From a bacterium (GTDB lineage: Bacteria; Patescibacteriota; Minisyncoccia; Minisyncoccales; CG1-02-41-26), in the NCBI GenBank assembly GCA_030648255.1, contig JAUSHZ010000007.1, positions 24,404-88,403 of the forward strand: a stretch of DNA of 64,000 nt. The letters are read 5' to 3'. The notes beneath the pieces are model-generated. The model worked only from the letters and a program-made list of their open reading frames with translations. It was not told where the DNA came from and ran no database searches. Made by a program: the position numbers and the translations under genes. Of this stretch, positions 1-64,000 are shown piece after piece; within the stretch, counting starts at the first letter, position 1; every line of letters begins with the position of its first letter.

Positions 1-617
1 TCCTCTGGTGTAATAACGCCATTTGTTTCAACCTCTAAAATCACTTTGTCAAAGTCAGTCCTTTTCCCAACCCGCATATTTTCAACTGTAGAGTTTACCT
101 TTCTCACTGGGGTAAAAATTGCATCCATTGGAAAAACTCCAACTTCAGACTTTCCACCTTCTCTTTTTTCTAAGGGTTGATAGCCAATGCCTTTTTCAAC
201 AACTGCGTCAATCTCTAATTCAGAAGTTGACTTTGTTAATGTGGCAATATGAGCCTCTGGATTTGCTAACTTTAATTGAGCAGTGAGCTTAAAGTCTTTT
301 GCCTTTACGTCTTTTTCACCTTTAATTTTTAAAGTTATTGTTTGAGGTTCGTCGCTGTAATTCTTAAAATTCAATTTTTTAAGGTTTAAAATAATCATTA
401 TCACATCTTCCATAACACCGCTTATTGCTGAAAACTCGTGAGGAGCTCCTTTTATTTTAACTTGAGTAATAGCTGCCCCCTCCAAAGAAGAAAGCAAAAC
501 TCTTCTCATAGCGTTTCCAATAGTAACTCCATAGCCGGGATAAAGGCCTTCTATTTCAAAAAAAGCGGTATTTCCTTCCTGAGTGCTTATTTTTGGTTTT
601 GATGGTAATGGAATCAT
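1..617 (-). CDS. rpoA: RNA polymerase alpha subunit, N-terminal part (3' end beyond window start)
   Basis: Not in ORF track (truncated). Manual minus-strand translation from ATG 615-617 gives MIPLPSKPKISTQEGNTAFFEIEGLYPGYGVTIGNAMRRVLLSSLEGAAITQVKI.., an alpha NTD. It follows rpsD as in alpha operons. Confidence 0.85.
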   Translation of the reverse strand, partial: MIPLPSKPKISTQEGNTAFFEIEGLYPGYGVTIGNAMRRVLLSSLEGAAITQVKIKGAPHEFSAISGVMEDVIMIILNLKKLNFKNYSDEPQTITLKIKGEKDVKAKDFKLTAQLKLANPEAHIATLTKSTSELEIDAVVEKGIGYQPLEKREGGKSEVGVFPMDAIFTPVRKVNSTVENMRVGKRTDFDKVILEVETNGVITPE

Positions 618-641
618 ATAGTTTTTAATTTAATTATTTTT

Positions 642-1277
642 TTAGCGAGAATAGAACTCAAAAATAGATGAAATATCAATATTATTAACGTCTTCTGCTG
701 TGGGCTCGGCCATAATTTTACCTTCCATTTTTTCTTTATCTAAATCCAGCCATTTTGGCTGTTGATAATTTTTTAAGGCAGAAGAAAGATTCTTAAAAAT
801 CACTTTTCCTTTTTTATTCTCCTTAAAAGAAATGGCTAATCCTTTTTTAGTAGCAAAAGATGATATATTAACTGGTTTTCCATTTACTAAAAAATAACCA
901 TGAGAAACCATCTGCTTTGCCTCTCTCCTTGATTTAGCAAAACCTAATCTAAAAACAACATTGTCTAGCCGTCTTTCCAATTCTTTTAACAAAAACAGGG
1001 TAGCATCGCCTCCTTGCCCTCTTTTTTTCAAAACAAATTTAACATGGTTTCTAAACTGGCGCTCTCCCAAACCATAGTAGTTTCTTAATTTTTGTTTTTC
1101 TTTTAATTGTTTCGCAAACTCCGAAAAAGAGCCGCTTCTTCTTTTCTTTTTAGGGCCTGGGGCATATGGCCTTCTAATAAAAGGGCAGGTGGGGGAAAAG
1201 CATTTCTCCCCCTTTAAAAAAGTTTTTTGGCCTAATCGCCTGCAAACCTTGCAATTTGTGATAGTTTTTTTCTGCAT
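642..1277 (-). CDS. rpsD: 30S ribosomal protein S4
   Basis: 211 aa; N-terminal Cys knuckle (CKVCRR..CFSPTC), YGLGERQFRN and S4 RNA-binding domain; operon position. Confidence 0.95.
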   Translation of the reverse strand: MQKKTITNCKVCRRLGQKTFLKGEKCFSPTCPFIRRPYAPGPKKKRRSGSFSEFAKQLKEKQKLRNYYGLGERQFRNHVKFVLKKRGQGGDATLFLLKELERRLDNVVFRLGFAKSRREAKQMVSHGYFLVNGKPVNISSFATKKGLAISFKENKKGKVIFKNLSSALKNYQQPKWLDLDKEKMEGKIMAEPTAEDVNNIDISSIFEFYSR

Positions 1278-1489
1278 GTTAGAAGCTGTGTGAATTTTTA
1301 AATTTAATGATTTAAAAATTCATTACAGATTCTTACACCCCGTTAAGTGCGAGCGATGAGCGAGCTACTTAACTGGGGTTTGTTTGTATTCTTATCCACC
1401 CCAGTGAAGTAAAATTTGAGTACAAATTCACTTCACGGGGTTAAGCGATTGTATTTGTTCAGCCTCGGCTTCGGCTTCGCAAACAATCG
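1278..1489 (-). repeat. Intercistronic structured element, copy 1 (modules E1 / M-A / S4)
   Basis: Fills rpsK stop (1490) to rpsD ATG (1277). mRNA sense ends GCTTCTAAC-ATG. Has AT palindrome tgaatttttaaat/atttaaaaattca, hairpins ccccgttaagt/acttaactgggg and ccccagtgaagt/acttcacgggg, and stop-proximal stem gcgattgt/acaatcgc. Confidence 0.9.
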
Positions 1490-1945
1490 CTAAACCCTTC
1501 TTGGTTTTCTTGGCCGACAGCCATTATGAGGAATTGGCGTTACGTCTCTTATTGATTCTATCTCCAAGCCTTGAGCGGCAATAGTTTTTAAAGCTGAATC
1601 TCTTCCGCCTCCAACCCCCTTAACAAAAACAGCAACTTCTTTAATTTTAAATTGTTCGCAAGCTAAAGCTACCGCTTGGGCAACTTTAGAGGCGGCAAAA
1701 GAAGTGCCTTTCTTTGTGCCCTTAAACCCAACATTTCCAGCAGACCTCCAAAATAAGACATTTCCTTTTTCATCAGCCAAGCTGACAATAGTATTGTTAT
1801 AGGTTGAAGAAATATAAATTCTGCCCTTTCTAAAAGAAGTTCTGGTAGAAGCAACATTCAAATCTTTTCCTAATTTCTTTTCAACTTTATCTGTTTCTTC
1901 AATAAGCTCTTTTTCTGTTTTTTGTATTACTCTTTTCTTTCCCAT
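1490..1945 (-). CDS. rpsK: 30S ribosomal protein S11
   Basis: S11 core (RIYISSTYNNTIVSLAD..GNVLFWRSAG..GFKGTKKGTSFAA). ORF-track N-terminus MAKPLHSLTNTN is repeat sequence, so start is set at the conserved TACTAAC-ATG (1943-1945). Confidence 0.93.
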   Translation of the reverse strand: MGKKRVIQKTEKELIEETDKVEKKLGKDLNVASTRTSFRKGRIYISSTYNNTIVSLADEKGNVLFWRSAGNVGFKGTKKGTSFAASKVAQAVALACEQFKIKEVAVFVKGVGGGRDSALKTIAAQGLEIESIRDVTPIPHNGCRPRKPRRV

Positions 1946-2136
1946 GTTAGTATTCGTTAATGAATGAAGTGGCTTTGCCACGAATGAATTTACGAAGACT
2001 TACACCCTGTGGAGTAGAAATTTGCTCTGCAAATTTCTGTTTTAAATTTTTAGTAAAAAATTTAAAACTACTCCACGGGGTAAATTCGTCGTAAGCTCTG
2101 GCTTCGCCTGCTGGCTTTCCCTCGCTAACGGCTCAT
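1946..2136 (-). repeat. Intercistronic structured element, copy 2 (E4 / M-B / S3-like)
   Basis: rpsM stop to rpsK ATG. Closing stem caccctgtggagtag/ctactccacggggta encloses two AT hairpins. Stop-proximal stem aaattcgtcgt/acggctcattt abuts the TAA. Confidence 0.9.
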
Positions 2137-2526
2137 TTACTTTGGCCCTGGGGCTGTTTTTCTTCCAGAACTTACAGTTCTCTTAACATTGCCCCTTACA
2201 GTTCTTGAATTCTTTTTTGTTTTTTGCCCTCTAACAGTCAAGCCCTTTATGTGCCTGGTTCCTCGCCAACACTTAATCTCTTTTAATCTTTTAATATGGG
2301 CCACGTGCTCTCTTCTTAAGTCTCCTTCAATCTTATAACTTGCATCAATAACCTCTTTTATCTTCATTGCTTCTTGCTCGGTTAAATCTTTAGCTTTTTT
2401 CTGTGGCTCTATGTTGCATTGCTTTAAAATTCTTAAAGCCAATGGCCTGCCAATGCCAAAAACATAAGTCAAAGAAATGGCTATTTGTTTATTATCTGGA
2501 ATTGTGATGCTTGCTATTCGTGGCAT
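2137..2526 (-). CDS. rpsM: 30S ribosomal protein S13
   Basis: MPRIASITIPDNKQIAISLTYVFGIG.. is a typical S13. The MKIHTASN prefix in the ORF track is repeat sequence; start at CTAAC-ATG (2524-2526). Confidence 0.94.
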   Translation of the reverse strand: MPRIASITIPDNKQIAISLTYVFGIGRPLALRILKQCNIEPQKKAKDLTEQEAMKIKEVIDASYKIEGDLRREHVAHIKRLKEIKCWRGTRHIKGLTVRGQKTKKNSRTVRGNVKRTVSSGRKTAPGPK

Positions 2527-2751
2527 GTTAGAAGCTGTGTGAATTTTCAAATTTAATGATTTGAAAATTCATTACAGATTCTTACACCCCGTTAAGTGCG
2601 AGCGATTAGCAAGCTACTTAACTGGGGTTTGTTTATATTTCTATCCACACCCCAGTGAAGTAGAATTTAATTTCATTAAATTCACTTCACGGGGTAAATT
2701 CCGCCAACCGCTCAAACTTCGGCTCATCGCCTCGTTTTCGCGGGGCGTCAT
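2527..2751 (-). repeat. Intercistronic structured element, copy 3 (E1 / M-A / S2)
   Basis: rpmJ stop to rpsM ATG. Same E1 and M-A hairpins as copy 1. S2 arm ..cttcggctcatcgcctcgttttcgcggggcgtcattta ends in the rpmJ stop codon. Confidence 0.9.
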
Positions 2752-2868
2752 TTATGCGCCTTGGCGCTGTTTGTGTTTTGGAGTTTTGCAAATAACATAA
2801 ACCCTCCCCTTTCTTCTGGCGATTTTACAATCCTTACATAATTTTTTTACTGATGGTTTAACCTTCAT
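2752..2868 (-). CDS. rpmJ: 50S ribosomal protein L36
   Basis: Missed by ORF track (38 aa). Manual translation [38 protein letters not shown]. It is flanked by two element copies. Confidence 0.92.
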
Positions 2869-3085
2869 GTTAGAAGCTGTGTGAATTTTTAAATTTAATG
2901 ATTTGAAAATTCATTACAGATTCTTACACCCCGTTAAGTGCGAGCGATTAGCAAGCTACTTAACTGGGGTTTGTTTGTATTTCTATCCACACCCCAGTGA
3001 AGTAGAATTTGAGTACAAATTCACTTCACGGGGTAAATTCCGCTTGCCAATCGCGCTTCGCCTGCTGGCTCGCACTCTTGGAGCG
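2869..3085 (-). repeat. Intercistronic structured element, copy 4 (E1 / M-A / S1)
   Basis: infA stop to rpmJ ATG. S1 arm aaattccgcttgccaatcgcgcttcgcctgctggctcgcactcttggagcgtcat + tta stop. Confidence 0.9.
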
Positions 3086-3304
3086 TCATTTAAGTCTATA
3101 AACTATTCTGCCTCTTTTATCATCAATAGAGGCCATTTCAACCAACACCTTATCGCCCAACAAAATTTTTATGCGATTAATTCTAAGCTTCCCGGCCAAA
3201 TGCGCCAAAACCTCGTTTCCATTTTCCAATTGAATTTTAAATAAAAGACTAGGCAAAGCCTCTACAACTTGGCCTCTTTCTCTTATTGTATTAATTTGTT
3301 TCAT
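3086..3304 (-). CDS. infA: Translation initiation factor IF-1
   Basis: 72 aa S1-like OB fold; GQVVEALPSLLFKIQLENGNEVLAHLAGKLR..ILLGDKVLVEMASID. Confidence 0.93.
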   Translation of the reverse strand: MKQINTIRERGQVVEALPSLLFKIQLENGNEVLAHLAGKLRINRIKILLGDKVLVEMASIDDKRGRIVYRLK

Positions 3305-3320
3305 CTCGTTACGATTGTCT

Positions 3321-3349
3321 AAAATAGCAAATTATTCAAAAAAGGTCAA
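3321..3349 (-). promoter_or_regulatory. Sigma-70-type promoter for infA-rpmJ-rpsM-rpsK-rpsD-rpoA
   Basis: Minus sense TTGACC - 17 nt - TATTTT, preceded by GGGG; about 15 nt upstream of infA. Confidence 0.5.
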
Positions 3350-3358
3350 CCCCTTTGG

Positions 3359-4738
3359 CTAGAAAACCATTTCTATCTTTATCTTATCTAGGCTTTTTGG
3401 CGCTCTTTTTATCCAAAAAGGCCAAAATTGCGTGTCCAGTCGTTCAATTTGGGGGTAGCTATTATTCAATAAAATCTCCATATCTTCTTTAGATTTTCCA
3501 GCTAAATCCGCAATTAAGGCTGTTTGGTCAATATCATTATAAAGCTTGGCATCTGTTTTTAAATTAAAAATCAAACTCCCTTTTTCCGTAATGCTGCCTT
3601 TTGGAACTACGCTTGTCGCTAAGCTTTGTTCGTATAATTTCTTTGAAGAAGATAGTTTTGTATCAATAAAGCTTTTGGCCATATCCTGCAAATCTGATCC
3701 CTTAAAAACAATTGTCTTAGCTTTTATTTTTGCATAACAATTAAATTCAGCGAGGTTGGCGCCAACAGCTTGAGAACAAGAGAACTCGGGCTCGCCATAG
3801 TCAACTGATTCTTGGTTAAAAGAAAATCCAGCGGTTGTTTGCTCCTTCAAGCCCGAAACAGCCATTTTTTTTAACTCCCTAATCAAGCTTTCTTGAGCAT
3901 TATCCATATCTCCTTGAGTTACTTGATCAACTTCTTTCTGACCCCCGCCGTCAATTTTTTCTCTTGATTCACCCCAAACATTATAGTATAAAGCTGTTCC
4001 TGTTAATCCTGGAATAGAAAACTTAGCAGGGGCTATATTATATTCCTCTCCCTCCTGATCAGCGACAACCTGAACCTCTGTAATGCTTGGGGTTAATTTT
4101 CCATTAAACAATGTGGCTTGGGGCAAAGAAATCTTATTTTTTGCCCGATAAACCTTTCCATCTTTTGATGATATAAATCTTGTTCCTGCTTTTAAGTTTA
4201 AGGGCATTGGGGGATTAATATTATTGTAAACAAATATAGCGCCCGTTGCCCCAGATTGTTCTGTTTCTTTTCCAGTTGACTTAAATGTTTCCCATTTCTC
4301 TACTTCTTTTTCAATTACATTTCCGGGAATAATCTTTTTTTCAAAATCGATTTGCGCTTGAGAAAAAGAAACTTGAATCTCGTCTTTAATTGTAATTGGC
4401 TCTAATAGCGGTTTCACGCTTATTTCTGCTTTTGCCTGCATCGTTAAATATAAAAAGGCTCCCCCTAAAAGCAAAATGGCTACACCAATAACTATGGGAA
4501 TTTTTAGAGCAAGTCTTGGTAAAGTAAAAGAAACTCGAATTTCTTTTTTTCCCTTGCCACGTCGGAGTTCCGCAGGAACGGAGGCGGGTCTTTCTTTTTT
4601 CACCTCCCCCTTCTTCATCCCCTTTCTTGTAGGTGATTTTTTTTGAGGCTTAGTTGAAGCTAAAACAATTGGAAATTGTTCCTCTGTTTCTTCTGCTTCT
4701 TCCTCATCTGGATTTGTTATATCAATAATTTGCTTCAT
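3359..4738 (-). CDS. Membrane-anchored hypothetical protein with large extracytoplasmic domain
   Basis: 459 aa; Lys/Glu-rich N-terminus and one TM helix (IPIVIGVAILLLGGAFLYL). Weak memory-based resemblance to baseplate-J-like proteins annotated in CPR genomes. Preceded by a short element copy. Confidence 0.6.
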   Translation of the reverse strand: MKQIIDITNPDEEEAEETEEQFPIVLASTKPQKKSPTRKGMKKGEVKKERPASVPAELRRGKGKKEIRVSFTLPRLALKIPIVIGVAILLLGGAFLYLTMQAKAEISVKPLLEPITIKDEIQVSFSQAQIDFEKKIIPGNVIEKEVEKWETFKSTGKETEQSGATGAIFVYNNINPPMPLNLKAGTRFISSKDGKVYRAKNKISLPQATLFNGKLTPSITEVQVVADQEGEEYNIAPAKFSIPGLTGTALYYNVWGESREKIDGGGQKEVDQVTQGDMDNAQESLIRELKKMAVSGLKEQTTAGFSFNQESVDYGEPEFSCSQAVGANLAEFNCYAKIKAKTIVFKGSDLQDMAKSFIDTKLSSSKKLYEQSLATSVVPKGSITEKGSLIFNLKTDAKLYNDIDQTALIADLAGKSKEDMEILLNNSYPQIERLDTQFWPFWIKRAPKSLDKIKIEMVF

Positions 4739-4866
4739 GTTAGAAATTCTTAATTGAGTGGCGAATTTATGAGCCGTGAAATTTAGAAGTTTTTAGTCCT
4801 CCGTAAATTCAAACTTCGCCTACTGACTCGTTTTCATTAACGGATTACTTATTCTACCACAAAAAT
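4739..4866 (-). repeat. Intercistronic structured element, copy 5 (short form: E3 / no M / S3-like)
   Basis: alaS stop to the ATG of the 459 aa gene. Ends AATTTCTAAC-ATG. E3 stem ttcttaatt/aatttagaa and S stem agtcctccgt/acggattact are present, but the middle domain is missing. Confidence 0.8.
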
Positions 4867-6615
4867 TTACTGCTGCAAAATCGCTTTAATTCGCCGAACG
4901 CCAGCTGAACTGGCTTCTTCTTTAATAATTTTAAATACGCCCAAAGTTTTGGTATTTTCAACATGAGGACCAGCGCAAATTTCTTTAGAGAACTCTCCTG
5001 CGGAATAAACTTTCACTTTTTCTGGATACTTGTGGCCAAAAACTCCTGTGGCCCCTTCATCAAATGCTTTTTGAGTTTCCATTTCACGGCAAACAACAGG
5101 CAACTCCTTTTTTATTTGCTCGTTAACTAAGTCCTCCACTTTTTTTATTTCTTCTGGGGTTAATTTTCTTTCAAAAGAAAAATCAAACCTTATTCTTTCA
5201 GAAGTAATATTGCTACCTTTTTGCTGAACATCCCCTCCCAAAACTTGCCTTAAAGCAGCCAGCATTAAATGAGTGGCTGTGTGGTATTTTGTGGTTTGTT
5301 CAGAATCATCAGCTAAGCCGGATTTAAACTGCCCAGCACTGGCTGTTCTAGACAACTCTTGATGCTTTTTTAATTCCTCTTGAAAACCTTTTTCGTCAAT
5401 TTCCTTGTCTTTCTCCTTGGCAATCTCTCTTGTTATTTCTAAAGGAAATCCGTAAGTTTGATAAAGATTAAAAACCTCTTCCCCAGAAATAATTGGCATA
5501 TTTATTTTTTCAAATTCTTTTAATCCCCTGTCTAAACAAGTTAAAAATCTTTCTTCTTCTTTTTGTAGTTCATTTAAAATAAACTCCTGATTTTCTTTCA
5601 GTTCTGGGTAAACATTTTCATACATAGCAATAATAACTTTAGCAATCTCGCCCGTAAAAGCGCTCTCAATACCCAACAGCTTGCCGTATCTTATTGCCCG
5701 CCTTATTAATCTCCGCAACACATATCCTCTTTCTGTGTTTGACGGAACAAGCCCATCGGCTAATATAAAAACGCTGGCTTTTATATGGTCTGCAATAATG
5801 CGAAAAGATTTTGTATTTTCCTCATATTGCTTTCCCGAAATTTCTGAAATTCTATTTATTATCGGAGTAAACAGCTCTGTTTCATAAACATTACTTTTTC
5901 CTTGCAAAACCATTGTAGTTCTCTCCAGGCCCATGCCAGTGTCCACATTTTTCTGCGATAATTCTTCAAACTTTCCGTCTGCAGTTTTGTTATACTGCAT
6001 AAAAACATTGTTCCAAATCTCCACCCATTTTTTATCGCTTGGGTCAAATTTTTCAGGAACTTCCCCCTCTCCAACCCAATAAAACATTTCTGTGTCTGGG
6101 CCGCAGGGCCCTGTACTTCCTGCTGGGCCCCACCAATTATCCTCACGGCCCAAATAAGCAATCCGCTCTGGCTTAACCCCCAAACCTTGCCAAAGATTAA
6201 AGGCCCCCTCGTCTTTTGGTATATTATTTTCTGTTTCACCTTCAAAAACCGTAAAAGCTAACTTTTCCAAAGGAATATTTAATTCTTTAGTTAAAAATTC
6301 AAAGCTCCATTCAATGGCCTCTTTTTTAAAATAATCCCCCAAACTCCAATTACCAAGCATTTCAAAAAATGTTCCATGGGTGTTGTCCCCCACATCATCA
6401 ATATCACCCGTTCTAATACATTTTTGGCTATTGCAAAGCCGTTTACCTAGGGGATGGTTTTCCCCAAGCAAATAAGGCACCAATGGGTGCATACCTGCTG
6501 TGGTAAATAAAACTGTTGGGTCGTTTTCTGGAATTAAAGGGGCAGATGGTATTCTTTTGTGTCCCTTGTTCTCAAAAAACTTTAAATATTTTTCTCGTAT
6601 TTCTTTAGCTGTCAT
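4867..6615 (-). CDS. alaS: Alanyl-tRNA synthetase, short form
   Basis: 582 aa; class II AlaRS N-terminus (FTTAGMHP, WNNVFMQY) and editing-domain HTATHLM plus CAGPHV. Lacks the C-terminal domain of ~870 aa enzymes. Confidence 0.9.
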   Translation of the reverse strand: MTAKEIREKYLKFFENKGHKRIPSAPLIPENDPTVLFTTAGMHPLVPYLLGENHPLGKRLCNSQKCIRTGDIDDVGDNTHGTFFEMLGNWSLGDYFKKEAIEWSFEFLTKELNIPLEKLAFTVFEGETENNIPKDEGAFNLWQGLGVKPERIAYLGREDNWWGPAGSTGPCGPDTEMFYWVGEGEVPEKFDPSDKKWVEIWNNVFMQYNKTADGKFEELSQKNVDTGMGLERTTMVLQGKSNVYETELFTPIINRISEISGKQYEENTKSFRIIADHIKASVFILADGLVPSNTERGYVLRRLIRRAIRYGKLLGIESAFTGEIAKVIIAMYENVYPELKENQEFILNELQKEEERFLTCLDRGLKEFEKINMPIISGEEVFNLYQTYGFPLEITREIAKEKDKEIDEKGFQEELKKHQELSRTASAGQFKSGLADDSEQTTKYHTATHLMLAALRQVLGGDVQQKGSNITSERIRFDFSFERKLTPEEIKKVEDLVNEQIKKELPVVCREMETQKAFDEGATGVFGHKYPEKVKVYSAGEFSKEICAGPHVENTKTLGVFKIIKEEASSAGVRRIKAILQQ

Positions 6616-6621
6616 ATATTT

Positions 6622-7377
6622 CTAAATATTTTTTACCATAGCAGTAAATTCTTTTATATTCAATGAAGCGCCACCAACTAAGAGGCCATCAATTGCTTCA
6701 TTTTCTAAATATTTATTTGCGTTGTCTGACCCAACGCTTCCACCGTATAAAACTCTTACTTTCTCTTTGGCTTTTCTGCCGTAAATTTCAGCTATTAATT
6801 TTTTTATATATAAAGCCATTGTTAAGGCGTCGTCGGGAGCACAGGTTAATCCTTGGTTTGTGCTAATTGCCCACAAGGGCTCATAGGCTATAACAAGCTC
6901 TCCTACTTGTTGTTTTTTAATAGCTTTTAAGCTTTCCCTTAGCTTTTTCTCAACAATTTGAAATGTTTTGCTTTGGTTTCTTTCTTCTAATGTCTCGCCA
7001 ATGCAAACAACTGGTGTTAAACCCGTGCTTAACACGGCTTTTACTTTTTTGGCAGTCATCTCATTTGTTTCTCCCATTACCATTACTCTTTCAGAATGAC
7101 CTAAAATAACATACTTAACTCCTAAATTTTTTAGCATTGTTGGCGAAACCTCGCCCGTGAATGCTCCTTGATTTTCCCAAAAACAATCTTGCGATCCAAT
7201 TTTTACTGCCCCAACTCCAAAAACTTTTTTTGCCTCTGCTAAATAAACAAAGGGGGGGCAAACCACAACTTCTATTTTATTGTTTTTTATCCCCGCTCTC
7301 AATCCAACCATCATCTTTTGCGCCTCTTTTAGGGTTGTTGGATTACACTTCCAATTTGCAATAATTAGCTTTTTCAT
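6622..7377 (-). CDS. tpiA: Triosephosphate isomerase
   Basis: 251 aa; ANWKCN, GHSERV, AYEPLWAI and YGGSV motifs. Confidence 0.92.
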   Translation of the reverse strand: MKKLIIANWKCNPTTLKEAQKMMVGLRAGIKNNKIEVVVCPPFVYLAEAKKVFGVGAVKIGSQDCFWENQGAFTGEVSPTMLKNLGVKYVILGHSERVMVMGETNEMTAKKVKAVLSTGLTPVVCIGETLEERNQSKTFQIVEKKLRESLKAIKKQQVGELVIAYEPLWAISTNQGLTCAPDDALTMALYIKKLIAEIYGRKAKEKVRVLYGGSVGSDNANKYLENEAIDGLLVGGASLNIKEFTAMVKNI

Positions 7378-7381
7378 AGAT

Positions 7382-8368
7382 TTAAATCTTTATCTTTCTT
7401 AAATATTCAGCGGCTTTTTCTGGAGGCATTGTTATTATTTCAATGCCACTTCCCAGCTCAAAGCCAGCCCACACAGAAATGCGGGGCATAATAGTGAAAT
7501 GCCAATGGAAAAAAGAGTACTCTTTGTCATCGCACGGGCTTGTGTGTAAATAAAAATTATAATCTGGAAACTCCAAACCATAACCAATCTTTTTTAAAAC
7601 CTCGCCAAAAATTTGGGCTAAATCGCTTTTTTCTTCTTTGGTTATTTTTTCAAAATAAGGCAAGTGGTTTTTTGGAGATATAACAACTTCAAAATTCACT
7701 TTTGAAGCAAAAGGACAAATGGCTAAAAAATTGCTGTTTTCAAAAACAATTCTTGTTTGAACTGATTTTTCCGCCCTATTTGTAGCGCAAAAAAGGCACT
7801 GGCTTTTTTCTTTAAAAAACTCGCGAGAGGAATTTAAAGAGATAGACAAGTCTTTATCAAAAAATGGAATAGCAATAATTTGAGAATGCGGGTGAATTAA
7901 AGAAGCCCCGGCCATCTTGCCATGATTGTGGAAAATAGAAACATAGTTAACAATTTTTTCTTTTGATAGTTCAGTGTATCTTTGCTGGTAAATGCCAAGC
8001 AATTCTTCCCAATCTATTTGAGAAAAATCAGTTAATTGCTTTGAGTGGTCATTAAAAACCACAACTTCATGAAAGCCATTTGAAGGCAATCTTTGGAACA
8101 AAGCGTTGTCAGTTTTTAGTAAATTATTTTTCTGTGGAAAAAATGCGGGAAACTTATTGGGTATTACTACAAAATTTTTATCCCTGAATTTTTCCTGCGC
8201 AAAATAATCACAAAAAGCGCAAGGCATGTTGTCTATCGCCTCGTCTGTTTTTTTCTTTTTAAAATCCTCTGGTCTCTTACCCCTCCCCTCTGCCACCACC
8301 ACCCAATCCTTGTTAATAATGTCGTATCTCAACTCGGATTTTGATTTTACTACTTTTTTGAAAAACAT
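7382..8368 (-). CDS. Galactose-1-phosphate uridylyltransferase-like HIT-family nucleotidyltransferase
   Basis: 328 aa; CAFC zinc site and HPHSQI active-site motif typical of GalT/ADP-glucose phosphorylase. Confidence 0.8.
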   Translation of the reverse strand: MFFKKVVKSKSELRYDIINKDWVVVAEGRGKRPEDFKKKKTDEAIDNMPCAFCDYFAQEKFRDKNFVVIPNKFPAFFPQKNNLLKTDNALFQRLPSNGFHEVVVFNDHSKQLTDFSQIDWEELLGIYQQRYTELSKEKIVNYVSIFHNHGKMAGASLIHPHSQIIAIPFFDKDLSISLNSSREFFKEKSQCLFCATNRAEKSVQTRIVFENSNFLAICPFASKVNFEVVISPKNHLPYFEKITKEEKSDLAQIFGEVLKKIGYGLEFPDYNFYLHTSPCDDKEYSFFHWHFTIMPRISVWAGFELGSGIEIITMPPEKAAEYLRKIKI

Positions 8369-8438
8369 ATTTACTTATTATAGCAAAATCTTTAAATAAA
8401 CAAAAAGGCAGGGTTAAATTCCCCCGCCAAATCATAGA

Positions 8439-8573
8439 TCAAAAGTCCTGATTTGCTCTTGATTCCATAATTTCTTTGGATCTATCAATCATGCGAATCC
8501 TCTCCAGATATTTTTTAAGTAAACGCTCACGACATGTCTCTCTTTTTTTTAAAGTTCTTCTTCTTTTGTTCAT
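8439..8573 (-). CDS. Possible small basic protein (44 aa)
   Basis: MNKRRRTLKKRETCRERLLKKYLERIRMIDRS..; its ATG is preceded by AAGGAGGT, one of the few strong SD sites in the window. No family recognised. Confidence 0.35.
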   Translation of the reverse strand: MNKRRRTLKKRETCRERLLKKYLERIRMIDRSKEIMESRANQDF

Positions 8574-8584
8574 TTGAAACCTCC

Positions 8585-9337
8585 TTATTTTGTAAGAATT
8601 TCTGCTCCTTTTCTTGTAATGGCTATGGTGTGCTCGAAATGGCAAGATAGGGAGCCGTCGGCTGTTTTATAGCCGAAGCCGTCATTAGCTTTTCTTAATT
8701 TCCAATTACCCATTGTTACCATTGGCTCAAGGCAAAAAACCATGCCAACCTCAATCTTTTCACCAGAGTTTCGCTTGCCATAGTTAGAAATTTTTGGGTC
8801 TTCATGCAATGCCTTGCCAATACCATGCCCGCACAAATCCCTAACCACATTAAACCCTTGGTATTCAACAAACCTTTGCACAATATTGCCAATATCTCCA
8901 AAAGTATTACCCGGCCTTGCTTTAGCAATGGCTAGTTTCAACGCTTTTTGCGTGGCTTTAATAAGCCGAATCTTTTCCGAATCCTCTGCTTCAGGCTTGC
9001 CCACCAGAGTAGAAAAAGCGTAATCAGAAAAATAATCTTGATATTTAATTCCTAAATCCAAACAAAGCAAATCGCCCTGCTTTAGAATATAACCATCGGG
9101 CACCCCATGCACCACCATATCATTAATAGAAATACAAGAAACACAAGGAAATCCTTCGTAATCTTTAAAGGCTGGTTCGGCCCTATATTCTAAAATAAGA
9201 TTTTCACACGCTCTGTCTAATTCTTTAGAAATAATGCCCGGAGCTATCATTGGCTTTATTTTTTCAATAATTTCAGCCAAAATTTTTCCAGCCTCTCGCA
9301 TTATTTTTATCTCATTTTCTGTTTTAATAATTATCAT
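8585..9337 (-). CDS. map: Methionine aminopeptidase type I
   Basis: 250 aa; pita-bread metal-ligand blocks (LDLGIKYQDYFSD, CGHGIG, FCLEP, FEHT). Confidence 0.92.
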   Translation of the reverse strand: MIIIKTENEIKIMREAGKILAEIIEKIKPMIAPGIISKELDRACENLILEYRAEPAFKDYEGFPCVSCISINDMVVHGVPDGYILKQGDLLCLDLGIKYQDYFSDYAFSTLVGKPEAEDSEKIRLIKATQKALKLAIAKARPGNTFGDIGNIVQRFVEYQGFNVVRDLCGHGIGKALHEDPKISNYGKRNSGEKIEVGMVFCLEPMVTMGNWKLRKANDGFGYKTADGSLSCHFEHTIAITRKGAEILTK

Positions 9338-10001
9338 TTTTCTTTCTCACTTCATCTAAAATATCTTGAAAAACTTTTTCAATTGCCTGTTCGCCATTTA
9401 TCTTAATAAGTCGCTTTTTCTTTTTAAAATATTTTATTACCTTGCTCACGTCTTTATCAAAATAATCAAGCCGATTATTTATGGCTTGGGGAATATCGTC
9501 TGCTCTTTCTTCTAAATCACCGCCGCACTTATCGCAAGCTTGCAAGCTTTTATAATCCCCAACCCAAGGAATAATCTGTCCGCAATTCTTGCAAATTCTT
9601 CTTTTAGTTAATCTATCAAAAGCCTCTTTTCTTGAAATATTAAGCAAAATAACCATAGTACTTTTTTTTCTATCTAAGTAATCCAAAAAATCGTCTAGGT
9701 CTTTTGCCTCCTGCAATCTTCTTGGCATTCCATCCATAATAATTCCTTGCCCCTCTTTAACATTAAAAGCAATTTCGTGCATCCATAAAGTAGTAGCAAT
9801 ATCGTCAAATGGCAAGCCACCCCCTTCAATCAATTCTTTAATATGATGGCCCATTTCTGTATCTTGCCCAGCTAATTTTCTAAATAAAGAACCTGAAGAA
9901 ATGTAATAAAGATTACCAAAATGCTCACCTAAAAGCTTAGCTTGCGTACCCTTGCCACACCCCGCCCTGCCAATTAGAACAAAATTTATAGGTTTATGCA
10001 T
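9324..10001 (-). CDS. adk: Adenylate kinase (zinc LID type)
   Basis: 225 aa; P-loop GRAGCGKGTQA and LID with CKNCG..CDKCG. Confidence 0.9.
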   Translation of the reverse strand: MHKPINFVLIGRAGCGKGTQAKLLGEHFGNLYYISSGSLFRKLAGQDTEMGHHIKELIEGGGLPFDDIATTLWMHEIAFNVKEGQGIIMDGMPRRLQEAKDLDDFLDYLDRKKSTMVILLNISRKEAFDRLTKRRICKNCGQIIPWVGDYKSLQACDKCGGDLEERADDIPQAINNRLDYFDKDVSKVIKYFKKKKRLIKINGEQAIEKVFQDILDEVRKKNDNY

Positions 10002-10023
10002 ATTATTTAATGATAACAGAATT

Positions 10024-10045
10024 TAAAAAAGGGGCAAAGCCCCTA
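10024..10045 (-). terminator. Terminator-like hairpin inside the adk 5' leader
   Basis: Minus sense AGGGGCUUUGCCCCU followed by UUUUUU, 25 nt before the adk ATG and just downstream of a promoter. Confidence 0.5.
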
Positions 10046-10057
10046 TCGCACATATTT

Positions 10058-10085
10058 AATATATCATAAAAAAACTAACTTTCAA
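10058..10085 (-). promoter_or_regulatory. Promoter upstream of adk
   Basis: Minus sense TTGAAA - 16 nt - TATATT. Confidence 0.5.
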
Positions 10086-10239
10086 TACTTGTGGATAATT
10101 CGGGTTAAATATTTTGATTCACTTTTGCGACGACCGTCTCAGAATTGAATCGTTTGAGATTTATGTTTTTTTAGCTTGAAATAAAGAAAAACAGGCTGGT
10201 CAGACCTGTATATTAGTTAACTTAACGACCGACTTTATT

Positions 10240-10524
10240 TTATCGAAAAACTACAAAATACCCACAGTTGACCCCATAGGGTTGATCAGTTGAATCGTCT
10301 GCTATAGAAATAAGTGTAAGGTTAGAGTGATTGGCAATAAATTTAGATAAAGAATTACCAAATGCCGCTTGAGTGGCAGCGAAATAATATACACCATTCC
10401 CATAATTAACTGGGGAAATAGTTTCTGTGGAATTAACTTTTGTTTCTTTGCCCGCATTACTACCACAGCCACAAATTATAAGAACAAGAACCATTAGAGA
10501 TATCAATATCGCTATTTTTCTCAT
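10240..10524 (-). CDS. Small lipoprotein
   Basis: 94 aa; signal peptide ending LIICGC (lipobox-like). GAGGAG SD 8 nt upstream. Inserted between secY and adk. Confidence 0.7.
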   Translation of the reverse strand: MRKIAILISLMVLVLIICGCGSNAGKETKVNSTETISPVNYGNGVYYFAATQAAFGNSLSKFIANHSNLTLISIADDSTDQPYGVNCGYFVVFR

Positions 10525-10681
10525 TTTTTAACTCCTCTTAGATAATTTACCTAAAGCCAGTTTAAAGTATTCACGACAACACAAATATTACTACTTAACC
10601 ACAAAAAATCAAGCCATGCTGTCAAAACCCGATTTTGGGCTCCCTAAAAATCGGATTTCAAGGGATCCTTGATTGAAATAA

Positions 10682-10703
10682 ACAAAAAACGCCTTTCGGC
10701 GAG
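10682..10703 (-). terminator. Rho-independent terminator about 235 nt downstream of secY
   Basis: Minus sense CGCCGAAAGGCG + UUUUUUG. Confidence 0.6.
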
Positions 10704-10937
10704 ATATATATTCTTTTTTCTCTTCACCCCCCAACAAGAAAACTTGGAGAAATGCGAGCTTGTTTGTTTTTCTTTGCCTTACGAAGAGAGATTAGAAAAT
10801 TTAGGAGCGAAACGAGGGAAAATAGTGGTAGGTCGCCGAAGGCGATCGGGCACCACGTAATTTTTCCGAAGTTTCGCGACTAAAATTTTCAAGCTCTTGA
10901 AGTTCAGCAAAGAAAAATAAATAAGCGAAGTCAGCTT

Positions 10938-12221
10938 CTACAAGTTTTCGTAGTCCCTCATTTCCATTTGGGCTTTTACTTGCCTCCAAATATCCAAAAC
11001 CACAGAAACCACAATCAATATGGCAGTTCCTCCAATTAAAAATTGAAAAGCCACCACCCCTGTTATCCCCTGAATAATTGAAGGCATTACCGCAATTAAG
11101 CTTAAAGATAAAGCGCCAATAAAAAGTGTGCGGTATAAAATCTTTTGCAAAAACTTGGCAGTTGATTCCCCCGGCCTAATGCCTGGCACAAAGCCACCCA
11201 TTTTTTGCAAGTTAGTGGCAATTGATTTTGGGTCAAAGGTAACGGCTGTGTAGAAAAAAGTAAACAGAAAAACCAAAACAAAAAATAGAGATCCGTTCAC
11301 CCAAACATTTGATAAAAATAATGAAACTGCCTTGGCGGTATTGGCAATAAAAGCGTTTCCTCCAACAGTTAAAAAATTAGCAATCATTGTAGGGAAAAGT
11401 AAAATGCTTAAAGCAAAAATAATAGGAATCACGCCAGCCGGGTTTAAATTAATTGGCAAATAAGTGGACACACCTCCATACATTTTATTGCCCCGCACTC
11501 TCTTGGCATAGTTAACTGGAATATTTCTTTTCGCTTCAGTTATTAAGACAACTCCAGCAATAATTACCAAAGCAATGATAAAAAATGCAATATATGGAAG
11601 CGCTTTTGAAGAGTCCCAACTTAAAGCAATTTGTCTGATTTGCGAAGGCGTATCAGCCACAATGCCAGCAAATATCAAAATTGAAACACCATTACCAACA
11701 CCCTTTTCAGTAATAAGTTCGCCAAGCCACATTAAAAATAACGCCCCCCCAGTAATTGTGATAATAGAGGTAATCATTTGCCACGCTGGCAAAACAGCAA
11801 TGGCTCCCTGTTTCTGAAATAGCATTAACATTGCGTAGGCCTGTAATACTGCTAAAGGCACTGTTAAAATTCTGCCATATTTATTAAACCTGGCTCTGCC
11901 TGCTTCTCCTTCTTCTTTATACATTTTTTCCAAAGCTGGAAAAATCATTGTTAAAAGCTGAATAATAATGGTTGAAGTGATATACGGGCCCAAGCCAAGC
12001 ATAACAATTGATAAATTAGAAAAAGCCCCCCCGACGAAAACATTTAAAAGCCCCAAAAGCTCGTTTTGGCTAAAAAATCTTTTTAAATTTTCTAAGTCAA
12101 TCCCTGGAATGGGAATGTTAGCGGCCAATCGTGAAACAGCCAACAAAGCCAAAACAAATAGAATTTTATTTCTTAATTGTTTGTCTTTAAATATTAATAA
12201 TAGTTTTTGAAACCACTCCAT
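10938..12221 (-). CDS. secY: Preprotein translocase SecY
   Basis: 427 aa with 10 predicted TM segments and typical SecY blocks (GPYITSTIIIQLL, GGALFLMWLGELITEKG). Confidence 0.95.
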   Translation of the reverse strand: MEWFQKLLLIFKDKQLRNKILFVLALLAVSRLAANIPIPGIDLENLKRFFSQNELLGLLNVFVGGAFSNLSIVMLGLGPYITSTIIIQLLTMIFPALEKMYKEEGEAGRARFNKYGRILTVPLAVLQAYAMLMLFQKQGAIAVLPAWQMITSIITITGGALFLMWLGELITEKGVGNGVSILIFAGIVADTPSQIRQIALSWDSSKALPYIAFFIIALVIIAGVVLITEAKRNIPVNYAKRVRGNKMYGGVSTYLPINLNPAGVIPIIFALSILLFPTMIANFLTVGGNAFIANTAKAVSLFLSNVWVNGSLFFVLVFLFTFFYTAVTFDPKSIATNLQKMGGFVPGIRPGESTAKFLQKILYRTLFIGALSLSLIAVMPSIIQGITGVVAFQFLIGGTAILIVVSVVLDIWRQVKAQMEMRDYENL

Positions 12222-12409
12222 GTTAGTAATTCTTAATTGAACGGCGAATTTATGAGCTGTGAAATTTAGAATTTCTTACACCCCGTGGAGTAGAAATTTG
12301 CTCTGCAAATTTCTATTTTAAATTTTTTACTAAAAATTTAAAATTACTCCACAGGGTAAATTCCGCTTGCCAATCGCGCTTCGATTACTCAGCACTCTTG
12401 GAGCGTCAT
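12222..12409 (-). repeat. Intercistronic structured element, copy 6 (E3 / M-B / S1 variant)
   Basis: rplO stop to secY ATG. Ends ATTACTAAC-ATG. Closing stem caccccgtggagtag/ttactccacagggta. Confidence 0.9.
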
Positions 12410-12841
12410 TTACTTTACTGTTCCTCCTGCTTTTTCTATTTTAACTTGAGCAGCTTTTGAAACCAAGCAATCCTCAATAGTAAGTGATTTAGTAAGTTCG
12501 CCATTTCCTAAAATTTTTACCAATGGAACTTTGCCTATAATTTTTCTAATTAATTTTTTATCAACTAAAACTTCCGGGGTAATTTTGTCTCCTTTTTCAA
12601 AATTCTTTTCTAAAACATTAAGATTTATAGAGGCTGTTTCTTCTCCTCTTAATTCCTGCCTGTATCCTCTTATTTTTGGATATCTTTTAATAATCTCTCT
12701 CATAAAGGGTTGCATTTTTCTCCCAGCCCTTGATTTTTGGCCTTTGCAACCCTTCCCACAGTAAGTTCCCTTCTTGCCTCCTCTGCCAATTCTTTTTCTA
12801 TCTTTTGTCTTATTATTTGGTTGTATTTCGTGAATTTGCAT
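12410..12841 (-). CDS. rplO: 50S ribosomal protein L15
   Basis: 143 aa; KRIGRGGKKGTYCGKGCKGQKSRAG block. Confidence 0.93.
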   Translation of the reverse strand: MQIHEIQPNNKTKDRKRIGRGGKKGTYCGKGCKGQKSRAGRKMQPFMREIIKRYPKIRGYRQELRGEETASINLNVLEKNFEKGDKITPEVLVDKKLIRKIIGKVPLVKILGNGELTKSLTIEDCLVSKAAQVKIEKAGGTVK

Positions 12842-13007
12842 GTTAGTAATTCTTAATTGAACTGCGAACGATTAGTGAGCTGTGAAATTTAGAAGTACTT
12901 ACACCCTGTGGAGTAGAAATTTGCTCTGCAAATTTCTGTTTTAAATTTTTAGTAAAAAATTTAAAACTACTCCACGGGGTAAATTCCGCCTTCCACTCAA
13001 ACTTCGG
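12842..13007 (-). repeat. Intercistronic structured element, copy 7 (E3 / M-B / S2; S2 continues into the rpsE 3' end to about 13040)
   Basis: rpsE stop to rplO ATG. S2 homology (..cttcggctaatcgcctcgttttcgtggggcgtcattta) extends 33 nt into the rpsE coding sequence. Confidence 0.9.
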
Positions 13008-13526
13008 CTAATCGCCTCGTTTTCGTGGGGCGTCATTTAACTGTTGTAAGGCCGCTACTGTTGCCCGGGCGATATTTAATTTATTTCTTGATCTTGACAA
13101 TAACTTTGATGATATATTCCTAATTCCAGCTAAACTGCAAATAACTCTTACCTGGCCGCCAGCCACCAACCCCCTACCTTTTGCCTGAGGCCTTAACAAA
13201 ACCCTTGCTGGGCCATACTTTGCTGTAACCTCATGGGGAATTGTTTCCTCAAACATTGGAACAGAAATTAAATTCTTCTTGGCCAACCGAGTTGATTTTT
13301 CAACAGCAATTGCCACATCAGGCCCCTTGGCCACACCTAATCCAATTTTTCCCTTTTTATTGCCAACCACCACAACTGCCCTAAACCTCATTTGCTTTCC
13401 TCCCTTTGTTACTCTTGTAACTCTGGCTAAATCTAAAACCACCGAGTCGAACTCATCTTTCGGTTTTGCTGGAAATTGACCTCTTCTTTCTCTATTAAAT
13501 TTTCCTTGTTGTTGCTGTTGTTCCAT
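13008..13526 (-). CDS. rpsE: 30S ribosomal protein S5
   Basis: 172 aa; VTRVTKGGKQMRFRAVVVVGN..GLGVAKG and S5 C-terminal domain. The last ~10 codons ([10 protein letters not shown]) are encoded by element sequence. Confidence 0.93.
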   Translation of the reverse strand: MEQQQQQGKFNRERRGQFPAKPKDEFDSVVLDLARVTRVTKGGKQMRFRAVVVVGNKKGKIGLGVAKGPDVAIAVEKSTRLAKKNLISVPMFEETIPHEVTAKYGPARVLLRPQAKGRGLVAGGQVRVICSLAGIRNISSKLLSRSRNKLNIARATVAALQQLNDAPRKRGD

Positions 13527-13720
13527 GTTAGTAATTCTTAATTGAACGGCGAACGATTAGTGAGCTGTGAAGTTTAGAAGTACTTACACCCTGTGGAGTA
13601 GAAATTTGCTCTGCAAATTTCTGTTTTAAATTTTTTACTAAAAATTTAAAACTACTCCACGGGGTAAATTCCGCTTGCCAATCGTGCCTCACCTGCTGGC
13701 TCGCACTCTTGGAGCGTCAT
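13527..13720 (-). repeat. Intercistronic structured element, copy 8 (E3 / M-B / S1)
   Basis: rplR stop to rpsE ATG; same modules as copies 6/7, with S1 arm ending ggagcgtcat+tta. Confidence 0.9.
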
Positions 13721-14065
13721 TTAAAATTGTAGCCCACCTTCTCTCGCTCCTTCAGCCAACGCTTTTATTCTACCATGATATTTAAAGCCTCCTCTATCAA
13801 AAACAACTTTTTTAATCTTTTTTTCTATTGCTAATTTAGCAATTTCCTTACCAACATTAAAAGCCTTTTCTAATTTTTTCAGTTTTTTCTCTTTTGAATC
13901 GTTTGCTGAAATAATAGTTTTGCCTTTTGTGTCGTCAATTATTTGAGCATAGATATGCTGGTTTGATTTAAATACGCAAAGCCGAGGCGCGGTTGGTGTG
14001 CCAATGACTTTTGCCCTGATTCGGCTGTGTCTTCTTGTTCTTTTTTGTTGTTTTGTCTGTTGCAT
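13721..14065 (-). CDS. rplR: 50S ribosomal protein L18
   Basis: 114 aa; [42 protein letters not shown]. Confidence 0.93.
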
Positions 14066-14258
14066 GTTAGTAGTCGTTAATGAATGAGTGGCGATTAGCC
14101 ACGAGTGAATTTACGAATTCTTACACCCTGTGGAGTAGAAATTTGCTCTGCAAATTTCTGTTTCAAATTTTTAGCAAAAAATTTGAAACTACACCACGGG
14201 GTAAGTCCTCCGTAAGCTCTGGCTTCGGCTAATCGCCTTGCCATCGCTAACGGATTAC
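14066..14258 (-). repeat. Intercistronic structured element, copy 9 (E4 / M-B / S3)
   Basis: rplF stop to rplR ATG. E4 apex ggcgattagcc (14090-14100) is the exact reverse complement of S3 apex ggctaatcgcc (14227-14237). Confidence 0.9.
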
Positions 14259-14819
14259 TTATTTTCCAGCTTTCTTGCCCTCTTTCTTGCGGACAATTTC
14301 ACCAAAATATCTAACGCCCTTGCCTTTGTATGGCTCTGGCTTTCTTAAAGCTCTTATTTTTGCTGCAAACTGGCCAACCTGTTGCTTGTCAAAACCAAAA
14401 ATATTTATAAATTGTTTTTCTATTTTTATAGACAAACCCCCTGGAATCTCCATAAAAATAGGGTGAGAAAAACCCAAGTCCAATCTTATTTTCGATTCTC
14501 CCTCCATAGCAGCCTTGTATCCAACTCCCCTAAGCTCTAATTTCTTTTCAAATCCAACTGAGACGCCATGAACATGGTTCAATAATAAAGCAGTGGTTAA
14601 CCCCCAGAGAGCAGGAATTTCTTTGCTCTCTTTTTCCTGTCTGCCGACAGGCAGGGCTGGCTTTACAACTAAAATATTACCTTGTTGTTCCACAACAATA
14701 CCAACAGGAATTTCCTGTTTTATCTCTCCCTTAGGCCCTTTAAATAAAACATTATCTTTTTCAAGAATAACTGTTACGCCTTGGGGTATTTCTATTGGTT
14801 TTTTTCCTATTCTTGACAT
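14259..14819 (-). CDS. rplF: 50S ribosomal protein L6
   Basis: MSRIGKKPIEIPQGVTV.. The MKTHTISN prefix in the ORF track is repeat sequence; start at CTAAC-ATG (14817-14819). Confidence 0.93.
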   Translation of the reverse strand: MSRIGKKPIEIPQGVTVILEKDNVLFKGPKGEIKQEIPVGIVVEQQGNILVVKPALPVGRQEKESKEIPALWGLTTALLLNHVHGVSVGFEKKLELRGVGYKAAMEGESKIRLDLGFSHPIFMEIPGGLSIKIEKQFINIFGFDKQQVGQFAAKIRALRKPEPYKGKGVRYFGEIVRKKEGKKAGK

Positions 14820-15021
14820 GTTAGAAATTGTGTGAGTTTTCAAGCTATAATCTTTTTTATGGCTTGAAAACTCATTACAAGTTCTTACACCCTGTGGAGT
14901 AGAAATTTGCTCCGCAAATTTCTGTTTTAAATTTTTTACTAAAAATTTAAAACTACTCCACGGGGTAAGGTATCCGTAAGCTCGGGCTTCGCCTGCTGGC
15001 TCGCCCTCGCTAACGGCTACC
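14820..15021 (-). repeat. Intercistronic structured element, copy 10 (E2 / M-B / S3)
   Basis: rpsH stop to rplF ATG. E2 hairpin gagttttcaagc..gcttgaaaactc. S3 stem aaggtatccgt/acggctacctt carries compensatory changes relative to copy 9. Confidence 0.9.
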
Positions 15022-15411
15022 TTACCACACTTCCACCATTAATTCACCTCCGACTTTATCTTTTCTGGCTTGCTTATCTGTTAATAAACCATTGGTGGTT
15101 GAAACAATAGATAAGCCATAGCCACTTCTTACCTTTGAAATCTCGTCTGCTTTTTTATAAATTCTTTGCCCTGGCTTTGAAATCCTTTTAAACCCAGAGA
15201 CGGCTGGCATCTTTTCATTATATTTTAACTGTATTTTTATAATTTGAAACGGCTTTTTCCCTTTTTTCTTGCAATCCAAAATAAGCCCCTCTGCTTTTAA
15301 AATTTCAGCAATTGAGTATCTTAGTTTTGAAAAAGGAACATCGGTTGTTTTATGGAAAACAACTTGAGCGTTCCTTATTCTATTAAACATGTCTGTTATT
15401 GGATCGGTCAT
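15022..15411 (-). CDS. rpsH: 30S ribosomal protein S8
   Basis: MTDPITDMFNRIRNAQ.. is a typical S8. Start after CTTCTAAT-ATG (15409-15411). Confidence 0.93.
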   Translation of the reverse strand: MTDPITDMFNRIRNAQVVFHKTTDVPFSKLRYSIAEILKAEGLILDCKKKGKKPFQIIKIQLKYNEKMPAVSGFKRISKPGQRIYKKADEISKVRSGYGLSIVSTTNGLLTDKQARKDKVGGELMVEVW

Positions 15412-15612
15412 ATTAGAAGTTGTGTGAGTTTTCAAGCTATAATTTTTTTTATGGCTTGAAAACTCATTACAAATTCTTATACCCCGTGGAGTAGAAATTT
15501 GCTCTGCAAATTTCTGTTTTAAATTTTTTACTAAAAATTTAAAACTACTCCACAGGGTAAGTCCTCCGTAAGCTCTGGCTCGGCTGTTGCCTCGCCATAG
15601 CTAACGGATTAC
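15412..15612 (-). repeat. Intercistronic structured element, copy 11 (E2 / M-B / S3)
   Basis: rpsN stop to rpsH ATG. Only copy ending CTAAT-ATG instead of CTAAC-ATG. Confidence 0.9.
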
Positions 15613-15798
15613 TTACCAAGACGACTTCTTAATCCCGGGTATTTCTCCTTTACTTGCCATTTCCCTAAAACAAATTCTGCACAAACCAAAGTCCCTTATA
15701 AATCCCCTGTACCTTCCGCACTTAAAACATCGCCTCACTATTCTTGAAGAAAACTTTGGTTTTCGGTTTGATTGATTAATTAATGATTTTTTTGCCAT
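15613..15798 (-). CDS. rpsN: 30S ribosomal protein S14 (short zinc type)
   Basis: 61 aa; CFKCGR..CRICFR zinc ribbon and C-terminal KKSSW. Confidence 0.93.
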
Positions 15799-15974
15799 GT
15801 TAGTGATTCTTAATTGAACGGCGAGCGATTAGCGAGCTGTGAAATTTAGAATGACTTACACCCCGTTAAGTGCGAGCGATTAGCGAGCTACTTAACTGGG
15901 GTTTCGTTGTATTCTTACCCCACCCCAGTGAAGTAGAATTTGAGTACAAATTCACTTCACGGGGTAAGGCTCTG
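15799..15974 (-). repeat. Intercistronic structured element, copy 12 (E3 / M-A / S5)
   Basis: rplE stop to rpsN ATG. Ends ATCACTAAC-ATG. The motif cgagcgattagcgagc occurs in both the E3 and M-A loops. Confidence 0.9.
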
Positions 15975-16577
15975 CTACCGCTCAACCTTCGCCTTCGGCT
16001 CGGCTTCACGGGCAGAAGCCTTAAATGGAAACCCCAGCAATCTTAATAATGCAGCGCCTTCTTCCTTTGTTTTGGCTGTTGTTGAAATTGTTACTTCTAA
16101 TCCAAAAATGCCTTTCTCTTTTTCAACTTTCAATTCAGGAAATGGAACATACTCTTTAAATCCAACTGTAATATCTCCTTGGCTTGTCATAGATTTCTCT
16201 TCAACGCCCCTAAAGTCTCTAGACCTTGGCAAAACAACCCAAATCAACTTCTCTAAAAAATCATACATTCTTTTCTTTCTTAAGGTGCAGCTGGCTCCAA
16301 CCGCCATACCTTCTCTTAGCTTGAAAGCAGCAATTGATTTTTTTGCTTTATTTAGAGATGGTTTTTGCCCGGTAATAGCGGCTATTGATTGAGCAATATA
16401 TTCTTCCGCTTTTTCTCTCTCACTGGCGCTTTTTCCAATAACCATTTTGCCAAAACCGCAATTAACAACAATCTTCTTTATTTTTGGCACAGCCATAACA
16501 GAACTATACCCGAATTTCTTCGTCATTTCAGGAATAACTATTTTATTGTATTGCTCTTGTAATTTCATATTTTTCAT
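15975..16577 (-). CDS. rplE: 50S ribosomal protein L5
   Basis: MKNMKLQEQYNKIVIPEMTKKFGYSSVMAVPKIKKIVVNCG.. Start is ambiguous (16577 or 16568). The ORF-track N-terminal 19 aa lie over an upstream hairpin. Confidence 0.9.
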   Translation of the reverse strand: MKNMKLQEQYNKIVIPEMTKKFGYSSVMAVPKIKKIVVNCGFGKMVIGKSASEREKAEEYIAQSIAAITGQKPSLNKAKKSIAAFKLREGMAVGASCTLRKKRMYDFLEKLIWVVLPRSRDFRGVEEKSMTSQGDITVGFKEYVPFPELKVEKEKGIFGLEVTISTTAKTKEEGAALLRLLGFPFKASAREAEPKAKVER

Positions 16578-16586
16578 GAAGCTGTC

Positions 16587-16641
16587 GAAGCTGTTGAAAC
16601 CGAGCTTCTGGAAGCCCTTGAAGCTCGGTTTCAACAGCTTC
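16587..16641 (-). promoter_or_regulatory. 22-bp perfect hairpin just upstream of rplE
   Basis: gaagctgttgaaaccgagcttc - 11 nt - gaagctcggtttcaacagcttc, between the rplX stop (16656) and the rplE start. It replaces the modular element at this junction. Confidence 0.7.
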
Positions 16642-16655
16642 AGGCTCCATAGCTT

Positions 16656-16961
16656 TTAAATATCAGCTTTGCATTTCTTGCAAATTCTAACTTTATTTTC
16701 TCCTTCTACCTTATAGCCAATTCTTGTGGGTTTATTGCACTTAGGACATAAAGCCTGCGCTTTGGAGGCATTCATTGGAAAAGAAATTTCCACAATTTGC
16801 CCTTTTTCTCCTTGTTTTTTTGGCTTTTTATGCGTCTTTTTTATATTAACTCCTTCAACCAAAATCATTTCCTTAGATGGAAAGCTTTTTAAAACCTTGG
16901 CTTTCTTGCCTTTATCCTTGCCAGCGATTATTAAAACATTGTCTCCTTTTTTGATTCGCAT
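16656..16961 (-). CDS. rplX: 50S ribosomal protein L24
   Basis: MRIKKGDNVLIIAGKDKGKK (KOW) plus C-terminal CPKC..CKKC ribbon. MKTHTISN prefix is repeat sequence. Confidence 0.92.
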   Translation of the reverse strand: MRIKKGDNVLIIAGKDKGKKAKVLKSFPSKEMILVEGVNIKKTHKKPKKQGEKGQIVEISFPMNASKAQALCPKCNKPTRIGYKVEGENKVRICKKCKADI

Positions 16962-17177
16962 GTTAGAAATTGTGTGAGTTTTCAAGCTATAATCTTTTTT
17001 ATGGCTTGAAAACTCATTACAAGTTCTTACACCCTGTTAAGTGCGAGCGATGAGCGAGCTACTTAACTGGGGTTTGTTTATATTATTCTCATACCCCAGT
17101 GAAGTAGAATTTGATTACAAATTCACTTCACGGGGTTAAGCGATTGTAATGCTCGGCTATCGCCTCGCAGACAATCG
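16962..17177 (-). repeat. Intercistronic structured element, copy 13 (E2 / M-A / S4)
   Basis: rplN stop to rplX ATG. Combines the E2 hairpin of copies 10/11/15 with the M-A and S4 modules of copy 1. Confidence 0.9.
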
Positions 17178-17546
17178 CTAAACAACATCTTTAGCCATGG
17201 TTATTATGGCATCAAATCCTTTTTCTTTTAATTCTCGAGGAACCGGCCCTAAAATTCTATTTCCTTTAGGCTGTTTCTGATCATTTAAAATACAGCAAGC
17301 ATTGTCATCAAATCGCAAATAGGAACCGTCTTTTCTTCTAAACGGACTCTTTTGCCTTACAATAACGGCCTTAACAACCTGATGTTCCTTAACATCGCGC
17401 CTTGGCTCTGCTTTTTTAACCGCTGCAACAATTATGTCGCCAATTCTTGCATATTTCTTTCTTGTGCCTCCAGGCACCCCAAAACACTGAACTATCTTAG
17501 CTCCAGTATTATCTGCCACATTTAACATTGTTCTTAACTGAATCAT
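17178..17546 (-). CDS. rplN: 50S ribosomal protein L14
   Basis: 122 aa; MIQLRTMLNVADNTGAK.. Confidence 0.95.
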   Translation of the reverse strand: MIQLRTMLNVADNTGAKIVQCFGVPGGTRKKYARIGDIIVAAVKKAEPRRDVKEHQVVKAVIVRQKSPFRRKDGSYLRFDDNACCILNDQKQPKGNRILGPVPRELKEKGFDAIITMAKDVV

Positions 17547-17550
17547 GGGT

Positions 17551-17778
17551 TTATTTTTTTACTACTTTCCAACACTTATCTTTACTCAAAGGCCTTGACT
17601 CTTCTATTAAAACCTTGTCTCCAATTTCAAAAATATTGCCCGCTGTATCTGCCTTATACTTTTTCGAAGATGTGTATCGCTTTCTGTATTTTGGATGCAC
17701 CTTTATTGTTTCCACTTTCACCACAACAGTGTTTGTCATTTTATTGGAAACTATTTGTCCTTTTAATATCTTTTTCAT
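17551..17778 (-). CDS. rpsQ: 30S ribosomal protein S17
   Basis: 75 aa; GQIVSNKMTNTVVVKVE..HPKYRK.. Confidence 0.92.
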   Translation of the reverse strand: MKKILKGQIVSNKMTNTVVVKVETIKVHPKYRKRYTSSKKYKADTAGNIFEIGDKVLIEESRPLSKDKCWKVVKK

Positions 17779-17966
17779 TTTTTTATTAAAGTTAATATGC
17801 GAGCTATATTTCTTCTTGATGTTCTTATCTGTCTAATATCCTTTATTTTTCCAGCAGCCAAATCAAATCTAAAAACTCGAAGATTTTCTTGCTTTTCCCT
17901 CAATGATTTTTGCAAATCATCTTTGCTTAATTTTGAAAGCTCTTTTAGCGCTTCTTGTCTTTTCAT
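17775..17966 (-). CDS. rpmC: 50S ribosomal protein L29
   Basis: 63 aa; coiled L29 pattern (LRFDLAAGKIKDIRQIRTSRRNIARILT). 4-nt overlap with rpsQ. Confidence 0.9.
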   Translation of the reverse strand: MKRQEALKELSKLSKDDLQKSLREKQENLRVFRFDLAAGKIKDIRQIRTSRRNIARILTLIKK

Positions 17967-17967
17967 A

Positions 17968-18375
17968 CTATTTTTTTACAAATTTAACTTTAATTGGCAA
18001 TTTATCTGAGGCCTTGCCAAACGCCTCAACAGCAATCTTTTCATCCACTCCATCAATTTCAAATATCACTCTACCAGGTTTTATCGGAAAAACATAATGG
18101 TCAACAGCCCCCTTGCCTCCACCCATTCCAACTTCTCCGCCTTTTTGCGTAATTGGTTTTTGGGGGAATATCCTAATCCATAGCTTACCCTTTCTTTTCA
18201 TTGCTTTTGTAATAGCTTTTCTAGCTGATTCCATTTGGTTGGCTGTAATCCATTTTGTTCCCATTGATTTCAATCCAAAAGAACCATAGGAAACTTCTGT
18301 TCCTCTTGTATCATTTCCTTTGCTTGTGCCCTTATGCCATTTCCTATGTTTCATTTTTCTTGGTTGTGTCAACAT
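17968..18375 (-). CDS. rplP: 50S ribosomal protein L16
   Basis: MLTQPRKMKHRKWHKG.. MKIHTASN prefix is repeat sequence; start at CTAAC-ATG (18373-18375). Confidence 0.93.
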   Translation of the reverse strand: MLTQPRKMKHRKWHKGTSKGNDTRGTEVSYGSFGLKSMGTKWITANQMESARKAITKAMKRKGKLWIRIFPQKPITQKGGEVGMGGGKGAVDHYVFPIKPGRVIFEIDGVDEKIAVEAFGKASDKLPIKVKFVKK

Positions 18376-18566
18376 GTTAGAAGCTGTGTGAATTTTCAAA
18401 TTTAATGATTTGAAAATTCATTACAGATTCTTACACCCCGTGGAGTAGAAATTTGCTCTGCAAATTTCTGTTTTAAATTTTTAGTAAAAAATTTAAAACT
18501 ACTCCACAGGGTAAATTCCGCTTGCCAATCACGCTCGCCTGCTGGCTCGCGCTCTTGGAGCGTCAT
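18376..18566 (-). repeat. Intercistronic structured element, copy 14 (E1 / M-B / S1)
   Basis: rpsC stop to rplP ATG; E1 AT palindrome combined with the M-B three-way junction. Confidence 0.9.
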
Positions 18567-19226
18567 TTAATTAAAGCGTTCTCCCTTATACATCCAAACC
18601 TTAACGCCAATAACCCCATAAGTGCAGTGTGCCTCGCATGAGCCATATTCAACTATGGCTCTTATTGTTTGAAGCGGAAGTCGCCCATCTTTTAACCATT
18701 CTCTTCTGGAAATTTCAACTCCATTTAACCTACCTGATACCTCAACCTTCACGCCTTTTATTTCTTTTTGCTCAGCTGTTTTGCTTATTGCCATTTTCAA
18801 AACTCTTCTAAACGGCACTTGCTTTTCGATTTGGCCAGCCATCCATTGAGCTGTTAAGCTGGCTGAAAGCCATGGGTTTCTTATTTCAATAATTTCTATT
18901 TTAATGCTGTTTTTATCTGTTTTTATCTTCCCCTTTACTTTTGATATTGCTTTTTCAATTCCCATTTTCAAATCCTCAACTCCTTTGCCCCCCCTGCCGA
19001 TAATCAAAGCGGGTCTGGAAGTTTTAATAATAATTTTTAAGGCAGCGGATGTTCTCTCTATCTCTACTTCCTGAATAATACCCGCGGGTAGCTTCTTAGT
19101 GATAAACTGCCTAATTATAAAATCCTCCTCTAAGTAAACAGGAAAATTGTTCTTATAAAAGCCTCTTGAAAGCCAGTCTTTCATTTCTCTTATCTTAAAA
19201 GATTTTGGGTTGACTTTATGGCTCAT
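18567..19226 (-). CDS. rpsC: 30S ribosomal protein S3
   Basis: 219 aa; KH domain (IIGRGGKGVEDLK) and S3 C-terminal domain. Confidence 0.95.
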   Translation of the reverse strand: MSHKVNPKSFKIREMKDWLSRGFYKNNFPVYLEEDFIIRQFITKKLPAGIIQEVEIERTSAALKIIIKTSRPALIIGRGGKGVEDLKMGIEKAISKVKGKIKTDKNSIKIEIIEIRNPWLSASLTAQWMAGQIEKQVPFRRVLKMAISKTAEQKEIKGVKVEVSGRLNGVEISRREWLKDGRLPLQTIRAIVEYGSCEAHCTYGVIGVKVWMYKGERFN

Positions 19227-19576
19227 ACTTTTGATTTATCTTGTTTAAAAATATCTAAATTTAAAGTAATATTAGAAGTTTTCTTTTCTATTCTACAAGC
19301 CCTGCCCCTAGCTCTGGCCCTCCATCTTTTAAGGGTTCTGCCCTCATCAACTTTAATTAAGGAAATAAACAAATCTTTTTCTTCTAATTTAAAATTGTTT
19401 TTAGCGTTGGCCACTGCTGAATCCAAAAGCTTTTTTAAAGGCAAGGCTCCTTTTTTAATGCAAAATCCTAAAGATGCTTGGGCTTTCCCAGCAGATTTTC
19501 CTCTAACCATATCAGCCACCAAGCGAACTTTTCTGGGTGATATTCTTAAATTGTTTAATTTTGCTATAACTTGCAT
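19223..19576 (-). CDS. rplV: 50S ribosomal protein L22
   Basis: MQVIAKLNNLRISPRKVRLVADMVRGK.. The ORF-track N-terminal 18 aa are repeat sequence. Confidence 0.93.
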   Translation of the reverse strand: MQVIAKLNNLRISPRKVRLVADMVRGKSAGKAQASLGFCIKKGALPLKKLLDSAVANAKNNFKLEEKDLFISLIKVDEGRTLKRWRARARGRACRIEKKTSNITLNLDIFKQDKSKV

Positions 19577-19776
19577 GTTAGAAATTGTGTGAGTTTTCAA
19601 GCTATATTTCCTTATGGCTTGAAAACTCATTACAAGTTCTTACACCCCGTGGAGTAGAAATTTGCTCCGCAAATTTCTGTTTTAAATTTTTAGTAAAAAA
19701 TTTAAAACTACTCCACAGGGTAAATTCCGCTTGCCAATCGCGCTTCGCCTGCTGGCTCGCGCTCTTGGAGCGTCAT
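19577..19776 (-). repeat. Intercistronic structured element, copy 15 (E2 / M-B / S1)
   Basis: rpsS stop to rplV ATG. Confidence 0.9.
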
Positions 19777-20103
19777 TTATTTCTTTACTGGTACTGGTGC
19801 TTTAGGTTGGGTTTGAGTTTGCACTTTTGATTCTTGCTCTCTTTGCATTTTTCCGCCATGCCTGCCAAACTTCGTGGTTGGGGAAAATTCTCCTAATTTA
19901 TGGCCAACCATATCTTCTGAAACATAAACGGGAATATGCTCTTTTCCATTATGGACTCCAAAAGTAAAGCCAACCATTTCTGGTGTAACAGAACACTCGC
20001 GAGACCATGTCTTAATAACTTTTTTCTCGCCAGCTTTCTGGTTGATGACTTTTTTTATTAATCTTTCGTCCACAAAAGGACCCTTTTTTAGTGATCGTGG
20101 CAT
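19777..20103 (-). CDS. rpsS: 30S ribosomal protein S19
   Basis: 108 aa; [22 protein letters not shown], with a C-terminal extension. Confidence 0.94.
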
Positions 20104-20107
20104 AAAA

Positions 20108-20902
20108 TTATTTGTGCTTCTTCTGAATTCGTCTTTTTAAAATTAACCTACTTGTCCAGCTTTTCCTTCTGGTTTTAACTCCCAAGGCTGGTTTTCCCCA
20201 AGGAGTTCTTGGGTGGCGGCCAATTGGCTGTTTGTTCTTTCCACCTCCATGAGGGTGGTCGCAAGCATTCATAGCTGAACCTCTCACAGTTGGACGGTGG
20301 CCCATTTTTCTGGCAGTGCCTGCTTTCCCAATTTGCTTAAATCTGTGTTCCGGATTTGAAACCTGACCAATTGAGGCAAAACATTCGTTTAAAACTTTCC
20401 TTACTTCAGTGGAAGGCATTTTTAACTGGCTATACTTTCCCTCGTGGCCCATAATAACAATGCCACTTCCAGCGGATCTTGCCATTTTACCCCCAGCCAT
20501 TGGAAATAGTTCAATATTATGGACAATTGAACCAACGGGAATATTTTTTAAACGCATTCTGTTGCCGGCCTTAATCGGAGTTAAGTCCGAACAAACTAGT
20601 TCATCGCCAACGGTTAATCCATCTGGAGCAATAATATATTTCTGTTCGCCATCATTATACTTTAATAAAGCAATATGGCAAGTTCTATTTGGGTCATATT
20701 CAAGAGATTGGACAACCGAAGATTCATTAATTCTTGATTGGCCAAAATCAACCATTCGATACATCCTTTTTACCCCGCCTCCTTTATGGTGTACAGTAAT
20801 ACGGCCGGTATTATTTTTACCGCCTGTTTTTTTCAACACCCTTAATAAACTCTTCTGGGGCTTGTTCTTTGATAAAATTGTTTTTTTTCTGTGTAAAGCC
20901 AT
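20108..20902 (-). CDS. rplB: 50S ribosomal protein L2
   Basis: 264 aa; [18 protein letters not shown] and [11 protein letters not shown] motifs. Confidence 0.96.
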
Positions 20903-20904
20903 AA

Positions 20905-21348
20905 TTATCGCGGAATTATTTCAATCTCTTGCCCCTTCTTAATAGTAACAATTGCTTTTTTATATCCTTTTTTCCAGCCGGTTGTTCTGCCCAATCTTTT
21001 TTTCTTCCTGTCAACATTAATTATTCTTACTTTTTCAACGACAACACCATAAACCTCTTGGACTGCTTTTTTTACTTCTGGCTTGGTGGCTGTTTTAAAA
21101 GCTTGAAAAATATATTGGTTTTTTTCCATTAAAAAAGTGGCTTTTTCAGTAATTTGAGGCCTGCTTAAAACGCTTGGAGCTAATTTTATATCCACTTTTT
21201 TTGCTTTGCCCGCCGTAGTTTTAATAGGGGCGGACTTTTCCTCTACAACTTTCCTTTCCTTCTTGTCCGCCGAAGCTTTAGCGGAGGTGGACTTTTTCTT
21301 ATCTTTAAAGCTTTCCTCTTTTTTTGTTTTTTTAAAAAATAATGACAT
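20905..21348 (-). CDS. rplW: 50S ribosomal protein L23 with Lys-rich N-terminal extension
   Basis: 147 aa; the C-terminal ~95 aa match L23 (VLSRPQITEKA..YIFQAF..VEKVRIIN). The first ~50 aa are a low-complexity K/E/A tail. Confidence 0.9.
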   Translation of the reverse strand: MSLFFKKTKKEESFKDKKKSTSAKASADKKERKVVEEKSAPIKTTAGKAKKVDIKLAPSVLSRPQITEKATFLMEKNQYIFQAFKTATKPEVKKAVQEVYGVVVEKVRIINVDRKKKRLGRTTGWKKGYKKAIVTIKKGQEIEIIPR

Positions 21349-21349
21349 A

Positions 21350-21988
21350 CTACTTCTTTTCTTTTATAAATAAATCCTGCATAACCTTTATACTTTCCTT
21401 GGGCATAATTAAATATTTGTTGTTCAAAACATCTAAAGCATTCAGGTCTTTTACTTGCATAATTTTTGTTTTGTCTATATTTCTAGAAGCCAAAATAAAG
21501 TCATTGTCCATTTCAGGTAAAGCAATTAAAGTTGTCTTGCCAAGAGTTGGCATTTTTTCTAAAATACCAGCTGCTAATTTTGTTTTAGCAGTTTTTATTT
21601 TTAAATCCTCTATTAAAATTACAAAATTATTCTTAGCTTTTTCAGTCAAAGCCATAAATAGAGCTGCTCTTTTTATTTTCTTTGGCACAATTTTTTTATA
21701 AACTTTTTCGTTTGTGGGGCCAAAAGTAACACCTCCGCCCTTCCAAATAGGAGACCTGGTGGAGCCAGCTCTGGCTCTGCCTGTTCCTTTTTGACGCCAT
21801 GGTTTTTTGCCTCCCCCAGAAACATCGCCTCTGTCTTTTGTGTGGGCGTTGCCTTGCCTTCTGTTTGCCATCTGGGAAACAGCCACTTGATGCAACAAAT
21901 CCTTAGATAATTTCACATCAAAAATCTCCTTCGGCAATTCCGCCTGGCCTGTTTTCTCACCCATTTGATTGTATATATCGATTTTCAT
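21350..21988 (-). CDS. rplD: 50S ribosomal protein L4
   Basis: 212 aa; RQGNAHTKDRGDVSGGGKKPWRQKGTGRAR. Confidence 0.95.
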   Translation of the reverse strand: MKIDIYNQMGEKTGQAELPKEIFDVKLSKDLLHQVAVSQMANRRQGNAHTKDRGDVSGGGKKPWRQKGTGRARAGSTRSPIWKGGGVTFGPTNEKVYKKIVPKKIKRAALFMALTEKAKNNFVILIEDLKIKTAKTKLAAGILEKMPTLGKTTLIALPEMDNDFILASRNIDKTKIMQVKDLNALDVLNNKYLIMPKESIKVMQDLFIKEKK

Positions 21989-22014
21989 GTTGGCTATTTT
22001 CTATCCACTGCTTA

Positions 22015-22641
22015 CTATTTACTCTTTTTCTTATTTACTATTGAACTTGTAATCTCTACAAGCGTTCCTCGCCTGCCAGGGATGGCGCCTTTTACTGCAA
22101 TCAAATTATTTTCCAAATCAATTTTAACAATTTTTAAATTTCTCACCGAAATTCGCACAAATCCCATATGGCCTGGCATTCTCTTGCCCGGGAAAACTCT
22201 ACCCGGGTCAGTAGCACCAACCGAACCAATTGTTCTTACTTCATGCTTTGTGCCATGGGTTGTGTGATGCCCCCTAAAATTATATCTCTTAACACCTCCT
22301 TGAAACCCTTTGCCCTTGCTAATACCTGAAATTTTAACTTTATCTCCTTCTTGAAAAACAGAGGCATTAATCTCCTGCCCTAATTCATAATTCTTAATTC
22401 CTGATTCCTGAGGCCTGAACTCTTTTAAATATCTATACTCTTTGCCTTTCTCGGTTTTCTTAATTTTTCTAGCTTTTTTTTCAAAACCAATCTGAACCGA
22501 TTCATAGCCATCTTTGCTTTCCTTGGTCTTATTTTGTAAAACAACACAAGGCCCAGCTGTAATCAAAGTTACTGGGACTGCATCTCCCTTTTCATTAAAT
22601 ATTTGAGTCATCTCTAATTTTTTTCCAAGAATAAATGACAT
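22015..22641 (-). CDS. rplC: 50S ribosomal protein L3
   Basis: 208 aa; GKGFQGGVKRYNFRG..HGTKHEVRTIGS. Confidence 0.95.
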   Translation of the reverse strand: MSFILGKKLEMTQIFNEKGDAVPVTLITAGPCVVLQNKTKESKDGYESVQIGFEKKARKIKKTEKGKEYRYLKEFRPQESGIKNYELGQEINASVFQEGDKVKISGISKGKGFQGGVKRYNFRGHHTTHGTKHEVRTIGSVGATDPGRVFPGKRMPGHMGFVRISVRNLKIVKIDLENNLIAVKGAIPGRRGTLVEITSSIVNKKKSK

Positions 22642-22941
22642 GTTAGAAGCTGTGTGAATTTTTAAATTTAATGATTTAAAAATTCATTACAGATTCTTAC
22701 ACCCTGTGAAGTAAAATTTGAGTACAAATTTTAATTTTAAATTTTTTACTAAAAATTTAAAATTACTTCACGGGGTTAATAATCCGTAAGCTCAAGCTTC
22801 GCCTGCTGGCTCGCTCTCGCTAACGAATTATTAAAAACACGAGGCATTAACTCCCCGCATTTTTGTTAAAAACTCAAGGGTTAAATTCTTCCCACTTTCA
22901 AGGGTTAAACTAATTAAGTTTTACCTTGAACTCTATATTAA
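22642..22941 (-). repeat. Intercistronic structured element, copy 16 (E1 / hybrid M / S3-like, about 22642-22838) plus a unique ~100 nt spacer
   Basis: rpsJ stop to rplC ATG. Closing stem caccctgtgaagtaa/ttacttcacggggtt and S stem ttaataatccgt/acgaattattaa. The spacer 22839-22941 holds two copies of caagggttaaa. Confidence 0.85.
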
Positions 22942-23280
22942 TTAAATCGTTTTAATTTCAATTTCCACGCCCGCTGGCAAGGTTAAATCACGAAGCGACT
23001 CAATAAATCTTTGGTTTGGATTTGTTACTTCTATCAATCGCTTGTGCACTCTCATTTCAAATTGCTCTCTAGCATCTTTGTGAACAAATGTTGACCTGTT
23101 TACTGTGTATTTTTTTATTTCTGTTGGCAAAGGCACAGGCCCAACCATTTCCACGCCCGACCTGCCCGAAATTTCTGTAATCTGATGGCACGAAGCGTCA
23201 ACCACCTTGCTATCATATGATTTTAGCTTAATTCTTAGCTGAACCGCCTGCTCCACTGGTTTTTCTTTTACTGTTGCCAT
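22942..23280 (-). CDS. rpsJ: 30S ribosomal protein S10
   Basis: 112 aa; RIKLKSYDSKVVDAS..LPTEIKKYTVNRS. Confidence 0.95.
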   Translation of the reverse strand: MATVKEKPVEQAVQLRIKLKSYDSKVVDASCHQITEISGRSGVEMVGPVPLPTEIKKYTVNRSTFVHKDAREQFEMRVHKRLIEVTNPNQRFIESLRDLTLPAGVEIEIKTI

Positions 23281-24479
23281 TATTTTATTATCTTTGAAAC
23301 CACCCCAGCGCCAACTGTTCGCCCGCCCTCTCTAATAGCAAATTTCTGTTTCTCTTCTAAGGCAATTGGGGTAATCAATTTAACTGTCACACTGATCGTA
23401 TCTCCCGGCATAACCATTTCAACTCCCGCTGGCAAAATAACATCTCCTGTTACATCGCAAGTTCTAATAAAGAACTGTGGCTTGTATCCAGAGAAAAACG
23501 GAGTGTGCCTTCCGCCTTCATCTTTAGTTAAGGCGTAAATTTCTGCTTCAAATTCAGAATGAGGAGTCACAGAGCCTGGCTTAGCAAGCACTTGCCCCCT
23601 TTCAATATCTTCCTTTTTAAACCCTCTCAACAAAATACCCACGTTATCGCCAGCTCTGCCTTCATCAAGAATTTTGTTAAACATTTCCACGCTTGTGGCA
23701 ATAGTTTTTTGAGTGGCTCTTAAGCCAACAATTTCCACCTCCTCTCCGCCCTTCACAATACCTCTTTCTACTCTGCCAGTAGCCACTGTGCCTCTGCCTT
23801 CAATAGAAAAAACATCTTCCACAGCCATTAAAAATGGCTTGTCAGTAGCTCTTACGGGTTCGGGAAAGAAAGAATCAATCTTTTCAAATAATTCAGCAAT
23901 TGGCTTCATATCCTCATCATCCGCTGATTCGGCCGCCACTGCTTTTAATGCTGAGCCTCTAATAATTGGGGTTGTGTCTCCCGGGAAATCGTATTTCTTT
24001 AACAACTCTCGCAATTCTGATTCCACTAATTCAATCATTTCTGGGTCATCCACCTGATCGCATTTATTTAAAAAGATAAGCAAATTTGGCAAACCCACTT
24101 GATTGGCAAGCAAAACGTGCTCTCTGGTTTGAGGCATAGGGCCTTCGGCCGCAGACACAACCAAAATACCTCCGTCCATTTGAGCGGCGCCAGTAATCAT
24201 ATTTTTGATATAATCAGCGTGGCCCGGGCAGTCAATCAAAGCGTAGTGCCTGTTAGCTGTTTCAAATTCGTTGTGTGAAATGTTAATCGTTACGCCTCTG
24301 GCTTTTTCTTCTGGAGCTGAATCAATTTCATCAATTGATTTATTTGAAGATTTAAAACCTTTTAAGTGGGCGTACTTCAACATAGCTGCTGTTAAAGTAG
24401 TTTTGCCGTGGTCAACATGGCCAATAGTGCCAATATTTAAGTGCGGCTTAGTTCTTTCGAATTTTTGTTTCTCTGCCAT
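23280..24479 (-). CDS. tuf: Elongation factor Tu
   Basis: 399 aa; [14 protein letters not shown] and NKCD GTPase motifs. Confidence 0.97.
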
Positions 24480-24535
24480 AGATTTAAATTATTTTATTAT
24501 GTTTATTATATTGATTAAAAAAATAAAGTCAATGC

Positions 24536-24805
24536 TTAAAACGGTAAATCATCTAAAGTTAGATCAGCTGTGGGCTTTTCTGACGCTGAAATTTTTTCTA
24601 ATTGCGATTCTGGTTTTGCTTCTAACTCTATTTCTTCAACTGTAATGGGCGTTTTTGATTCTAATAAAGCCGAAGTTAAATCTAAATTTTTTCTTTTTGT
24701 TTTTTCGTACTCGTTAAAAGACATAACCACCATAATATCGTCATTGTCAATTATGAGAACCTTTCCCTCTTCAGAAACAATTTGTTTTATTTTAAATAAA
24801 TCCAT
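24536..24805 (-). CDS. Small acidic hypothetical protein between fusA and tuf
   Basis: 89 aa. The N-terminal beta-rich part (KVLIIDNDDIMVVMSFNEYEK) is reminiscent of Phd/YefM-like antitoxins. The C-terminus ..DLTLDDLPF resembles the SSB acidic tip (DDDIPF). Confidence 0.5.
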   Translation of the reverse strand: MDLFKIKQIVSEEGKVLIIDNDDIMVVMSFNEYEKTKRKNLDLTSALLESKTPITVEEIELEAKPESQLEKISASEKPTADLTLDDLPF

Positions 24806-24898
24806 AATCTTAGAAACCAGAATTCCGAAACCAGAATTCCGAACTTTAATAACTAGAAATTTTTCGGATTTCGGATTTCGTGCTTCGGATTTTTATTG
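24806..24898 (-). repeat. Short tandem-repeat hairpin region between fusA and the 89 aa ORF
   Basis: Plus strand: gaaaccagaattcc x2 (24813-24840), then tcggattt x3-4 (24865-24892); the two repeat sets are mutually complementary. Confidence 0.7.
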
Positions 24899-27001
24899 TT
24901 ATATTCTTTTTCCTTCCACTATTTCTTGCGCTATGTTACTTGGCACTCTTTCATAATGATCAAATTCCATTGTAAAAGCTCCTCTGCCTTGAGTCAATGA
25001 CCTAAGCGAAGTGGCATAGCCAAACATTTCTGACAAAGGCACCTTGCCTTTAATTATTTTTTGGCCAACTCTGTCATCTGTTTCTTCAATCAATCCCCTT
25101 CTTCTATTTAAATCGCCAATTACATCGCCAAAAAATTCTTCTGGGCAAGCTGCTTCAAGTTTCATGATTGGTTCCAAGACAATTGGAGTAGCTTTTTTAC
25201 AAGCTGCCTGAAACGCCATAGACGAGGCAATTTTAAAAGCGATTTCTGACGAATCAACGTCATGATAAGAGCCATCATACAAAGTTATTTCAATATCCAC
25301 CACTGGATACCCCGCCACAACGCCCTTGTTAGTAGCTTCTTTAACTCCTTTCTGAACGCCTGGAATAAACTCTTGAGGAATAGCCCCTCCTTTAATAGCA
25401 TTGATAAATTCATAGCCAAGCCCTCTTTCTTTTGGCTTAACTCTCAAATACACATGGCCATATTGACCTCGCCCGCCTGACTGCTTAATATATTTTCCTT
25501 CAGCTTCGGCCTGGGCCATAATTGTTTCTTTGTAGGCCACTTGGGGCTTGCCAGTATTGGCCTCAACGCCAAATTCTCTTTTCATTCTTTCAACTAAAAT
25601 ATCTAAATGCAATTCTCCCATACCCGACATAATTGTCTCCCCAGTTTCCAAATCCTCTTTAATCCTAAAAGTTGGGTCTTCATCAGATAACTTCTTTAAG
25701 GCAATAATAAGCTTTTCTTGGTCTGCCTTTGTTTTTGGCTCAATTCTAATAGAAATAACTGGCTCTGGGAATACTGGCTTTTCTAAAATAATTTGATTAG
25801 CTTCATCACATAAAGTGTGACCTGTGCCAGTTCTTCGCAAGCCCACGGTGGCTGCAATATCTCCGGCCATAATCTCATCAATATCTTTTCTGGAATTTGC
25901 ATGCATTTGCAAAATTCGGCCAATTCTTTCTTTTTCACCAGTAATTGGATTTAATAAATAAGAACCTTTTGTTAAAGTTCCAGAATAAACCCTAAAATAA
26001 GCCAAACTGCCCACAAATGGGTCGGTGGCAATTTTAAAAACTAAAGCTGAAAATGGCTCTGTGTCATCTGCTTTTCTGGTAATTTCTTTTTCAGTTTTTG
26101 GGTCAAGGCCCTTAACTGGTGGCAAGTCGGCTGGGCTTGGCAAATAATAGCAAACAGCGTCAAGCATTAGTTGAACGCCTTTATTTTTTAAAGCTGAACC
26201 CGCCATCACTGGAATAAGCTTATAAGCTAAAACTGATTTTCGTAAAGATGCCCTCACTTCGTCCACTGAAATTTCTTTACCTTCCACAAACCTGTCTAAT
26301 AAATCTTCGTCTTCTGAAGCAATTTTTTCCATCATATTATGCCTCCATTCTTTGGCTTTTTCTTTTAGGTTTTCCGGGATTTCATTTTCAATAACTTTTT
26401 CTCCTTTTTCTCCCTCAAATGTATAATATTTTTGCGTAATTAAGTCCACAATGCCTTTAAATCTTTCCTCGTGGTCATCGGGAAATTGAATAGCCACAGA
26501 CGACTTGGTAAGTTTTTGTTCAATAGAAGCCAAGCATTTATCAAAACTTGCTCCCATTCTGTCCAGTTTATTAACAAAACAAATTCGGGGCACTTTATAA
26601 TTGTCGGCCTGTCTCCAAACAGTTTCAGATTGAGCTTCCACTCCAGCTACTCCATCAAACACAACCACAGCCCCATCTAAAACCCGCAAAGATCTTTGCA
26701 CCTCGGCTGTAAAATCAATGTGGCCGGGAGTATCAATTAAATTAAATCTAAATAAATTGTCTTTTTCTTTTTCCATTCCAGTGGGCGTCCAATAACAAGT
26801 GGTAGCAGCTGATGTAATAGTAATGCCCCTTTCTCTTTCTTGTTCCATCCAATCCATTACTGCCTCGCCTTCGTGCACTTCGCCAATTTTATGGGAAATG
26901 CCGGTATAAAACAAAACCCGCTCCGAAACGGTTGTTTTTCCTGCGTCAATATGAGCAATAATGCCAATATCCCTTGTTTTTTCTATAGAAAATTCTCGCA
27001 T
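24899..27001 (-). CDS. fusA: Elongation factor G
   Basis: 700 aa; AHIDAGKTT, DTPGH and NKLD motifs plus EF-G domains II-V. Confidence 0.97.
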   Translation of the reverse strand: MREFSIEKTRDIGIIAHIDAGKTTVSERVLFYTGISHKIGEVHEGEAVMDWMEQERERGITITSAATTCYWTPTGMEKEKDNLFRFNLIDTPGHIDFTAEVQRSLRVLDGAVVVFDGVAGVEAQSETVWRQADNYKVPRICFVNKLDRMGASFDKCLASIEQKLTKSSVAIQFPDDHEERFKGIVDLITQKYYTFEGEKGEKVIENEIPENLKEKAKEWRHNMMEKIASEDEDLLDRFVEGKEISVDEVRASLRKSVLAYKLIPVMAGSALKNKGVQLMLDAVCYYLPSPADLPPVKGLDPKTEKEITRKADDTEPFSALVFKIATDPFVGSLAYFRVYSGTLTKGSYLLNPITGEKERIGRILQMHANSRKDIDEIMAGDIAATVGLRRTGTGHTLCDEANQIILEKPVFPEPVISIRIEPKTKADQEKLIIALKKLSDEDPTFRIKEDLETGETIMSGMGELHLDILVERMKREFGVEANTGKPQVAYKETIMAQAEAEGKYIKQSGGRGQYGHVYLRVKPKERGLGYEFINAIKGGAIPQEFIPGVQKGVKEATNKGVVAGYPVVDIEITLYDGSYHDVDSSEIAFKIASSMAFQAACKKATPIVLEPIMKLEAACPEEFFGDVIGDLNRRRGLIEETDDRVGQKIIKGKVPLSEMFGYATSLRSLTQGRGAFTMEFDHYERVPSNIAQEIVEGKRI

Positions 27002-27016
27002 AAGTTAATCGGTTTA

Positions 27017-27079
27017 GTCATTCTGAGCCAACGGGCGAAGAATCTCGGCCGAGACCCTTCGCTAATCACTTAGGGTGAC
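27017..27079 (-). repeat. GC-rich imperfect palindrome between rpsG and fusA
   Basis: gtcattctgagc..gcgaagaatctcggccgagacccttcgc..cttagggtgac. Arm mismatches are G-U compatible only in minus (mRNA) sense. Resembles the gtcattctgagc..gaagaatc palindromes seen in many genomes (memory). Confidence 0.7.
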
Positions 27080-27088
27080 AACAATATT

Positions 27089-27550
27089 TTATCGGGCTAG
27101 ATAAGCAAAAGCTTTGTTGGCTTCGGCCATTTTATGGACATTGATTTTCTTTTTCACTGCCTCGCCCTCCCCCTTGCTTGCCTGCATAATTTCTTCAGCT
27201 AATCTGCTGGCCATATCTTTGCCTTTTTTCTTTTGGGCAGATGAAATAAGCCATCTCATGGCCAAGCTCAAAGCCCGTTTGTCTTTAACCTCTCTGGGCA
27301 CCTGATAAGTAGCTCCCCCAACACGCTGTGGCCTCACTTCAACTTTTGGAGCAGCTTCTTCTAAAGCTTTTTCAAAAATATCCATTGGCTCTTGTTTGGT
27401 TTGCTCTTTGACAATATCAAAAGCGCTATAAACAATTTTTTGGGCAATGCTTTTTTTGCCTTGAGTCATTACAGTGTTTATAAATTTTGCAACAATAACG
27501 CTGTCATAAGATGAATCAGGCAATATTTCTCTTGTTTTAAATTTAGCCAT
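27089..27550 (-). CDS. rpsG: 30S ribosomal protein S7
   Basis: 153 aa; KFINTVMTQGKKSIA..VEVRPQRVGGATYQVP. Confidence 0.95.
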   Translation of the reverse strand: MAKFKTREILPDSSYDSVIVAKFINTVMTQGKKSIAQKIVYSAFDIVKEQTKQEPMDIFEKALEEAAPKVEVRPQRVGGATYQVPREVKDKRALSLAMRWLISSAQKKKGKDMASRLAEEIMQASKGEGEAVKKKINVHKMAEANKAFAYLAR

Positions 27551-27814
27551 GTTAGTAATCGTTAATGAATGAGTGGCGATTAGCCACGAGTGAATTTACG
27601 AGGACTTACACCCTGTGAAGTAAGATTTGAGGTCTCTTCCAAAAAGTGTATTCTCTTAAACTTTTAACTATTTTTCTCTCGCATCAATTGTTAATAATCG
27701 TACCCTCAAATCTTAATTTTAAATTTTTTACTAAAAATTTAAAATTACTTCACGGGGTAAATTCCGCCAACCGCTCAAACTTCGGCTCATCGCCTCGTTT
27801 TTGCTGGGCGTCAT
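27551..27814 (-). repeat. Intercistronic structured element, copy 17 (E4 / hybrid M with ~85 nt extra arm / S2)
   Basis: rpsL stop to rpsG ATG. Extra arm closed by aagatttgagg/ccctcaaatctt. The S2 arm ends gggcgtcat+tta. Confidence 0.88.
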
Positions 27815-28231
27815 TTAACTTTTAACTCTTTTTGCTCCGTATTTAGATCTTCCATTTTTTCTGCCAGCCACCCCTGTGGTATCTAAATGTCCTCTAACAA
27901 TATGATATCTCACGCCGGGTAAATCTTTAACCCTTCCCCCTCTCACCAAAACCATTGAGTGCTCTTGTAGGTTGTGGCCTTCCCCGCCAATATAAGCAGA
28001 AACTTCTTTGCCATTTGATAGCTTAACCCTGGCTACTTTTCGTAAAGCCGAGTTTGGTTTTTTTGGAGTAACTGTGAAAACCTTAGTGCAAATTCCTCTC
28101 TTAAATGGAGACGCGTAGTCCTGTGGCCTGTTTTTTAAAACATTAAAACCATAAGTCAAAGCTCTCATCTTGATTGTTTTTTTCACTGGCTTTCTTGGCT
28201 TTTTAATTAATTGATGAATTGTTGGACACAT
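27815..28231 (-). CDS. rpsL: 30S ribosomal protein S12
   Basis: 138 aa; [39 protein letters not shown]. Confidence 0.95.
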
Positions 28232-28280
28232 AAATAATAAAAATAAATAAAAAATAAATCACTCTTTCACAAGTAAATTT

Positions 28281-28309
28281 AATTTACCAAATAAAAAATT
28301 TAATGTCAA
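28281..28309 (-). promoter_or_regulatory. Promoter of the rpsL-led superoperon
   Basis: Minus sense TTGACA - 17 nt - TAAATT, about 45 nt upstream of rpsL. Confidence 0.6.
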
Positions 28310-28320
28310 CAATGCTTGAA

Positions 28321-28349
28321 CTAAAACTCAGCAGATATCTGCTGAGTTT
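28321..28349 (-). terminator. Rho-independent terminator after the repeat-protein gene
   Basis: Palindrome aaactcagcagatatctgctgagttt followed by a U-run in minus sense. Confidence 0.7.
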
Positions 28350-28366
28350 AGTTTTTAAAATAATTT

Positions 28367-29317
28367 TTACTTACACTGCTGGGGTTTCACAGAGGTGCAG
28401 GTCAATGTTCCGTCAAGTGCTGTGCACCAAGTAATTCCTGCTTTGTCTGTATCTCCAATTCCCAAACAGCCAGTCAACGCTCCACTTCCTATCATAACTG
28501 TTGTCGAAGCAGAAGACGACACCTCCAAATTATACGCCGGCGTTGTCGTCCCAATCCCGATATTACCCTTCAATATTGTTTTCGTAATACTAGTATTTCC
28601 TAAAGTTACAGAATTGCTGCCATTGCCTATAGCACTCGCTCCTATTACTATTTCATTGGTATTCCCGTCTGCTCCAGCCATTGCGTTATAACCCTCATAA
28701 ACAGAGTTACTGGAAGTTGTATTGGCGGTAACACCATCGGCAATATAAACACCAGCCTTCGTGCCATTGGCGGTGTTTTGATAACCAGTATTATAGTAGA
28801 GAGCCTGCATACCGTTAGCGGTATTTTGATAACCAGTAGTGTTTGAGAAAAGAGCCTGCATACCGTTAGCGGTATTGTAATCGCCAGCAGTATTAGAATA
28901 AAGGGCATACACGCCATTAGCTGTATTTGTATATCCTGTAGTGTTAGAGTAGAGAGATCTATAACCAACAGCAGTATTATAACCCGCTTCATTTGTACTG
29001 GCTGTTGAACTTGCCATCCCCGCTTGATAGCCAACAAAAGTATTGTATAAGGATACATCATAATGACCTGCCTGGTAGCCAATATTAGTTTTAAAGCCAA
29101 TATTATTAAAATCAATTAGATCAGTAACCGCTATACCAAGAGAGGTTAGATATGTAGTAGTAGTTGTAGCTAATGTGCTAGTACTAAAAACATCTAGAGC
29201 TCCCCCAATAGAAACATTATTACCAATTGTGGTAACAGCTTGGGCGACTATAACTACGCAAAAAACCGTTGTTATGACGCTCACTACTACAGTAAAAATT
29301 TGCTTTTTATTATTCAT
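28367..29317 (-). CDS. Secreted/surface repeat protein (tail-fibre-like or adhesin-head-like repeats)
   Basis: 316 aa; N-terminal signal anchor and about 10 tandem 14-15 aa units (GYxNTANGxxALYSNT). The C-terminal KGNIGIGTTTPAYNLEV motif is recalled from fibre-like proteins. Confidence 0.7.
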   Translation of the reverse strand: MNNKKQIFTVVVSVITTVFCVVIVAQAVTTIGNNVSIGGALDVFSTSTLATTTTTYLTSLGIAVTDLIDFNNIGFKTNIGYQAGHYDVSLYNTFVGYQAGMASSTASTNEAGYNTAVGYRSLYSNTTGYTNTANGVYALYSNTAGDYNTANGMQALFSNTTGYQNTANGMQALYYNTGYQNTANGTKAGVYIADGVTANTTSSNSVYEGYNAMAGADGNTNEIVIGASAIGNGSNSVTLGNTSITKTILKGNIGIGTTTPAYNLEVSSSASTTVMIGSGALTGCLGIGDTDKAGITWCTALDGTLTCTSVKPQQCK

Positions 29318-29374
29318 AGCTTCTTCATTCTTAATTTTTTAGTTTATATCCTATACTACCTTTTACACTTAGTC

Positions 29375-29404
29375 AAACAAAAAACTAACACTTTTTGTTA
29401 GTTA
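29375..29404 (-). terminator. Rho-independent terminator closing the 29588-30052 transcription unit
   Basis: Minus sense AACUAACAAAAAGUGUUAGUU + UUUUUG. Confidence 0.65.
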
Positions 29405-29587
29405 AATTTTTACTTCACTTTACCCGCGGTCGCCGGTATTTTGAAGCATTGACAAATGACTTTGAAATTTGCTATTATTTAAATAACCTGCTGGATGCCT
29501 TAGTGACCACCGCTCGTAATTGACGGTCTGAGCTAAGGATTACTTGGGCACAGACCCAAGTCGATCCCTGCAGAACGAAGCCCGCGG
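29405..29587 (-). ncRNA. Structured GC-rich 3' region directly after the stop of the 154 aa ORF
   Basis: CCGCGG (29582-29587) pairs with CCGCGG (29424-29429). Inner three-way junction at 29488-29573: P1 cugcagggau/auccagcag, P2 cuuggg-ucugug-cccaag, P3 ccuuag..cuaagg. Confidence 0.45.
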
Positions 29588-30052
29588 CTATTTAAGCCGT
29601 GGTTTTCGTTTATCTGAAGAAAAAATGTCTAAAACATTATTGGCTTTTACTACAACATCTGGCTTTCTTTCACCTCGGAAAACAGCGATGGCCTCTTGAT
29701 GCGCTTTACTTTTCTTGCCTATTTGGCTAAAAGACACCTTTGGCGATTTAATTTTATTTTTATCAAACAAAGAAAGTAAGATGCTTCTAATTACGGCTTC
29801 GTGACCTGGGTATTCTCTATCAATAATTAAAGAATCAATTTTTTCGTTTTTAATTAGTAAAAATACTAAACCAGCAAAAATTCTAAATACAAAATTTTTG
29901 TGGGGCCTGTCTATCTCTCGCATAACAATTAAAACCTTTCGTTTTTCTTTAGCGCTAATCAAAAGAGTTCTCGCCTTACCATTAGCAAAACAAACTACCG
30001 TTAGTTTCCTAGTATCTTCAACTTTTCCTGATTGATCAATTTCTATAGGCAT
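29588..30052 (-). CDS. Hypothetical protein (154 aa from MPIEIDQSGK)
   Basis: ORF track 171 aa; the internal ATG at 30052 follows a plausible promoter (TTGTAA..TAGAAT). No family recognised. Confidence 0.6.
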   Translation of the reverse strand: MPIEIDQSGKVEDTRKLTVVCFANGKARTLLISAKEKRKVLIVMREIDRPHKNFVFRIFAGLVFLLIKNEKIDSLIIDREYPGHEAVIRSILLSLFDKNKIKSPKVSFSQIGKKSKAHQEAIAVFRGERKPDVVVKANNVLDIFSSDKRKPRLK

Positions 30053-30340
30053 AAAGTTATCATAATTTATTCTAATTCTAACATAAGGATTTTTACAAAA
30101 CAAAACCGCCCTAATAAAATCAAAAGCGGAATTTTGTTTAGTATTTTATTTTTTTATTTCGCTGGGAAGGCTGGAATATTTGGTCTTATCTGGATTGACT
30201 GGGCGGTGATGCTGCCGTCATAGCTAGCGATTTTTCATCACCTTTCAAGTTGTGGAAATATCATACCATTTTTCACCCAAAATTCAAACCCTAAAATACA
30301 ACAACGTTCGGAGTTCCGAACGCTGTCTAATATGCAAAGC

Positions 30341-30436
30341 TCATTTAATATTATGATTTTTGCCAAAAAATTGGCTAAAAAACACAACACACAAAACAAG
30401 AATACTAGCAATTAAAGTACTATAATTAATGGTCAT
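30341..30436 (-). CDS. Candidate small hydrophobic peptide (31 aa)
   Basis: Not in ORF track. AAAAGGAGGCGTAAATA-ATG, peptide MTINYSTLIASILVLCVVFFSQFFGKNHNIK. Followed by the hairpin cagcgttcgga/tccgaacgttg plus a U-run. Confidence 0.45.
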   Translation of the reverse strand: MTINYSTLIASILVLCVVFFSQFFGKNHNIK

Positions 30437-30518
30437 TATTTACGCCTCCTTTTAAGTTAAAGAGCCCTTACTTAAGACACAAAAGAAATTGCTATACTTT
30501 AGCAACTTTTTTTGTGGC

Positions 30519-31142
30519 TCAAACGATTTTTGTTCCAACCAAAAACTGAAAAATCTCCATCAAATAACTTCCAAAATACGGGAATACAAAATAAATAAAC
30601 ATAATAAGAAAAAATATTCCAAATTGGTTTAAAAAAGCTATGGCGTTTTCTGCTGATTTTGGTAAAAAAGCAAACAAAATATGCGAGCCGTCAAGCGGAG
30701 GTATCGGCACCAAATTAAAAAATGCCAATAGTAAATTTATCCAAACAACTTCCAAGAAAATCGCCCCTAAATTTTGGCTAAATAAAGAACTGCCCAATGG
30801 TAAAAAGCGCAAAACTAAAGTAAAAATCAAAGCCACAGAAATATTAGCCAAGGGACCTGCCATAGCCACCTTAGCTTCGCCATATTTTCTATCTCGCAAG
30901 GCATACGGATTTATTGGCACTGGTTTTGCCCAGCCAATCAACATACTGCTATGAGATATTACCAAAAGCAAAGGCACAATTATTGAGCCAAACAAATCAA
31001 TGTGTTTTATGGGGTTTAAGGTTATTCTCCCCATATCTCTGGCGGTTCTATCTCCCAAGCGTTCAGCCATGGCTCCATGGGCCACTTCGTGGATAATAAT
31101 AGAAAAAACCAAAACAATTACGCTAAAAATAATATCAATCAT
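30519..31142 (-). CDS. Site-2 protease family (M50) zinc metalloprotease
   Basis: 207 aa polytopic; HEVAHG in TM1 and the NLVPIPPLDGSH motif. Confidence 0.85.
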   Translation of the reverse strand: MIDIIFSVIVLVFSIIIHEVAHGAMAERLGDRTARDMGRITLNPIKHIDLFGSIIVPLLLVISHSSMLIGWAKPVPINPYALRDRKYGEAKVAMAGPLANISVALIFTLVLRFLPLGSSLFSQNLGAIFLEVVWINLLLAFFNLVPIPPLDGSHILFAFLPKSAENAIAFLNQFGIFFLIMFIYFVFPYFGSYLMEIFQFLVGTKIV

Positions 31143-31190
31143 TGTTTTTTCTTACATATTATACTAATATGATTAAAACTACAAATTAAA

Positions 31191-31366
31191 TGGTGGGCTA
31201 CCCCAGCTCAAATTTTGCGAAGTAATGCGGGGGCAACCCGCTTCGCCCACCGCCAGCTGGCGGTAAGGGATGGGGCTATTCGCCCCACGCAGGTTGCAAG
31301 ATATTTTTTTAAGTTTAATTAAATTTTATATAAAGTGGTGTTAGCGGAGGCAAAATTTGAGCGGGG
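31191..31366. other. GC-rich structured island between the M50 protease gene and rpmB (strand unresolved)
   Basis: 17-bp long-range stem ccccagctcaaattttgc (31201-31218) / gcaaaatttgagcgggg (31350-31366). It encloses hairpins gcgaag..cttcgc, ccgccagctggcgg and tggggc..gcccca. Confidence 0.5.
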
Positions 31367-31401
31367 TGCTCATTTTGTTAATTCGCTTCGCTCAAAACAA
31401 A

Positions 31402-31686
31402 ATGGCAAAAGTATGTACAATATGTGGCAAGGGCTCATTAATGTTTGGAAAATTAAACAAGTTAAGGGGAAAATATAACCCAGCCCCAAAAGTAAGAAAA
31501 TACCCAAACCTTCAATGGCTAACTGTGCCAAAAGATGTTCGCAATAAAAAATTCACTAAGCTTGCTGGCCAAAGAATCGAGGCCTGTACTAAGTGTATTA
31601 AAACTTTATCTAAGCCCGTGCGACAGAAAAAGCAAAAAGAATCTCCAAAAGAAGAAGTAAAAGAACCCGCAAAAATCGGGGCATAG
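31402..31686 (+). CDS. rpmB: 50S ribosomal protein L28
   Basis: MAKVCTICGKGSLMFGKLNKLRGKYNPAPKVRKYPNLQW.. Start at the internal ATG 31402; Lys-rich C-terminal tail. Confidence 0.88.
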   Translation: MAKVCTICGKGSLMFGKLNKLRGKYNPAPKVRKYPNLQWLTVPKDVRNKKFTKLAGQRIEACTKCIKTLSKPVRQKKQKESPKEEVKEPAKIGA

Positions 31687-31700
31687 TATATCAGTATTAT

Positions 31701-31760
31701 GCAGGGCTGGGGGTCCTGTGAGCTGGGTGCGATTCCCAGTGCCCCGACTGTAAAGCCCGC
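31701..31760 (+). other. T-arm-like capped hairpin in the rpmB 3' UTR
   Basis: gc(a)gggct/agcccgc and gggg/cccc stems capped by ctggg-tgcgatt-cccag (5-bp stem, 7-nt loop, T-loop-like). Confidence 0.4.
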
Positions 31761-31765
31761 CAAAC

Positions 31766-31792
31766 CAAAAACCGCCGAAAGGCGGTTTTTGG
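31766..31792 (+). terminator. rpmB rho-independent terminator
   Basis: aaaaaccgccgaaaggcggttttt + gg. Confidence 0.8.
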
Positions 31793-31832
31793 TTAAATTA
31801 TTACACTGGTAAGACCTGTGTAAAACTTTATC

Positions 31833-31862
31833 TTGACAATGGTTATATTTTTTTGCTAATAT
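31833..31862 (+). promoter_or_regulatory. Strong promoter for the small RNA at 31868-32040
   Basis: TTGACA - 18 nt - TAATAT. Confidence 0.6.
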
Positions 31863-31867
31863 AACAG

Positions 31868-32040
31868 TGTGCTTGTGGGGCGTCAGCCCTATTCGGCTAA
31901 TTCCTAAGCTGAAGGCAGGCACATTTACATCTTCTTGCGGGGCTGAAATGCAGAAAATCGGCTCTACTGCGGGGTGCGAGTAGTCCCTTTACGGGGTATC
32001 CAAAGCGCTACGAGGGAGGGTTGCCGTCCTCCCAGCTCCA
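31868..32040 (+). ncRNA. Small RNA with tmRNA/tRNA-Ala-like terminal domain (identity unresolved)
   Basis: 5' hairpin uguGCUUG../..CAGGCACA (31868-31923). GGGGCUG (31939-31945) pairs with CAGCUCC (32033-32039) including G3-U. Preceded by the arm GGAGG-guugccgu-CCUCC. 3' ..CCCAGCUCCA matches the E. coli ssrA 3' end from memory. No tag ORF found. Confidence 0.4.
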
Positions 32041-32247
32041 CAAGAGGATGTATTTTTTTATATAATCGTTATCTCGCAATCTAAATGCTGTGGCAATTTG
32101 AATTTCTTCTAATTCTATTCCATCGCATAATATTTTTACAGCTTCAATGGAGCATAAATAATCTAAACTTCCAATTCTTTTCACCAAGCAATACCCACCC
32201 CGTTTGCTTGTTTTATTTTGGTAAATTTTATCTGGATACTTAACTAT

Positions 32248-32436
32248 TTATTCCTCAACCTCAACCCCACACTCCCGACAAAAAATCTTAAAATCATTTA
32301 TGTTCTCGGTATGGTCAACCTGAAGCTGGCCATCAGAAAAAGTCAAAATGTCGTATTGATTCGGCTCACTAACAAACTCCCCCGCCCCACACTTCGCACA
32401 ACACCCATCAACTATTTTAAAAAACTTTTTTGACAT
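32248..32436 (-). CDS. Small zinc-ribbon protein
   Basis: 62 aa; CAKCG..CRECG pairs. Confidence 0.55.
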   Translation of the reverse strand: MSKKFFKIVDGCCAKCGAGEFVSEPNQYDILTFSDGQLQVDHTENINDFKIFCRECGVEVEE

Positions 32437-32440
32437 GAGT

Positions 32441-32983
32441 TTAAAATATTCTAAAAATAAAAAAATCTTGTGGTAAAAAAGAAACTAGAATAACCGTAGT
32501 GCCAATGACAAATAAAATTAGTAAAACATTTAATGCGGTAGTTCCATAATTTTCCTGTTCTTTTGGTTGCTTCATTGTGTTTGCTAAATTTATCGTTTTT
32601 TCTTTTAATTGTTCCATTCTAATTTCTATCAAATCCTTTGACACTATTTGCATTCTTGCCTCAATGATTTTACCTAATTCCTTAATCCATTTTTTATATT
32701 TTCCAGCTTCATCAATAAAAGTTCTCTTCACCCAAAAAATTGCGTATGCGATAGATAAAAATAATATAAATTGTCCAAGTAGCCATAATTCTAAATGTTT
32801 TGCAAAAGATAATGCTGTAAAGCCAAAACCAGCTATTAAACCAAACACTTGGACTAATTTATATACATAATCAAGTGCCCTTTCCCTCACTTTCTCGTGT
32901 GCTTGCACTATTTCTTCCTGTAATTTTATATCCTCGTGAAGATAATATAAATTATCTTTGAGTAATTGTGTGTATTCTTTCAT
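32441..32983 (-). CDS. Hypothetical membrane protein
   Basis: 180 aa; coiled N-terminus, two central TM helices and a C-terminal TM. Confidence 0.55.
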   Translation of the reverse strand: MKEYTQLLKDNLYYLHEDIKLQEEIVQAHEKVRERALDYVYKLVQVFGLIAGFGFTALSFAKHLELWLLGQFILFLSIAYAIFWVKRTFIDEAGKYKKWIKELGKIIEARMQIVSKDLIEIRMEQLKEKTINLANTMKQPKEQENYGTTALNVLLILFVIGTTVILVSFLPQDFFIFRIF

Positions 32984-33036
32984 ATTTTAAAAACCTTCTT
33001 TGCCATAGATTTAATTAGCTGGAATCTAAAAGAAAT

Positions 33037-33285
33037 TTACCTATATTTTTCTGGCATAAATTTTGCTTCTTCCTGCCAAGTCAAATTAAATACATCTTCG
33101 CCAATTCTATGAAATTCAAATAGACAATCTCCATCTACACATCCATCTTCTTCGTCCCATTCCTCAACACTAACCATATTTTCGTCTTTTAAACAATCAA
33201 CCGTACCTAATCCATTTTTTTCGCAAATGTCTGCTATATCGTCAAAAGAATACTTTTTATCTTTTGTAAAAATTTCCATAATCAT
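33037..33285 (-). CDS. Hypothetical acidic protein
   Basis: 82 aa, no recognised motif. Confidence 0.45.
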   Translation of the reverse strand: MIMEIFTKDKKYSFDDIADICEKNGLGTVDCLKDENMVSVEEWDEEDGCVDGDCLFEFHRIGEDVFNLTWQEEAKFMPEKYR

Positions 33286-33457
33286 AATTAAGAAATATTT
33301 CTTTTACATCTTTTTTTGAGTATCTCTCAATAACAACACTCTTATTCCAAACTTGTAGATCTTTTCCCTCGTACTCCAAATAATCAAACGGCTCAGTAGT
33401 CGTTTTGAAATACGAATAAATTTTATTGTATTGAGATTCTAATTTTTTATAATTCAT
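33257..33457 (-). CDS. Hypothetical protein
   Basis: 66 aa, no recognised motif. Confidence 0.4.
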   Translation of the reverse strand: MNYKKLESQYNKIYSYFKTTTEPFDYLEYEGKDLQVWNKSVVIERYSKKDVKEIFLNYDYGNFYKR

Positions 33458-33462
33458 AATTT

Positions 33463-34305
33463 TTATGAAAAATCTGTTAAAAACTTGATTTGGTTTGCTT
33501 GTTGCACATTAAAGTTTATTTTATTTTTGATAAATTCCAAACGATATTCTGGAGAAATTTCCCCGCCATTTGCCAACCTATCTAAAATCATTTGATAATA
33601 TTTAGGATGTATTTCACAAGAAACAAAATCTCTCTTAAGTTCTTTACATTTTAGTAGCTCTGAACCACTCCCACCAAACAACACAAAAATATTGTCGCCT
33701 TCTTTGGTGCTTGATTTTATCAACATTTCAACTAAGCTCAAAGGTATTTGGCAAGAATGAAAAGTTTTATCTTTAGAAACATTTTTAACTAAATCAAAAT
33801 AAAACCAAGAGTATGGCATCCTTCCAGCACTTCCATTTTTAATTCTTCCCTGTATTCTTTTATCGGTTGGATTTTGATAGGGTAAAGCAACTTGATCTTT
33901 ATAAAAATTATTATTTTTTGTTTTTGTAGCGTGTAAAATAACTCTATGGGCAGTGGTAAATTTTTTATCGCTATGGCCAATATTTGAGTTATAAACCCAA
34001 ACATAGTCATTTACTAAAAAGGCATTGTCGTCTAGAAATTTTACTCTTAAATAGGCATTTTGTTTTGGGTAATTCATCATAAATAAATTCCCTGTCGGTT
34101 TTAAAACCCTCATACATTCTTTCGTAAGCTCAATATACCAATCAATATACTCATTCCATTTAGCGGTAAATTTTTTACCAGCATAATTTATGCCCACATT
34201 ATAATCTGGGTCACCATATACCATATCAACCGAATTATCTGGCATTTTCTTTAGAGTAACTAGAATATCGTCATTAAAAATTTTGTTTATAAAATTTTCT
34301 ATCAT
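33463..34305 (-). CDS. DNA methyltransferase (N6-adenine/N4-cytosine, beta class)
   Basis: 280 aa; motif IV-like GDPDYNV near the N-terminus and motif I VLFGGSGSE near the C-terminus (IV-before-I order). Confidence 0.8.
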   Translation of the reverse strand: MIENFINKIFNDDILVTLKKMPDNSVDMVYGDPDYNVGINYAGKKFTAKWNEYIDWYIELTKECMRVLKPTGNLFMMNYPKQNAYLRVKFLDDNAFLVNDYVWVYNSNIGHSDKKFTTAHRVILHATKTKNNNFYKDQVALPYQNPTDKRIQGRIKNGSAGRMPYSWFYFDLVKNVSKDKTFHSCQIPLSLVEMLIKSSTKEGDNIFVLFGGSGSELLKCKELKRDFVSCEIHPKYYQMILDRLANGGEISPEYRLEFIKNKINFNVQQANQIKFLTDFS

Positions 34306-35141
34306 TTTTTGTTTTGATTTATTAAGTTATACCTAACTGACTTTAAAAATTTAATTGAAGTTATGTCTTGGGGATTAGTAAAAGTATAAGCATACAAATT
34401 AAGTGCATCAAACCCCTTTTGCCTTTCCCTGACCACATAGATACAAACAATTTCTTTTATTTTTGTTTTTAATTCTGGTTTTTGTTTTGCCTGCCAATAA
34501 TAAAGAAAGGGGTGGTAAATTTGGTATATCGAAAAATTCGTTGGCTTACCATTTTTTGCTTCAAAAATCCCTATTTTGCCCATAAATTCAATCGTTAAAT
34601 CAATCTCAATCTGAACTTTATTTAGTTTTATCCCTACATTTTTACCAAAACCATACCCTAAATTAGCTTTTGTTCTATGGGGAAAATATGTTTTTGGTCT
34701 ACTGGCAATGTCCGAATTATCAAACTCTTTGTCTTGACCAAATAAAAAGTGATGCAAAATTCGCTGATTGTTTGCAACCGACAAAATATTCGATTCGCTG
34801 GTGTTGTATTGGTTTAAAATTGATTTTTTATATTGCCAATCAATTATCTTTTGTATTGGCTCAAAATTATGATAAATTTTTTCTATATCTTTAATAAACT
34901 GGTGCTTTCCACTTCCTAAATGAATAAGAGCAAAATCTTCTTTTTGCAAAGCAACAGGCAGTCTTTCTTTGGTATCTAGTTTTGTAGCGTCGAAATGATT
35001 TTGAAATCCTACTTTTTTAGAAACCGCTTTAACTAAGTCATTGTCAAAAACAAAATCGTTTTTATCTTTACAAATTTTAAAAATCATCGACAAAACCTTT
35101 TTCTTTTTATTTTCTTTTTGTGAAGCTTTTTTGGTACTCAT
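34302..35141 (-). CDS. Putative type II restriction endonuclease
   Basis: 279 aa; 4-nt overlap with the methylase gene. PD-(D/E)xK-like ..IDLTIEF..GIFEAKNG. Confidence 0.6.
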   Translation of the reverse strand: MSTKKASQKENKKKKVLSMIFKICKDKNDFVFDNDLVKAVSKKVGFQNHFDATKLDTKERLPVALQKEDFALIHLGSGKHQFIKDIEKIYHNFEPIQKIIDWQYKKSILNQYNTSESNILSVANNQRILHHFLFGQDKEFDNSDIASRPKTYFPHRTKANLGYGFGKNVGIKLNKVQIEIDLTIEFMGKIGIFEAKNGKPTNFSIYQIYHPFLYYWQAKQKPELKTKIKEIVCIYVVRERQKGFDALNLYAYTFTNPQDITSIKFLKSVRYNLINQNKK

Positions 35142-35165
35142 AATTTTATTTTTACTATATCAAAA

Positions 35166-35786
35166 TTAAATACTTTTGTCTTTCACTACATCTGTGAAAT
35201 TTCTCAAAACACTGATGACTTTGCCTTGGATTATTACGGTTTTAACATATAGGGGTTTTAAGGCGGGGTTGGCGGGTTGGAGGCGGATGCGGGTTTTTTC
35301 TTTAAATATCTTTTTTAAAGTAACTTCGTTGCCGTTTATCAACGCCACAGCTGTTTCCCCATTTTCTACGGTGTTTTGTTTGCGGATTATCACAGTATCC
35401 CCATCAAAAATACCTTCGTCAATCATACTGTTGCCTTTTACCCCCAAAGCAAAATGTTCGCCCGAGACAGCCACCATATTTTGAGGCACGGTTATAGTTT
35501 CGTGTTCTTCAATAGCTTCAATTGGCTCACCTGCGGCAATGTATCCCTTAAATGGAATGCTAACACTTGACTCCTGCTTGCCAACTTTTACAGCTCTAGC
35601 GATATTTTTTTCTCGCGTAATATAACCCTTTCCTTGCAAGACCTGCATATAGTGGTTCACTGTTGAAACAGACGCCAACTTAAAATGTTTTCTTATTTCC
35701 TCGTGCGATGGGCTATACCCATTTTTTTCAAAACAATTTTGAATATAATCCAAAAACTTTTTTTGTTTTTTAGTAAGTGAAAACAT
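35166..35786 (-). CDS. lexA: LexA-like repressor (S24 peptidase)
   Basis: 206 aa from MFSLTKKQKKFLDYI; wHTH, AAGEPI cleavage-region motif, GNSM (Ser) and TLKK (Lys) catalytic dyad context. Confidence 0.8.
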   Translation of the reverse strand: MFSLTKKQKKFLDYIQNCFEKNGYSPSHEEIRKHFKLASVSTVNHYMQVLQGKGYITREKNIARAVKVGKQESSVSIPFKGYIAAGEPIEAIEEHETITVPQNMVAVSGEHFALGVKGNSMIDEGIFDGDTVIIRKQNTVENGETAVALINGNEVTLKKIFKEKTRIRLQPANPALKPLYVKTVIIQGKVISVLRNFTDVVKDKSI

Positions 35787-35957
35787 ATGAATACTTTTAT
35801 TCACTGTAATAGAACAAAAATAGAAAATCAAGCCAAGTTATCCACAGCAACCAAAAAGACGGCTTTAGCCGTCATTAGACAAAAACACCCCTTAAAAAAT
35901 TTTACAGAAACTTTGAAAATTCTGCTGGCGAAACATTTATTTCCCGCAAAATTTGTC

Positions 35958-36155
35958 TTAATAATTTAGGCTGTACTTAGGATTTGTTTTCGCTACTTCA
36001 AGGCAAAGCAAGATTGCTTCGCGAATTCTTTCTTTTAAATCCCCTAATGTTTTTGCTTGCGTATGACAACCAGGCAGGGCTGGCACAGAAGCCACGAAAT
36101 AGCCGTCTTCATCCTGCTCAATAATAATTTTATATTGATTGATTTTTTTAGCCAT
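35958..36155 (-). CDS. HicB-family antitoxin-like protein
   Basis: 65 aa; YKIIIEQDEDGYFVASVPALPGCHTQAKTLGDLKERIREAI (UPF0150/HicB fold signature). Confidence 0.7.
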   Translation of the reverse strand: MAKKINQYKIIIEQDEDGYFVASVPALPGCHTQAKTLGDLKERIREAILLCLEVAKTNPKYSLNY

Positions 36156-36225
36156 AAGTTTATTTTTATGTTAGACAAAAAATTCCCCAAAGTCAAATTT
36201 TCCGCCAAAATACCATTAACTCATC

Positions 36226-36552
36226 TTAAACTCCCAAATCCCTTTTCTTCTCCTCAAATTCTTTTTTATCTATTTCACCTTTCGCGTATCGTTCTTTCAA
36301 AATCTCAAGCGGAGATTTTTCATGCGCGCCATCGCTATGGTTGTGTCCGCACATATGACCCTTTCCAGAACCTCCTCTTATTAAAGCTATAATCCCCCAA
36401 ATTATGAGGCCCCAAAAAACCAGCATAAAAATCCAACCGAATCCGCCAAAAGGCGTAAATCCAAAATTCATCATACCTTGCGCAAGGGAGAAAGTCGGCA
36501 AAACAAAACTTAAAATAAAAATAAAAGTTGTGATAAAAAATATTTTTTTCAT
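36226..36552 (-). CDS. Membrane protein with C-terminal SHOCT domain
   Basis: 108 aa; two TM helices, then LEILKERYAKGEIDKKEFEEKKRDL. Confidence 0.7.
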   Translation of the reverse strand: MKKIFFITTFIFILSFVLPTFSLAQGMMNFGFTPFGGFGWIFMLVFWGLIIWGIIALIRGGSGKGHMCGHNHSDGAHEKSPLEILKERYAKGEIDKKEFEEKKRDLGV

Positions 36553-36562
36553 AAATTTATTG

Positions 36563-36955
36563 TTATCTAAACCACTCCTTTAAACTTTTTGGAATTTCCA
36601 ACAGATATAAAAGCGCCAACGGCGCGCCGATATTGGCAAATCGTTCTACAAAGTCCCAAATGGGTTCTCCGGCTATTGGCCGAATAAGCGCGGTGGCAAA
36701 TGCCCAAAACGTCATCCAGAGCAAAGCTATTCTAACTGGTTTTATCAGAATTAAAATGGCAAGGGCTATATCTAAAGCGCCGATAAGCGGTAAAAGAGTA
36801 ACGGCGGTATCCGCCGAAATGCCCACCGAAGTAAAATAAGGAATCCAGCCTTGCTTTGCTTGCAAGCCAAATACGCCATGGCCGATAAACTCGCCAGCCA
36901 CGGCTACCCGCAGAATCCATTCAATTTTTTTAGAGTTTTCCATATTTTTATTCAA
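36563..36955 (-). CDS. Small integral membrane protein (DoxX-like guess)
   Basis: 130 aa with 4 TM helices. Confidence 0.55.
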   Translation of the reverse strand: MNKNMENSKKIEWILRVAVAGEFIGHGVFGLQAKQGWIPYFTSVGISADTAVTLLPLIGALDIALAILILIKPVRIALLWMTFWAFATALIRPIAGEPIWDFVERFANIGAPLALLYLLEIPKSLKEWFR

Positions 36956-37282
36956 TTAACCGAAAACTAAAACTTTATCCGAGTCCTCGACCATTTTTAG
37001 CAAGTCGGGCATCGTGGAAACAGGACACACCTTGCTTTCCTCTTTGCCACGAACTTTTAGACAAGTTCCGCAAGCATAAATTTCACCTTTTGACTCTTTA
37101 AACTCCGCCACTTTCATGGATATGTCAAAATTCTCGCTGTCTGGAATAATATCAAGTTCTGACCCCTCGTTCATTAAAAAAATTTTCACTTGATGGCTTG
37201 CTTTTAAAGCGGTAATTCCAAAACGAAATGTATTCCACACATGTTCAGGTTTATTTGATTGCAAGATAATACCGAGTTTCAT
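36956..37282 (-). CDS. DsrE/DsrF-like family protein
   Basis: 108 aa; MKLGIIL..FLMNEG..ACGTC pattern. Confidence 0.6.
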   Translation of the reverse strand: MKLGIILQSNKPEHVWNTFRFGITALKASHQVKIFLMNEGSELDIIPDSENFDISMKVAEFKESKGEIYACGTCLKVRGKEESKVCPVSTMPDLLKMVEDSDKVLVFG

Positions 37283-37863
37283 AATTTAATATGTTGTTTT
37301 GATTCTTTTATAATTTTAACCGAAAAATATAAAACCAATCCAGCCATTCCCATTCCAACGATTATATCAGGCCACATAGAGTTGAAGTAGCCAACCAAAA
37401 TTCCAGCTCCAATAACGCTGATGTTTCCATACACATCATTTCTGGAGCAAATCCAGGCAGACTTCATATTTATGTTTTTATCTCTATATCTTGTTAGAAG
37501 GAAAAAACATACGACATTGGCTACAAGGGCCAAAATACCAATCAGCGTAATAGTTTGCGCCGATGGAACTACTGGATAAAACACTCTATAAAATGATTGC
37601 CAAAGAACATACAAACCTACTGTAAGCATTATAACACCTTTTATTAGAGACGCCCTCGCTTGGGTTTTATGGTTTTTAGATAAAACAAATAAACTAAGCC
37701 CGTACACAAACGCGTCCCCAAACATATCCAAAGAATCAGCGATCAATACATTAGAGTGAGCCACTATTCCGCTTGCCAATTCAGTAAAGAACATCCCGGC
37801 GTTGATAAAAAAAGCTACATAAAGCACCCACTTTATCCTCGGCTCTATATTACAGCAATCCAT
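37279..37863 (-). CDS. Cation diffusion facilitator, membrane domain only
   Basis: 194 aa; SNVLIADSLDMFGDA motif of CDF TM2; no cytoplasmic C-terminal domain. Confidence 0.7.
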   Translation of the reverse strand: MDCCNIEPRIKWVLYVAFFINAGMFFTELASGIVAHSNVLIADSLDMFGDAFVYGLSLFVLSKNHKTQARASLIKGVIMLTVGLYVLWQSFYRVFYPVVPSAQTITLIGILALVANVVCFFLLTRYRDKNINMKSAWICSRNDVYGNISVIGAGILVGYFNSMWPDIIVGMGMAGLVLYFSVKIIKESKQHIKL

Positions 37864-37867
37864 AATT

Positions 37868-38800
37868 TTAGAATATTATAAATTTTTTAATCTCGGTTCT
37901 GTAAACACGGTATGGCTTGGGCCCTACGAAAGCTTTGCCATTGATAAAAACTGTCGGGGTGCCATAGAGATGGGTTTTTTGCAGCTGTTCGAGCTGATAC
38001 TCTACTGCGTCAACGGTTTCTGAATTATTAAGGCATTGATTAATTTTATTTACATCAAACTCAAAATTATCCAAGATTCTTTCCATATAATCCTTGCCAT
38101 AAATTGCCACTTTATCTACTGTAAATAAATAATCGTTAAACTGCCAAAATCGTTCACCATATTCTTTATACACGCAATATCCAATCTCCGACAAGTAATT
38201 TGTGGTTTCTTTAGCGGGATAGTGGGCAAAAGTATAATTGGTTTTTTGTTCTTTCACTAATTTTTGAATATCGGGATATGCCTTTCGAGTATAGTCACAC
38301 TCATAACACCCTATTAAAACAACTGTATTTTTTGAACCGATATTTTTAGTTGGAAAACTTGATAAATCTACATTGTCAAGAGTTACATTTTCCTCTTTCT
38401 TTTCTACCTCCGGGCACTGAACGTTAATTTCAGTCACTTTATTGTTTTCGCCTTTTGGGTCAAAAGCGCAAAAACCGCTTTGGTTGAGGCCATTACAGCT
38501 GCCATAAAGATAATAATTATATCCGCCTTTTACCACCCAAAAAGTGCTGGCTACCATTAAGATAAGAAATGCCCAGGAAAAAACTTCAAAGTATTTATTG
38601 AAAATACGAGCGGCAAAAACAGACCTGTTTAACAGTCGGGCGACTAATTGACTTTTTATTTTTTCATTGAATCCGGTGTTGCACGGACGGAGTGTTACTC
38701 TTCTAAATACGCAGTCTAACGCCTCTTTAGCTAACACTCGGTGCGTAGCGCTGAAAATTCCGAGTATAGAAAATACAATCAAAGCTATAATACAAATCAT
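37868..38800 (-). CDS. Membrane-anchored DsbA/thioredoxin-fold oxidoreductase
   Basis: 310 aa; N-terminal TM region with paired Cys, and a C-terminal Trx fold with CYEC and GTPTVFING. Confidence 0.7.
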   Translation of the reverse strand: MICIIALIVFSILGIFSATHRVLAKEALDCVFRRVTLRPCNTGFNEKIKSQLVARLLNRSVFAARIFNKYFEVFSWAFLILMVASTFWVVKGGYNYYLYGSCNGLNQSGFCAFDPKGENNKVTEINVQCPEVEKKEENVTLDNVDLSSFPTKNIGSKNTVVLIGCYECDYTRKAYPDIQKLVKEQKTNYTFAHYPAKETTNYLSEIGYCVYKEYGERFWQFNDYLFTVDKVAIYGKDYMERILDNFEFDVNKINQCLNNSETVDAVEYQLEQLQKTHLYGTPTVFINGKAFVGPKPYRVYRTEIKKFIIF

Positions 38801-40005
38801 AATATTTTAATTATTTTATTGAATGTTTCAATAAAAATTTTTGCCTCATCCATAGTATTATAAAAATACAAAGACACCCGAGCAGAATTTTTAATCTTTC
38901 TATCATTAAACCAAGAATGGACGCAATGCTGGCCAGACCTAATCATTACATTGGACATCTCATCTAGTATTAAAGTGGTCTGGTGCATATCCGTACCATC
39001 AATATAAAAAGAAATAATGCCCGACCTTAAAGCCGAATCGCTAGGGCCAATGATTTTAATTTTTGGAAATTTGCTTATTTCTTCGGTAATATAGCGATTT
39101 AGTTTCAACTCCTGCTCTCTTATATTATCAAATCCTATGGCTTCAAGGTACTTAATCGCCTCGCCAAGCCCTATAATTCCAGCGTAATCCTGAAGTCCGG
39201 CCTCAAATTTTTCTGGCGATTGCAACATTTTGTGGTCAGTATAAGTAGAATATTCTACTGTGTCTCCCCCAACCATAAATGGTTCTAATTTTTCAAGTAA
39301 GTTATATTTTCCATAAAAAACACCTGTGCCAGTCGGCCCCAACATTTTATGCCCAGAAAAAGCCATAAAATCAACATCTAAATCCCTTACATCAATTTTT
39401 TTATGCGGAGCGCTTTGCGCCGCATCCAAAAATACTAAAGCGCCATTTTCGTGGGCAATTTTAATAATTTCTTTAGCTGGAATTGTCGCGCCATCTAAAT
39501 TTGAAGTGTGAACCATTGACACCAATTTTACCCCCCTTACCAATTCTTTGTACTTTTCAAAATTAAAAACACTGTCGTCGTTTGATTTGACTATCTCATG
39601 ACGAATTCCTTTCTTCTTAATCAATACTTGCCACGGAATCAAATTGGAATTGTGCTCCTTGTCGGTAGTTAAAACCAAGTCCCCGTTTCTTAGATCTAAT
39701 GAGTTGGCTAACAAATTGATTCCTTCGGTGGTGTTTCTCGTAAAAACGATTTCTTGTTCGTCAGCGTTAATAAACCTGGCAACTGCCTGTCTCGCTCCTT
39801 TTATTTTCTTTGTAACCAATTCGCCTAGACGATGCGAACTTCTACCCGCACACGCTGGAAATTCAAAATAATATTCGTTCATCGCTTCAATAACCTGCCT
39901 CGGCTTCAAGCTCATACAAGAACTGTCAAAATAAATTATCTTTTTATCATTTATCTGCTTACTCAATAATGGAAAATCATTTTTAATTTTTTCGTAATTT
40001 AACAT
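38797..40005 (-). CDS. Cysteine desulfurase (SufS/CsdA-like class V aminotransferase)
   Basis: 402 aa; PLP-lysine SGHKM and active-site RSGQHC. Confidence 0.85.
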   Translation of the reverse strand: MLNYEKIKNDFPLLSKQINDKKIIYFDSSCMSLKPRQVIEAMNEYYFEFPACAGRSSHRLGELVTKKIKGARQAVARFINADEQEIVFTRNTTEGINLLANSLDLRNGDLVLTTDKEHNSNLIPWQVLIKKKGIRHEIVKSNDDSVFNFEKYKELVRGVKLVSMVHTSNLDGATIPAKEIIKIAHENGALVFLDAAQSAPHKKIDVRDLDVDFMAFSGHKMLGPTGTGVFYGKYNLLEKLEPFMVGGDTVEYSTYTDHKMLQSPEKFEAGLQDYAGIIGLGEAIKYLEAIGFDNIREQELKLNRYITEEISKFPKIKIIGPSDSALRSGIISFYIDGTDMHQTTLILDEMSNVMIRSGQHCVHSWFNDRKIKNSARVSLYFYNTMDEAKIFIETFNKIIKIL

Positions 40006-40017
40006 TTTTTACAGGAT

Positions 40018-42660
40018 TTAGCTCATTTTGCTCAAGCGAGCGAAGAGAAAGAAAATTAAAGTGAATATTATGGCCATGGCAAACGGGGCTACACTAGAAA
40101 GCCAGTTGCGTTTGTTTGGCTTAAAGCCACGCAAAAATAATGAATTAGAAACCACCGAAACCGAGCTCAAAGCCATAGCCAGGCCTGCCAATTCGGGTTT
40201 TAAAACAATGCCCAGCCCCACCAAAACTCGAGCCGCAATTGGAATGCCCATTACATTATAAAACAAAGCAAAAAACATATTTTGTTTTATTTTGCTCATT
40301 GTTTCTTTGCTTAACTGTATGGCAGTTAACACATCTCGCAAATCATCTTTGATTATCACAATGCCCCCTGCCTCCATTGCCACGTCTGTGCCACTGCCCA
40401 TAGCAATGCCCAAATCCGCTTGGGCTAAAGCTGGAGCGTCATTTATGCCATCTCCCACCATTGCCACTTTAATACCTGTATCTTGCAATTTTTTAATTTC
40501 ATTGGCTTTATCTTGAGGCAGAACTTCAGCTAAAACATTTTTTATGCCAGCCTGTTTAGCGATAGCTTGGGCTGTTCTTTGATTGTCCCCTGTTATCATA
40601 TAAACGGCTATGCCTCTTTTTTGTAATAAAGAAACTGTTTCTGCTGATGTTTCTTTAATAGTGTCAGCCACCGCCACCAATCCCAAAATTTCCTGGCTTG
40701 AAGCCAAGATCATTACGGTCTTTCCTTCTTCTTCTAAGCGTTTCATCTTTCTTTCGATGCCTTCCACTTTAAAGCCAGCGATATCCATAATTAACTTACG
40801 ATTGCCCAAATAATATTTATTAGCATTGATAACTCCCTCAACACCATGCCCGGGAATTGCTTTAAAATTACTTGCTTCTTTTATAGTAATTGCCTCTTCT
40901 CCTGCGTATTTAACAATGGCTTCAGCTAATGGATGTTCGGATAATTTTTCCAAGCTTGCTGCTATAGCGATAACTTCGTCTTCGTCAATTGAGGTAACTC
41001 CAACAATATCTGTAACCTCTGGCTTGCCTTTAGTTAAAGTGCCTGTTTTATCAAAGACAATCGCCCTTACTTTACAAGCCGCTTCCAATGGCTCCCCTCC
41101 TTTAATTAAAATACCGCTTTCAGCGCCCTTGCCAGTTCCTACCATAATAGCGGTTGGCGTGGCTAATCCCAAAGCACAAGGGCAGGCAATAACAATTACC
41201 GAAGTAAATGCCATTAAAGCAAAACTCAAGCTAGAACCTAATATAAAAAACCAAATTAAAAATGTTAAAACAGATATTCCCAAAACAATAGGCACAAACT
41301 TAGCGGAAATTTTATCAGCCACCGCCTGAATAGGGGCTTTAGAGCCTTGGGCGTCTTCAATTAAGCGGATAATTTGCGCTAACGCAGTTTCTTTGCCAAC
41401 TTTAGTGGCTTTAAATTCAAAACTGCCATTTTTGTTAATAGTGGCGCCAATAACCATATCCCCAATATTTTTTTCTTTGGGAATGCTCTCCCCTGTTAGC
41501 ATTGACTCGTCCACCGATGACTGGCCTTTAACAATAACACCGTCAACTGGAATTTTTTCACCCGGCCGAACCACCACAATATCCCCTGCCATTACTTGGT
41601 CCACTGGAATATCAACTGTTGAACTGCCACGAGTCACTCGAGCTGTTTTTGGCTGCAAGCCAACCAGCTTTTTAATGGCTTGAGAAGTTCTGCCTTTGGC
41701 TTTTGCCTCAAGAAACTTTCCTAAAGAAACAAAAGTAATTAAAAAAGCGGCTGTTTCAAAATAGAGTTCTGGTATTTTGGCGCCAGCCAATCCGATTACA
41801 GAATTATTTACAACAATATAATTAATAAACTGCCACAAGCTATAGAAAAAAGCGGTGCTGGTGCCAATGGCAATCAAACTATCCATATTAAAGGTTTTCA
41901 TTTTCAGCCCGCTCCAAAACCCTTTGTAAAATCCCTTGCCAATAATAAACTGGACAGGCAAAGTTAAAATTAAAGAAATAATGCCAATGTAGGGTAAAAA
42001 AGCAACGCCTCCCGGTAAGAACTTAAAAAAGTCCAAGAACATAAAGTAAAGCATTGGGGCAGACAACACTGCTCCCCAGATAAATTTCCTCCACAATGAT
42101 TTTATATGCTTTTCTTTGTTAGCGCTTTCTTCCTCTGTGTTTGCCTCCTCGTGTACAGATGCTTTATAGCCAGCTTTATTAACAGCAGAAATTAAATTTT
42201 CAACTGAAGAAACCGAGCTATCAAAAATAACCCGGGCTTTTTCCGCGGCAAAGTTAACCGAAGCGGTTTTAACCCCAGGCGTTTTTTTAATTGCTCTTTC
42301 AATAATACCTGCGCACGAAGCGCAATGCATTCCGCCTAAAATTAAGCTAATATGTTCTTCTCCTTTGCTTTTTGTTGAAGAGGAATCTGGCAATGAGTCG
42401 TGATGGGGCATTTGAGGTGGCTGCAGAACAACCCCAGAGCTAATATTTTGGGTTGATTTAACATCCCCAGAAAAAATACTGAACAACTGGCTAATTTTTG
42501 AAGAGTGAATTAAATTTTCAACAATTTTATCAATGTCTTCTCGGCCTTGGGGCACCTCAAACTCGCCTTTTTTATAATGCTTAACCTTACCTTCAAAATT
42601 TGGAATGTCATTTTTAGAAGAAAAGCTACCTTCTGCTTCCACCATTGACTCCACCTTCAT
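40018..42660 (-). CDS. copA: Copper-translocating P1B-type ATPase
   Basis: HMA GMHCASC, CPC, DKTGT and GDGINDAP. Start set at MKVESM (42660), downstream of the copZ stop; the ORF-track start overlaps copZ. Confidence 0.9.
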
Positions 42661-42676
42661 TTTAAAAGGCGCGTCG

Positions 42677-42970
42677 CTATTTACCGTTTTTTTTTTCCAG
42701 AGAAATTTGCGACTCTTCATTGGCGCTGTTATTGCTATTGTTTTGATTGCCCTCTTCGTTGGCAATCTCTGCTTTATAGCCAGCTTTTTCTATTGTCTGT
42801 AAAACAGCTTGCTCGCTAACAAGACCGCTGTCTATTTCTAATTCCCCAACTCCAGATGTAGAATCTATTTTTATATTGCTTACCCCTGGCAATTCGCCAA
42901 GCTCCATAGTGATAATTTTTTCACAAGAAGCGCAGTGCATACCGCTAATTTTTAGAATTATTTTTTTCAT
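42677..42970 (-). CDS. copZ: Copper chaperone (HMA domain)
   Basis: 97 aa; [11 protein letters not shown], then an Asn/Glu-rich tail. Confidence 0.8.
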
Positions 42971-42983
42971 AAATTTTTTTTGT

Positions 42984-43211
42984 TTAAATCCATATCTTAA
43001 AATTTTGACCCAAAACCGCTAAAGCAAAATGAACGAGAAAGAACACTACTGCCAAATAAATAATCTTTTTGTGGTATTTTTGGGCTAAATTGAAAAATTT
43101 ATTTCTCGCCAGCCGTAAATTGCAACAGCAGCCCAAAAAGCTAAGAACGAAAAATATGCCTGTTAGCATGCCCGACCAATAAACCAAGCTTTTATCAAAG
43201 ATTGTTATCAT
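42984..43211 (-). CDS. Small membrane protein with CCC motif
   Basis: 75 aa; 2 TM helices and LGCCCN. Confidence 0.5.
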   Translation of the reverse strand: MITIFDKSLVYWSGMLTGIFFVLSFLGCCCNLRLARNKFFNLAQKYHKKIIYLAVVFFLVHFALAVLGQNFKIWI

Positions 43212-43215
43212 TGCA

Positions 43216-43644
43216 TTATTTCACTATCAACTTGCCTTGCATGGCTCTATGCCCTTCCCCGCACATATTAGTACAGTACCAAGAAAATTCTCCAACCTGG
43301 TCTGCTGTAAATTCTAATACTTCATTACCGCTTATTCCCAAGTCCGGAATTCTCATCCCATGAAGGACATCTGTATTCTCTATATTAATTTTTATTTTTT
43401 CGCCCTTTGTTGCATTAATAACATTTGGCTCATAGCCAAACCGAAACGCTTTTATACTTACCTCTCTTGGTGGCTGTTCTTTTCCTTTTTGAACTTCTTG
43501 TTGAACTTCTACCGGCTTTTTTTCTAAAGCCAAGTTAGTATTGGCTGTCTTGGGGATATTTCCTTTTAAAAGTGATAAAAATGCTATTCCACCTATAAAA
43601 ATAATTCCCACCACAGCTGAAATAATTTTTTGATTTTTTGTCAT
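43216..43644 (-). CDS. Membrane-anchored cupredoxin with CuA-like site
   Basis: 142 aa; H..(40)..CTNMCGEGHRAM fits the C-x3-C-x3-H-x2-M pattern. Confidence 0.75.
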   Translation of the reverse strand: MTKNQKIISAVVGIIFIGGIAFLSLLKGNIPKTANTNLALEKKPVEVQQEVQKGKEQPPREVSIKAFRFGYEPNVINATKGEKIKINIENTDVLHGMRIPDLGISGNEVLEFTADQVGEFSWYCTNMCGEGHRAMQGKLIVK

Positions 43645-43670
43645 ATGTTTTTTTTCTTTAAATGATTTGA

Positions 43671-44504
43671 TTAAAAAAGATTAGAAACTTGCTCAATATC
43701 GGCCTGTTCTATAATTATTTTACCATCTTGTAATTGTAAATTGGGGTTTATTGGCCCGGGATTGCACCCGCCCTTTTCTGTGGCGATTTTTTCTATAGGA
43801 TAGCGATTGCCACAATTATTGCAAACAATTTCATCTCCTTCTTGGCGGAATCCTTTTCGCTCTCCGAAACAAACTTGGCAAGCATCTGCGGCGGCTCGAT
43901 AAACTCCTTTCTTATCCTTAATCACAAAAAAACGAACTATCTTCCCATCAGGCATCTCCACATTATAAAAACGAGCTTTGTTATCATTAAATTGCGTGGC
44001 TTCCAACCTAATTTCTTTGTTCTCAAAAACCACTTTTTCGCCCTTTTGGCCAAAAAAAGATTTTTCTGTTTGAACTTGAACTGCAGGCAAAGAAACAGAT
44101 GTGGAGGACGGTTGATTTTCAGCTTGATAGCCATCGCCTACCGGGCAAGAAAGCAATTCTTTTATTTCATCAAAAGTTCTGTAGCCCTCATAAACTTTTT
44201 CATTAATAATAAAAGTGGGCACCCCTGTAAACTTATAGCGAACAGGGCCCACAGAGGCATTTATTTTATTTATCTTAATGCCTAACCCCTCTATTTTCTC
44301 CAATGTGCCCTCTGATTTTACTTTATTACACCATTCACAGCCGTCAAGATAGTAAAAAGTTATTTCTTTAATTGCGCAAATAGAAGAAGCATTGCCTCCT
44401 TGTTTTCCCTGCTCTCCTGGCTTGGCAAAAAGAAAATAACCAGCCATAGCAACTGCCACAGCCACAATAATAATGCTAATAATAAAATTTCGTTTTATTT
44501 TCAT
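43671..44504 (-). CDS. Membrane-anchored thioredoxin-like + DUF2318-like Cys-rich domain protein
   Basis: 277 aa; CEWC Trx-like motif and C-terminal CQVC..CNNCG..GGCNP cluster. Confidence 0.6.
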   Translation of the reverse strand: MKIKRNFIISIIIVAVAVAMAGYFLFAKPGEQGKQGGNASSICAIKEITFYYLDGCEWCNKVKSEGTLEKIEGLGIKINKINASVGPVRYKFTGVPTFIINEKVYEGYRTFDEIKELLSCPVGDGYQAENQPSSTSVSLPAVQVQTEKSFFGQKGEKVVFENKEIRLEATQFNDNKARFYNVEMPDGKIVRFFVIKDKKGVYRAAADACQVCFGERKGFRQEGDEIVCNNCGNRYPIEKIATEKGGCNPGPINPNLQLQDGKIIIEQADIEQVSNLF

Positions 44505-44507
44505 AAA

Positions 44508-45482
44508 TTATTTCAACAAACTATCAATGGCTTCTTTAAAGGTGGCGTAAGGCAATGCTCCGCTAATTAACTGACCATTTATAAAAGTAGCTGGCGTGCC
44601 ATCCACTCCTTTTTCTTGGCCTTCTTTGGCATCGGCTTGAACTTTTTGAGCGTATTTTCCAGAATCAAGACAGTTATTAAACTGGCTACTCTTTAAGCCC
44701 AAATCACTGGCCCATTTTTTGAAATTTTCAACGCTATAACTGCTCTGGTTTTCGAATAGTTTATCGTGATATTCCCAAAAGCCGTCTTGTTCGCTAGCAC
44801 ACTCTGACGCTTCAGCCGCTTTTTGAGCGTATTGATGAAAACCCAAAGGAAAATGCTTATAAACCAACCTTATTTCTTTTGGATATTCTTTTTGTAACTG
44901 CTTTAAAGTTTGATATTGCTTTTCGCAAAATGGACACTGAAAATCAGAAAATTCCACCAAAGTAATATTAGCATTTGAGTTGCCTCTAATATGGTCGTCT
45001 TTGGTAATAGTAAAGGTTTGTACTGTTTGGGCGTCTTGAATGATGCCCGCATCTTGAGCTTGTTTTTGAGGTAGATTGTTATTTTTTGCAGAATCCGCTT
45101 TTGCTTGCAAAGATGATTGCTTATACGAAACGCTAAAAAATATATTTAATAACAAAAAAACAGCTACCCCGCCCGCTAAAAGCCCTTTTAAAAAGGACTT
45201 GGAAAAAGTAGGCGTTGCATTTTGACCATCTGCTTTATCTTGGCCATCGCTATCGCCAAGTTCTTGGGCTTGATAATCTCCCGCTTTTTTAACAGCGTCA
45301 AAAATGCCTTGCTTTTGTATTTTTGTTTTATCATACATAACCAAGCCGGAATTGGATTCAAAATCAACTTTGGCCTCAATAACTCCATGCTGTTCTTTCA
45401 ATTCTTTAGTAATTAATTGAACGCAAGCATTACAGCTCATTCCTCTTATTTTAAAATTTATTTTATTCATATGATTTAGCAA
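44508..45482 (-). CDS. HMA domain - TM - DsbA-like thioredoxin fusion
   Basis: 324 aa; GMSCNACV (HMA), one TM, CPFC and GTPATFING. Confidence 0.75.
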   Translation of the reverse strand: MLNHMNKINFKIRGMSCNACVQLITKELKEQHGVIEAKVDFESNSGLVMYDKTKIQKQGIFDAVKKAGDYQAQELGDSDGQDKADGQNATPTFSKSFLKGLLAGGVAVFLLLNIFFSVSYKQSSLQAKADSAKNNNLPQKQAQDAGIIQDAQTVQTFTITKDDHIRGNSNANITLVEFSDFQCPFCEKQYQTLKQLQKEYPKEIRLVYKHFPLGFHQYAQKAAEASECASEQDGFWEYHDKLFENQSSYSVENFKKWASDLGLKSSQFNNCLDSGKYAQKVQADAKEGQEKGVDGTPATFINGQLISGALPYATFKEAIDSLLK

Positions 45483-45494
45483 TATAACCTTGAT

Positions 45495-47045
45495 TTATTT
45501 CCCGCCACAGCTACTACCACCTCCCCCCCCACAGCCACAGCCCTTAGCCCCAGACGGGACAACATCCGTATTATTTACAGCGATATTAGCATTACCGCTA
45601 TTTCCGCTTGGAGCTGAATTTACATCCACCACCTCCATAATCCCCGAAACCATTCCCATCCAGCAGGAAAATTTAAACTTTCCTGTTTTTTTAGGCGTAA
45701 ACTCTTTAACACTGGTTTGCCCGGGAGTTAAACCAATCTGCCCGCTAAATAAACTATTAGAGATAACCGCATTAGTACAACCGCTTGTGCCTTTGTCAGT
45801 AATTTCCCATCTAACTGGCACGCCAACCCTTACTTTAAAATAATTAGGACTATACCCCGAAGAAGAAGCGTCCATCTTTATCACCTGCTTGCCATCTACA
45901 ATTGCCGGCAAGCCCTCTTCGTTATTGCTATTATTATTTTGAGTTTTGTTGCTTGCTGATTGAGTTGTCTTGCCAAGAAAATCGCCAATACCCGAATAGC
46001 CCAAAACATTCATTTGGTTATTGGCATTAAATAGGGCAAAAAATAGAACCACCACTCCAGCTGTTTTCAAAAACCTTTCTGATAACTTCCTATTGTTTAC
46101 AAGCTTAGCGCTAGAAAGCCCAATAAACAACAAAACCGGCAAAGTTCCCAAAGCAAAGGCCAACATAATTAAACTGCCTTGTAAAAAACTCCCGGAAATT
46201 AAAGCCAAGCCCTGCGCGGTTATAGTGAACCCGCAAGGCAAAAAGAAAGTTAAAGCGCCCATTACAAGAGGCATATATTTGCCCTTAAAATTTTTCTCGT
46301 TAGCCACATAGCGAGTCATTGACTTTGGCATAGTTATCTGGAAACGCTGAAAAGCCTTAACCCCTATCATTTGCAAAGCCAAAAATAGCATTAAAACCGA
46401 AACCCCTAAAACCAAAAGAGCCGAAAAGCTGGGCGATAATTGCAGCTTGCTTCCAATAGCGCCTAATATGCCTCCCAATAAAGCGTACGAAACTAAACGG
46501 CCAGCATTAAACATTAAATGAGGAGTTGATTTTTGCTTGTTGCTTCCGCCTGCGTAGGCCTCATTCCATTGTTTGGACATAGAAAGCACTAAACCCCCAA
46601 CCAAGGCCGCACAAGTAGAAAGCCCAGCCAACAGCCCAAATAGCATAAAAGCTGGCAAGGAAGATTTCTCGCCCACATTAACCCATCTTGAAAGCCCTAA
46701 TTTATTTAAAAATAGAAACCCTAAAAATACGAACGCCCCTATCACAACAGCCATGATAATATTATAAGAGCTGTTAGAATTTTTTTCTTCCTCGCCACGC
46801 CGAACCCCCGCAGGGACGGAGACGGTTTTTTCTTTTTCCGAAAAAATATAACCGTCTTTTTCAAATAGCTTATTCAAATGATGGGCAGAGGGCTTTTCGC
46901 CTGTATATTCAACTAAAACCTCGCCCCTTTGGTTTGATGCCTCCACTGCTTCTATGTTTTTTTCTTCAAGTAATTTTTTCTCAATTAAAATTTCACAGCT
47001 CGCACAATGAGTTCCCTTAACGAAATATTTTTGTTCTTTTATCAT
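45495..47045 (-). CDS. HMA domain - DsbD_2/TauE-like permease - cupredoxin-like domain fusion with Gly/Cys tail
   Basis: 516 aa; GTHCASCE, polytopic core with STCA and FFLPCG, C-terminal FSCWMGMVSG beta domain, and tail GCGCGGGGGSSCGGK. Confidence 0.7.
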   Translation of the reverse strand: MIKEQKYFVKGTHCASCEILIEKKLLEEKNIEAVEASNQRGEVLVEYTGEKPSAHHLNKLFEKDGYIFSEKEKTVSVPAGVRRGEEEKNSNSSYNIIMAVVIGAFVFLGFLFLNKLGLSRWVNVGEKSSLPAFMLFGLLAGLSTCAALVGGLVLSMSKQWNEAYAGGSNKQKSTPHLMFNAGRLVSYALLGGILGAIGSKLQLSPSFSALLVLGVSVLMLFLALQMIGVKAFQRFQITMPKSMTRYVANEKNFKGKYMPLVMGALTFFLPCGFTITAQGLALISGSFLQGSLIMLAFALGTLPVLLFIGLSSAKLVNNRKLSERFLKTAGVVVLFFALFNANNQMNVLGYSGIGDFLGKTTQSASNKTQNNNSNNEEGLPAIVDGKQVIKMDASSSGYSPNYFKVRVGVPVRWEITDKGTSGCTNAVISNSLFSGQIGLTPGQTSVKEFTPKKTGKFKFSCWMGMVSGIMEVVDVNSAPSGNSGNANIAVNNTDVVPSGAKGCGCGGGGGSSCGGK

Positions 47046-47088
47046 ATGTTTTTAGCTTTAATAACATTATTACAACCAAAAACAAATT

Positions 47089-47622
47089 TTATTCCACACC
47101 ACAACTTCCTCCCGCTTGGCCGCCACCCCCAGAACAGCCACAGCTTGGCTGTGGTTTAGTTTCTTTAGGTAAAGAACAAATATGGCTAGTTGAGCAGCCA
47201 CAGCCACATTGATACAGCGGAGAAATAATTGGAATATTATTTACTTGGACATATTCCATTATTTTTTGGTGAAAAGGGGTTAAGAAAACCGCCAAGCTCA
47301 CCATGGCTATAGATATTAAAATAATCGTTAGGCCCAGCAATAAGGGCTTTTTATAAAAAGCAGGAAATTTTTTAGATAAAACCCAGGCCAGCACCACAAA
47401 TAAAGCGACTGCTAAAATTATGGCTATTAAAAAAGGAGAGTAGCCCTTTACCTTTAAAGCAAATCCAATAAAGCTGGTGCCAAAAACCGCAAAAACCATA
47501 GCAACGATTGCCAGAAAAAGCAAAGCAATCGCCTGAAAAACAAACAGTGCTTTGGGCTTCATTTTAACTTTGCCCGCTTTTATTTTCTCTATTACTTTTT
47601 GGGAAATATTATTTGTTTGCAT
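47089..47622 (-). CDS. Putative anti-sigma factor / membrane protein with Cys-Gly-rich C-terminus
   Basis: 177 aa; overlaps the sigma gene by 14 nt. 4 TM helices, then CGCGCSTSHIC..CGCSGGGGQAGGSCG. Confidence 0.55.
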   Translation of the reverse strand: MQTNNISQKVIEKIKAGKVKMKPKALFVFQAIALLFLAIVAMVFAVFGTSFIGFALKVKGYSPFLIAIILAVALFVVLAWVLSKKFPAFYKKPLLLGLTIILISIAMVSLAVFLTPFHQKIMEYVQVNNIPIISPLYQCGCGCSTSHICSLPKETKPQPSCGCSGGGGQAGGSCGVE

Positions 47623-48205
47623 ATATTTTTCCGCCAGAGGCGGATCCGCCTTTGGCGGAGGCGATTTCTTTTATGGCTTCTTTGGCTCTTTTAATTCGAA
47701 CGCCAACCGTGGCTATGGGAATTTTTAACACCTCGGCTATTTCTTGATAAGACAGTTCCTGAAAATAATAAAGTAAAATAACTTCTTTTTGCTTAAAATT
47801 AAGCTCGTTAATAAATTCTTCTATTTTTGGAGGAAATAATTTTTTTTCTGCTTCATTTTCAATATCTTCTTTGTCAATATTATAGCGGGGTAAAAAAACA
47901 TCAAAATCAAATAAAGGCAAGGGCTTTTTCTTTTTTAAATAATTTACAGTTTCATTGTGGGCAATTCTATAAACCCAAGGAGAGAATCTTTGTTTGGTAT
48001 CAAATCCTTTAATATTTTCAAACGCTTTTAAAAAAACATTTTGGGTAATGTCGTTTGGCTCATCTGGACCCTGCACCATTCTTCTAACATATTTTTTTAT
48101 CTTATCTTGATATTTCTCAATCAAAAAACCAAAGGCCTCCACATTGCCCTGCTGAGTCAACAGCGCCAATTGCTCGTCTGTTTTTCCCAAAAACTCCTCC
48201 ATCAT
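47609..48205 (-). CDS. ECF-type sigma-70 family factor
   Basis: 198 aa from MMEEFLGK; region 2 (FSPWVYRIAHNETVNY) and region 4 HTH (LSYQEIAEVLKIPIATVGVRIKRAK). Confidence 0.85.
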   Translation of the reverse strand: MMEEFLGKTDEQLALLTQQGNVEAFGFLIEKYQDKIKKYVRRMVQGPDEPNDITQNVFLKAFENIKGFDTKQRFSPWVYRIAHNETVNYLKKKKPLPLFDFDVFLPRYNIDKEDIENEAEKKLFPPKIEEFINELNFKQKEVILLYYFQELSYQEIAEVLKIPIATVGVRIKRAKEAIKEIASAKGGSASGGKIYANK

Positions 48206-48215
48206 ATTATTACAA

Positions 48216-48956
48216 TTAAACACCCTTTTTATTACTAACCCACAACATCTCAAACACCTGCTTTTGCATCTGGCTAAATTCCGCATTTTCAATAACCACG
48301 GCCAAAAACTCTTTTTGCTTGCCCGATACCATTATAACTTTTTCATTATAAATAAACATTGTAGCTGAAAAAGAAAATTCTTTTGGTAAAAACCTAATTT
48401 CTCTCAAGCCCTTTTTCCCTTCGCTGACTCTTGCTTGAACTGATGGTGTCTCAAAGTCCAGCCAACGCAAAAAAACGCCTTGCTTTATTCGTTTTTGTGT
48501 CCAGCTTTCTTCGTATTGCTCGTCAATATGTTTTTTAAAATTTTCATAAGAAGCAATCCCGAGTAATTCTTTTGGCTTTTCTTTTAAGATGTTTCCATAA
48601 ACTGCTAAATAGCCTTCTTGCCCCTCAAAAAATCTCACTTTGGGCTTGTTGCCTGTTATGTTGTAAATCGATTTTAACTCTGGCAAGGACTCTTTAAACA
48701 TTTGAGCTCGCCTGTCTGCTATTTGCCCCAAAATTTCCGGGCTTTCAGCCACTAAGAATGTTTTAGCTCCTTTTTTAATTTGGCTAATAATGCCCTTTTC
48801 TTTTAAGCCATCGATGGCCGTATAAACAGTGGTGCGCCTAACCCCCGACTTTTTGCCCAATTCTTGCACTGTGGCCTGACCTAATTCCAAGGCCGCTAAA
48901 TAAACCTTTGTTTCATTGTCGCTCAAACCTAATTGTTTTAATGTTTCTATTGACAT
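48216..48956 (-). CDS. TrmB-family transcriptional regulator
   Basis: 246 aa; N-terminal wHTH LGLSDNETKVYLAALELGQATVQELGKKSGVRRTTVY. Confidence 0.8.
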   Translation of the reverse strand: MSIETLKQLGLSDNETKVYLAALELGQATVQELGKKSGVRRTTVYTAIDGLKEKGIISQIKKGAKTFLVAESPEILGQIADRRAQMFKESLPELKSIYNITGNKPKVRFFEGQEGYLAVYGNILKEKPKELLGIASYENFKKHIDEQYEESWTQKRIKQGVFLRWLDFETPSVQARVSEGKKGLREIRFLPKEFSFSATMFIYNEKVIMVSGKQKEFLAVVIENAEFSQMQKQVFEMLWVSNKKGV

Positions 48957-49115
48957 ATTTTTTTATTATATTATAATTATATTAGAGCTGGCAATAATAG
49001 CTTTTAGGAGACCACGAGGGTACCCTCCGCGCATGTGGAGGTCTTAATACTTGTGGTAAATCCTAGGAGACGCCACTCTATAAAAATCATCTCTTTTGAG
49101 GTGTTTTTTATTATT

Positions 49116-49784
49116 TTATTTTTTGTTAAATTCTTTCCAATAATCTTTAAATAATTCTTGTGAAGCAATAATATTACTGTGTAAAATTTCATAAAACTTT
49201 TTTCCAAATGGTCGGTTAGTGTAATAGCGATATAATGCCCCGCAAATCCAGTCGGCAATTTGTATATTAGAATCAGTTGCAGAATCAACAGTATTTACAT
49301 AAACGCTCGCTTTTTTAGATAGTTGCAAGATAATATGCAAACGCAAGTTTTCTTTAAATTCTTTTTGTGAAACTTTTTTCAAACTTCTATGGTCTAAATT
49401 AAGAATAATTTGTGGCTCTGCGTTAGGAAAAATAATATCAAGAGTTTTAGCTATTATCTCAGTATAAAGACGGCCCGACTCAACAGCGCTTTTTCTTCTA
49501 AATTCCAAAGGAATATTTTCTGATTTTAGAAAAGAATAAAAAATACGGATATTTTGTTGAGCTAAATATAATAGTGTTTCAGCGCGCAATTTATCAGTTA
49601 AACGAGCATCGGTGAACTTAACTTCCCTGCGGAATTTAAGTTTTTTGTTAGCAAATTTTGCGTCTTGCCACTTGCGAAACGCTTTGGCAGTGGTTCGTTG
49701 ATTGCCAATAATAAACCCGCCGACTATGAAAAGTTTTTCTTTATCACCTTGAAAATTACCAGATTCATCAATAAAAATATACAT
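49116..49784 (-). CDS. DUF3800 family protein
   Basis: 222 aa; MYIFIDESGNF N-terminus and C-terminal ..IQIADWICGA. Confidence 0.7.
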   Translation of the reverse strand: MYIFIDESGNFQGDKEKLFIVGGFIIGNQRTTAKAFRKWQDAKFANKKLKFRREVKFTDARLTDKLRAETLLYLAQQNIRIFYSFLKSENIPLEFRRKSAVESGRLYTEIIAKTLDIIFPNAEPQIILNLDHRSLKKVSQKEFKENLRLHIILQLSKKASVYVNTVDSATDSNIQIADWICGALYRYYTNRPFGKKFYEILHSNIIASQELFKDYWKEFNKK

Positions 49785-49835
49785 GCTATTAAGTAAATGT
49801 TGTCAGTTATGTCGACAAAACTAATCCACAAACTC

Positions 49836-49863
49836 ATTATAATACTAATTAAAAACCTGTCAA
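49836..49863 (-). promoter_or_regulatory. Promoter of the DUF3800 gene
   Basis: Minus sense GGGG-TTGACA - 16 nt - TATAAT. Confidence 0.6.
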
Positions 49864-50040
49864 CCCCTTTTATTAACAGCATACAGCTAATATATCCAAA
49901 ACCCATATTTTGCCAAAAAACTTGTCAAACCCCTTGACAAGTTTTAAGGTATATGCTATCTAAAAATAAAAGACGAGCGCGTTCCAACTCAACTGCCCCA
50001 CCCAAGACATACAAGGAGATAGAAAATTAATAATAACAAA

Positions 50041-64000: not shown

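Follow-up and report, generated by a model that had tools for sequence, protein, structure and literature searches.

What is the palindrome that closes the rplF gene of this patescibacterial ribosomal-protein operon, and is it the stop codon that determines where the palindrome lies? In the stretch of DNA analysed (64,000 nucleotides; hereafter the window), we found that the 60 bases in question are a real, evolutionarily maintained RNA hairpin with the rplF stop codon in its base. This hairpin, the S module, is the first of three (S, M, and T) in a repeat of ~200 bases that fills the stop-to-start gaps between many highly expressed genes. The copy between rplF and rplR (copy 9) comprises the following features, all on the minus strand:

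14259..14819, minus strand: rplF ORF (Ribosomal_L6)
14259..14261, minus strand: stop codon UAA of rplF (L6), whose bases make up pairs 1-3 of the S hairpin
14202..14261, minus strand: S module, a 60-nt irregular hairpin identified by folding and covariation (5' arm 14250-14261, 3' arm 14202-14213)
14125..14202, minus strand: M module, identified by pattern match (14120-14202), folding, and stem covariation
14066..14124, minus strand: T module, the start-proximal hairpin GUAAG...CUAAC, which abuts the rplR start codon
14063..14065, minus strand: start codon AUG of rplR (L18; ORF 13721..14065), one base past the conserved CUAA of T

The folding energy of the copy 9 S module is -30.3 kcal/mol in the mRNA sense (z = -6.87; none of 200 shuffled sequences was equally stable), whereas the antisense strand reaches -24.6 kcal/mol. 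Within the hairpin there are tandem oppositions of purines, and its apex is a GGC-GAUUA-GCC hairpin; at the base, the U-A-A of the rplF stop pairs with a U-U-A that ends at the M module. The proposal, made in a sequence-only reading of this locus, that the upstream stop is built into the 5' stem was borne out in that A2 and A3 of the stop are paired and U1 can pair with the A of the following ACCC. In plus-strand spelling, the arms of copy 9 are aagtcctccgt (14203-14213) and acggattactt (14250-14260), and the tta that reads TAA on the minus strand occupies 14259-14261; it overlaps the arm by two bases and does not, as had been stated, come immediately after it. All four arm pairs quoted for copies 9, 10, 2, and 16 are present in the sequence, and the change from T:A in copy 9 to G:C in copy 10 at the fourth pair, together with two A-G oppositions in copy 9, had been read correctly. 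The S modules of copies 10, 11, and 16 and of the L18-S5 junction fold with z values of -4.2 to -7.9, and that of copy 2 is weaker (z = -2.6); across copies, the stability of S ranges from -16 to -34 kcal/mol.

Covariation was assessed on an alignment of 45 S sequences, 27 of them distinct, whose register was set only by the stop codon of the upstream ORF and the downstream ACCC. In this fixed register 88.1% of the cells of the basal stem were paired, compared to 66.4% in shuffles (0 of 500 as high), and the covariation score was 0.563 versus 0.167; registers slid from this position gave only 20-48% paired. For the whole hairpin in the 45 modules, 95.9% of cells were paired as against 71.1% after shuffling (score 0.608 versus 0.160), and 11 of the 15 pairs had changed on both sides, consistent with the earlier claim that the arms covary. 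Note that RNAalifold missed the middle helix when run on the raw MAFFT alignment, in which two S types are shifted by one column, and we therefore used the fixed-register alignment with a manual structure. At a single junction, rpsN-rpsH, which is filled in genomes down to 63% S8 protein identity, the arms differ and yet remain complementary (UCCGU/ACGGA, GCUGU/ACAGC, GCGC/GCGC, and GCACU/AGUGC). Moreover, of 83 distinct copies, 80 had an S that was more stable in the mRNA sense than in the antisense, the difference averaging 5.4 kcal/mol. These findings support the idea that the S stem is under selection for pairing, and that this selection acts on the transcribed strand.

The sequence-only reading had further held that the boundary of the element is fixed to the stop codon, citing the TAA stops of rpsM, rplF, rpsH, and rpsN. 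All four of these genes do use the first S triplet, and the claim holds for 47 of the 84 copies that have a clear upstream ORF. In the other 37, which include copies in other genomes, the distance varies: the stop lies at +4 in 4, the ORF reads into the hairpin in 24, and the stop is located upstream of the hairpin in 9. In addition, S lies behind a promoter-like -10 box rather than an ORF in at least 8 loci. The claim is therefore only partly supported, and 44% of S modules have no functional stop in register. The 5' TAA itself is nearly invariant, being present in 81 of 98 copies irrespective of its use as a stop, and the first triplet often falls within UAA-R-URA, which provides stops in two frames. 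The first triplet of S, UAA, becomes the stop codon of the upstream gene whenever the repeat abuts an ORF in frame; where it does not, the ORF extends a few codons into S or terminates before it. Of the 17 copies in the window, 12 use the first S triplet as the stop (rpsL, rpsS, rpsC, rplN, rpsN, rpsH, rplF, rplR, rplO, rpmJ, rpsM, and rpsK); infA stops with TGA at +4, rplE and rpsE read into S, and S begins 115 nt (rpsJ-rplC) or 15 nt (alaS and the next gene) downstream of the real stop.

The strict positional rule of the element is found not at its stop end but where T abuts the next start codon. This junction reads CTAAN-ATG, with CTAAC directly before ATG as the commonest form (66 of the 131 M-T junctions scanned), and the distance from T to ATG is always 1-3 nt, even behind promoters. 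Of 131 distinct M-T junctions, 122 were followed by an ORF (50 codons or more) running the same way as the element, the downstream genes being mostly those for ribosomal proteins, rpoC, nusA, frr, clpP, ssb, pyrG, and similar genes. No Shine-Dalgarno sequence precedes an AUG abutted by an element, whereas such a sequence precedes other genes of the window, among them the one that starts at 10524. All 17 elements of the window occupy spacers, amounting to ~3.4 kb of structured spacer in the most conserved operon of a small genome. The other 16 are as follows:

27548..27817, minus strand: element between rpsL and rpsG, with S, a long M, and T
22639..22834, minus strand: element upstream of rplC; S starts 115 nt past the rpsJ stop, behind a conserved native leader
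19574..19779, minus strand: element between rpsS and rplV
18373..18569, minus strand: element between rpsC and rplP
16959..17180, minus strand: element between rplN and rplX; S of the TAG-CGAUUGU type, two M hairpins
15796..16023, minus strand: element between rplE and rpsN; S opens with an out-of-frame UAA (16021-16023), and rplE reads through S to stop at a UAG in the 3' arm (15975-15977)
15409..15615, minus strand: element between rpsN and rpsH; the junction is also filled in L001, L004, L101, L016, and several metagenome contigs
14817..15024, minus strand: element between rpsH and rplF (copy 10)
13524..13723, minus strand: element between rplR and rpsE
12839..13039, minus strand: element between rpsE and rplO; rpsE enters S and stops at a UAG in the apical loop (13008-13010)
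12219..12412, minus strand: element between rplO and secY
4736..4851, minus strand: element between alaS and a gene encoding a GlxA-like domain; S and T without M, alaS stop 15 nt upstream of S
2866..3092, minus strand: element between infA and rpmJ; infA stop UGA at +4 within UAAAUGA
2524..2754, minus strand: element between rpmJ and rpsM
1943..2139, minus strand: element between rpsM and rpsK (copy 2)
1275..1492, minus strand: element between rpsK and rpsD

The order of the modules, S-M-T, is constant, and the three abutting hairpins fill the spacer exactly from UAA to AUG. In most of the 17 spacers the minimum-energy fold consists of three hairpins without a linker, in which UAA lies in the base of S and the A of AUG in that of T. 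As in mosaic repeats, the end modules are constant and the middle is variable, and S and T types recombine. M may be absent, single, or double (44-151 nt) and forms a long near-perfect duplex, usually a three-way junction; its duplex comprises either a 13-14 bp basal stem with 9-13 bp arms or a single 19-bp hairpin. In the rplF-rplR copy, the basal stem of 13-14 bp (ACCCCGUGGUGUAG / CUACUCCACAGGGU) bears two AU-rich hairpins, making a three-way junction. Judged by its fold, M provides the ~20 bp or more of near-perfect duplex within a transcript that is looked for in an RNase III site, and is a candidate for cleavage by that enzyme. The M stem covaries, but it shows no strand asymmetry in stability and its G.U and A.C counts are similar, so that M may be constrained at the level of DNA. 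A covariation from C.A to U.G at position 5 of the M stem, present in 9 of 9 window copies, was dropped when the two sides were found to vary independently in 114 distinct M modules. A short ORF inside T was likewise dropped, as it occurs in T1 and T2, is absent from T3 and T4, and is not conserved in length.

We favor, with a probability of roughly one half, the reading that the element is a transcribed three-hairpin mosaic repeat that acts on mRNA and punctuates the polycistronic transcript. We infer from the DNA that the element is transcribed within the mRNA and that it may be cleaved and may influence stability or translation. In such a scheme, S, an irregular rod with tandem G.A pairs, would cap the 3' side of the upstream cistron, M would act as a processing or insulating site for a double-strand-specific (RNase III-type) enzyme, and T would cap the 5' side of the downstream cistron and present its AUG. 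A ribosome at the stop would necessarily have melted S already. Copies of the element replace the spacer ahead of highly expressed genes and directly adjoin the start codon. In phage T7 and in bacterial operons, long hairpins between cistrons serve as RNase III sites, whereby the upstream RNA retains a 3' hairpin and the downstream RNA begins at a defined 5' end, and the S-M-T layout would allow the same outcome; those sites are, however, single-copy rather than repeats. No RNase III gene was present among the window proteins scanned.

The repeat might instead be purely selfish, non-autonomous mobile DNA of the MITE, REP, or BIME type, with hairpins that serve mobilisation as single-stranded or cruciform DNA, a stop that is merely a TAA target or terminal triplet, and a sense orientation and flush ends that reflect the insertions a compact genome tolerates. 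We regard this as rather unlikely, and the distribution of the element bears on it from both sides. The family belongs to a narrow clade of Paceibacteria (Patescibacteria, candidate phyla radiation), where more than 100 distinct copies occur in the related contigs scanned, and it is patchy even there: at 88-93% protein identity, the window has 17 elements, L004 ~14, L001 2, and L098 and L099 none. The latter two (L098 has 92.9% protein identity to the window) carry the same operon with spacers of 1-16 nt, which indicates that the element is dispensable. Deletion remnants occur, in that the rplE-rpsN spacer of L004 retains only the end of M and T, and the 16-nt rpsH-rplF spacer of L001, L098, and L099 is identical to the end of T3. 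One assembly (JAQULB01) holds at least 25 copies on 6 contigs, with full-length copies of a single shared S-M-T combination dispersed at unrelated loci. Near-identical modules occur in a genome at 63% S8 protein identity, and T and M share 80-96% identity across genomes in which the flanking genes are only ~68% identical, which suggests exchange or mobility over simple vertical conservation. Also in keeping with a selfish origin are the TAA at both ends (TAA...CTAA-N-ATG), the inverted ends of the S2/T4 subfamily (GTAATCCGTTA versus GAAATCGTTA), the mini-hairpins nested in S loops, and the entry of ORFs into S in 24 of 84 copies. Another, GC-rich palindrome family is found in the same operon of L098.

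Other findings speak against a selfish element. Filled and empty sites (rplE-rpsN, rplF-rplR, and rpsJ-rplC compared to L098 and L001) show that the native spacer was replaced, not interrupted, and they lend no support to a simple TAA-duplicating insertion in spite of the TAA at both ends; T, moreover, keeps to within 1-3 nt of ATG even behind promoters. Terminal inverted repeats were seen only in the S2/T4 subfamily, the mean over all elements being 4.75 matches of 14 within elements versus 4.52 of 14 between elements. No antisense copy was found among more than 120, all of which are sense to the flanking gene, and S is strand-asymmetric (an antisense S2 match in L005 proved to be a chance match inside a coding region). 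In L030, two elements 2.2 kb apart have opposite orientations, each following its own gene, which argues against determination by the replication strand. The same S and T types are kept at the same junction in the window, L004, and L001, with compensatory change in place. The viral contigs scanned gave 0 matches to the elements, and the window contains no transposase. Covariation, strand asymmetry, and co-orientation with genes argue, in line with the sequence-only reading, for selection on pairing of the S stem in the transcribed strand, but its words "rather than random insertion" were too strong in view of the patchiness and the deletion remnants, and near-identical modules in distant genomes imply that some mobility or exchange is also involved. 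Other readings concern the stop codon more directly. Stacked hairpins might bring UAA and AUG together and so couple translation by a shunt-like termination-reinitiation across the 200-nt spacer, given that the absence of linkers places stop and start at the same hub, that T ends in UAA-N-AUG like the native compact junctions (TAA c ATG, TAA t ATG) of element-free relatives, and that the abutted AUG has no Shine-Dalgarno sequence. In the minimum-energy fold of the rplF-rplR copy, whose T is of the T4 type and is the reverse complement of an S2-type S module, the 5' half of S even pairs with the 3' half of T. Such pairing is limited to the S2/T4 combination, however, and coupling is improbable: elements also lie behind promoters without an upstream ORF or 115 nt past the rpsJ stop, 44% of S modules lack a functional stop in register, and a ribosome must unfold S before arriving at the stop. 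More improbable still is a brake on the upstream gene: in 47 of 84 copies S starts at the stop itself (0 nt), and a hairpin of -16 to -34 kcal/mol at that point could stall ribosomes during termination and so reduce expression of the upstream cistron. REP sequences of Escherichia coli located within 15 nt of a stop are reported to do just that (PMC12306157), but a brake leaves M, T, and the strict ATG junction unexplained, many copies do not follow a stop, and there is no obvious rationale for braking a dozen stoichiometric ribosomal proteins while close relatives manage without it. Finally, a hairpin directly 3' of a stop codon could be a palindrome that arose by chance, or could act as an intrinsic terminator or in recoding. 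This explanation is effectively refuted: 0 of 200 and 0 of 500 shuffles match the observed stability and covariation, the stop may be UAA or UAG, and in-frame continuation is not conserved. No terminator-like site was predicted on the minus (sense) strand inside the elements, S being followed by UUUACCCC with no U-tract, and the terminator-like matches, which cluster in M, fall on the plus (antisense) strand. Rfam 15 at the gathering threshold gave no match on the elements (in the window, only a tRNA and DUF3800-V), and at an E-value threshold only sub-threshold microRNA-hairpin noise. Integron attC sites, SECIS or other readthrough signals, kink-turns, and sarcin-ricin motifs were set aside on sequence inspection only, their defining features being absent.

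We found no prior description of the element in the literature on Patescibacteria, Parcubacteria, or the candidate phyla radiation. Among known elements, the nearest in kind are mosaic repeats, for example pneumococcal BOX, which likewise supplies stop codons. Built of modules, BOX repeats adopt strong folds once transcribed; 36 genes of strain ATCC 700669 owe their stop codon to one, and boxC can also contribute a start codon (PMC3049150). The likeness drawn here is one of architecture, sequence homology not being expected across phyla: both are non-coding, dispersed, multicopy repeats of ~100-300 nt with a strong co-transcribed fold, and in BOX (boxA-boxB(n)-boxC, Streptococcus pneumoniae), too, the end modules are fixed and the middle modules vary in number or type. 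Unlike BOX, the present element spans exactly from stop to start, is always in the sense orientation, is concentrated in the ribosomal-protein operon, has an S module with conserved tandem G.A pairs, and resides in a patescibacterium. It also resembles the Correia (CREE/NEMIS) elements of Neisseria and the ERIC sequences of enterobacteria as a palindromic, presumably transcribed repeat inside operons. Transcribed Correia elements are cut by RNase III, although their long duplex may also block the enzyme (PMC2649163, PMC10969869), and Correia and ERIC repeats alter the stability of flanking mRNA (PMC2649163, PMC10969869, PMC3049150). Correia elements, however, carry terminal inverted repeats of 26 bp with TA duplications and insert in either orientation, whereas the present element has one orientation, lies flush with the start codon, and has inverted ends in one subfamily. 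REP/BIME sequences of E. coli similarly place stable hairpins a few nucleotides from stop codons in transcribed spacers, in mosaic clusters, and an influence on mRNA stability and on how the upstream gene terminates has been suggested for them (PMC12306157); in contrast, REP units are ~35 nt long, alternate in orientation, are linked to RAYT transposases, do not as a rule hold the stop in the stem, and do not reach the next start codon.

A broader and more tentative possibility, to which we give clearly less than even odds, is that genome-reduced Patescibacteria use standard three-hairpin cassettes, with the stop embedded and the start abutted, as a lineage-specific mRNA punctuation. In the ribosomal-protein operon, such cassettes would take the place of coupling by Shine-Dalgarno sequences or by overlap; each cistron would receive from them its processing sites and its protective ends, and as exchangeable modules they would spread between genomes. 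If so, they would be functionally akin to mitochondrial tRNA punctuation or to the RNase III sites of phage T7. Cassettes acting on mRNA would represent a compact natural design for the insulation and processing of cistrons without Shine-Dalgarno sites, and would open up the study of gene expression in a phylum that has not been cultivated. A selfish repeat, on the other hand, would be one that evolved to translational harmlessness by way of its own stop and start context. On either reading, a streamlined genome bears a cost of ~3.4 kb while its nearest relative has none, and more than 100 natural stem variants are available for work on hairpins at stop codons. Note also that the elements distort gene calls, giving rise to false upstream starts and to C-terminal tails on L5 and S5.

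The contig comes from a Paceibacteria-type Patescibacterium, and the L6 encoded in the window is 100% identical to a deposited '50S ribosomal protein L6 [bacterium]', with relatives labelled Candidatus Pacebacteria or Paceibacterota. (Note that this L6, at 14259-14819 on the minus strand, has 186 aa compared to 179 aa in most close relatives, which suggests a short insertion.) On the minus strand, the str-S10-spc-alpha cluster of ribosomal-protein genes extends from rpsL (~28231) to rpsD (642), and 17 spacers of the window are each occupied by a repeat of 115-300 nt where related genomes have short spacers. The order of the modules is identical in every spacer, namely a stop-proximal (S), a middle (M), and a start-proximal (T) module. 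S, an irregular hairpin of 55-60 nt, is interrupted every few pairs by tandem purine-purine oppositions, and its apex bears the conserved motif CGAG-CC...GG-CGAAG. M begins with ACCCYGU, finishes with ACRGGGU, and usually forms a 13-14 bp stem bearing two AU-rich hairpins; variants are a single 19-bp hairpin, doubled, or 140-150 nt long. T has GUAAG at its start and CUAAN at its end, with AUG next. In most copies the minimum-energy fold consists of three abutting hairpins with zero linker, the UAA being basal in S and the A of AUG basal in T. (In six of the related contigs or genomes compared with the window, L001 at 7750-7830, L004 at 3365-3445, L008, L014, L024 and L067, the apical loop of some S modules holds a nested mini-hairpin of ~27 nt, CCCAGUAGGUCAUUCUACUGAAUGAGG, which suggests a mosaic or nested insertion.)

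The flagged feature occupies the opening 60 nt of the repeat in the rplF>rplR spacer, which reads UAA-GUAAUCCGU...ACGGAGGACUU-ACCCC in mRNA sense and contains the following:

14259-14261, minus strand: stop codon of rplF
14250-14261, minus strand: 5' arm of the S hairpin
14202-14213, minus strand: 3' arm of the S hairpin

The isolated 60-mer folds into a single dominant hairpin of -30.3 kcal/mol (z = -6.87; 0 of 200 shuffles as stable), compared to -24.6 kcal/mol for its antisense. Because the pairs U1-A60, A2-U59 and A3-U58 close S, the stop codon lies wholly within the stem. The arm sequences quoted in the sequence-only reading are all present; the stop, which it had placed immediately after the arm, actually overlaps the arm by two bases. 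In this copy the T4-type T and the S2-type S are reverse complements, including GGCGAUUAGCC versus GGCUAAUCGCC (14063-14261, minus strand), and the global fold therefore favours a long-range helix in which the 5' half of S pairs with the 3' half of T and M is enclosed, an exception among the copies.

An M-specific pattern was searched in the window, in 185,579 species-representative genomes, in metagenome contigs and in viral contigs. It occurred in nine copies in the window (none expected by chance) and in 19 stretches of the representative genomes, almost all of them in the Paceibacterota assembly JAQULB01 (six contigs), with single copies in three other Patescibacteria assemblies; 74 metagenome contigs carried it and no viral contig matched. 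Together with operons found through L6 homologues, these matches brought the number of distinct modules to ~110 for S and 114 for M.

The arms of S had been proposed to covary between copies. For a non-circular definition, S was bounded 5' solely by the stop codon of the longest ORF upstream and 3' solely by the ACCC of M, giving 54 distinct S, of which the 45 in the commonest UAA register were kept (the nine left out comprise TAG-type, +4-frame and read-through copies). The 45 sequences, with 27 distinct arm pairs, had 88.1% of cells paired in this fixed register compared to 66.4% when shuffled (0/500), and the covariation score was 0.563 versus 0.167 in shuffles; shifting the partner by 1-3 columns lowered pairing to 20-48%. 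Full S modules, in a MAFFT alignment with a hand-written structure, gave 95.9% versus 71.1% paired cells and a score of 0.608 versus 0.160, with two-sided changes at 11 of 15 pairs and at most five pair types per column. These findings bear out covariation of the arms, and the stop-codon hairpin is real and statistically solid. The three pairs that involve the stop codon are nearly invariant, with one G.U in the 45 sequences, so that they speak neither for nor against the structure. Positions 6-7 of S are purine-purine (G.A/A.G or A.G/A.G) in 24 of the 27 distinct arm pairs; the two A-G oppositions noticed inside the rplF>rplR stem are indeed there, and are thus a feature of the family rather than decay.

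Covariation extends to the M stem, at position 8 (UA 56, GC 48), position 9 (AU 94, GC 16) and position 11 (GC 56, AU 53). Position 5, always C.A or U.G and never Watson-Crick in nine window copies (for example, 14198/14129), was rejected as a covarying pair, its two sides being independent across the 114 distinct M modules (UA 45, CA 36, CG 16, UG 15).

In 80 of 83 distinct copies, S is more stable in mRNA sense than in antisense (mean difference -5.4 kcal/mol, p ~1e-14), and M folding has no strand asymmetry. Every copy is co-oriented with its flanking genes, and of 131 distinct M-T junctions scanned, 122 precede an ORF of 50 codons or more that reads in the direction of the element, CTAAC|ATG being the commonest junction. 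In contig L030, two oppositely oriented elements 2.2 kb apart, before pyrG and before rpmA, each match their own gene, which argues that orientation tracks transcription rather than the replication strand. A terminator scan of the window found no terminator-like site on the sense strand within elements. (On the antisense, plus strand, the second M hairpin with its T-run scores as terminator-like, for example at 12286-12320, 14131-14165 and 18441-18475; 12200-19800 holds 26 such antisense sites versus 6.5 expected, and the sense strand has no comparable cluster.)

TAA opens S in 81 of 98 copies regardless of the preceding sequence, and the stop appears 'built in' because UAA is the first triplet of the element itself. 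The earlier claim that the boundary is fixed to the stop codon stood in part. In the 84 copies that combine a recognisable basal stem with an upstream ORF of 50 codons or more, the first S triplet is the functional stop in 47. The stop lies at +4 (TGA or TAA) in four, including infA of the window, the TAA-R-TRA motif giving stops in two frames; the ORF enters S and ends in the loop or 3' arm in 24, and terminates 5' of S in nine. In this way S contributes C-terminal tails of ~10-15 residues to window rplE (15975-16023, minus strand) and rpsE (13008-13039, minus strand), and likewise a tail to L004 rpsE. Upstream of rplC in the window, S begins 115 nt past the rpsJ stop, after a conserved native leader. 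At eight or more loci (L006, L014, L030, L040, L045, L063, L081 and L097) S lies directly 3' of a promoter-like -10 box, as in TGGTATAAT-AAGTAATCC and TTGACA-17 nt-TAACAT-AAAATATC; the box is often an extended TGnTATAAT whose last T is the T of the element's TAA, and transcripts would thus begin inside the S 5' arm. The strict boundary of the element is its start-codon end. (Gene callers choose false upstream starts within T, such as the TTG at 14843 for rplF.)

Relatedness was measured as identity over five concatenated proteins in six genomes, and elements were counted per operon.

Elements per operon in the window and five related genomes
Window: 17 elements
L098: nearest to the window (92.9%); 0 elements (spacers of 1-16 nt)
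L004: nearest to L099 (92.6%); ~14 elements
L099: nearest to L001 (92.7%) and L004 (92.6%); 0 elements
L001: nearest to L099 (92.7%); 2 elements
L101: outgroup (80%); 4 elements

The S and T type of a given junction tends to persist across genomes, and deletion remnants of elements were found. The rpsN>rpsH junction carries an element in the window, L001, L004, L101, the distant L016 and several metagenome contigs, with identities between genomes of 90-96% for T and 72-94% for M; against L016 these are 90-96% and 80-88%, compared to ~68% (nucleotide) for the flanking genes and 63% (protein) for S8. The patchy counts, conserved junction types, remnants and high T and M identity together argue that the family is old, has been repeatedly lost, and has also been exchanged or homogenised. 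Comparison of filled and empty sites indicates that the native spacer was replaced, unlike in simple insertion. (The rpsH>rplF spacer is the same 16 nt, attaagaattactaaa, in L001, L098 and L099, and agrees at 15 of 16 positions with the final 16 nt of T3, attaagaattactaac; it is either what a deletion left behind or the native source of T3.)

The closest described kind is that of mosaic and palindromic intergenic repeats. The pneumococcal BOX is modular, folds strongly when transcribed, and provides 36 genes with their stop codon and, occasionally, a gene with its start codon (PMC3049150); transcribed Correia elements are cleaved by RNase III (PMC2649163, PMC10969869); and REP within 15 nt of a stop causes ribosome stalling (summarised in PMC12306157). 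The Patescibacterial element differs in its single orientation, exact stop-to-start span, concentration within a ribosomal-protein operon, lack of general terminal inverted repeats, and G.A-rich S rod. No Rfam family matches the elements, and a literature search found no description of such a repeat for Patescibacteria.

Structure, in-place covariation, strand asymmetry, strict sense orientation and an exact fit from stop to start argue for constraint on the copies as part of the mRNA, in agreement with the selection at the RNA level that had been proposed for the stem. The layout suggests, from sequence, a form of mRNA punctuation, in which S would cap the 3' end of the upstream cistron, M would serve as a site of double-strand-specific processing or of insulation, and T would act as a 5' cap presenting the AUG without a Shine-Dalgarno sequence. 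A selfish repeat is a serious rival, favoured by the patchy distribution among genomes and by sister genomes without any element, in which it is evidently dispensable; it is also compatible with constraint on the mRNA.

Other structures lie in and around the operon. The rplX>rplE spacer (16577-16655, minus strand) is occupied by a different, perfect hairpin of 22 bp, GAAGCUGUUGAAACCGAGCUUC...GAAGCUCGGUUUCAACAGCUUC, and this junction is only 4-6 nt in L001, L004, L098, L099 and L101. In the element-free L098 (GCA_043797465.1), four spacers of this gene cluster, rpsJ>rplC, rplR>rpsE, tim>alaS and rpmJ>rpsM, contain another palindromic repeat, which is GC-rich (CCCCACCCCUC...GAGGAGUGGGG). Directly 5' of rpsL, an ORF at 28367-29317 (minus strand) encodes a 316-aa product with no Pfam match and contains four tandem copies of a 51-nt unit (28739-28939). 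The sequence 3' of secY (10680-10940, minus strand) forms a rod-like structure of ~170-230 nt (z = -4.4) with a terminator-like hairpin at its end; it matches no Rfam family, is conserved in L001, L004 (twice) and L101, and is a candidate small RNA. Finally, a DUF3800-V RNA at 48983-49080 (plus strand), above the Rfam gathering threshold (41.9 bits), adjoins a DUF3800 protein gene at 49116-49784 (minus strand).

What the first reader, a model, noticed from the sequence alone, without database searches (positions are those of the whole stretch)
29375..30052. An uncharacterised 154-aa ORF is followed directly by a ~180-nt GC-rich structured RNA and a terminator
The stop codon (29588-29590) abuts CCGCGG, which can pair with CCGCGG at 29424-29429. 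Inside lies a tidy three-way junction at 29488-29573. P1 is CUGCAGGGAU/AUCCAGCAG, P2 is CUUGGG-UCUGUG-CCCAAG, and P3 is CCUUAG-..-CUAAGG with an internal GACC/GGUC. This is the most GC-rich non-coding patch in an AT-rich neighbourhood. A rho-independent terminator at 29375-29404 closes the unit. A protein gene with a dedicated 3' structured RNA recalls guide-RNA or antitoxin-RNA arrangements (omega-RNA, type III TA). The protein is small and unrecognised, and I saw no repeats or known ribozyme or riboswitch cores.
Basis: partly seen in the sequence, partly recalled or inferred. Interest (0 to 1): 0.55.

Follow-up and report, generated by a model that had tools for sequence, protein, structure and literature searches.

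The report
RNase H-like gene with convergent sRNA
A small, uncatalogued RNase H-like protein gene is always paired with its own strongly promoted, highly structured small RNA made from the opposite strand at the gene's end; this is a compact new relative of the unexplained "DUF3800 protein plus RNA" pairs, and its function is still unknown.

Summary
The ORF (29588-30052, minus strand, 154 aa) and the three-way-junction RNA (29488-29573) are both real and conserved, but the RNA is not a 3' extension of the mRNA. It is a separate gene on the plus strand. It has a near-consensus promoter (29449-29478), a predicted start near 29485, a covarying three-way junction, and its own terminator (29582-29602) overlapping the ORF's stop codon. 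Covariation is strong: 23 of 27 pairs show compensatory changes in 38 distinct sequences. G-U versus A-C counts (92 vs 13) fix the strand. The protein belongs to a family of about 1,190 clusters, mainly Patescibacteria and Chloroflexota, with no Pfam match. Its model has the RNase HII fold, as does the genuine DUF3800 protein elsewhere in this window (49116-49784). That protein carries an Rfam DUF3800-V RNA in the same convergent layout. Across 80 genome loci the gene nearly always has a convergent promoter-RNA-U-run unit, in at least three RNA classes, none in Rfam, and no other conserved neighbour. Verdict: a new protein/RNA variant of the known but unexplained DUF3800-type pairing. The RNA most likely binds and controls the nuclease, in a toxin-antitoxin or defence-like manner; this is inferred, not shown.

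The parts
29588..30052 (-). ORF of 154 aa. It is a member of a large uncatalogued family with the signature I-D-Q-S-G-K...E, D-x-E-Y-P-G-H-E and K-K-S-x-A-H. The predicted fold is that of RNase HII.
30069..30098 (-). Candidate promoter of the ORF (TTGTAA-18-TAGAAT, 9 of 12 matches). It is much weaker than the RNA's promoter.
   Evidence: Pattern scan. Across loci only 5 of 64 ORF-upstream regions hold a near-consensus promoter, against 52 of 68 for the RNA.
29449..29478 (+). Promoter of the sRNA: -35 TTGACA (29449-29454), 18-nt spacer, TG-extended -10 TATTAT (29473-29478).
   Evidence: Scan tool gives 11 of 12 matches plus TG. The same promoter position is conserved in all 14 aligned loci. It is enriched on the antisense strand at 52/68 loci, against 6/68 on the sense strand and 1-2 of about 57 in displaced controls.
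29485..29612 (+). Predicted sRNA transcript of about 125 nt: three-way junction plus terminator.
   Evidence: MFE -56 kcal/mol, z = -6.9, 0 of 200 shuffles fold as well. The start is inferred from the -10 box. The end is inferred from the terminator.
29488..29573 (+). Three-way junction.
- P1: 29488-29491/29570-29573 and 29493-29496/29564-29567.
- P3 outer: 29498-29504/29532-29538.
- P3 inner: 29509-29516/29521-29527, with a conserved GUAAUUG-type loop.
- P2 (variable hairpin): 29542-29548/29555-29561.
   Evidence: CM R1 scores 87.5 bits at 29486-29579 (+). 19 of 27 pairs show compensatory changes in 14 sequences, 94.9 % of cells are paired, and 0 of 500 shuffles reach this. In 38 distinct sequences 23 of 27 pairs show compensatory changes. 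G-U/U-G cells number 92 against 13 A-C/C-A.
29582..29612 (+). Intrinsic terminator of the sRNA (CCGCGGCTATTTAAGCCGTGG followed by TTTTCGTTTA). It overlaps the ORF's stop codon (29588-29590) and last codons.
   Evidence: Scan tool. In the other class-1 loci, P1 followed directly by a U-run plays this role. The hairpin is retained in the orphan RNA of L099, where the ORF is gone.
29375..29404 (-). Weak hairpin (CTAACA/TGTTAG) plus T-run on the gene strand. It is a possible terminator of the ORF's mRNA and lies just upstream of the next gene's promoter (29376-29348). It is not part of the sRNA.
   Evidence: Read from the sequence. The scan tool did not call it.

Best explanation
This is a self-contained two-gene module.

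**Gene 1 (minus strand).** It encodes a 154-aa protein with the type-2 RNase H (RNase HII) fold and a rearranged set of invariant polar residues: D6, Q7 and E12 on or after strand 1, D78 and E80 after strand 4, and H118 on the helix after strand 5.

**Gene 2 (plus strand).** It is a small RNA of about 125 nt made from its own near-consensus promoter. The RNA folds into a three-way junction with a nearly invariant P3 arm and ends at a terminator that abuts or overlaps the ORF's stop codon. The two transcription units therefore converge.

**Shown here**
- The conservation of the pair.
- The strand, promoter and terminator of the RNA.
- The RNA's structure.
- The protein's fold.
- That RNA class follows protein clade.
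- The absence of any third conserved gene.

**Inferred**
- The RNA is the protein's specific partner. It binds the protein and keeps its nuclease activity in check or directs it, as an RNA antitoxin or regulator does in toxin-antitoxin and abortive-infection modules.
- Convergent transcription, and pairing between the sRNA and the read-through 3' end of the mRNA, may add a second layer of repression.

**How it relates to known systems.** It works like, and is probably an evolutionary cousin of, the DUF3800 protein / DUF3800-RNA pairs. One such pair sits in this same window in the identical layout.
For: **Pairing**
- 15 genome loci carry the same RNA directly at the gene's 3' end.
- 34 further sites carry a second RNA class. 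Every hit of both models is on the antisense strand.
- In an RNA-first scan of metagenomes, 26 of 34 matches have the gene adjacent and convergent.

**Strand**
- Promoter enrichment is 52/68 on the antisense strand, against 6/68 on the sense strand and about 2/57 in displaced controls.
- The scan tool calls both the promoter and the terminator in the window.
- G-U cells number 92 against 13 A-C cells.

**Structure**
-.

**Fold**

**Same layout at the DUF3800-V locus**
- Promoter 48950-48977, RNA 48983-49080, terminator 49088-49103, gene stop 49116.

**Module autonomy**
- No neighbour family occurs in more than 7 of 80 loci.
- Several copies occur per genome. L003, L021 and L056 come from one MAG, and L073 holds two modules in tandem.

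**Pointers towards a TA-like logic**
- The RNA promoter is far stronger than the ORF's.
- Intact RNAs survive without an intact gene in 4 independent contexts (L097/L103, L099, L105, L107). Genes without a recognisable RNA number at most 3 of 68.
- DUF3800 domains serve as effectors in type VII retrons and accompany Cas12a2/a3 loci (PMC7736814, PMC10910872, PMC13594972).
Against: - There is no experimental evidence of binding, toxicity or nuclease activity.
- The glutamate of the RNase H DEDD tetrad is an invariant glutamine here (DQSG in 239 of 263 family proteins, never DESG). The protein may therefore be catalytically altered or inactive.
- There is no PADLOC hit and no relatives on viral contigs.
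- Multi-copy modules retained in very small CPR genomes could equally reflect a useful cellular function.
- Orphan RNAs could be served in trans by a gene copy elsewhere in the genome.
- Sequence homology to DUF3800 is not detectable. hhalign probability is about 1 % and only the N-terminal IDxSG stretch aligns.
- The RNA classes cannot be linked to each other or to DUF3800-V by covariance models.
Confidence: 0.45

Rival explanations
1. Ribonucleoprotein with a cellular (non-selfish) role. The RNA is the substrate, cofactor or scaffold of the RNase HII-like protein, for example in processing or surveillance of RNA or RNA-DNA hybrids. It is not an inhibitor.
For: P3 is nearly invariant while the proteins are only 45-50 % identical, which suggests a precise RNA-protein interface. 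The family is very widespread in genome-reduced Patescibacteria. There are no defence-library or viral hits. Weinberg et al. judged DUF3800-type RNAs to have features of sophisticated biochemical function (PMC5737381).
Against: Distribution is patchy and multi-copy, genomic context varies, and there is no linked pathway gene. Several unrelated RNA architectures serve one protein family, which is easier to reconcile with co-evolving addiction or immunity pairs than with one conserved biochemical task.
Confidence: 0.25
2. Pure cis-antisense control in the manner of type I systems. The sRNA acts only by convergent transcription and by pairing with the 3' end of the ORF's mRNA, without binding the protein.
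For: The geometry is convergent, with the RNA's terminator at or inside the ORF's 3' end. In several loci the ORF's last codons overlap P1/P2. No terminator lies between the ORF and the RNA gene on the minus strand, so the mRNA probably reads through the RNA gene.
Against: Antisense function alone would not demand a covarying three-way junction with an invariant loop-rich arm located mostly outside the ORF. Orphan RNAs keep their promoter, structure and compensatory changes without any ORF opposite. There is no cognate-specific complementarity to the ORF's translation start region.
Confidence: 0.15
3. One reading: the structured element is part of the ORF's own mRNA (a 3'-UTR RNA, processed guide or cis element) on the minus strand.
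For: All helices are mostly Watson-Crick, so the junction also folds on the minus strand (z = -3.3). A weak hairpin plus T-run follows at 29375-29404.
Against: G-U against A-C asymmetry is 92 to 13; pairing falls from 95.1 % to 85.2 % of cells on the gene strand. A conserved consensus promoter and a U-run or terminator occur only on the opposite strand. Orphan copies have their own promoter.
Confidence: 0.05
4. Mobile element with an RNA-guided or RNA-assisted nuclease or recombinase, comparable to omega-RNA/TnpB or bridge-RNA systems.
For: The protein has an RNase H-like fold as in RuvC/DDE enzymes, the module has several copies per genome, and contexts vary.
Against: No terminal inverted or direct repeats flank the module. 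The protein is a single 150-aa domain. The only hypervariable RNA segment (P2) is fully base-paired, and the 5' leader is only a few nucleotides, so there is no candidate guide. The window and its 90 %-identical relative L001 share flanking genes.
Confidence: 0.05

Closest known systems
DUF3800 protein (PF12686) with DUF3800-I to -XI RNA motifs (Weinberg et al. 2017, PMC5737381). The nearest case is DUF3800-V (RF02964), present in this window at 48983-49080 next to the DUF3800 gene at 49116-49784.
   Same: - Both have an N-terminal I-D-x-S-G strand.
- Both have a structured sRNA with its own consensus promoter, transcribed convergently and terminating at the gene's stop codon.
- Both are enriched in the candidate phyla radiation.
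- One protein family is served by several unrelated RNA architectures.
- The function is unknown in both cases.
   Different: - The protein does not match PF12686.
- The protein shows no profile-profile similarity to DUF3800 beyond about 30 N-terminal residues.
- It has DQSGK instead of DESG, and [AGS]-H instead of the C-terminal QxxD motif.
- It is about 70 residues shorter.
- The RNA scores 16.4 bits against a gathering score of 37.4 for DUF3800-V and matches no other Rfam family.
- The RNA is a three-way junction, whereas the DUF3800-V model is nested and unbranched.
Type III toxin-antitoxin systems (ToxIN, CptIN, TenpIN)
   Same: A protein nuclease is paired with a dedicated structured RNA. 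The module is self-contained, multi-copy and found in varied contexts. The RNA is expressed more strongly than the protein.
   Different: The RNA is a single unit rather than tandem repeats, and it is convergent rather than upstream and co-transcribed. The protein has the RNase HII fold rather than the ToxN/AbiQ fold. Toxicity has not been shown.
Type I toxin-antitoxin loci with 3'-overlapping antisense RNAs (for example txpA/RatA and bsrG/SR4 of Bacillus subtilis; cited from general knowledge)
   Same: The sRNA gene is convergent, and its 3' end meets or overlaps the 3' end of the protein gene.
   Different: The protein is a 154-aa soluble alpha/beta enzyme-like domain, not a short hydrophobic peptide. 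The RNA has a conserved complex fold lying mostly outside the overlap.
Type VII retrons (RT + msr/msd + DUF3800 effector; PMC7736814)
   Same: An RNase H2-like DUF3800-type protein is functionally tied to a structured non-coding nucleic acid in a compact accessory module.
   Different: There is no reverse transcriptase gene nearby. The RNA has its own promoter and terminator and shows no msr/msd-like inverted repeats.
Housekeeping type-2 RNase H (RNase HII/HIII)

Membership tests
Pfam DUF3800 (PF12686) | Match to the family HMM at or above the gathering score | tested here: not met
   None of the 41 family members matches PF12686, even at E <= 1. The window's other protein (49116-49784) does match, at 47.7 bits.
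Pfam DUF3800 (PF12686) | Profile-profile similarity to genuine DUF3800 proteins | tested here: not met
   hhalign of A1 against A4 gives probability 0.9 %, with 30 aligned columns at the N-terminus only.
Pfam DUF3800 (PF12686) | N-terminal DE motif and C-terminal QxxD motif (as described in PMC7736814) | tested here: not met
   This family has D-Q (DQSG[KR] in 239 of 263 proteins, never DESG) and [AGS]-H. The window's DUF3800 family has D6-E7 and Q175..D178.
Pfam DUF3800 (PF12686) | RNase H2-like fold | tested here: met
   [not shown]
DUF3800-associated RNA motifs (Rfam DUF3800-I to -X, including RF02964 DUF3800-V) | Covariance-model score at or above the gathering threshold | tested here: not met
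   The only related hit is DUF3800-V at 16.4 bits against a threshold of 37.4, at 29467-29561 (+). There are no gathering-level hits at 20 related loci. DUF3800-XI of the 2017 paper could not be checked by name.
DUF3800-associated RNA motifs (Rfam DUF3800-I to -X, including RF02964 DUF3800-V) | Consistent placement next to a DUF3800-type gene, often followed by an intrinsic terminator | tested here: met
   The convergent promoter-RNA-terminator layout is the same at both loci of the window. The partner gene, however, resembles DUF3800 only at the level of fold.
Type III toxin-antitoxin | Antitoxin RNA made of tandem direct repeats, located upstream of and co-transcribed with the toxin | tested here: not met
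   The RNA is a single copy, lies on the opposite strand and is downstream of the gene. No tandem repeats occur in 29250-30350.
Type III toxin-antitoxin | The protein is toxic and is neutralised by binding its RNA | not testable with these tools
   This needs expression and binding experiments.
Type I toxin-antitoxin | Small hydrophobic toxin peptide | tested here: not met
   The protein is a 154-aa alpha/beta globular domain with a confident RNase H-like model.
Type I toxin-antitoxin | Antisense RNA overlapping the toxin mRNA | tested here: inconclusive
   The convergent genes meet at the stop codon. Any overlap of the transcripts is inferred from the lack of an intervening minus-strand terminator. 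No transcript data are available.
OMEGA (TnpB/IscB with omega-RNA) | RNA on the same strand overlapping the 3' end of a RuvC-type nuclease gene of about 400 aa, with a variable guide and transposon ends | tested here: not met
   The RNA is on the opposite strand, the protein is a 154-aa RNase HII-fold domain, there is no unpaired variable segment, and there are no terminal repeats.
Type-2 RNase H (RNase HII/HIII) | DEDD catalytic tetrad | tested here: not met
   The second residue is an invariant Q. Later invariant residues are D78, E80 and H118. Their equivalence to RNase HII positions is inferred from the secondary-structure order, not from a residue-level superposition.

The most novel reading that the evidence does not exclude
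The IDQSGK family and its convergent sRNAs may be a previously unrecognised, very widespread class of RNA-protein addiction or immunity modules in Patescibacteria and Chloroflexota. In this reading a structured sRNA, in at least three unrelated folds that co-evolve with protein clades, directly neutralises or licenses a minimal RNase HII-fold nuclease. At 154 aa plus about 95 nt of structured core, it would be the smallest tractable model for the unsolved question of what DUF3800-type proteins do with their RNAs. The answer would likely transfer to DUF3800 domains in type VII retrons and in Cas12a2/a3 loci.
Probability: 0.3. Interest if true: 0.75.

Novelty: new variant of a known kind. Interest (0 to 1): 0.6.

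Why it matters
The link between DUF3800 proteins and a set of unrelated structured RNAs has been an open puzzle since 2017. [quoted passage not shown]

This finding extends the puzzle in three ways:
- It adds a protein family that Pfam does not cover (about 1,190 clusters at 50 % identity).
- It adds at least two covariance-modelled RNA classes that Rfam does not cover.
- It sharpens the anatomy. The RNA is an independent, strongly promoted, convergent gene that terminates at the protein's stop codon. RNA class follows protein clade, and the RNA can outlive the gene.

Together these features turn a vague "association" into a testable two-component model with a very small protein and RNA.

DUF3800 domains also occur in retrons and beside Cas12 effectors. 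Knowing how the RNA controls or uses the RNase H-like domain could therefore bear on defence systems, and possibly on RNA-controlled nucleases as tools.

Tried and rejected
1. Rfam at gathering and at permissive thresholds found nothing but a sub-threshold DUF3800-V match.
2. Pfam, NCBIfam, PADLOC and PDB sequence searches for the protein found nothing meaningful.
3. hhalign against a single DUF3800 sequence and against a 33-sequence DUF3800 profile gave no significant similarity.
5. I tried to link the RNA classes with covariance models:
   - R1 (class 1) finds only weak matches in a few Chloroflexota-type loci.
   - R2 (core of class 2) hits neither the finding's RNA nor the DUF3800-V RNA in the window.
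   - R2's best window hit, 13471-13504, lies inside the ribosomal protein S5 gene and is a chance match.
   - The resemblance I saw by eye (stem, YGAC-C, hairpin, CU(U/G)A(A)G, stem) therefore remains an unproven impression.
6. A scan of viral contigs for the protein family found no relatives.
7. A search for terminal repeats or target-site duplications around the module found nothing convincing.
8. A test for cognate-specific pairing between the sRNA and the ORF's translation start region showed no difference from non-cognate pairs (p = 0.49).
9. Literature searches for functional work on DUF3800 RNAs found none beyond the 2017 description and remarks on fold and associations. The 2017 supplement is not held.
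10. In the model-fitted pooled alignment A7, helix P1 is out of register (67 % paired). For P1 I rely on the MAFFT alignment A2 (91 % paired).
Full report
**1. What the sequence shows**

- The minus-strand ORF at 29588-30052 encodes 154 aa beginning MPIEIDQSGK.
- The region just 3' of the stop codon is the local GC maximum: 0.54 at 29500-29599 against 0.23-0.44 around it.
This holds on either strand, with z = -3.3 (minus) and -3.5 (plus) for 196 nt.
- Rfam has no family at threshold here. The only suggestive sub-threshold match is DUF3800-V at 29467-29561 on the plus strand, 16.4 bits against a gathering score of 37.4.
- The same window holds a true DUF3800-V RNA (48983-49080, plus strand, 41.9 bits). 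It lies directly 3' of a minus-strand gene (49116-49784) that matches Pfam DUF3800. This second locus became the key comparison.

**2. The protein is a real, large, uncatalogued family**

- A word-indexed search found 173 homologues, all unnamed or "hypothetical" and with no Pfam domain. The few that a source names come mostly from Patescibacteria.
- An exhaustive HMM search found 1,191 representatives at the 50 % identity level, 851 of them below E = 1e-10. Nearly all are stand-alone proteins of about 150 aa.
- Invariant residues in a 41-sequence alignment are D6 Q7 S8 G9 K10 E12 K37 F59 D78 E80 Y81 A117 H118.
- Across 263 family proteins the motifs are DQSG[KR] in 239 (never DESG), DxEY in 257 and [AGS]H in 231.
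- Pfam, NCBIfam, PADLOC and PDB sequence searches give nothing.

**3. Fold**

- AlphaFold2 with the family alignment gives a confident model: pLDDT 91.3, pTM 0.88. Its order of elements is beta1-beta2-beta3-alpha-alpha-beta4-alpha-beta5-alpha-beta-alpha.
- This agrees with published statements that DUF3800 resembles RNase H2 with a rearranged catalytic site (PMC7736814, PMC10910872).
- By sequence, however, the two families are not demonstrably related. hhalign aligns only the N-terminal "M-x-I-x-I-D-x-S-G" strand and the next strand, at about 1 % probability. The DUF3800 hallmarks (N-terminal DE, C-terminal QxxD) are replaced by DQ and [AGS]H.
- From the order of secondary-structure elements I infer that D6/Q7, D78(+E80) and H118 occupy the positions of the RNase HII D-E, D and D residues. 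This is an inference, not a measured superposition.

**4. The RNA is conserved next to the gene, on the other strand**

- I fetched 80 loci from species-representative genomes.
- nhmmer with the window's downstream region hit 14 of them, always directly after or overlapping the homologue's stop codon.
- Read on the gene strand, the conserved block is: A-run, GCUGGAG, a hairpin whose sequence differs in every locus, a nearly invariant arm, CAUCCAGC, about 35 AT-rich bases, then TGTCAA.
- Read on the opposite strand, this is: TTGACA, 16-18 nt, a TATAAT-like hexamer, about 8-12 nt, the three-way junction, then a U-run. That is a complete small-RNA gene converging on the ORF.

Three independent tests support this orientation:
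- (i) The generic scan tool calls a plus-strand promoter at 29449-29478 (TTGACA-18-TATTAT, 11 of 12 matches, TG-extended). It also calls a plus-strand intrinsic terminator at 29582-29602, overlapping the stop codon.
- (ii) A near-consensus promoter pointing at the gene's 3' end is present in 52 of 68 loci on the antisense strand. The same segments have 6 of 68 on the sense strand, and displaced control segments have 1-2 of 57-58.
- (iii) In helices P2 and P3 of 38 distinct sequences there are 92 G-U/U-G cells against 13 A-C/C-A. This means 95.1 % of cells are paired on the plus strand and 85.2 % on the gene strand.

The predicted transcript 29485-29612 folds as junction plus terminator, with z = -6.9.

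**5. Covariation**

- On a MAFFT alignment of 14 loci, RNAalifold recovers the junction, and 19 of 27 pairs show compensatory changes.
- In that alignment 94.9 % of cells are paired. None of 500 column shuffles reaches any of the five measures, and sliding the partners by 1-3 columns drops pairing to 24-47 %.
- After adding 34 metagenomic copies found by an RNA-first pattern scan, a model-fitted alignment of 38 distinct sequences shows 23 of 27 pairs with compensatory changes, again 0 of 500. P1 is out of register in that alignment.
- P2 is a pure structural spacer, since all 7 of its pairs covary.
One arm lies upstream of the -35 box, the other is half of the terminator, and loci other than the closest relative lack it.

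**6. The pairing extends across the family, but the RNA fold does not**

- The class-1 covariance model R1 gives 15 strong hits and a few weak ones. All are antisense and all sit at the gene's end. These are the loci whose proteins are closest to the window's, at 40-90 % identity.
- The remaining loci show the same promoter-structured RNA-U-run unit in the same place but with other sequences.
- I modelled the commonest alternative: a stem, CGAC-C, a hairpin, CUUAAG and the closing stem, with clear covariation and many G-U pairs. It hits 34 sites, all antisense at gene ends, including non-seed loci and second gene copies.
- A third type occurs in Chloroflexota-like loci.
- None of 20 such loci has an Rfam hit at threshold.
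- R2 does not detect the window's RNA or its DUF3800-V RNA. I therefore cannot show that the classes are homologous.

**7. Module autonomy and asymmetry**

- All-against-all comparison of flanking ORFs finds no neighbour family in more than 7 of 80 loci. The unit is therefore gene plus RNA only.
- Copies are multiple. Three loci come from one MAG (L003, L021, L056) and two from another (L009, L067). L073 holds two modules in tandem, with different RNA classes.
- There are no flanking repeats and no relatives on viral contigs.
- In the RNA-first scan, 26 of 34 RNA copies have the gene convergent and adjacent. Two more (L086, L109) are cut by a contig end and cannot be assessed.
- In L097/L103 (one shared context), L099 and L105 the RNA keeps its promoter, junction and terminator but has no gene. 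In L107 only a 23-residue remnant of the gene remains.
- L097 and L103 differ from each other by compensatory changes, so the orphan RNA is under selection.
- In L099 the terminator hairpin that overlaps the ORF in the window is retained without the ORF.
- Conversely, genes without a recognisable RNA number at most about 3 of 68.

**8. How it most likely works**

Shown:
- The module consists of two convergent genes.
- The RNA promoter is far stronger than the ORF's (52/68 against 5/64 near-consensus).
- The RNA arm is more conserved than the protein.
- RNA class follows protein clade.
- The RNA can persist alone, while the gene rarely does.

Inferred:
- The RNA is the specific ligand of the RNase HII-fold protein and restrains or licenses it. 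This is the logic of an RNA antitoxin or a defence-system regulator.
- Convergent transcription and pairing with the read-through mRNA may add repression.

I put about 0.85 on the anatomy and on "dedicated partner RNA of a DUF3800-like protein". I put about 0.35 on the toxin-antitoxin or defence-like mechanism specifically. The overall figure of 0.45 reflects the combined statement.

Points against are the invariant Q in place of the catalytic E, the absence of defence-library or phage links, and the complete lack of experimental data. A simple trans-antisense action on the ORF's translation start is not supported.

**9. Comparison with known systems and novelty**

- The closest known kind is the DUF3800 protein / DUF3800-RNA association. 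The window itself contains a textbook example in the same geometry: a 12/12 promoter at 48950-48977, the RNA at 48983-49080, a terminator at 49088-49103 and the gene stop at 49116.
- Membership in Pfam DUF3800 and in Rfam DUF3800-V was tested and not met. Fold and architecture are shared.
- Type III and type I toxin-antitoxin systems, omega-RNA systems, type VII retrons and housekeeping RNase HII each share some features and fail others (see the membership table).
- I found no paper describing this protein family or these RNAs.
- I therefore file it as a new variant of a known but functionally unexplained kind.
- Caveat: the eleventh motif of the 2017 paper (DUF3800-XI) and that paper's supplement could not be checked.

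**10. Source organism**

The closest locus is L001, with 90 % protein identity and shared EF-G flank genes. It comes from a Candidatus Paceibacterota MAG. This fits the AT-rich, gene-dense window.

Noticed in passing
window 48950-49863: A second, textbook module lies in the same window. It comprises a DUF3800 gene (49116-49784, -) with a 12/12 consensus promoter (49863-49836), and a convergent Rfam DUF3800-V RNA (48983-49080, +) with its own 12/12 promoter (48950-48977) and terminator (49088-49103). This one genome segment therefore carries two different RNase H2-like protein/sRNA pairs.
   Followed up: yes
L097:3234-3324, L103:1384-1474, L099:318-411, L105:4679-4769, L107:3097-3187: These are orphan class-1 RNAs with an intact promoter, junction and terminator but no adjacent gene. 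In L107 only a 23-residue N-terminal remnant of the gene remains. L097 and L103 share a context and differ by compensatory changes in P2 and P3.
   Followed up: partly
L073:3001-3537 and L073:4178-4696: Two family genes lie in tandem, each with its own convergent RNA of a different class: an R1 hit at 3447-3537 and an R2 hit at 4622-4661. L075 has a second gene copy and L079 a second RNA hit.
   Followed up: partly
L002, L005, L009, L073 (gene 3' ends); proteins P0025, P0028, P0042, P0069 and others: In some homologues the ORF runs on into the RNA gene. The C-terminal tails (for example ..KKGWRSRS..) are the translation of the complement of P1/P2, so the coding sequence and the structured RNA overlap on opposite strands.
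   Followed up: partly
window 28367-29317 (-): The next gene downstream encodes a 316-aa protein with an N-terminal hydrophobic segment and many short repeats of the type YxNTANG / GYQNTANG. It resembles the head repeats of surface adhesins. Its candidate promoter is at 29376-29348.
   Followed up: no
window 24899-28231 (-) and 31677-31747 (+): An rpsL-rpsG-fusA cluster lies next to the module, and a tRNA (46 bits) lies at 31677-31747. The same EF-G flank occurs in L001, so the module is syntenic in the closest relative.
   Followed up: partly
window 13471-13504 (+): This is the best window hit of the class-2 core model R2 (15.3 bits, E 0.11). It lies inside the ribosomal protein S5 gene (13008-13526, -) and is a chance match.
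   Followed up: yes
L099, about 150-400 nt beyond the orphan RNA (RNA-sense orientation): There are two direct copies of a stretch of about 55 nt (GTGGCGGTGACCTACTTTCGCGCAAAAGCACTATCATGGGCCTCAAACCATTTCA). Its nature was not examined.
   Followed up: no
L076:2595-2634 (-): A class-2 RNA core hit (35.9 bits) lies upstream of the family gene at 2974-3456 rather than at its 3' end. It may be another orphan or may belong to a neighbouring copy.
   Followed up: no

Follow-up and report, generated by a model that had tools for sequence, protein, structure and literature searches.

Features of the locus

In the window, i.e. the whole stretch of 64,000 nucleotides of DNA that was analysed, a GC-rich island lies between two divergent genes. 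The genome is that of an AT-rich member of the Patescibacteria. On the minus strand is a gene for a site-2 (M50) protease, which also served as the anchor for fetching relatives. On the plus strand follows a gene that a first, sequence-only reading had called rpmB. This assignment held weakly. The product of 94 amino acids appears to be a divergent L28-like protein which matched TIGR00009 over the entire model (1-58 of 58) with E = 0.0025, but PF00830 with E = 0.7. Because of these weak scores the gene is called L28-like here instead of rpmB. The exact product was not on record in an exact-product lookup. A TTG-start ORF of 109 amino acids that begins at 31357 overlaps the element, and extension of ORFs into the element by gene callers is a possible practical consequence. 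The features are listed with their positions in the window.

30519-31142, minus strand: site-2 (M50) protease gene (PF02163), divergent
31190-31404, plus strand: leader element, copy 1, about 211-215 nt, delimited by blastn and alignment with relatives and by nhmmer family matches
31190-31192, plus strand: upstream pseudo-start ATG, which can pair with the CAT of the anti-start
31192-31218, plus strand: 5' strand of P1 (segment 1), core CCCC-A-GCTCAAATTTTGC at 31201-31218 with an extension to 31192
31227-31233, plus strand: G-rich segment, partner in P1a, a local alternative hairpin with CCCC(A)GC of the 5' arm
31233-31241, plus strand: 5' strand of P2, GCAACCCGC (RNAalifold and pair counts, MAFFT alignment A3)
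31239-31249, plus strand: junction motif CGCTTCGCCCA, also given as CGCUUCGCCCA, near-invariant in type-1 cores
31250-31263, plus strand: extra hairpin CCGCC-AGCT-GGCGG, lineage-specific, in the window and the relative L001 only
31272-31286, plus strand: P3 hairpin GGGGC-UAUUC-GCCCC, loop C-UAUUC-G almost invariant
31289-31297, plus strand: 3' strand of P2, GCAGGTTGC (RNAalifold and pair counts)
31298-31349, plus strand: AT-rich linker, variable in sequence and length, no conservation in A3
31350-31366, plus strand: 3' strand of P1 (segment 2), GCAAAATTTGAGCGGGG, as RNA GCAAAAUUUGAGCGGGG, continuing into the anti-start to 31374
31368-31373, plus strand: anti-start GCTCAT (GCUCAU)
31371-31379, plus strand: 5' strand of P4 (segment 3, anti-start CATTTTGTT), from alignment A6 of covariance model R1
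31380-31395, plus strand: apical region of P4 with a conserved TCGCT-N-CGCTC motif
31396-31404, plus strand: 3' strand of P4 (segment 4), start codon ATG at 31402-31404
31402-31686, plus strand: gene of the L28-like protein
62655-62833, plus strand: copy 2 of the element, diverged and gene-less; R1 match at 62755-62837 (30.3 bits, E = 8e-5)
62655-62672 and 62757-62773, plus strand: 5' arm CCCCAGTTTTAATTTTGC and 3' arm GCAAAATCAAAACGGGG of copy 2

The GC content was 0.62-0.72 across 31200-31289 and 0.18-0.40 in the flanks. A plus-strand stretch of 226 nt with the island folded with -82.4 kcal/mol (z = -3.7), which none of 200 shuffled sequences equalled; the minus strand had z = -6.0. This confirmed the GC-rich island which had been proposed ahead of the L28-like gene. 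A repeat search returned the proposed 17-bp long-range stem (31202-31218 with 31350-31366; 17 nt, 94% complementary), which is conserved in the family described below, the stem at the start codon (31371-31379 with 31396-31404; 9 nt, 100% complementary) and the stem gcaacccgc/gcaggttgc (31233-31241 with 31289-31297; 89% complementary). All hairpins listed in the first reading are present in the sequence. Two of them, P3 and gcaacccgc/gcaggttgc, i.e. P2, covary; the other two are not conserved. The ccgccagctggcgg hairpin is a lineage-specific insertion absent from the relative L092 and from all metagenome copies, which carry ACAA in place of 31250-31263, and the gcgaag..cttcgc stem competes with P2. 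The junction motif recurs as CGCTTCGCTCA at 31384-31394, and the motifs UUCGC and UCGCU occur three to four times per element. CTATTCG occurs 5 times in the window, where 3.9 would be expected, and is not enriched.

From the position of an upstream promoter-like TATTAT it would appear that transcription runs through the island. Two further candidate signals were rejected. An intrinsic terminator after P2 has no adjacent T-run and is lost in L092. For an internal promoter in the AT-rich linker, conserved -35/-10 elements were absent and the consensus scan returned no site.

Presence and absence among close relatives

Relatives were collected via the M50 protein; L001 came from a contig profile search in which the matches listed were mostly from distant phyla. 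In five of eight close relatives the genes for the M50 protease and the L28-like protein are separated by only 46-72 nt. The island was lacking in L081 (M50 identity 88%), L082-84 (85%), L085 (about 83-86%, depending on the alignment) and L087/L088 (78-79%), and the empty sites read ...actacaaataaaactATGgcaaaag. It was present in L001 (M50 identity 81%), where it is 93% identical to that of the window, and in the basal L092 (M50 identity 71-74%) in a version without the CCGCCAGCTGGCGG hairpin. The carriers are not monophyletic in the M50 tree or in the L28 tree. The inserted block comprises 31191-31401 (about 211 bp) with AAATGG on each side; this direct repeat (31188-31193 and 31399-31404) covers both junctions and includes the pseudo-start ATG. 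At the L28-like gene, gain or loss has affected the unit in its entirety.

Because the island is absent upstream of the L28-like gene in most close relatives, an L28-specific leader is refuted by the criterion set in the first reading. The suggested autogenous, L28-responsive control is unsupported on a second count, i.e. other genes carry the leader. Like the ribosomal-protein leaders of Rfam, the element is located in a 5' UTR, here that of a ribosomal-protein-like gene, and occludes the start. In contrast to those, it precedes many unrelated genes, is missing at the L28-like gene of most close relatives, L001 and L092 excepted, and has no Rfam match.

Presence or absence in close relatives and AAATGG at both junctions would also be expected of a selfish or neutral miniature repeat of the MITE, Correia or ERIC kind that targets ATGGCAAA-type sites. 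Its arms would then be terminal inverted repeats and the hairpins mere by-products. The inverted repeats of 17-24 nt agree with this, as does the identity of the island, 82-93% versus 65-87% for the adjoining coding DNA. Between window and L092, the island is 82% identical overall and its final 67 nt are identical, compared to 65% for the L28-like gene. Furthermore, other inverted repeats of the type ACCCC-arm...arm-GGGG exist which have different arms.

A dispersed leader family

When metagenomes were scanned for the arm pattern ACCCC-N0-1-GCTCAAATTTTGC, 85 stretches came up; the collection of homologues relied on an exact 18-mer of the P1 arms. That P1 and the 3' arm are invariant is therefore partly due to ascertainment. 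About 55 full-length homologues were obtained, 50 of them distinct, with 65-80% identity (blastn, nhmmer). None of the roughly 50 adjoins an L28-like or M50 gene. Pattern matches in L106, L131 and L110 were due to chance and lie inside coding or GC-rich DNA. The family hosts are Parcubacteria, Sungbacteria and Paceibacteria; exact-sequence lookups gave the Patescibacteria group, the Parcubacteria group and Candidatus Sungbacteria, and the M50 product of the window is assigned to Candidatus Pacebacteria. Two pattern scans of viral contigs gave no matches except 6 chance matches in GC-rich phages, blastn found no match in phage records, and the R1 model had no match in 471 kb of unrelated loci.

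About 46 of the 50 copies end exactly at an ATG or TTG, in sense orientation, and in every gene-linked copy the orientation is the same and the gene's own start codon is paired. At least 20 unrelated genes are preceded by the same leader, among them groEL, dnaK, groES, hsp20, sodA, rplK, rpmG, rpsQ, rplL, rpmI, nusG, leuS and glyA. According to Pfam, about a dozen copies belong to Cpn60, with the leader between the groES stop and the groEL start; other chaperone targets are HSP70, Cpn10 and HSP20. Additional Pfam targets are Fe/Mn SOD, the ribosomal proteins L11, L33, S17, L35 and L7/L12, NusG, LeuRS, SHMT, ribulose-phosphate epimerase, inositol-1-phosphate synthase, dCMP deaminase, NUDIX, PIG-L and ferredoxin. 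An L27-like gene, recognised by eye, follows L175. Approximately 40% of the sampled copies precede groEL, dnaK, groES or hsp20. The leader thus seems to have spread to many highly expressed genes whose products begin with MAK or MSK.

The family has variants. A second core type is present. L175 and L180 have the 3' arm and P4 without the 5' arm and core, and L151:448-515 is a mini-version of the element. L101:11-160 has the arms CCCCGUCACCAAUUUGC and GCAAAUUGGUGACGGGG, in which the helix is kept by compensation, and a canonical core. The two window copies are highly diverged from each other. Copy 2 (-74.1 kcal/mol) has a different core hairpin in which the UAUUC core is lost, and a P4-like hairpin, TTATTGTTTG/CAAACAATAA, without an ATG. 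About 3 of the 50 copies are gene-less; a downstream ORF is missing in copy 2, L149 and L166, of which the latter two end in terminator-like hairpins.

The gene-less copies are in line with a miniature repeat. They also fit the independent small RNA which had been suggested for the island, i.e. a trans-acting or protein-sequestering RNA consisting of core plus P1, often fused to mRNAs, with the gene-less copies as the ancestral form. Arms and hairpin without an ORF, the terminator-like ends and the repeated UUCGC and UCGCU motifs agree with such an RNA. It accounts for this minority of copies, yet not for the gene-linked majority, copy 2 is without a UAUUC core, and start-codon pairing is the best-supported feature of the family. 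Hence we regard a small RNA as very unlikely.

Several properties of the family speak against a miniature repeat. About 46 of 50 copies share one orientation and a set distance to the start codon. Beyond the right inverted repeat come another 35-45 conserved nucleotides, i.e. P4, so that this repeat does not form the end of the element. A transposase is not linked. The copies at L108 (groEL) and L124 (dnaK), which seemingly belong to one genome as judged by similar coverage, have unrelated linkers and diverged cores, which argues against a recent burst. In MSK-type copies the left ATG is followed by mismatches to the fourth to sixth bases of the gene. A target-site duplication was considered and is disfavoured because the left ATGxxx fails to track the ATGxxx of the gene beyond subfamily effects. 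Like Correia and ERIC sequences the element measures about 100-200 bp, has long inverted repeats, varies in presence between strains and is probably co-transcribed with its neighbours. It differs from them by the fixed orientation and start-codon register, the internal covarying helices and the non-terminal right repeat, and many near-identical copies were not seen among those sampled. With P2, P3 and P4 covarying as RNA helices (see below), we consider a miniature repeat improbable as the explanation.

Covarying helices and the functional strand

P2 and P3 were evaluated in the unfitted MAFFT alignment A3 by RNAalifold and pair counts. P2 was paired in 97.5% with double changes in 7 of its 8 pairs, P3 in 98% with double changes in 4 of 4 pairs. 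Jointly, they had 128 double-change cells compared to 39 in shuffled alignments; in slid controls 28-46% were paired.

The last 35-45 nucleotides fold as P4 with the start codon in the 3' strand, and this pairing covaries across unrelated genes. P4 was realigned with R1, a covariance model of 70 positions of the 3' module; this alignment (A6) is fitted to the model. In it, P4 was 83% paired compared to 66% upon shuffling and had 133 versus 42 double-change cells; none of 500 shuffles was as high. Slid controls were 40-62% paired. When sequences were folded individually without any fitting, the start codon was fully paired in 43 of 45 hairpins with a median of -14.2 kcal/mol, and z of the P4 hairpin was below -2 in every member folded. 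Individual cases illustrate the covariation: CAA pairs with TTG (CAA/UUG) in L146 and L111, and ATTCAT with ATGAAT (AUUCAU/AUGAAU) in L104. This substantiated the claim that a 3' hairpin occludes the start codon, and the covariation called for among homologues was strong in P2, P3 and P4.

For P1 the situation is different. The duplex is strong, -25.5 kcal/mol for the core and -36.4 kcal/mol with the extension, and invariant in the sample, which is uninformative as the arms were the search key. Evidence of covariation in P1 comes from two divergent members: L101, and window copy 2, where three pairs carry compensatory double changes. For the alternative hairpin P1a the mean duplex energy in the family was -9.3 versus -6.5 for shuffled sequences. 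Its classes covary: CCCCAGC copies mostly have (G)CTGGG, CCCCGC copies have GCGGGG. There is moderate support for this local hairpin in about 30 of 40 members; it is missing in about a quarter. The apical region of P4 is partly complementary to the 3' arm GAGCGGGG (mean -9.3 versus -7.2 shuffled; significant in 11 of 45).

The first reading had left the strand unresolved, with a hint at the minus sense. The ratio of G.U to A.C was 13:6 in P2 and P3 and 54:24 in P4. Because of these counts, the fixed orientation and the start-codon pairing, the functional strand is, as far as comparative sequence data tell, the plus strand. A minus-strand RNA, for which the better z and single C.A positions could be quoted, was rejected on the grounds of fixed orientation, P4 and the G.U to A.C counts. 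The C.A position is family-wide (C.A 16, C-G 16, U-A 6).

A long and nearly perfect P1, far beyond typical closing stems of riboswitches, raises the question of an RNase III processing or stability element. Cleavage of P1 would split cistrons such as groES|groEL and nusG|rplK, and P4 would protect the new 5' end and confer a long half-life. RNase III sites that stabilise or activate a downstream mRNA are known from the lambda N leader and the SP82 phage stabiliser. The predicted P1 would have the length of about 20 bp or more that is needed, many copies reside inside operons a few nucleotides past the upstream stop codon, and the gene set is characterised by high expression rather than by one pathway. 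Variants with 3' arm and P4 alone (L175, L180) occur as well. Such processing leaves unexplained why P4 holds the start codon and covaries with the first codons, and why the UAUUC core is conserved. With so long a P1 a role of this kind is plausible, yet we consider it unlikely as the main explanation.

On balance, we favour the view that the island acts in cis as an mRNA leader, belongs to an as yet undescribed RNA family of Patescibacteria and controls translation initiation of the gene that follows; we hold this to be probable, with restrained confidence.

Comparison with described RNAs

Rfam 15, searched over the whole window at gathering thresholds, returned tRNA and DUF3800-V, both elsewhere in the window. 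At E<=10 the region 31050-31500 gave just tfoR (12 bits, E = 3.4), a chance match, and ten other family loci searched at E<=1 had nothing at the element. Thus no Rfam 15 family, be it a ribosomal-protein leader, riboswitch, ribozyme, 6S or HEARO, matched the island. A full-text literature search returned no description of the leader family either. These searches agree with the first reading, according to which an L28 leader of such form is not known, and the family is apparently new.

Three kinds of regulatory RNA are similar in part. Like translational riboswitches, the leader has a covarying multi-helix domain closed by P1 and followed by a sequestering helix, with alternative pairings. Its helices P2 and P3 covary, and hardly any variation is seen in the junction or the UAUUC loop, yet a second core type and coreless members exist, i.e. 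some members have no 'aptamer' part. P1, with 17-25 bp and high sequence conservation, differs from a riboswitch stem, Rfam has no match, and the genes do not share a common metabolite. The gene set seems too broad to indicate one ligand.

With RNA thermometers such as fourU and ROSE the leader has in common that a U-rich CAUUUUUGU pairs with an A-rich start region and that heat-shock genes are frequent. In contrast, P4 is stronger (median -14 kcal/mol), the major type covers the AUG and not a Shine-Dalgarno sequence, and a large extra domain is present. A pure thermometer is disfavoured because the leader also precedes genes outside of the heat-shock response, i.e. those for ribosomal proteins, nusG, leuS and glyA. 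A resemblance to the CIRCE/HrcA operator was judged by eye; the match is partial and restricted to the window lineage, and the candidate was dropped.

The layout corresponds to that of the ermC and cat leaders of translational attenuation and of trp-type four-segment attenuators. The segments allow either 1:2 plus 3:4 or 2:3, with the start buried in 3:4, and occupancy of segment 1 is predicted to free the start. All pairings of an ermC-type arrangement have a counterpart, 3:4 by covariation, 1:2 by conservation and compensation, and 2:3 by prediction. The differences are that a conserved leader peptide is absent, that a loop of 130 nt with a covarying core is inserted between segments 1 and 2, and that the targets are housekeeping and chaperone genes instead of resistance or biosynthesis genes.

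A possible four-segment switch

Segment 1 (5' arm GCUCAAAUUUUGC) resembles segment 3 (anti-start GCUCAUUUUUGU), and segment 2 (3' arm GCAAAAUUUGAGC) resembles segment 4 (start region ACAAAAAUGAGC); in MSK-type members the 3' arm region CAAAAUUUGAGC and the start region are alike. Because of these resemblances cross-pairings are possible. The leader may therefore switch between two states by means of its four segments, in the manner of ermC leaders or attenuators. In the OFF state 1:2 and 3:4 would coexist and the AUG would be buried. In the ON state either 2:3 would form, or 1:2/3 would be extended such that the pseudo-AUG pairs with the CAU; either way the AUG would be freed. Removal or capture of segment 1 would then open the start codon.

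Folding predictions were consistent with this scheme. In 40 members the median probability of an unpaired AUG was 0.03 in the full leader, 0.36 with the 5' arm removed and 0.09 for the 3' module alone. In the window, masking of the 5' arm was predicted to free the AUG. There, the 2:3 hairpin (-10.3) is isoenergetic with P4 (-10.7), and the OFF state (-82.4) and the extended-P1 state with released AUG (-83.4) are 1 kcal/mol apart. The switch thus draws on thermodynamic prediction and sequence resemblance, and 2:3 does not covary; we infer it on these grounds. That genes with the highest expression should carry a hairpin which is OFF by default is counter-intuitive and a point against a switch.

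What might trigger the transition? Candidates are the local P1a hairpin, heat or a factor that binds to the conserved UAUUC core. A ribosome that terminates on the upstream cistron (groES, nusG) or sits on the pseudo-start may act likewise; in operon-internal copies such a ribosome would, on terminating, extend over the base of P1. In 32 of 43 members an ATG precedes CCCC by at most 14 nt, and in operon-internal copies it is located 8-25 nt past the preceding stop codon. An SD-like AGG, where any exists, is merely 0-2 nt away from this ATG. In the 43 members a conserved uORF or leader peptide was absent; ORFs ranged from 1 to 60 codons in varying frames, and a leader peptide was ruled out for lack of a common frame or length. 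Similarly, an N-terminal extension of the gene through the 3' arm ('AKFERGAHF') was discarded since indels would shift the frame, their lengths not being multiples of three, and just about a third of the copies have an upstream ATG.

The pairings are also open to a reading at the level of transcription. The 2:3 hairpin UGAGC-GGGGU-GCUCA followed by UUUU(U)GU would be an intrinsic terminator, P1 the antiterminator and P1a the anti-antiterminator. Three mutually exclusive pairings in a classical layout speak for such an attenuator, and a consensus scan flagged 31358-31372 plus TTTTGTT as terminator-like. That scan, though, gave two terminator-like sites versus 1.8 expected by chance, and the stem has 5-6 bp only. 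Where GCUC is altered to ACUC, AUUC or GUUC, the start region changes along with it but GAGC does not, so that the stem is weaker in such members, and the U-run is accounted for by pairing with ACAAAAAUG. We consider a transcription attenuator very unlikely.

Implications

The cis-acting leader may be part of a broader scheme. Tentatively, and with considerable doubt, we propose that one portable cis-RNA switch presides over chaperone, ribosomal-protein and other top-expressed genes of Patescibacteria (Parcubacteria, Sungbacteria, Paceibacteria) and reads a single global signal. It might be plugged in or removed in front of genes that begin with ATG-GCA-AAA or ATG-AGC-AAA, so that a regulon would be built by a mobile leader and not by a transcription factor. 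The global signal could be translation capacity, temperature or a factor on the UAUUC core.

The size of the family suits covariation analysis, and with about 200 nt the leader is amenable to in-line probing, SHAPE, toeprinting and structure determination. That close relatives have gained and lost the whole unit at a single locus constitutes a natural experiment on how a cis-regulatory RNA spreads between genes. Very little is known about gene regulation in Patescibacteria. If true, the proposal would provide a simple mechanism by which these uncultivated bacteria with tiny genomes coordinate their core growth and stress machinery.

A second leader copy in the window

The structured leader that precedes the L28-like gene (copy 1) has a diverged counterpart in the window:

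62655-62833, + strand: second copy of the leader element, diverged, with compensated arms of the long-range stem P1

Its core hairpin, GCGAAGCGC-AT-GCGCTTCGC, is unlike that of copy 1. A hairpin resembling P4, the start-codon hairpin, is present, but it lacks a start codon. Minus-strand genes flank copy 2 on both sides and no plus-strand gene was found 3' of it. Directly adjoining, at 62836-62975 on the minus strand, lies a sub-threshold match to 6S/SsrS RNA (29.1 bits, where the gathering score is 46.4; E = 3e-4).

Surroundings of the first copy

Comparison with three relatives' loci (L001, L081 and L082) showed that about 20 bp, tagcTTGATAaaaagctgtttatcg, are missing from the window at 31143-31165. 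In these relatives the segment provides the -35 box TTGATA, with TATTAT 17 nt further downstream; ahead of the leader in the window only this -10-like TATTAT is left.

At the start of the L28-like gene, a TTG-start ORF of 109 aa (31357-31686, + strand) spans the 3' arm of P1 and P4. The gene-position collection contains no entry for the 94-aa L28-like product, a hint that gene-calling programs may carry the gene on into the leader. At its other end the gene meets a tRNA:

31677-31748, + strand: tRNA-Pro(GGG), overlapping the L28-like gene at its stop codon

At the equivalent spot the relatives have different tRNAs (L081:2420-2660, minus strand; L082, L085 and L001). L081 additionally carries a 3' tRNA remnant, followed by a different gene content of methylases, NYN and toxin-like genes. 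Judged by these arrangements, the site resembles a tRNA integration hot spot.

Other candidate RNAs in the window

31866-32058, + strand: GC-rich, strongly folded stretch (fold -84.6 kcal/mol, z = -5.0)
48983-49080, + strand: DUF3800-V RNA (RF02964; Rfam match of 41.9 bits, above the gathering score)

Ahead of the folded stretch lies a promoter-like TTGACA-18-TAATAT (31833-31862); the stretch itself has a T-run as its 3' end, and an Rfam search of it returned no match. We consider it a candidate independent ncRNA. Inside it is a C-UAUUC-G hairpin loop like that of the leader hairpin P3, a likeness that may be coincidence.

Tandem or nested, possibly recombinant and similarly arranged elements

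Metagenome stretches found by scanning for the arm pattern showed further arrangements. L101:1-330 (+ strand), its upstream part cut off by the contig end, is tandem or nested: first comes a whole unit bearing alternative arms, then part of a core and, after it, the canonical 3' arm, P4 and an ATG. L113:4112-4415 and L134:2605-2908 share an identical nusG 3' end and leader, whereas the downstream gene is rplK in L113 and groES in L134; this difference arose either in assembly, as a chimera joined through the repeated leader, or by genuine recombination at the leader. Other inverted repeats have the layout ACCCC plus a 13-19 nt arm, then the second arm plus GGGG, with unrelated arms and interiors (L108:3931-4075; L128:3170-3291, minus strand; L104:3135-3245). 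From their shared layout, these genomes may harbor a wider superfamily of long-range-stem elements.

Follow-up and report, generated by a model that had tools for sequence, protein, structure and literature searches.

Positions 31868–32059 of the window (the whole 64,000-nt stretch of DNA that was analysed) encode, on the + strand, a structured small RNA that apparently represents an uncatalogued family of Patescibacteria (CPR). In its homologues, the RNA gene converges with, and overlaps the 3′ end of, a gene for a predicted RNase of the PBECR family. On balance, we incline to the view that the RNA and this RNase form a two-gene, toxin-antitoxin-like module in which the RNA neutralizes the RNase. 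The window itself, to judge from its sequence, holds an intact, promoter-bearing orphan RNA gene beside a toxin pseudogene.

The RNA gene and its conserved fold

The sequence-only reading of this DNA had described an RNA that is transcribed from a TTGACA-18-TAATAT promoter and begins with a 56-nt hairpin. Both hexamers are present (−35 at 31833–31838 and −10 at 31857–31862, + strand), with a TG upstream of the −10 and 10 of 12 matches in a promoter scan; the hairpin is found in the MFE fold; and our data support a structured small RNA with its own promoter on the + strand. The features of the locus are:

31833–31862, + strand: sigma-70-type promoter that drives the RNA gene (TTGACA, 18-nt spacer, TGnTAATAT)
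31868–32059, + strand: predicted whole transcript of ~190 nt, with a leader, a P1-closed four-way junction, and a U-tract (MFE fold)
31868–31923, + strand: 56-nt leader hairpin, specific to the window and outside the conserved RNA (MFE fold)
31926–31945, + strand: P1, 5′ strand; its final 7 nt (31939–31945, GGGGCUG) had been read as an acceptor
31950–31970, + strand: P2 (GCAG/CUGC), which closes the near-invariant 13-nt loop L2, AAAAUCGGCUCUA (alignments A4 and A5)
31973–32009, + strand: P3 (GGUGC/GCGCU), with conserved internal loops and the variable terminal hairpin P3b (31985–31996)
32010–32014, + strand: junction J3/4, ACGAG (UACGA columns invariant in alignment A5)
32015–32032, + strand: P4, which had been read as a T-arm (GGAGG at 32015–32019, loop GUUGCCGU, CCUCC at 32028–32032)
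32033–32052, + strand: P1, 3′ strand, antisense of the codons Tyr-Ile-Leu-Leu-Trp-Ser-Trp
32053–32059, + strand: U7 tract after P1, a likely intrinsic terminator and antisense of Lys-Lys codons
32008–32244, − strand: 5′-truncated PBECR pseudogene, with 78 C-terminal codons at 32011–32244 and the stop at 32008–32010
32249–32258: deletion junction, from blastn against the related locus L258
31677–31748 and 55582–55654: tRNA-Pro and tRNA-Ser, the sole tRNA calls in the window

The fold of this single sequence is only moderately better than that of shuffled sequences (z = −2.68 for the full-length RNA; z = −0.73 for its 102-nt domain), so the support for the structure comes from the comparison of homologues. 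We aligned 15 sequences, namely the window and 14 other distinct loci (6 of the 15 were ascertained via a pattern for the RNA's termini), and compared the pairing with that of slid partners and of 500 shuffles. In this alignment, 96.8% of cells are paired, versus 40–51% when the partners are slid, and 16 pairs have changed on both sides; none of the 500 shuffles reached the observed values. Of the 20 pairs of P1, 8 have changed on both strands, and 95.7% of its cells are paired; P3 and P4 are paired in every cell, and in each of them 4 of the 5 pairs show double changes. The stem of P2 is almost invariant, so covariation is no test of it. P3b is a hairpin in every homologue, with differing sequence and length. 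The loop of P4 has 7–11 nt and the consensus ..GYCGY, which is unlike a T-loop. A putative pairing of CGGC in L2 with GYCG in L4 is compatible with 98% of cells, but its changes are one-sided only, so that an L2–L4 contact could form but lacks covariation support. The four-way junction has a cloverleaf-like order and length of arms, and the alignment has 47 invariant columns, while the PBECR proteins are only 40% identical.

The strand is also clear. G·U pairs account for 70 of 506 paired cells, and because of them 96.6% of cells are paired on the + strand versus 82.8% on the reverse strand. The covariance model built for this family (R1) gives the window 149 bits over 31920–32061 (+ strand), versus 22.7 bits for the − strand; across the 14 other loci, it gives 110–156 bits on the RNA strand and at most 36 bits on the opposite strand. 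Nearly all of the homologues have a promoter of comparable type, 16–45 nt upstream of P1. A U-run lies 3′ of P1 in 8 of the 15 homologues, so in about half of them P1 can double as a terminator. We considered placing the element on the minus strand, as part of the 3′ UTR of an mRNA, and rejected this because the G·U pairs, the promoters, and the U-tract all indicate the + strand.

The conserved RNA is ~140–150 nt long in the family, as against ~190 nt in the window. The 56-nt leader hairpin was not found in the homologues, nor did we find a second copy in the window or the retrieved loci; in L258, this position is taken by a shorter hairpin that is unrelated to it.

Homologues were found in two ways. 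A metagenome scan for the pattern of the termini yielded 6, and sampling loci via the protein alone yielded the RNA at 8 of 8. The termini by themselves are not rare. A tighter pattern, GGGGCTGAAA..CCAGCTCCA, occurs at at least 120 metagenomic loci, and when R1 was run on 100 of these, it matched just 6 relatives. The pattern GGGGCTGA..CCAGCTCCAC had 55 matches in viral contigs, mostly random. (That scan also recovered unrelated, genuine mini-tmRNA-like genes.) The region had no nhmmer match among 81 L28-linked loci from GTDB genomes and no blastn match among INPHARED phages, and the RNA was not found at the same locus in the closest relatives. Exact-protein look-ups for L28 and for a 62-aa ORF returned no record, and Logan contigs from the same sample break on both sides of the RNA. 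No gene for SmpB, with which tmRNA works, lies in the 64-kb window. The family has no entry in Rfam 15, and we found no paper that describes it or an RNA partner for PBECR.

The convergent PBECR gene

The RNA gene is convergent with a PBECR gene at all 8 of the loci sampled via the protein and at all 6 of the loci found by pattern. The two genes overlap at their 3′ ends by ~45–100 nt (the last 15–30 PBECR codons) at 15 of 15 loci. No other conserved partner gene or protein neighbor was seen across the loci examined. The surroundings vary: some loci lie in housekeeping operons, some in islets with LexA and a restriction-modification (R-M) system, and one in a mobile element.

The partner gene stands alone and encodes a soluble protein of ~155 amino acids with the BECR fold, which is predicted to be an RNase. 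Full-length homologues match PBECR3 (PF18812) or PBECR2 (PF18810) in Pfam with E values of 1e-7 to 5e-7. The scores are close to the cut-offs (30.0 and 32.3 bits versus 30 for PBECR3, and 28.4 versus 27.1 for PBECR2), but the match is consistent, as PF18812 is precomputed for most members of the family. Several of the best structural matches are tRNases; a Foldseek search against the PDB gave nothing significant. In the protein alignment, His59 is nearly invariant and Thr126 is invariant, a pattern that appears to agree with the active site reported for PBECR, which resembles that of colicin D (PMC5512222). Searches with PADLOC, NCBIfam, and PHROGs did not assign the protein a function. The family comprises at least 502 protein clusters at 90% identity, from several CPR lineages, and relatives of this clade were not found in IMG/VR, INPHARED phages, or PLSDB plasmids.

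The stop of the ORF maps to J3/4 in 9 sequences, to L2 in 5, and to P3b in 1. The invariant nucleotides of the RNA are the same in all three cases, irrespective of whether they encode protein, are read in a different frame, or lie outside the ORF. (In the window, CUA at 32008–32010 of the RNA strand is the antisense of the stop codon.) Also, the non-coding 5′ strand of P1 has changes that match the codon changes of its 3′ strand. The varied stop sites and the compensatory changes in P1 suggest that selection acts at the level of the RNA.

In the window, the PBECR gene has been truncated. Its remnant aligns to residues ~83–152 of the family, and the region of the catalytic His is gone. In blastn, L258 5805–5985 corresponds to 32439–32258 of the window and L258 6233–6556 to 32249–31926 (94.8% identity), so that ~240–247 bp of L258, with the PBECR start and the first ~77 codons, are absent. 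Despite this loss of the 5′ half of the toxin gene, the RNA is 94.8% identical to that of L258.

The RNA gene immediately follows tRNA-Pro, where a variable islet with LexA and an R-M system begins. It had been proposed to mark the edge of an accessory region, and two comparisons support this. In L007, tRNA-Pro almost directly adjoins the ATPase that is located at 40018–42765 of the window. L258 is laid out like the window, except that its R-M cassette is a different one.

The tmRNA-like ends and the integration-scar explanation

Could the RNA instead be a drastically reduced or split tmRNA, or an alanine-charged, tRNA-Ala-like molecule? This had been suggested because of the ends of the RNA, and the likeness is real as far as it goes. 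GGGGCTG (31939–31945) does pair with CAGCTCC (32033–32039), with one G·U and with an A at 32040, and the proposed T-like arm is there (GGAGG at 32015–32019, a GTTGCCGT loop, and CCTCC at 32028–32032). The seven terminal pairs are identical to those of a typical ssrA acceptor stem, the 3:70 pair of the window is G·U, and GGGGCUGA and CCAGCUCCAC match the termini of E. coli ssrA. The lack of CCA does not count against this idea, as the tRNA-Pro gene here has no encoded CCA either, and one homologue (L143) scores 12.7 bits, below threshold, with the Rfam tmRNA model. Nevertheless, we consider this explanation very improbable. The 7-bp stem turned out to be the inner part of a 20-bp helix (31926–31945/32033–32052): the helix runs for 13 covarying pairs past the "acceptor" and leaves no free 3′ end. 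The "discriminator" A is paired with a U in 13 of the 15 sequences, and pair 3:70 is not conserved (G·U in 11, G-C in 3, and A-U in 1). The loop of the supposed T-arm is the 7–11 nt ..GYCGY loop, and we found no D-loop signature, T-loop, or pseudoknots in the RNA. ARAGORN and Rfam (with the permuted and mitochondrial models) called no tmRNA, tRNA, or other RNA family in the region; over 31868–32059, Rfam had no match at the gathering score or at E ≤ 10. Yet the tmRNA model RF00023 gives real mini-tmRNA-like genes of ~100 nt, our positive controls, 53.1, 46.2, and 37.4 bits. As the sequence-only reading had remarked, there is no tag ORF: no + strand ORF is conserved, and there are only 88 nt within the closing helix. 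(An 11-codon AUG frame, MQKIGSTAGCE, was rejected because its AUG is not conserved; the ORF is absent in L163, L190, and L212.) Finally, the RNA goes with a toxin gene and is missing at this locus in close relatives, which is unlike a single-copy housekeeping gene, and the tmRNA-like CCAGCUCCA is accounted for as the antisense of conserved Trp-Ser-Trp codons. The tmRNA-like ends are thus a by-product of the inner 7 bp of the closing helix and of the overlap with those codons. The vaguer suggestion of a tRNA-like regulatory RNA stands as a loose description only. The order and lengths of the arms are cloverleaf-like (7+ bp, 4 bp, 5 bp, a 5-nt junction, and 5 bp, with P4 joined to P1 without a spacer), but there is no detectable homology to tRNA.

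It had also been proposed that the RNA is the remnant of an att site, or an integration scar, at the island's edge. The RNA does lie directly after tRNA-Pro, where the variable region starts, and L258 has a duplicated 3′ half of tRNA-Pro nearby. However, the window contains no direct repeat of the 3′ end of the RNA or of tRNA-Pro, and there is no integrase among the ORFs listed for 27–42 kb, as had been noted before. Also, the sequence is a conserved, structured, promoter-bearing gene that occurs in many unrelated contexts. Of all the explanations considered here, this one seems the furthest from credible.

A possible RNA antitoxin

If the PBECR protein is a toxic RNase, how might the RNA restrain it? 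We somewhat prefer direct binding over antisense pairing: the conserved loops and the covarying fold suggest that the folded RNA would bind the protein and inhibit it, as in type III systems. A second, type I-like layer might come from transcription of the two genes toward each other and from antisense pairing where their 3′ ends overlap. The RNA may even be a tRNA-shaped decoy. Tentatively, we can imagine a single-copy, cloverleaf-shaped molecule that binds a colicin-D/CdiA-like tRNase directly and inhibits it by resembling its tRNA substrate, although we would not bet on it. Consistent with an antitoxin, the RNA was retained in the window after the toxin gene lost its 5′ half.

The proposed module resembles several known systems in part. 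Type I antitoxins are small RNAs, and some are convergent with and overlap the 3′ end of the toxin gene, as in bsrG/SR4 and txpA/RatA of Bacillus and RNA I/RNA II of par on pAD1; SymE/SymR is another antisense-RNA pair, in which the toxin is an RNase-like protein. The toxins of type I systems are mostly small, hydrophobic membrane peptides, which is typical but not universal. Our RNA is likewise small, has its own constitutive-looking promoter, and is antisense to the toxin gene with an overlap at the 3′ ends. In contrast, its predicted toxin is a 155-aa enzyme of the BECR fold, the RNA folds into a four-way junction that covaries and keeps many unpaired bases invariant, a 20-bp helix hides the part that is complementary to the ORF, and there is no relationship to type I antitoxins in sequence or in Rfam. 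Type III systems (ToxIN, CptIN, TenpIN) pair an endoRNase toxin with a structured RNA as its only partner, as is predicted here. However, type III antitoxins are tandem ~36-nt repeats that lie upstream of the toxin gene in the same orientation and are processed by the toxin, whereas here there is one RNA of ~145 nt, without tandem repeats, that is convergent and overlapping, and the fold of the toxin is BECR rather than ToxN/Kid-like. That fold, with apparently the same layout of His and Thr, is shared with colicin D, colicin E5, the CdiA-CT tRNases, RelE/BrnT, and the PBECR domains of phage polyvalent proteins. Those toxins either have proteins that neutralize them or form part, as domains, of large proteins from phages or conjugative elements, whereas this PBECR clade of the CPR is encoded by a solo chromosomal gene with an RNA gene in place of a protein partner. 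That the architecture matches neither classical type I nor type III is itself a point against the antitoxin model. Also, an antisense mechanism is hard to square with the fact that P1 and P4 hold most of the sequence complementary to the ORF, and a pure protein-binding mechanism does not need the strictly kept overlap.

Two other functions need to be weighed. The RNA could act purely as a cis-antisense (type I-like) regulator, by pairing with the 3′ end or 3′ UTR of the PBECR mRNA or by collision of polymerases, so that RNase III cleaves the message or expression is blocked; the fold would then serve only for stability and kissing contacts. Antitoxin RNAs that overlap the 3′ ends of toxin genes are well established (PMC3834814), and the convergent overlap is retained at 15 of 15 loci, with the terminator of the RNA inside the ORF and with L4, L2, and P3b exposed to begin kissing contacts. 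In addition, at three loci a LexA-like repressor and an R-M system precede the PBECR gene, an arrangement reminiscent of the SOS-controlled symE. Still, pure antisense control seems unlikely to us. An RNA encoded opposite its target is complementary to it in any case, so neither 47 invariant columns nor compensatory changes that maintain three intramolecular helices, across proteins with only 40% identity, would be required. In addition, the complementary segment is sequestered in the 20-bp helix, and the toxin is an enzyme, not a membrane peptide. We give slightly less weight again to the idea that there is no toxin-antitoxin pair and that the PBECR nuclease uses the RNA as its cofactor, guide, scaffold, or dedicated substrate, perhaps within a ribonucleoprotein that serves defense or RNA processing. 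The strict linkage, the lack of any further conserved partner, and loops that are conserved enough for specific recognition by a protein would all fit. Some loci have defense-type surroundings (adjoining R-M systems or a mobile element), and the authors who described PBECR proposed roles against host RNA-based systems (PMC5512222). But the variable part of the RNA is the short hairpin P3b, which is not like the spacer of a guide, many loci lie within ordinary housekeeping operons, and the persistence of the RNA after the loss of the nuclease is a better fit to an antidote.

For this window, the annotation becomes an orphan small RNA gene and a toxin pseudogene where the variable LexA/R-M islet begins. 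More generally, the case is a caution for annotation, as acceptor-like ends plus a hairpin can mimic a fragment of tmRNA. It is also a clean natural example of dual coding, in which the same nucleotides form an RNA helix and the tail of the protein that the RNA probably controls. The non-coding RNAs of CPR lineages, and their defense and addiction systems, have been little studied. If the antitoxin model holds, then these bacteria have a new RNA family and a new toxin-antitoxin architecture, in which a BECR-fold RNase is restrained by a single folded RNA of ~145 nt rather than by an immunity protein or a repeat array. If the RNA is indeed a decoy, it would represent a new class of RNA antitoxin that is neither repeat-based, as in type III, nor dependent on antisense pairing, as in type I, and that is widespread in CPR bacteria, with the C-terminal codons of the toxin overprinted on the RNA gene.

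The RNA gene and its fold

The sequence-only reading described a ~175-nt RNA with a tmRNA- or tRNA-Ala-like acceptor and T-arm, and all of the elements that it listed are present in the sequence at the positions that it gave. The RNA follows an M50 protease gene, L28, tRNA-Pro(GGG) (31677-31748), and a terminator. By the relatives of its L28, the window belongs to a Paceibacterota (CPR) genome.

Features of the RNA (window positions; A5 is an alignment of 15 sequences of the family)
31833-31862, + strand: promoter TTGACA-18-TAATAT with a TG-extended -10 (promoter scan)
31868-31923, + strand: leader hairpin (minimum-free-energy fold)
31926-31945 with 32033-32052, + strand: P1, the 20-bp closing helix (A5)
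31939-31945 with 32033-32039, + strand: GGGGCUG/CAGCUCC pairing with one G.U, then A at 32040 (sequence)
32015-32032, + strand: GGAGG/CCUCC arm (sequence)
P2: GCAG/CUGC, closing a near-invariant 13-nt loop, AAAAUCGGCUCUA (A5)
P3: 5 bp; internal loops conserved, terminal hairpin variable (A5)
Junction: 5 nt, ACGAG or ACGAU (A5)
P4: 5 bp, with loop ..GYCGY (A5)

Six metagenome loci (L143, L162, L163, L170, L190, and L212) resemble the window RNA far beyond its termini. A covariance model built from these loci and the window RNA gave 110-156 bits on one strand and at most 36 bits on the opposite strand for every family locus, and it found no match in close relatives without the element or in the mini-tmRNA loci that are discussed below. 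In A5, in which 6 of the 15 sequences came via the termini pattern, 96.8% of cells were paired, versus 40-51% if the 3' partners were slid. Both sides changed in 16 pairs, and none of 500 shuffles attained the observed values. The covariation is carried by P1, P3, and P4. (P2 and a possible contact between loops L2 and L4, CGGC with GYCG, are invariant and hence have no covariation support either way.)

We assign the RNA to the + strand because of the bias in G.U pairs (14% of paired cells; pairing is 96.6% on the + strand versus 82.8% if read on the other strand), the sigma-70-like promoters of almost all family members, 16-45 nt upstream of P1, and the U-run after P1 in 8 of the 15 sequences, which implies that P1 can serve as an intrinsic terminator. 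Given these observations and the covarying fold, the RNA has a genuine gene of its own on the + strand, ~145 nt long and transcribed independently. The window RNA is longer (~190 nt) because of its 56-nt leader hairpin, which none of the homologues share.

Several other features of this region are worth recording. The tRNA-Pro terminator (31763-31790, AAAAACCGCC-GAAA-GGCGGTTTTT) is symmetric, with an A-run ahead and a T-run behind, and could also stop leftward transcripts that traverse the RNA gene from the PBECR side. U55 of the tRNA T-loop is universal, yet the T-loop of this tRNA-Pro is UGCGAUU, with G at that position. The tRNA-Pro gene and the end of the L28 ORF share 10 nt, and ARAGORN made no call for its tRNA-like counterparts in the closest relatives (L002 ~3293-3365 and L003 ~3284-3356). 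In the Logan assembly of SRR13727527 (L001 and L082), an independent assembly of a sample with this same genome, contigs break on both sides of the L28/tRNA-Pro/RNA segment (31378-32309), which may reflect strain variation or low coverage in this stretch. A second structured RNA lies in the accessory part of the window, a match to Rfam's DUF3800-V RNA (48983-49080, + strand, 41.9 bits versus a gathering score of 37.4).

A convergent nuclease gene and its loss in the window

In every homologue, the opposite strand encodes an ORF of ~155 amino acids whose last codons overlap the 3' part of the RNA. The protein matches Pfam PBECR3/PBECR2, right at the curated cut-off (E = 1e-7 to 5e-7). The PBECR families are 'phage-Barnase-EndoU-ColicinE5/D-RelE-like nuclease' domains. 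Thr126 is invariant and His59 is nearly so, in agreement with the active site of PBECR domains, which has been described as colicin-D-like (PMC5512222). The AlphaFold2 model has a pLDDT of 89.4; Foldseek found nothing significant for it in the PDB. Several of the protein's nearest structural relatives are tRNases.

Sampling the family by protein alone gave 103 clusters (single query) or 502 clusters (profile), and the RNA was convergent and overlapping in all 8 of the distinct members that were fetched in this way. The pair occurs at the ends of housekeeping operons (HD hydrolase, FtsW, YceG, S15/PNPase), in islets with LexA and R-M genes (the window, L258, and L274), and, at L272, on a mobile element (serine recombinase, Rep_O, TrwB). 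These settings are otherwise unlike one another, and no other protein neighbor was conserved among the sampled loci. Where a source is named, it is a MAG of Gribaldobacteria, Moraniibacteria, Vogelbacteria, or Parcubacteria or, in one case, a MAG labelled Bacteroidetes; no relatives of the clade were found in IMG/VR, INPHARED phages, or PLSDB plasmids. The MAG labelled Bacteroidetes (GCA_008501835.1) is the source of L272, where the pair lies on an apparent mobile element (2781-5555) with a large serine recombinase, Phage_rep_O, a TrwB-type coupling protein, an N6/N4 methylase, and a PLD nuclease. The element may be a route by which the module spreads, and L272 may represent either the module outside of CPR or a misbinned contig.

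The relative L258 (GCA_964948515.1) matches the window in gene order: M50, L28, tRNA-Pro, RNA, an intact PBECR gene, small ORFs, R-M, and LexA. Two blocks of L258, 5805-5985 (32439-32258 in the window) and 6233-6556 (32249-31926, 94.8% identity), adjoin in the window, so ~247 bp are missing there: the PBECR start and the first ~77 codons, including the His motif. The window retains the full RNA gene and its promoter, adjoining a dead remnant of the putative toxin gene (32008-32244). The RNA was thus kept after the nuclease was lost.

Because the R-M cassette was swapped between the window and L258, and more distant relatives have other genes after tRNA-Pro, the RNA lies at the edge of a variable islet. 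This bears out the proposal that it borders an accessory region; the suggestion of an att remnant fared worse, as neither att-like repeats in the window nor an integrase among the ORFs of its 27-42 kb part were found. The window's R-M genes encode a DUF6996/6997 endonuclease and an N4/N6 methylase, and those of L258 encode an NgoPII-type enzyme and a C5 methylase. Three loci share a same-strand array that starts with a LexA-like S24 repressor and continues with an R-M system and then the PBECR gene with its RNA.

LexA/R-M/PBECR arrays
Window 32008-35831, - strand
L258 2316-6474
L274 1390-5983 (the pair is placed between an R-M fusion gene and an S subunit gene)

L258 also contains a stray 3' half of an L002-type tRNA-Pro (GGCGGTTCCAGTGCGATTCCCTGGACAGCCCGA, ~6700-6740 on the - strand); the intact tRNA-Pro that precedes it by ~80 nt (6823-6893) is a different one. 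The fragment resembles a scar left by an insertion with a tRNA end of its own, and no such repeat occurs in the window.

Overlap with the ORF and likeness to tmRNA

The ORF stops within the 5-nt junction (J3/4) in 9 sequences, in L2 in 5, and in P3b, the terminal hairpin of P3, in 1. UACGA, GGCUCUACUGCGG, and other nucleotides of the RNA do not vary, regardless of whether the ORF reads them in the usual frame, in another frame, or not at all, which implies selection at the RNA level. Some PBECR proteins have a long C-terminal tail, ...NPHRSALDTPKESTNAPQ, that is simply an antisense reading of the RNA. Similarly, the conserved tail ...GNPHRSALDTPKESTNAPQ in about a third of the family's proteins (clusters P0028, P0038, P0044, P0047, P0050, and others; also loci L163, L268, L271, and L190) is the antisense of P4 and P3 as far as L2, and the conservation of its residues seems to follow from that of the RNA (overprinting).

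A reduced or split tmRNA had been suggested. ARAGORN called no tmRNA at the window RNA, and Rfam 15 gave no family over 31868-32059 at the gathering score or at E ≤ 10 (with lax filters, and with the permuted and mitochondrial tmRNA models included). This result carries weight because the Rfam tmRNA model does detect mini-tmRNA genes: three genuine tmRNA-like genes of ~90-105 nt with canonical T-loops, found by searching viral contigs for the same termini, scored 53.1, 46.2, and 37.4 bits across the full model. The window RNA had no score, and one homologue (L143) had 12.7 bits. By themselves, tmRNA-like termini are common. GGGGCTGA..CCAGCTCCAC had 55 matches in viral contigs, mostly random, and the tighter GGGGCTGAAA..CCAGCTCCA had at least 120 in metagenomes; among 100 of the latter, the covariance model identified only 6 true relatives.

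We consider the likeness to be coincidental. The seven 'acceptor' pairs form only the inner part of P1, and the helix extends further outward already in the minimum-free-energy fold of the window RNA. The 3' strand of these pairs must accommodate the Trp-Ser/Asp-Trp codons of the PBECR ORF, in the predicted final beta-strand of the protein: TGG-AGC-TGG (Trp-Ser-Trp in ...LLWSWEDGxPPS-stop) is the reverse complement of CCAGCUCCA. Nor is the G.U fixed. With Trp-Asp-Trp proteins, the RNA reads CAGUCCC and the G.U shifts to position 4, and in L272 the pair at position 3 is A-U. Finally, the 'discriminator' A is paired, because the base opposite is U in 13 of 15 sequences.

The three mini-tmRNA-like genes above (L134 5205-5296, - strand; L121 467-573 and L087 4779-4881, + strand) and a fourth (L136 5789-5893, + strand), all on IMG/VR contigs, have tmRNA-type ends (GGGGCUGA...CCAGCUCCAC) and canonical T-loops and are too short for a tag ORF or pseudoknots. 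ARAGORN called none of them, and the L136 gene had no Rfam tmRNA match at E ≤ 0.01. They look like tmRNA mimics with only the tRNA-like domain.

A possible RNA antidote

As judged from comparative sequence analysis, the RNA is conserved, folded, separately promoted, and obligately linked to the gene for a BECR-fold nuclease, with no other conserved partner. BECR RNases of conflict systems are generally toxic (PMC5512222), and by analogy the PBECR nuclease is probably toxic too. We infer that the RNA is its antidote. We favor direct binding of the nuclease by the folded RNA because a cis-antisense RNA would need neither 47 invariant columns nor compensated intramolecular helices, and because the segment that is complementary to the ORF is locked within P1 and P4. 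As the 3' overlap is universal, convergent transcription or antisense pairing would contribute too. Another possibility is that the RNA and the nuclease form a ribonucleoprotein that is not a toxin-antitoxin (TA) system. If the RNA is an antidote, then an attractive, unproven idea is that it is a tRNA-shaped decoy, because the order and lengths of its arms recall a cloverleaf (7+, 4, and 5 bp, then a 5-nt junction and 5 bp, with P4 running directly into P1) and because tRNases are among the protein's nearest structural relatives.

The pair resembles bsrG/SR4 (PMC3834814) and SymE/SymR in its convergent transcription and potential antisense pairing. Unlike in typical type I systems, the PBECR toxin would not be a membrane peptide and the RNA is conserved at the level of its fold; unlike in type III systems, the RNA has no repeats and is not upstream in the same orientation. 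The family matched no entry in Rfam 15, and full-text literature searches found PBECR discussed only in the original description, with no mention of an RNA partner. The pair would work like a TA module with an RNA antitoxin, yet it fits neither type I nor type III as these are defined.
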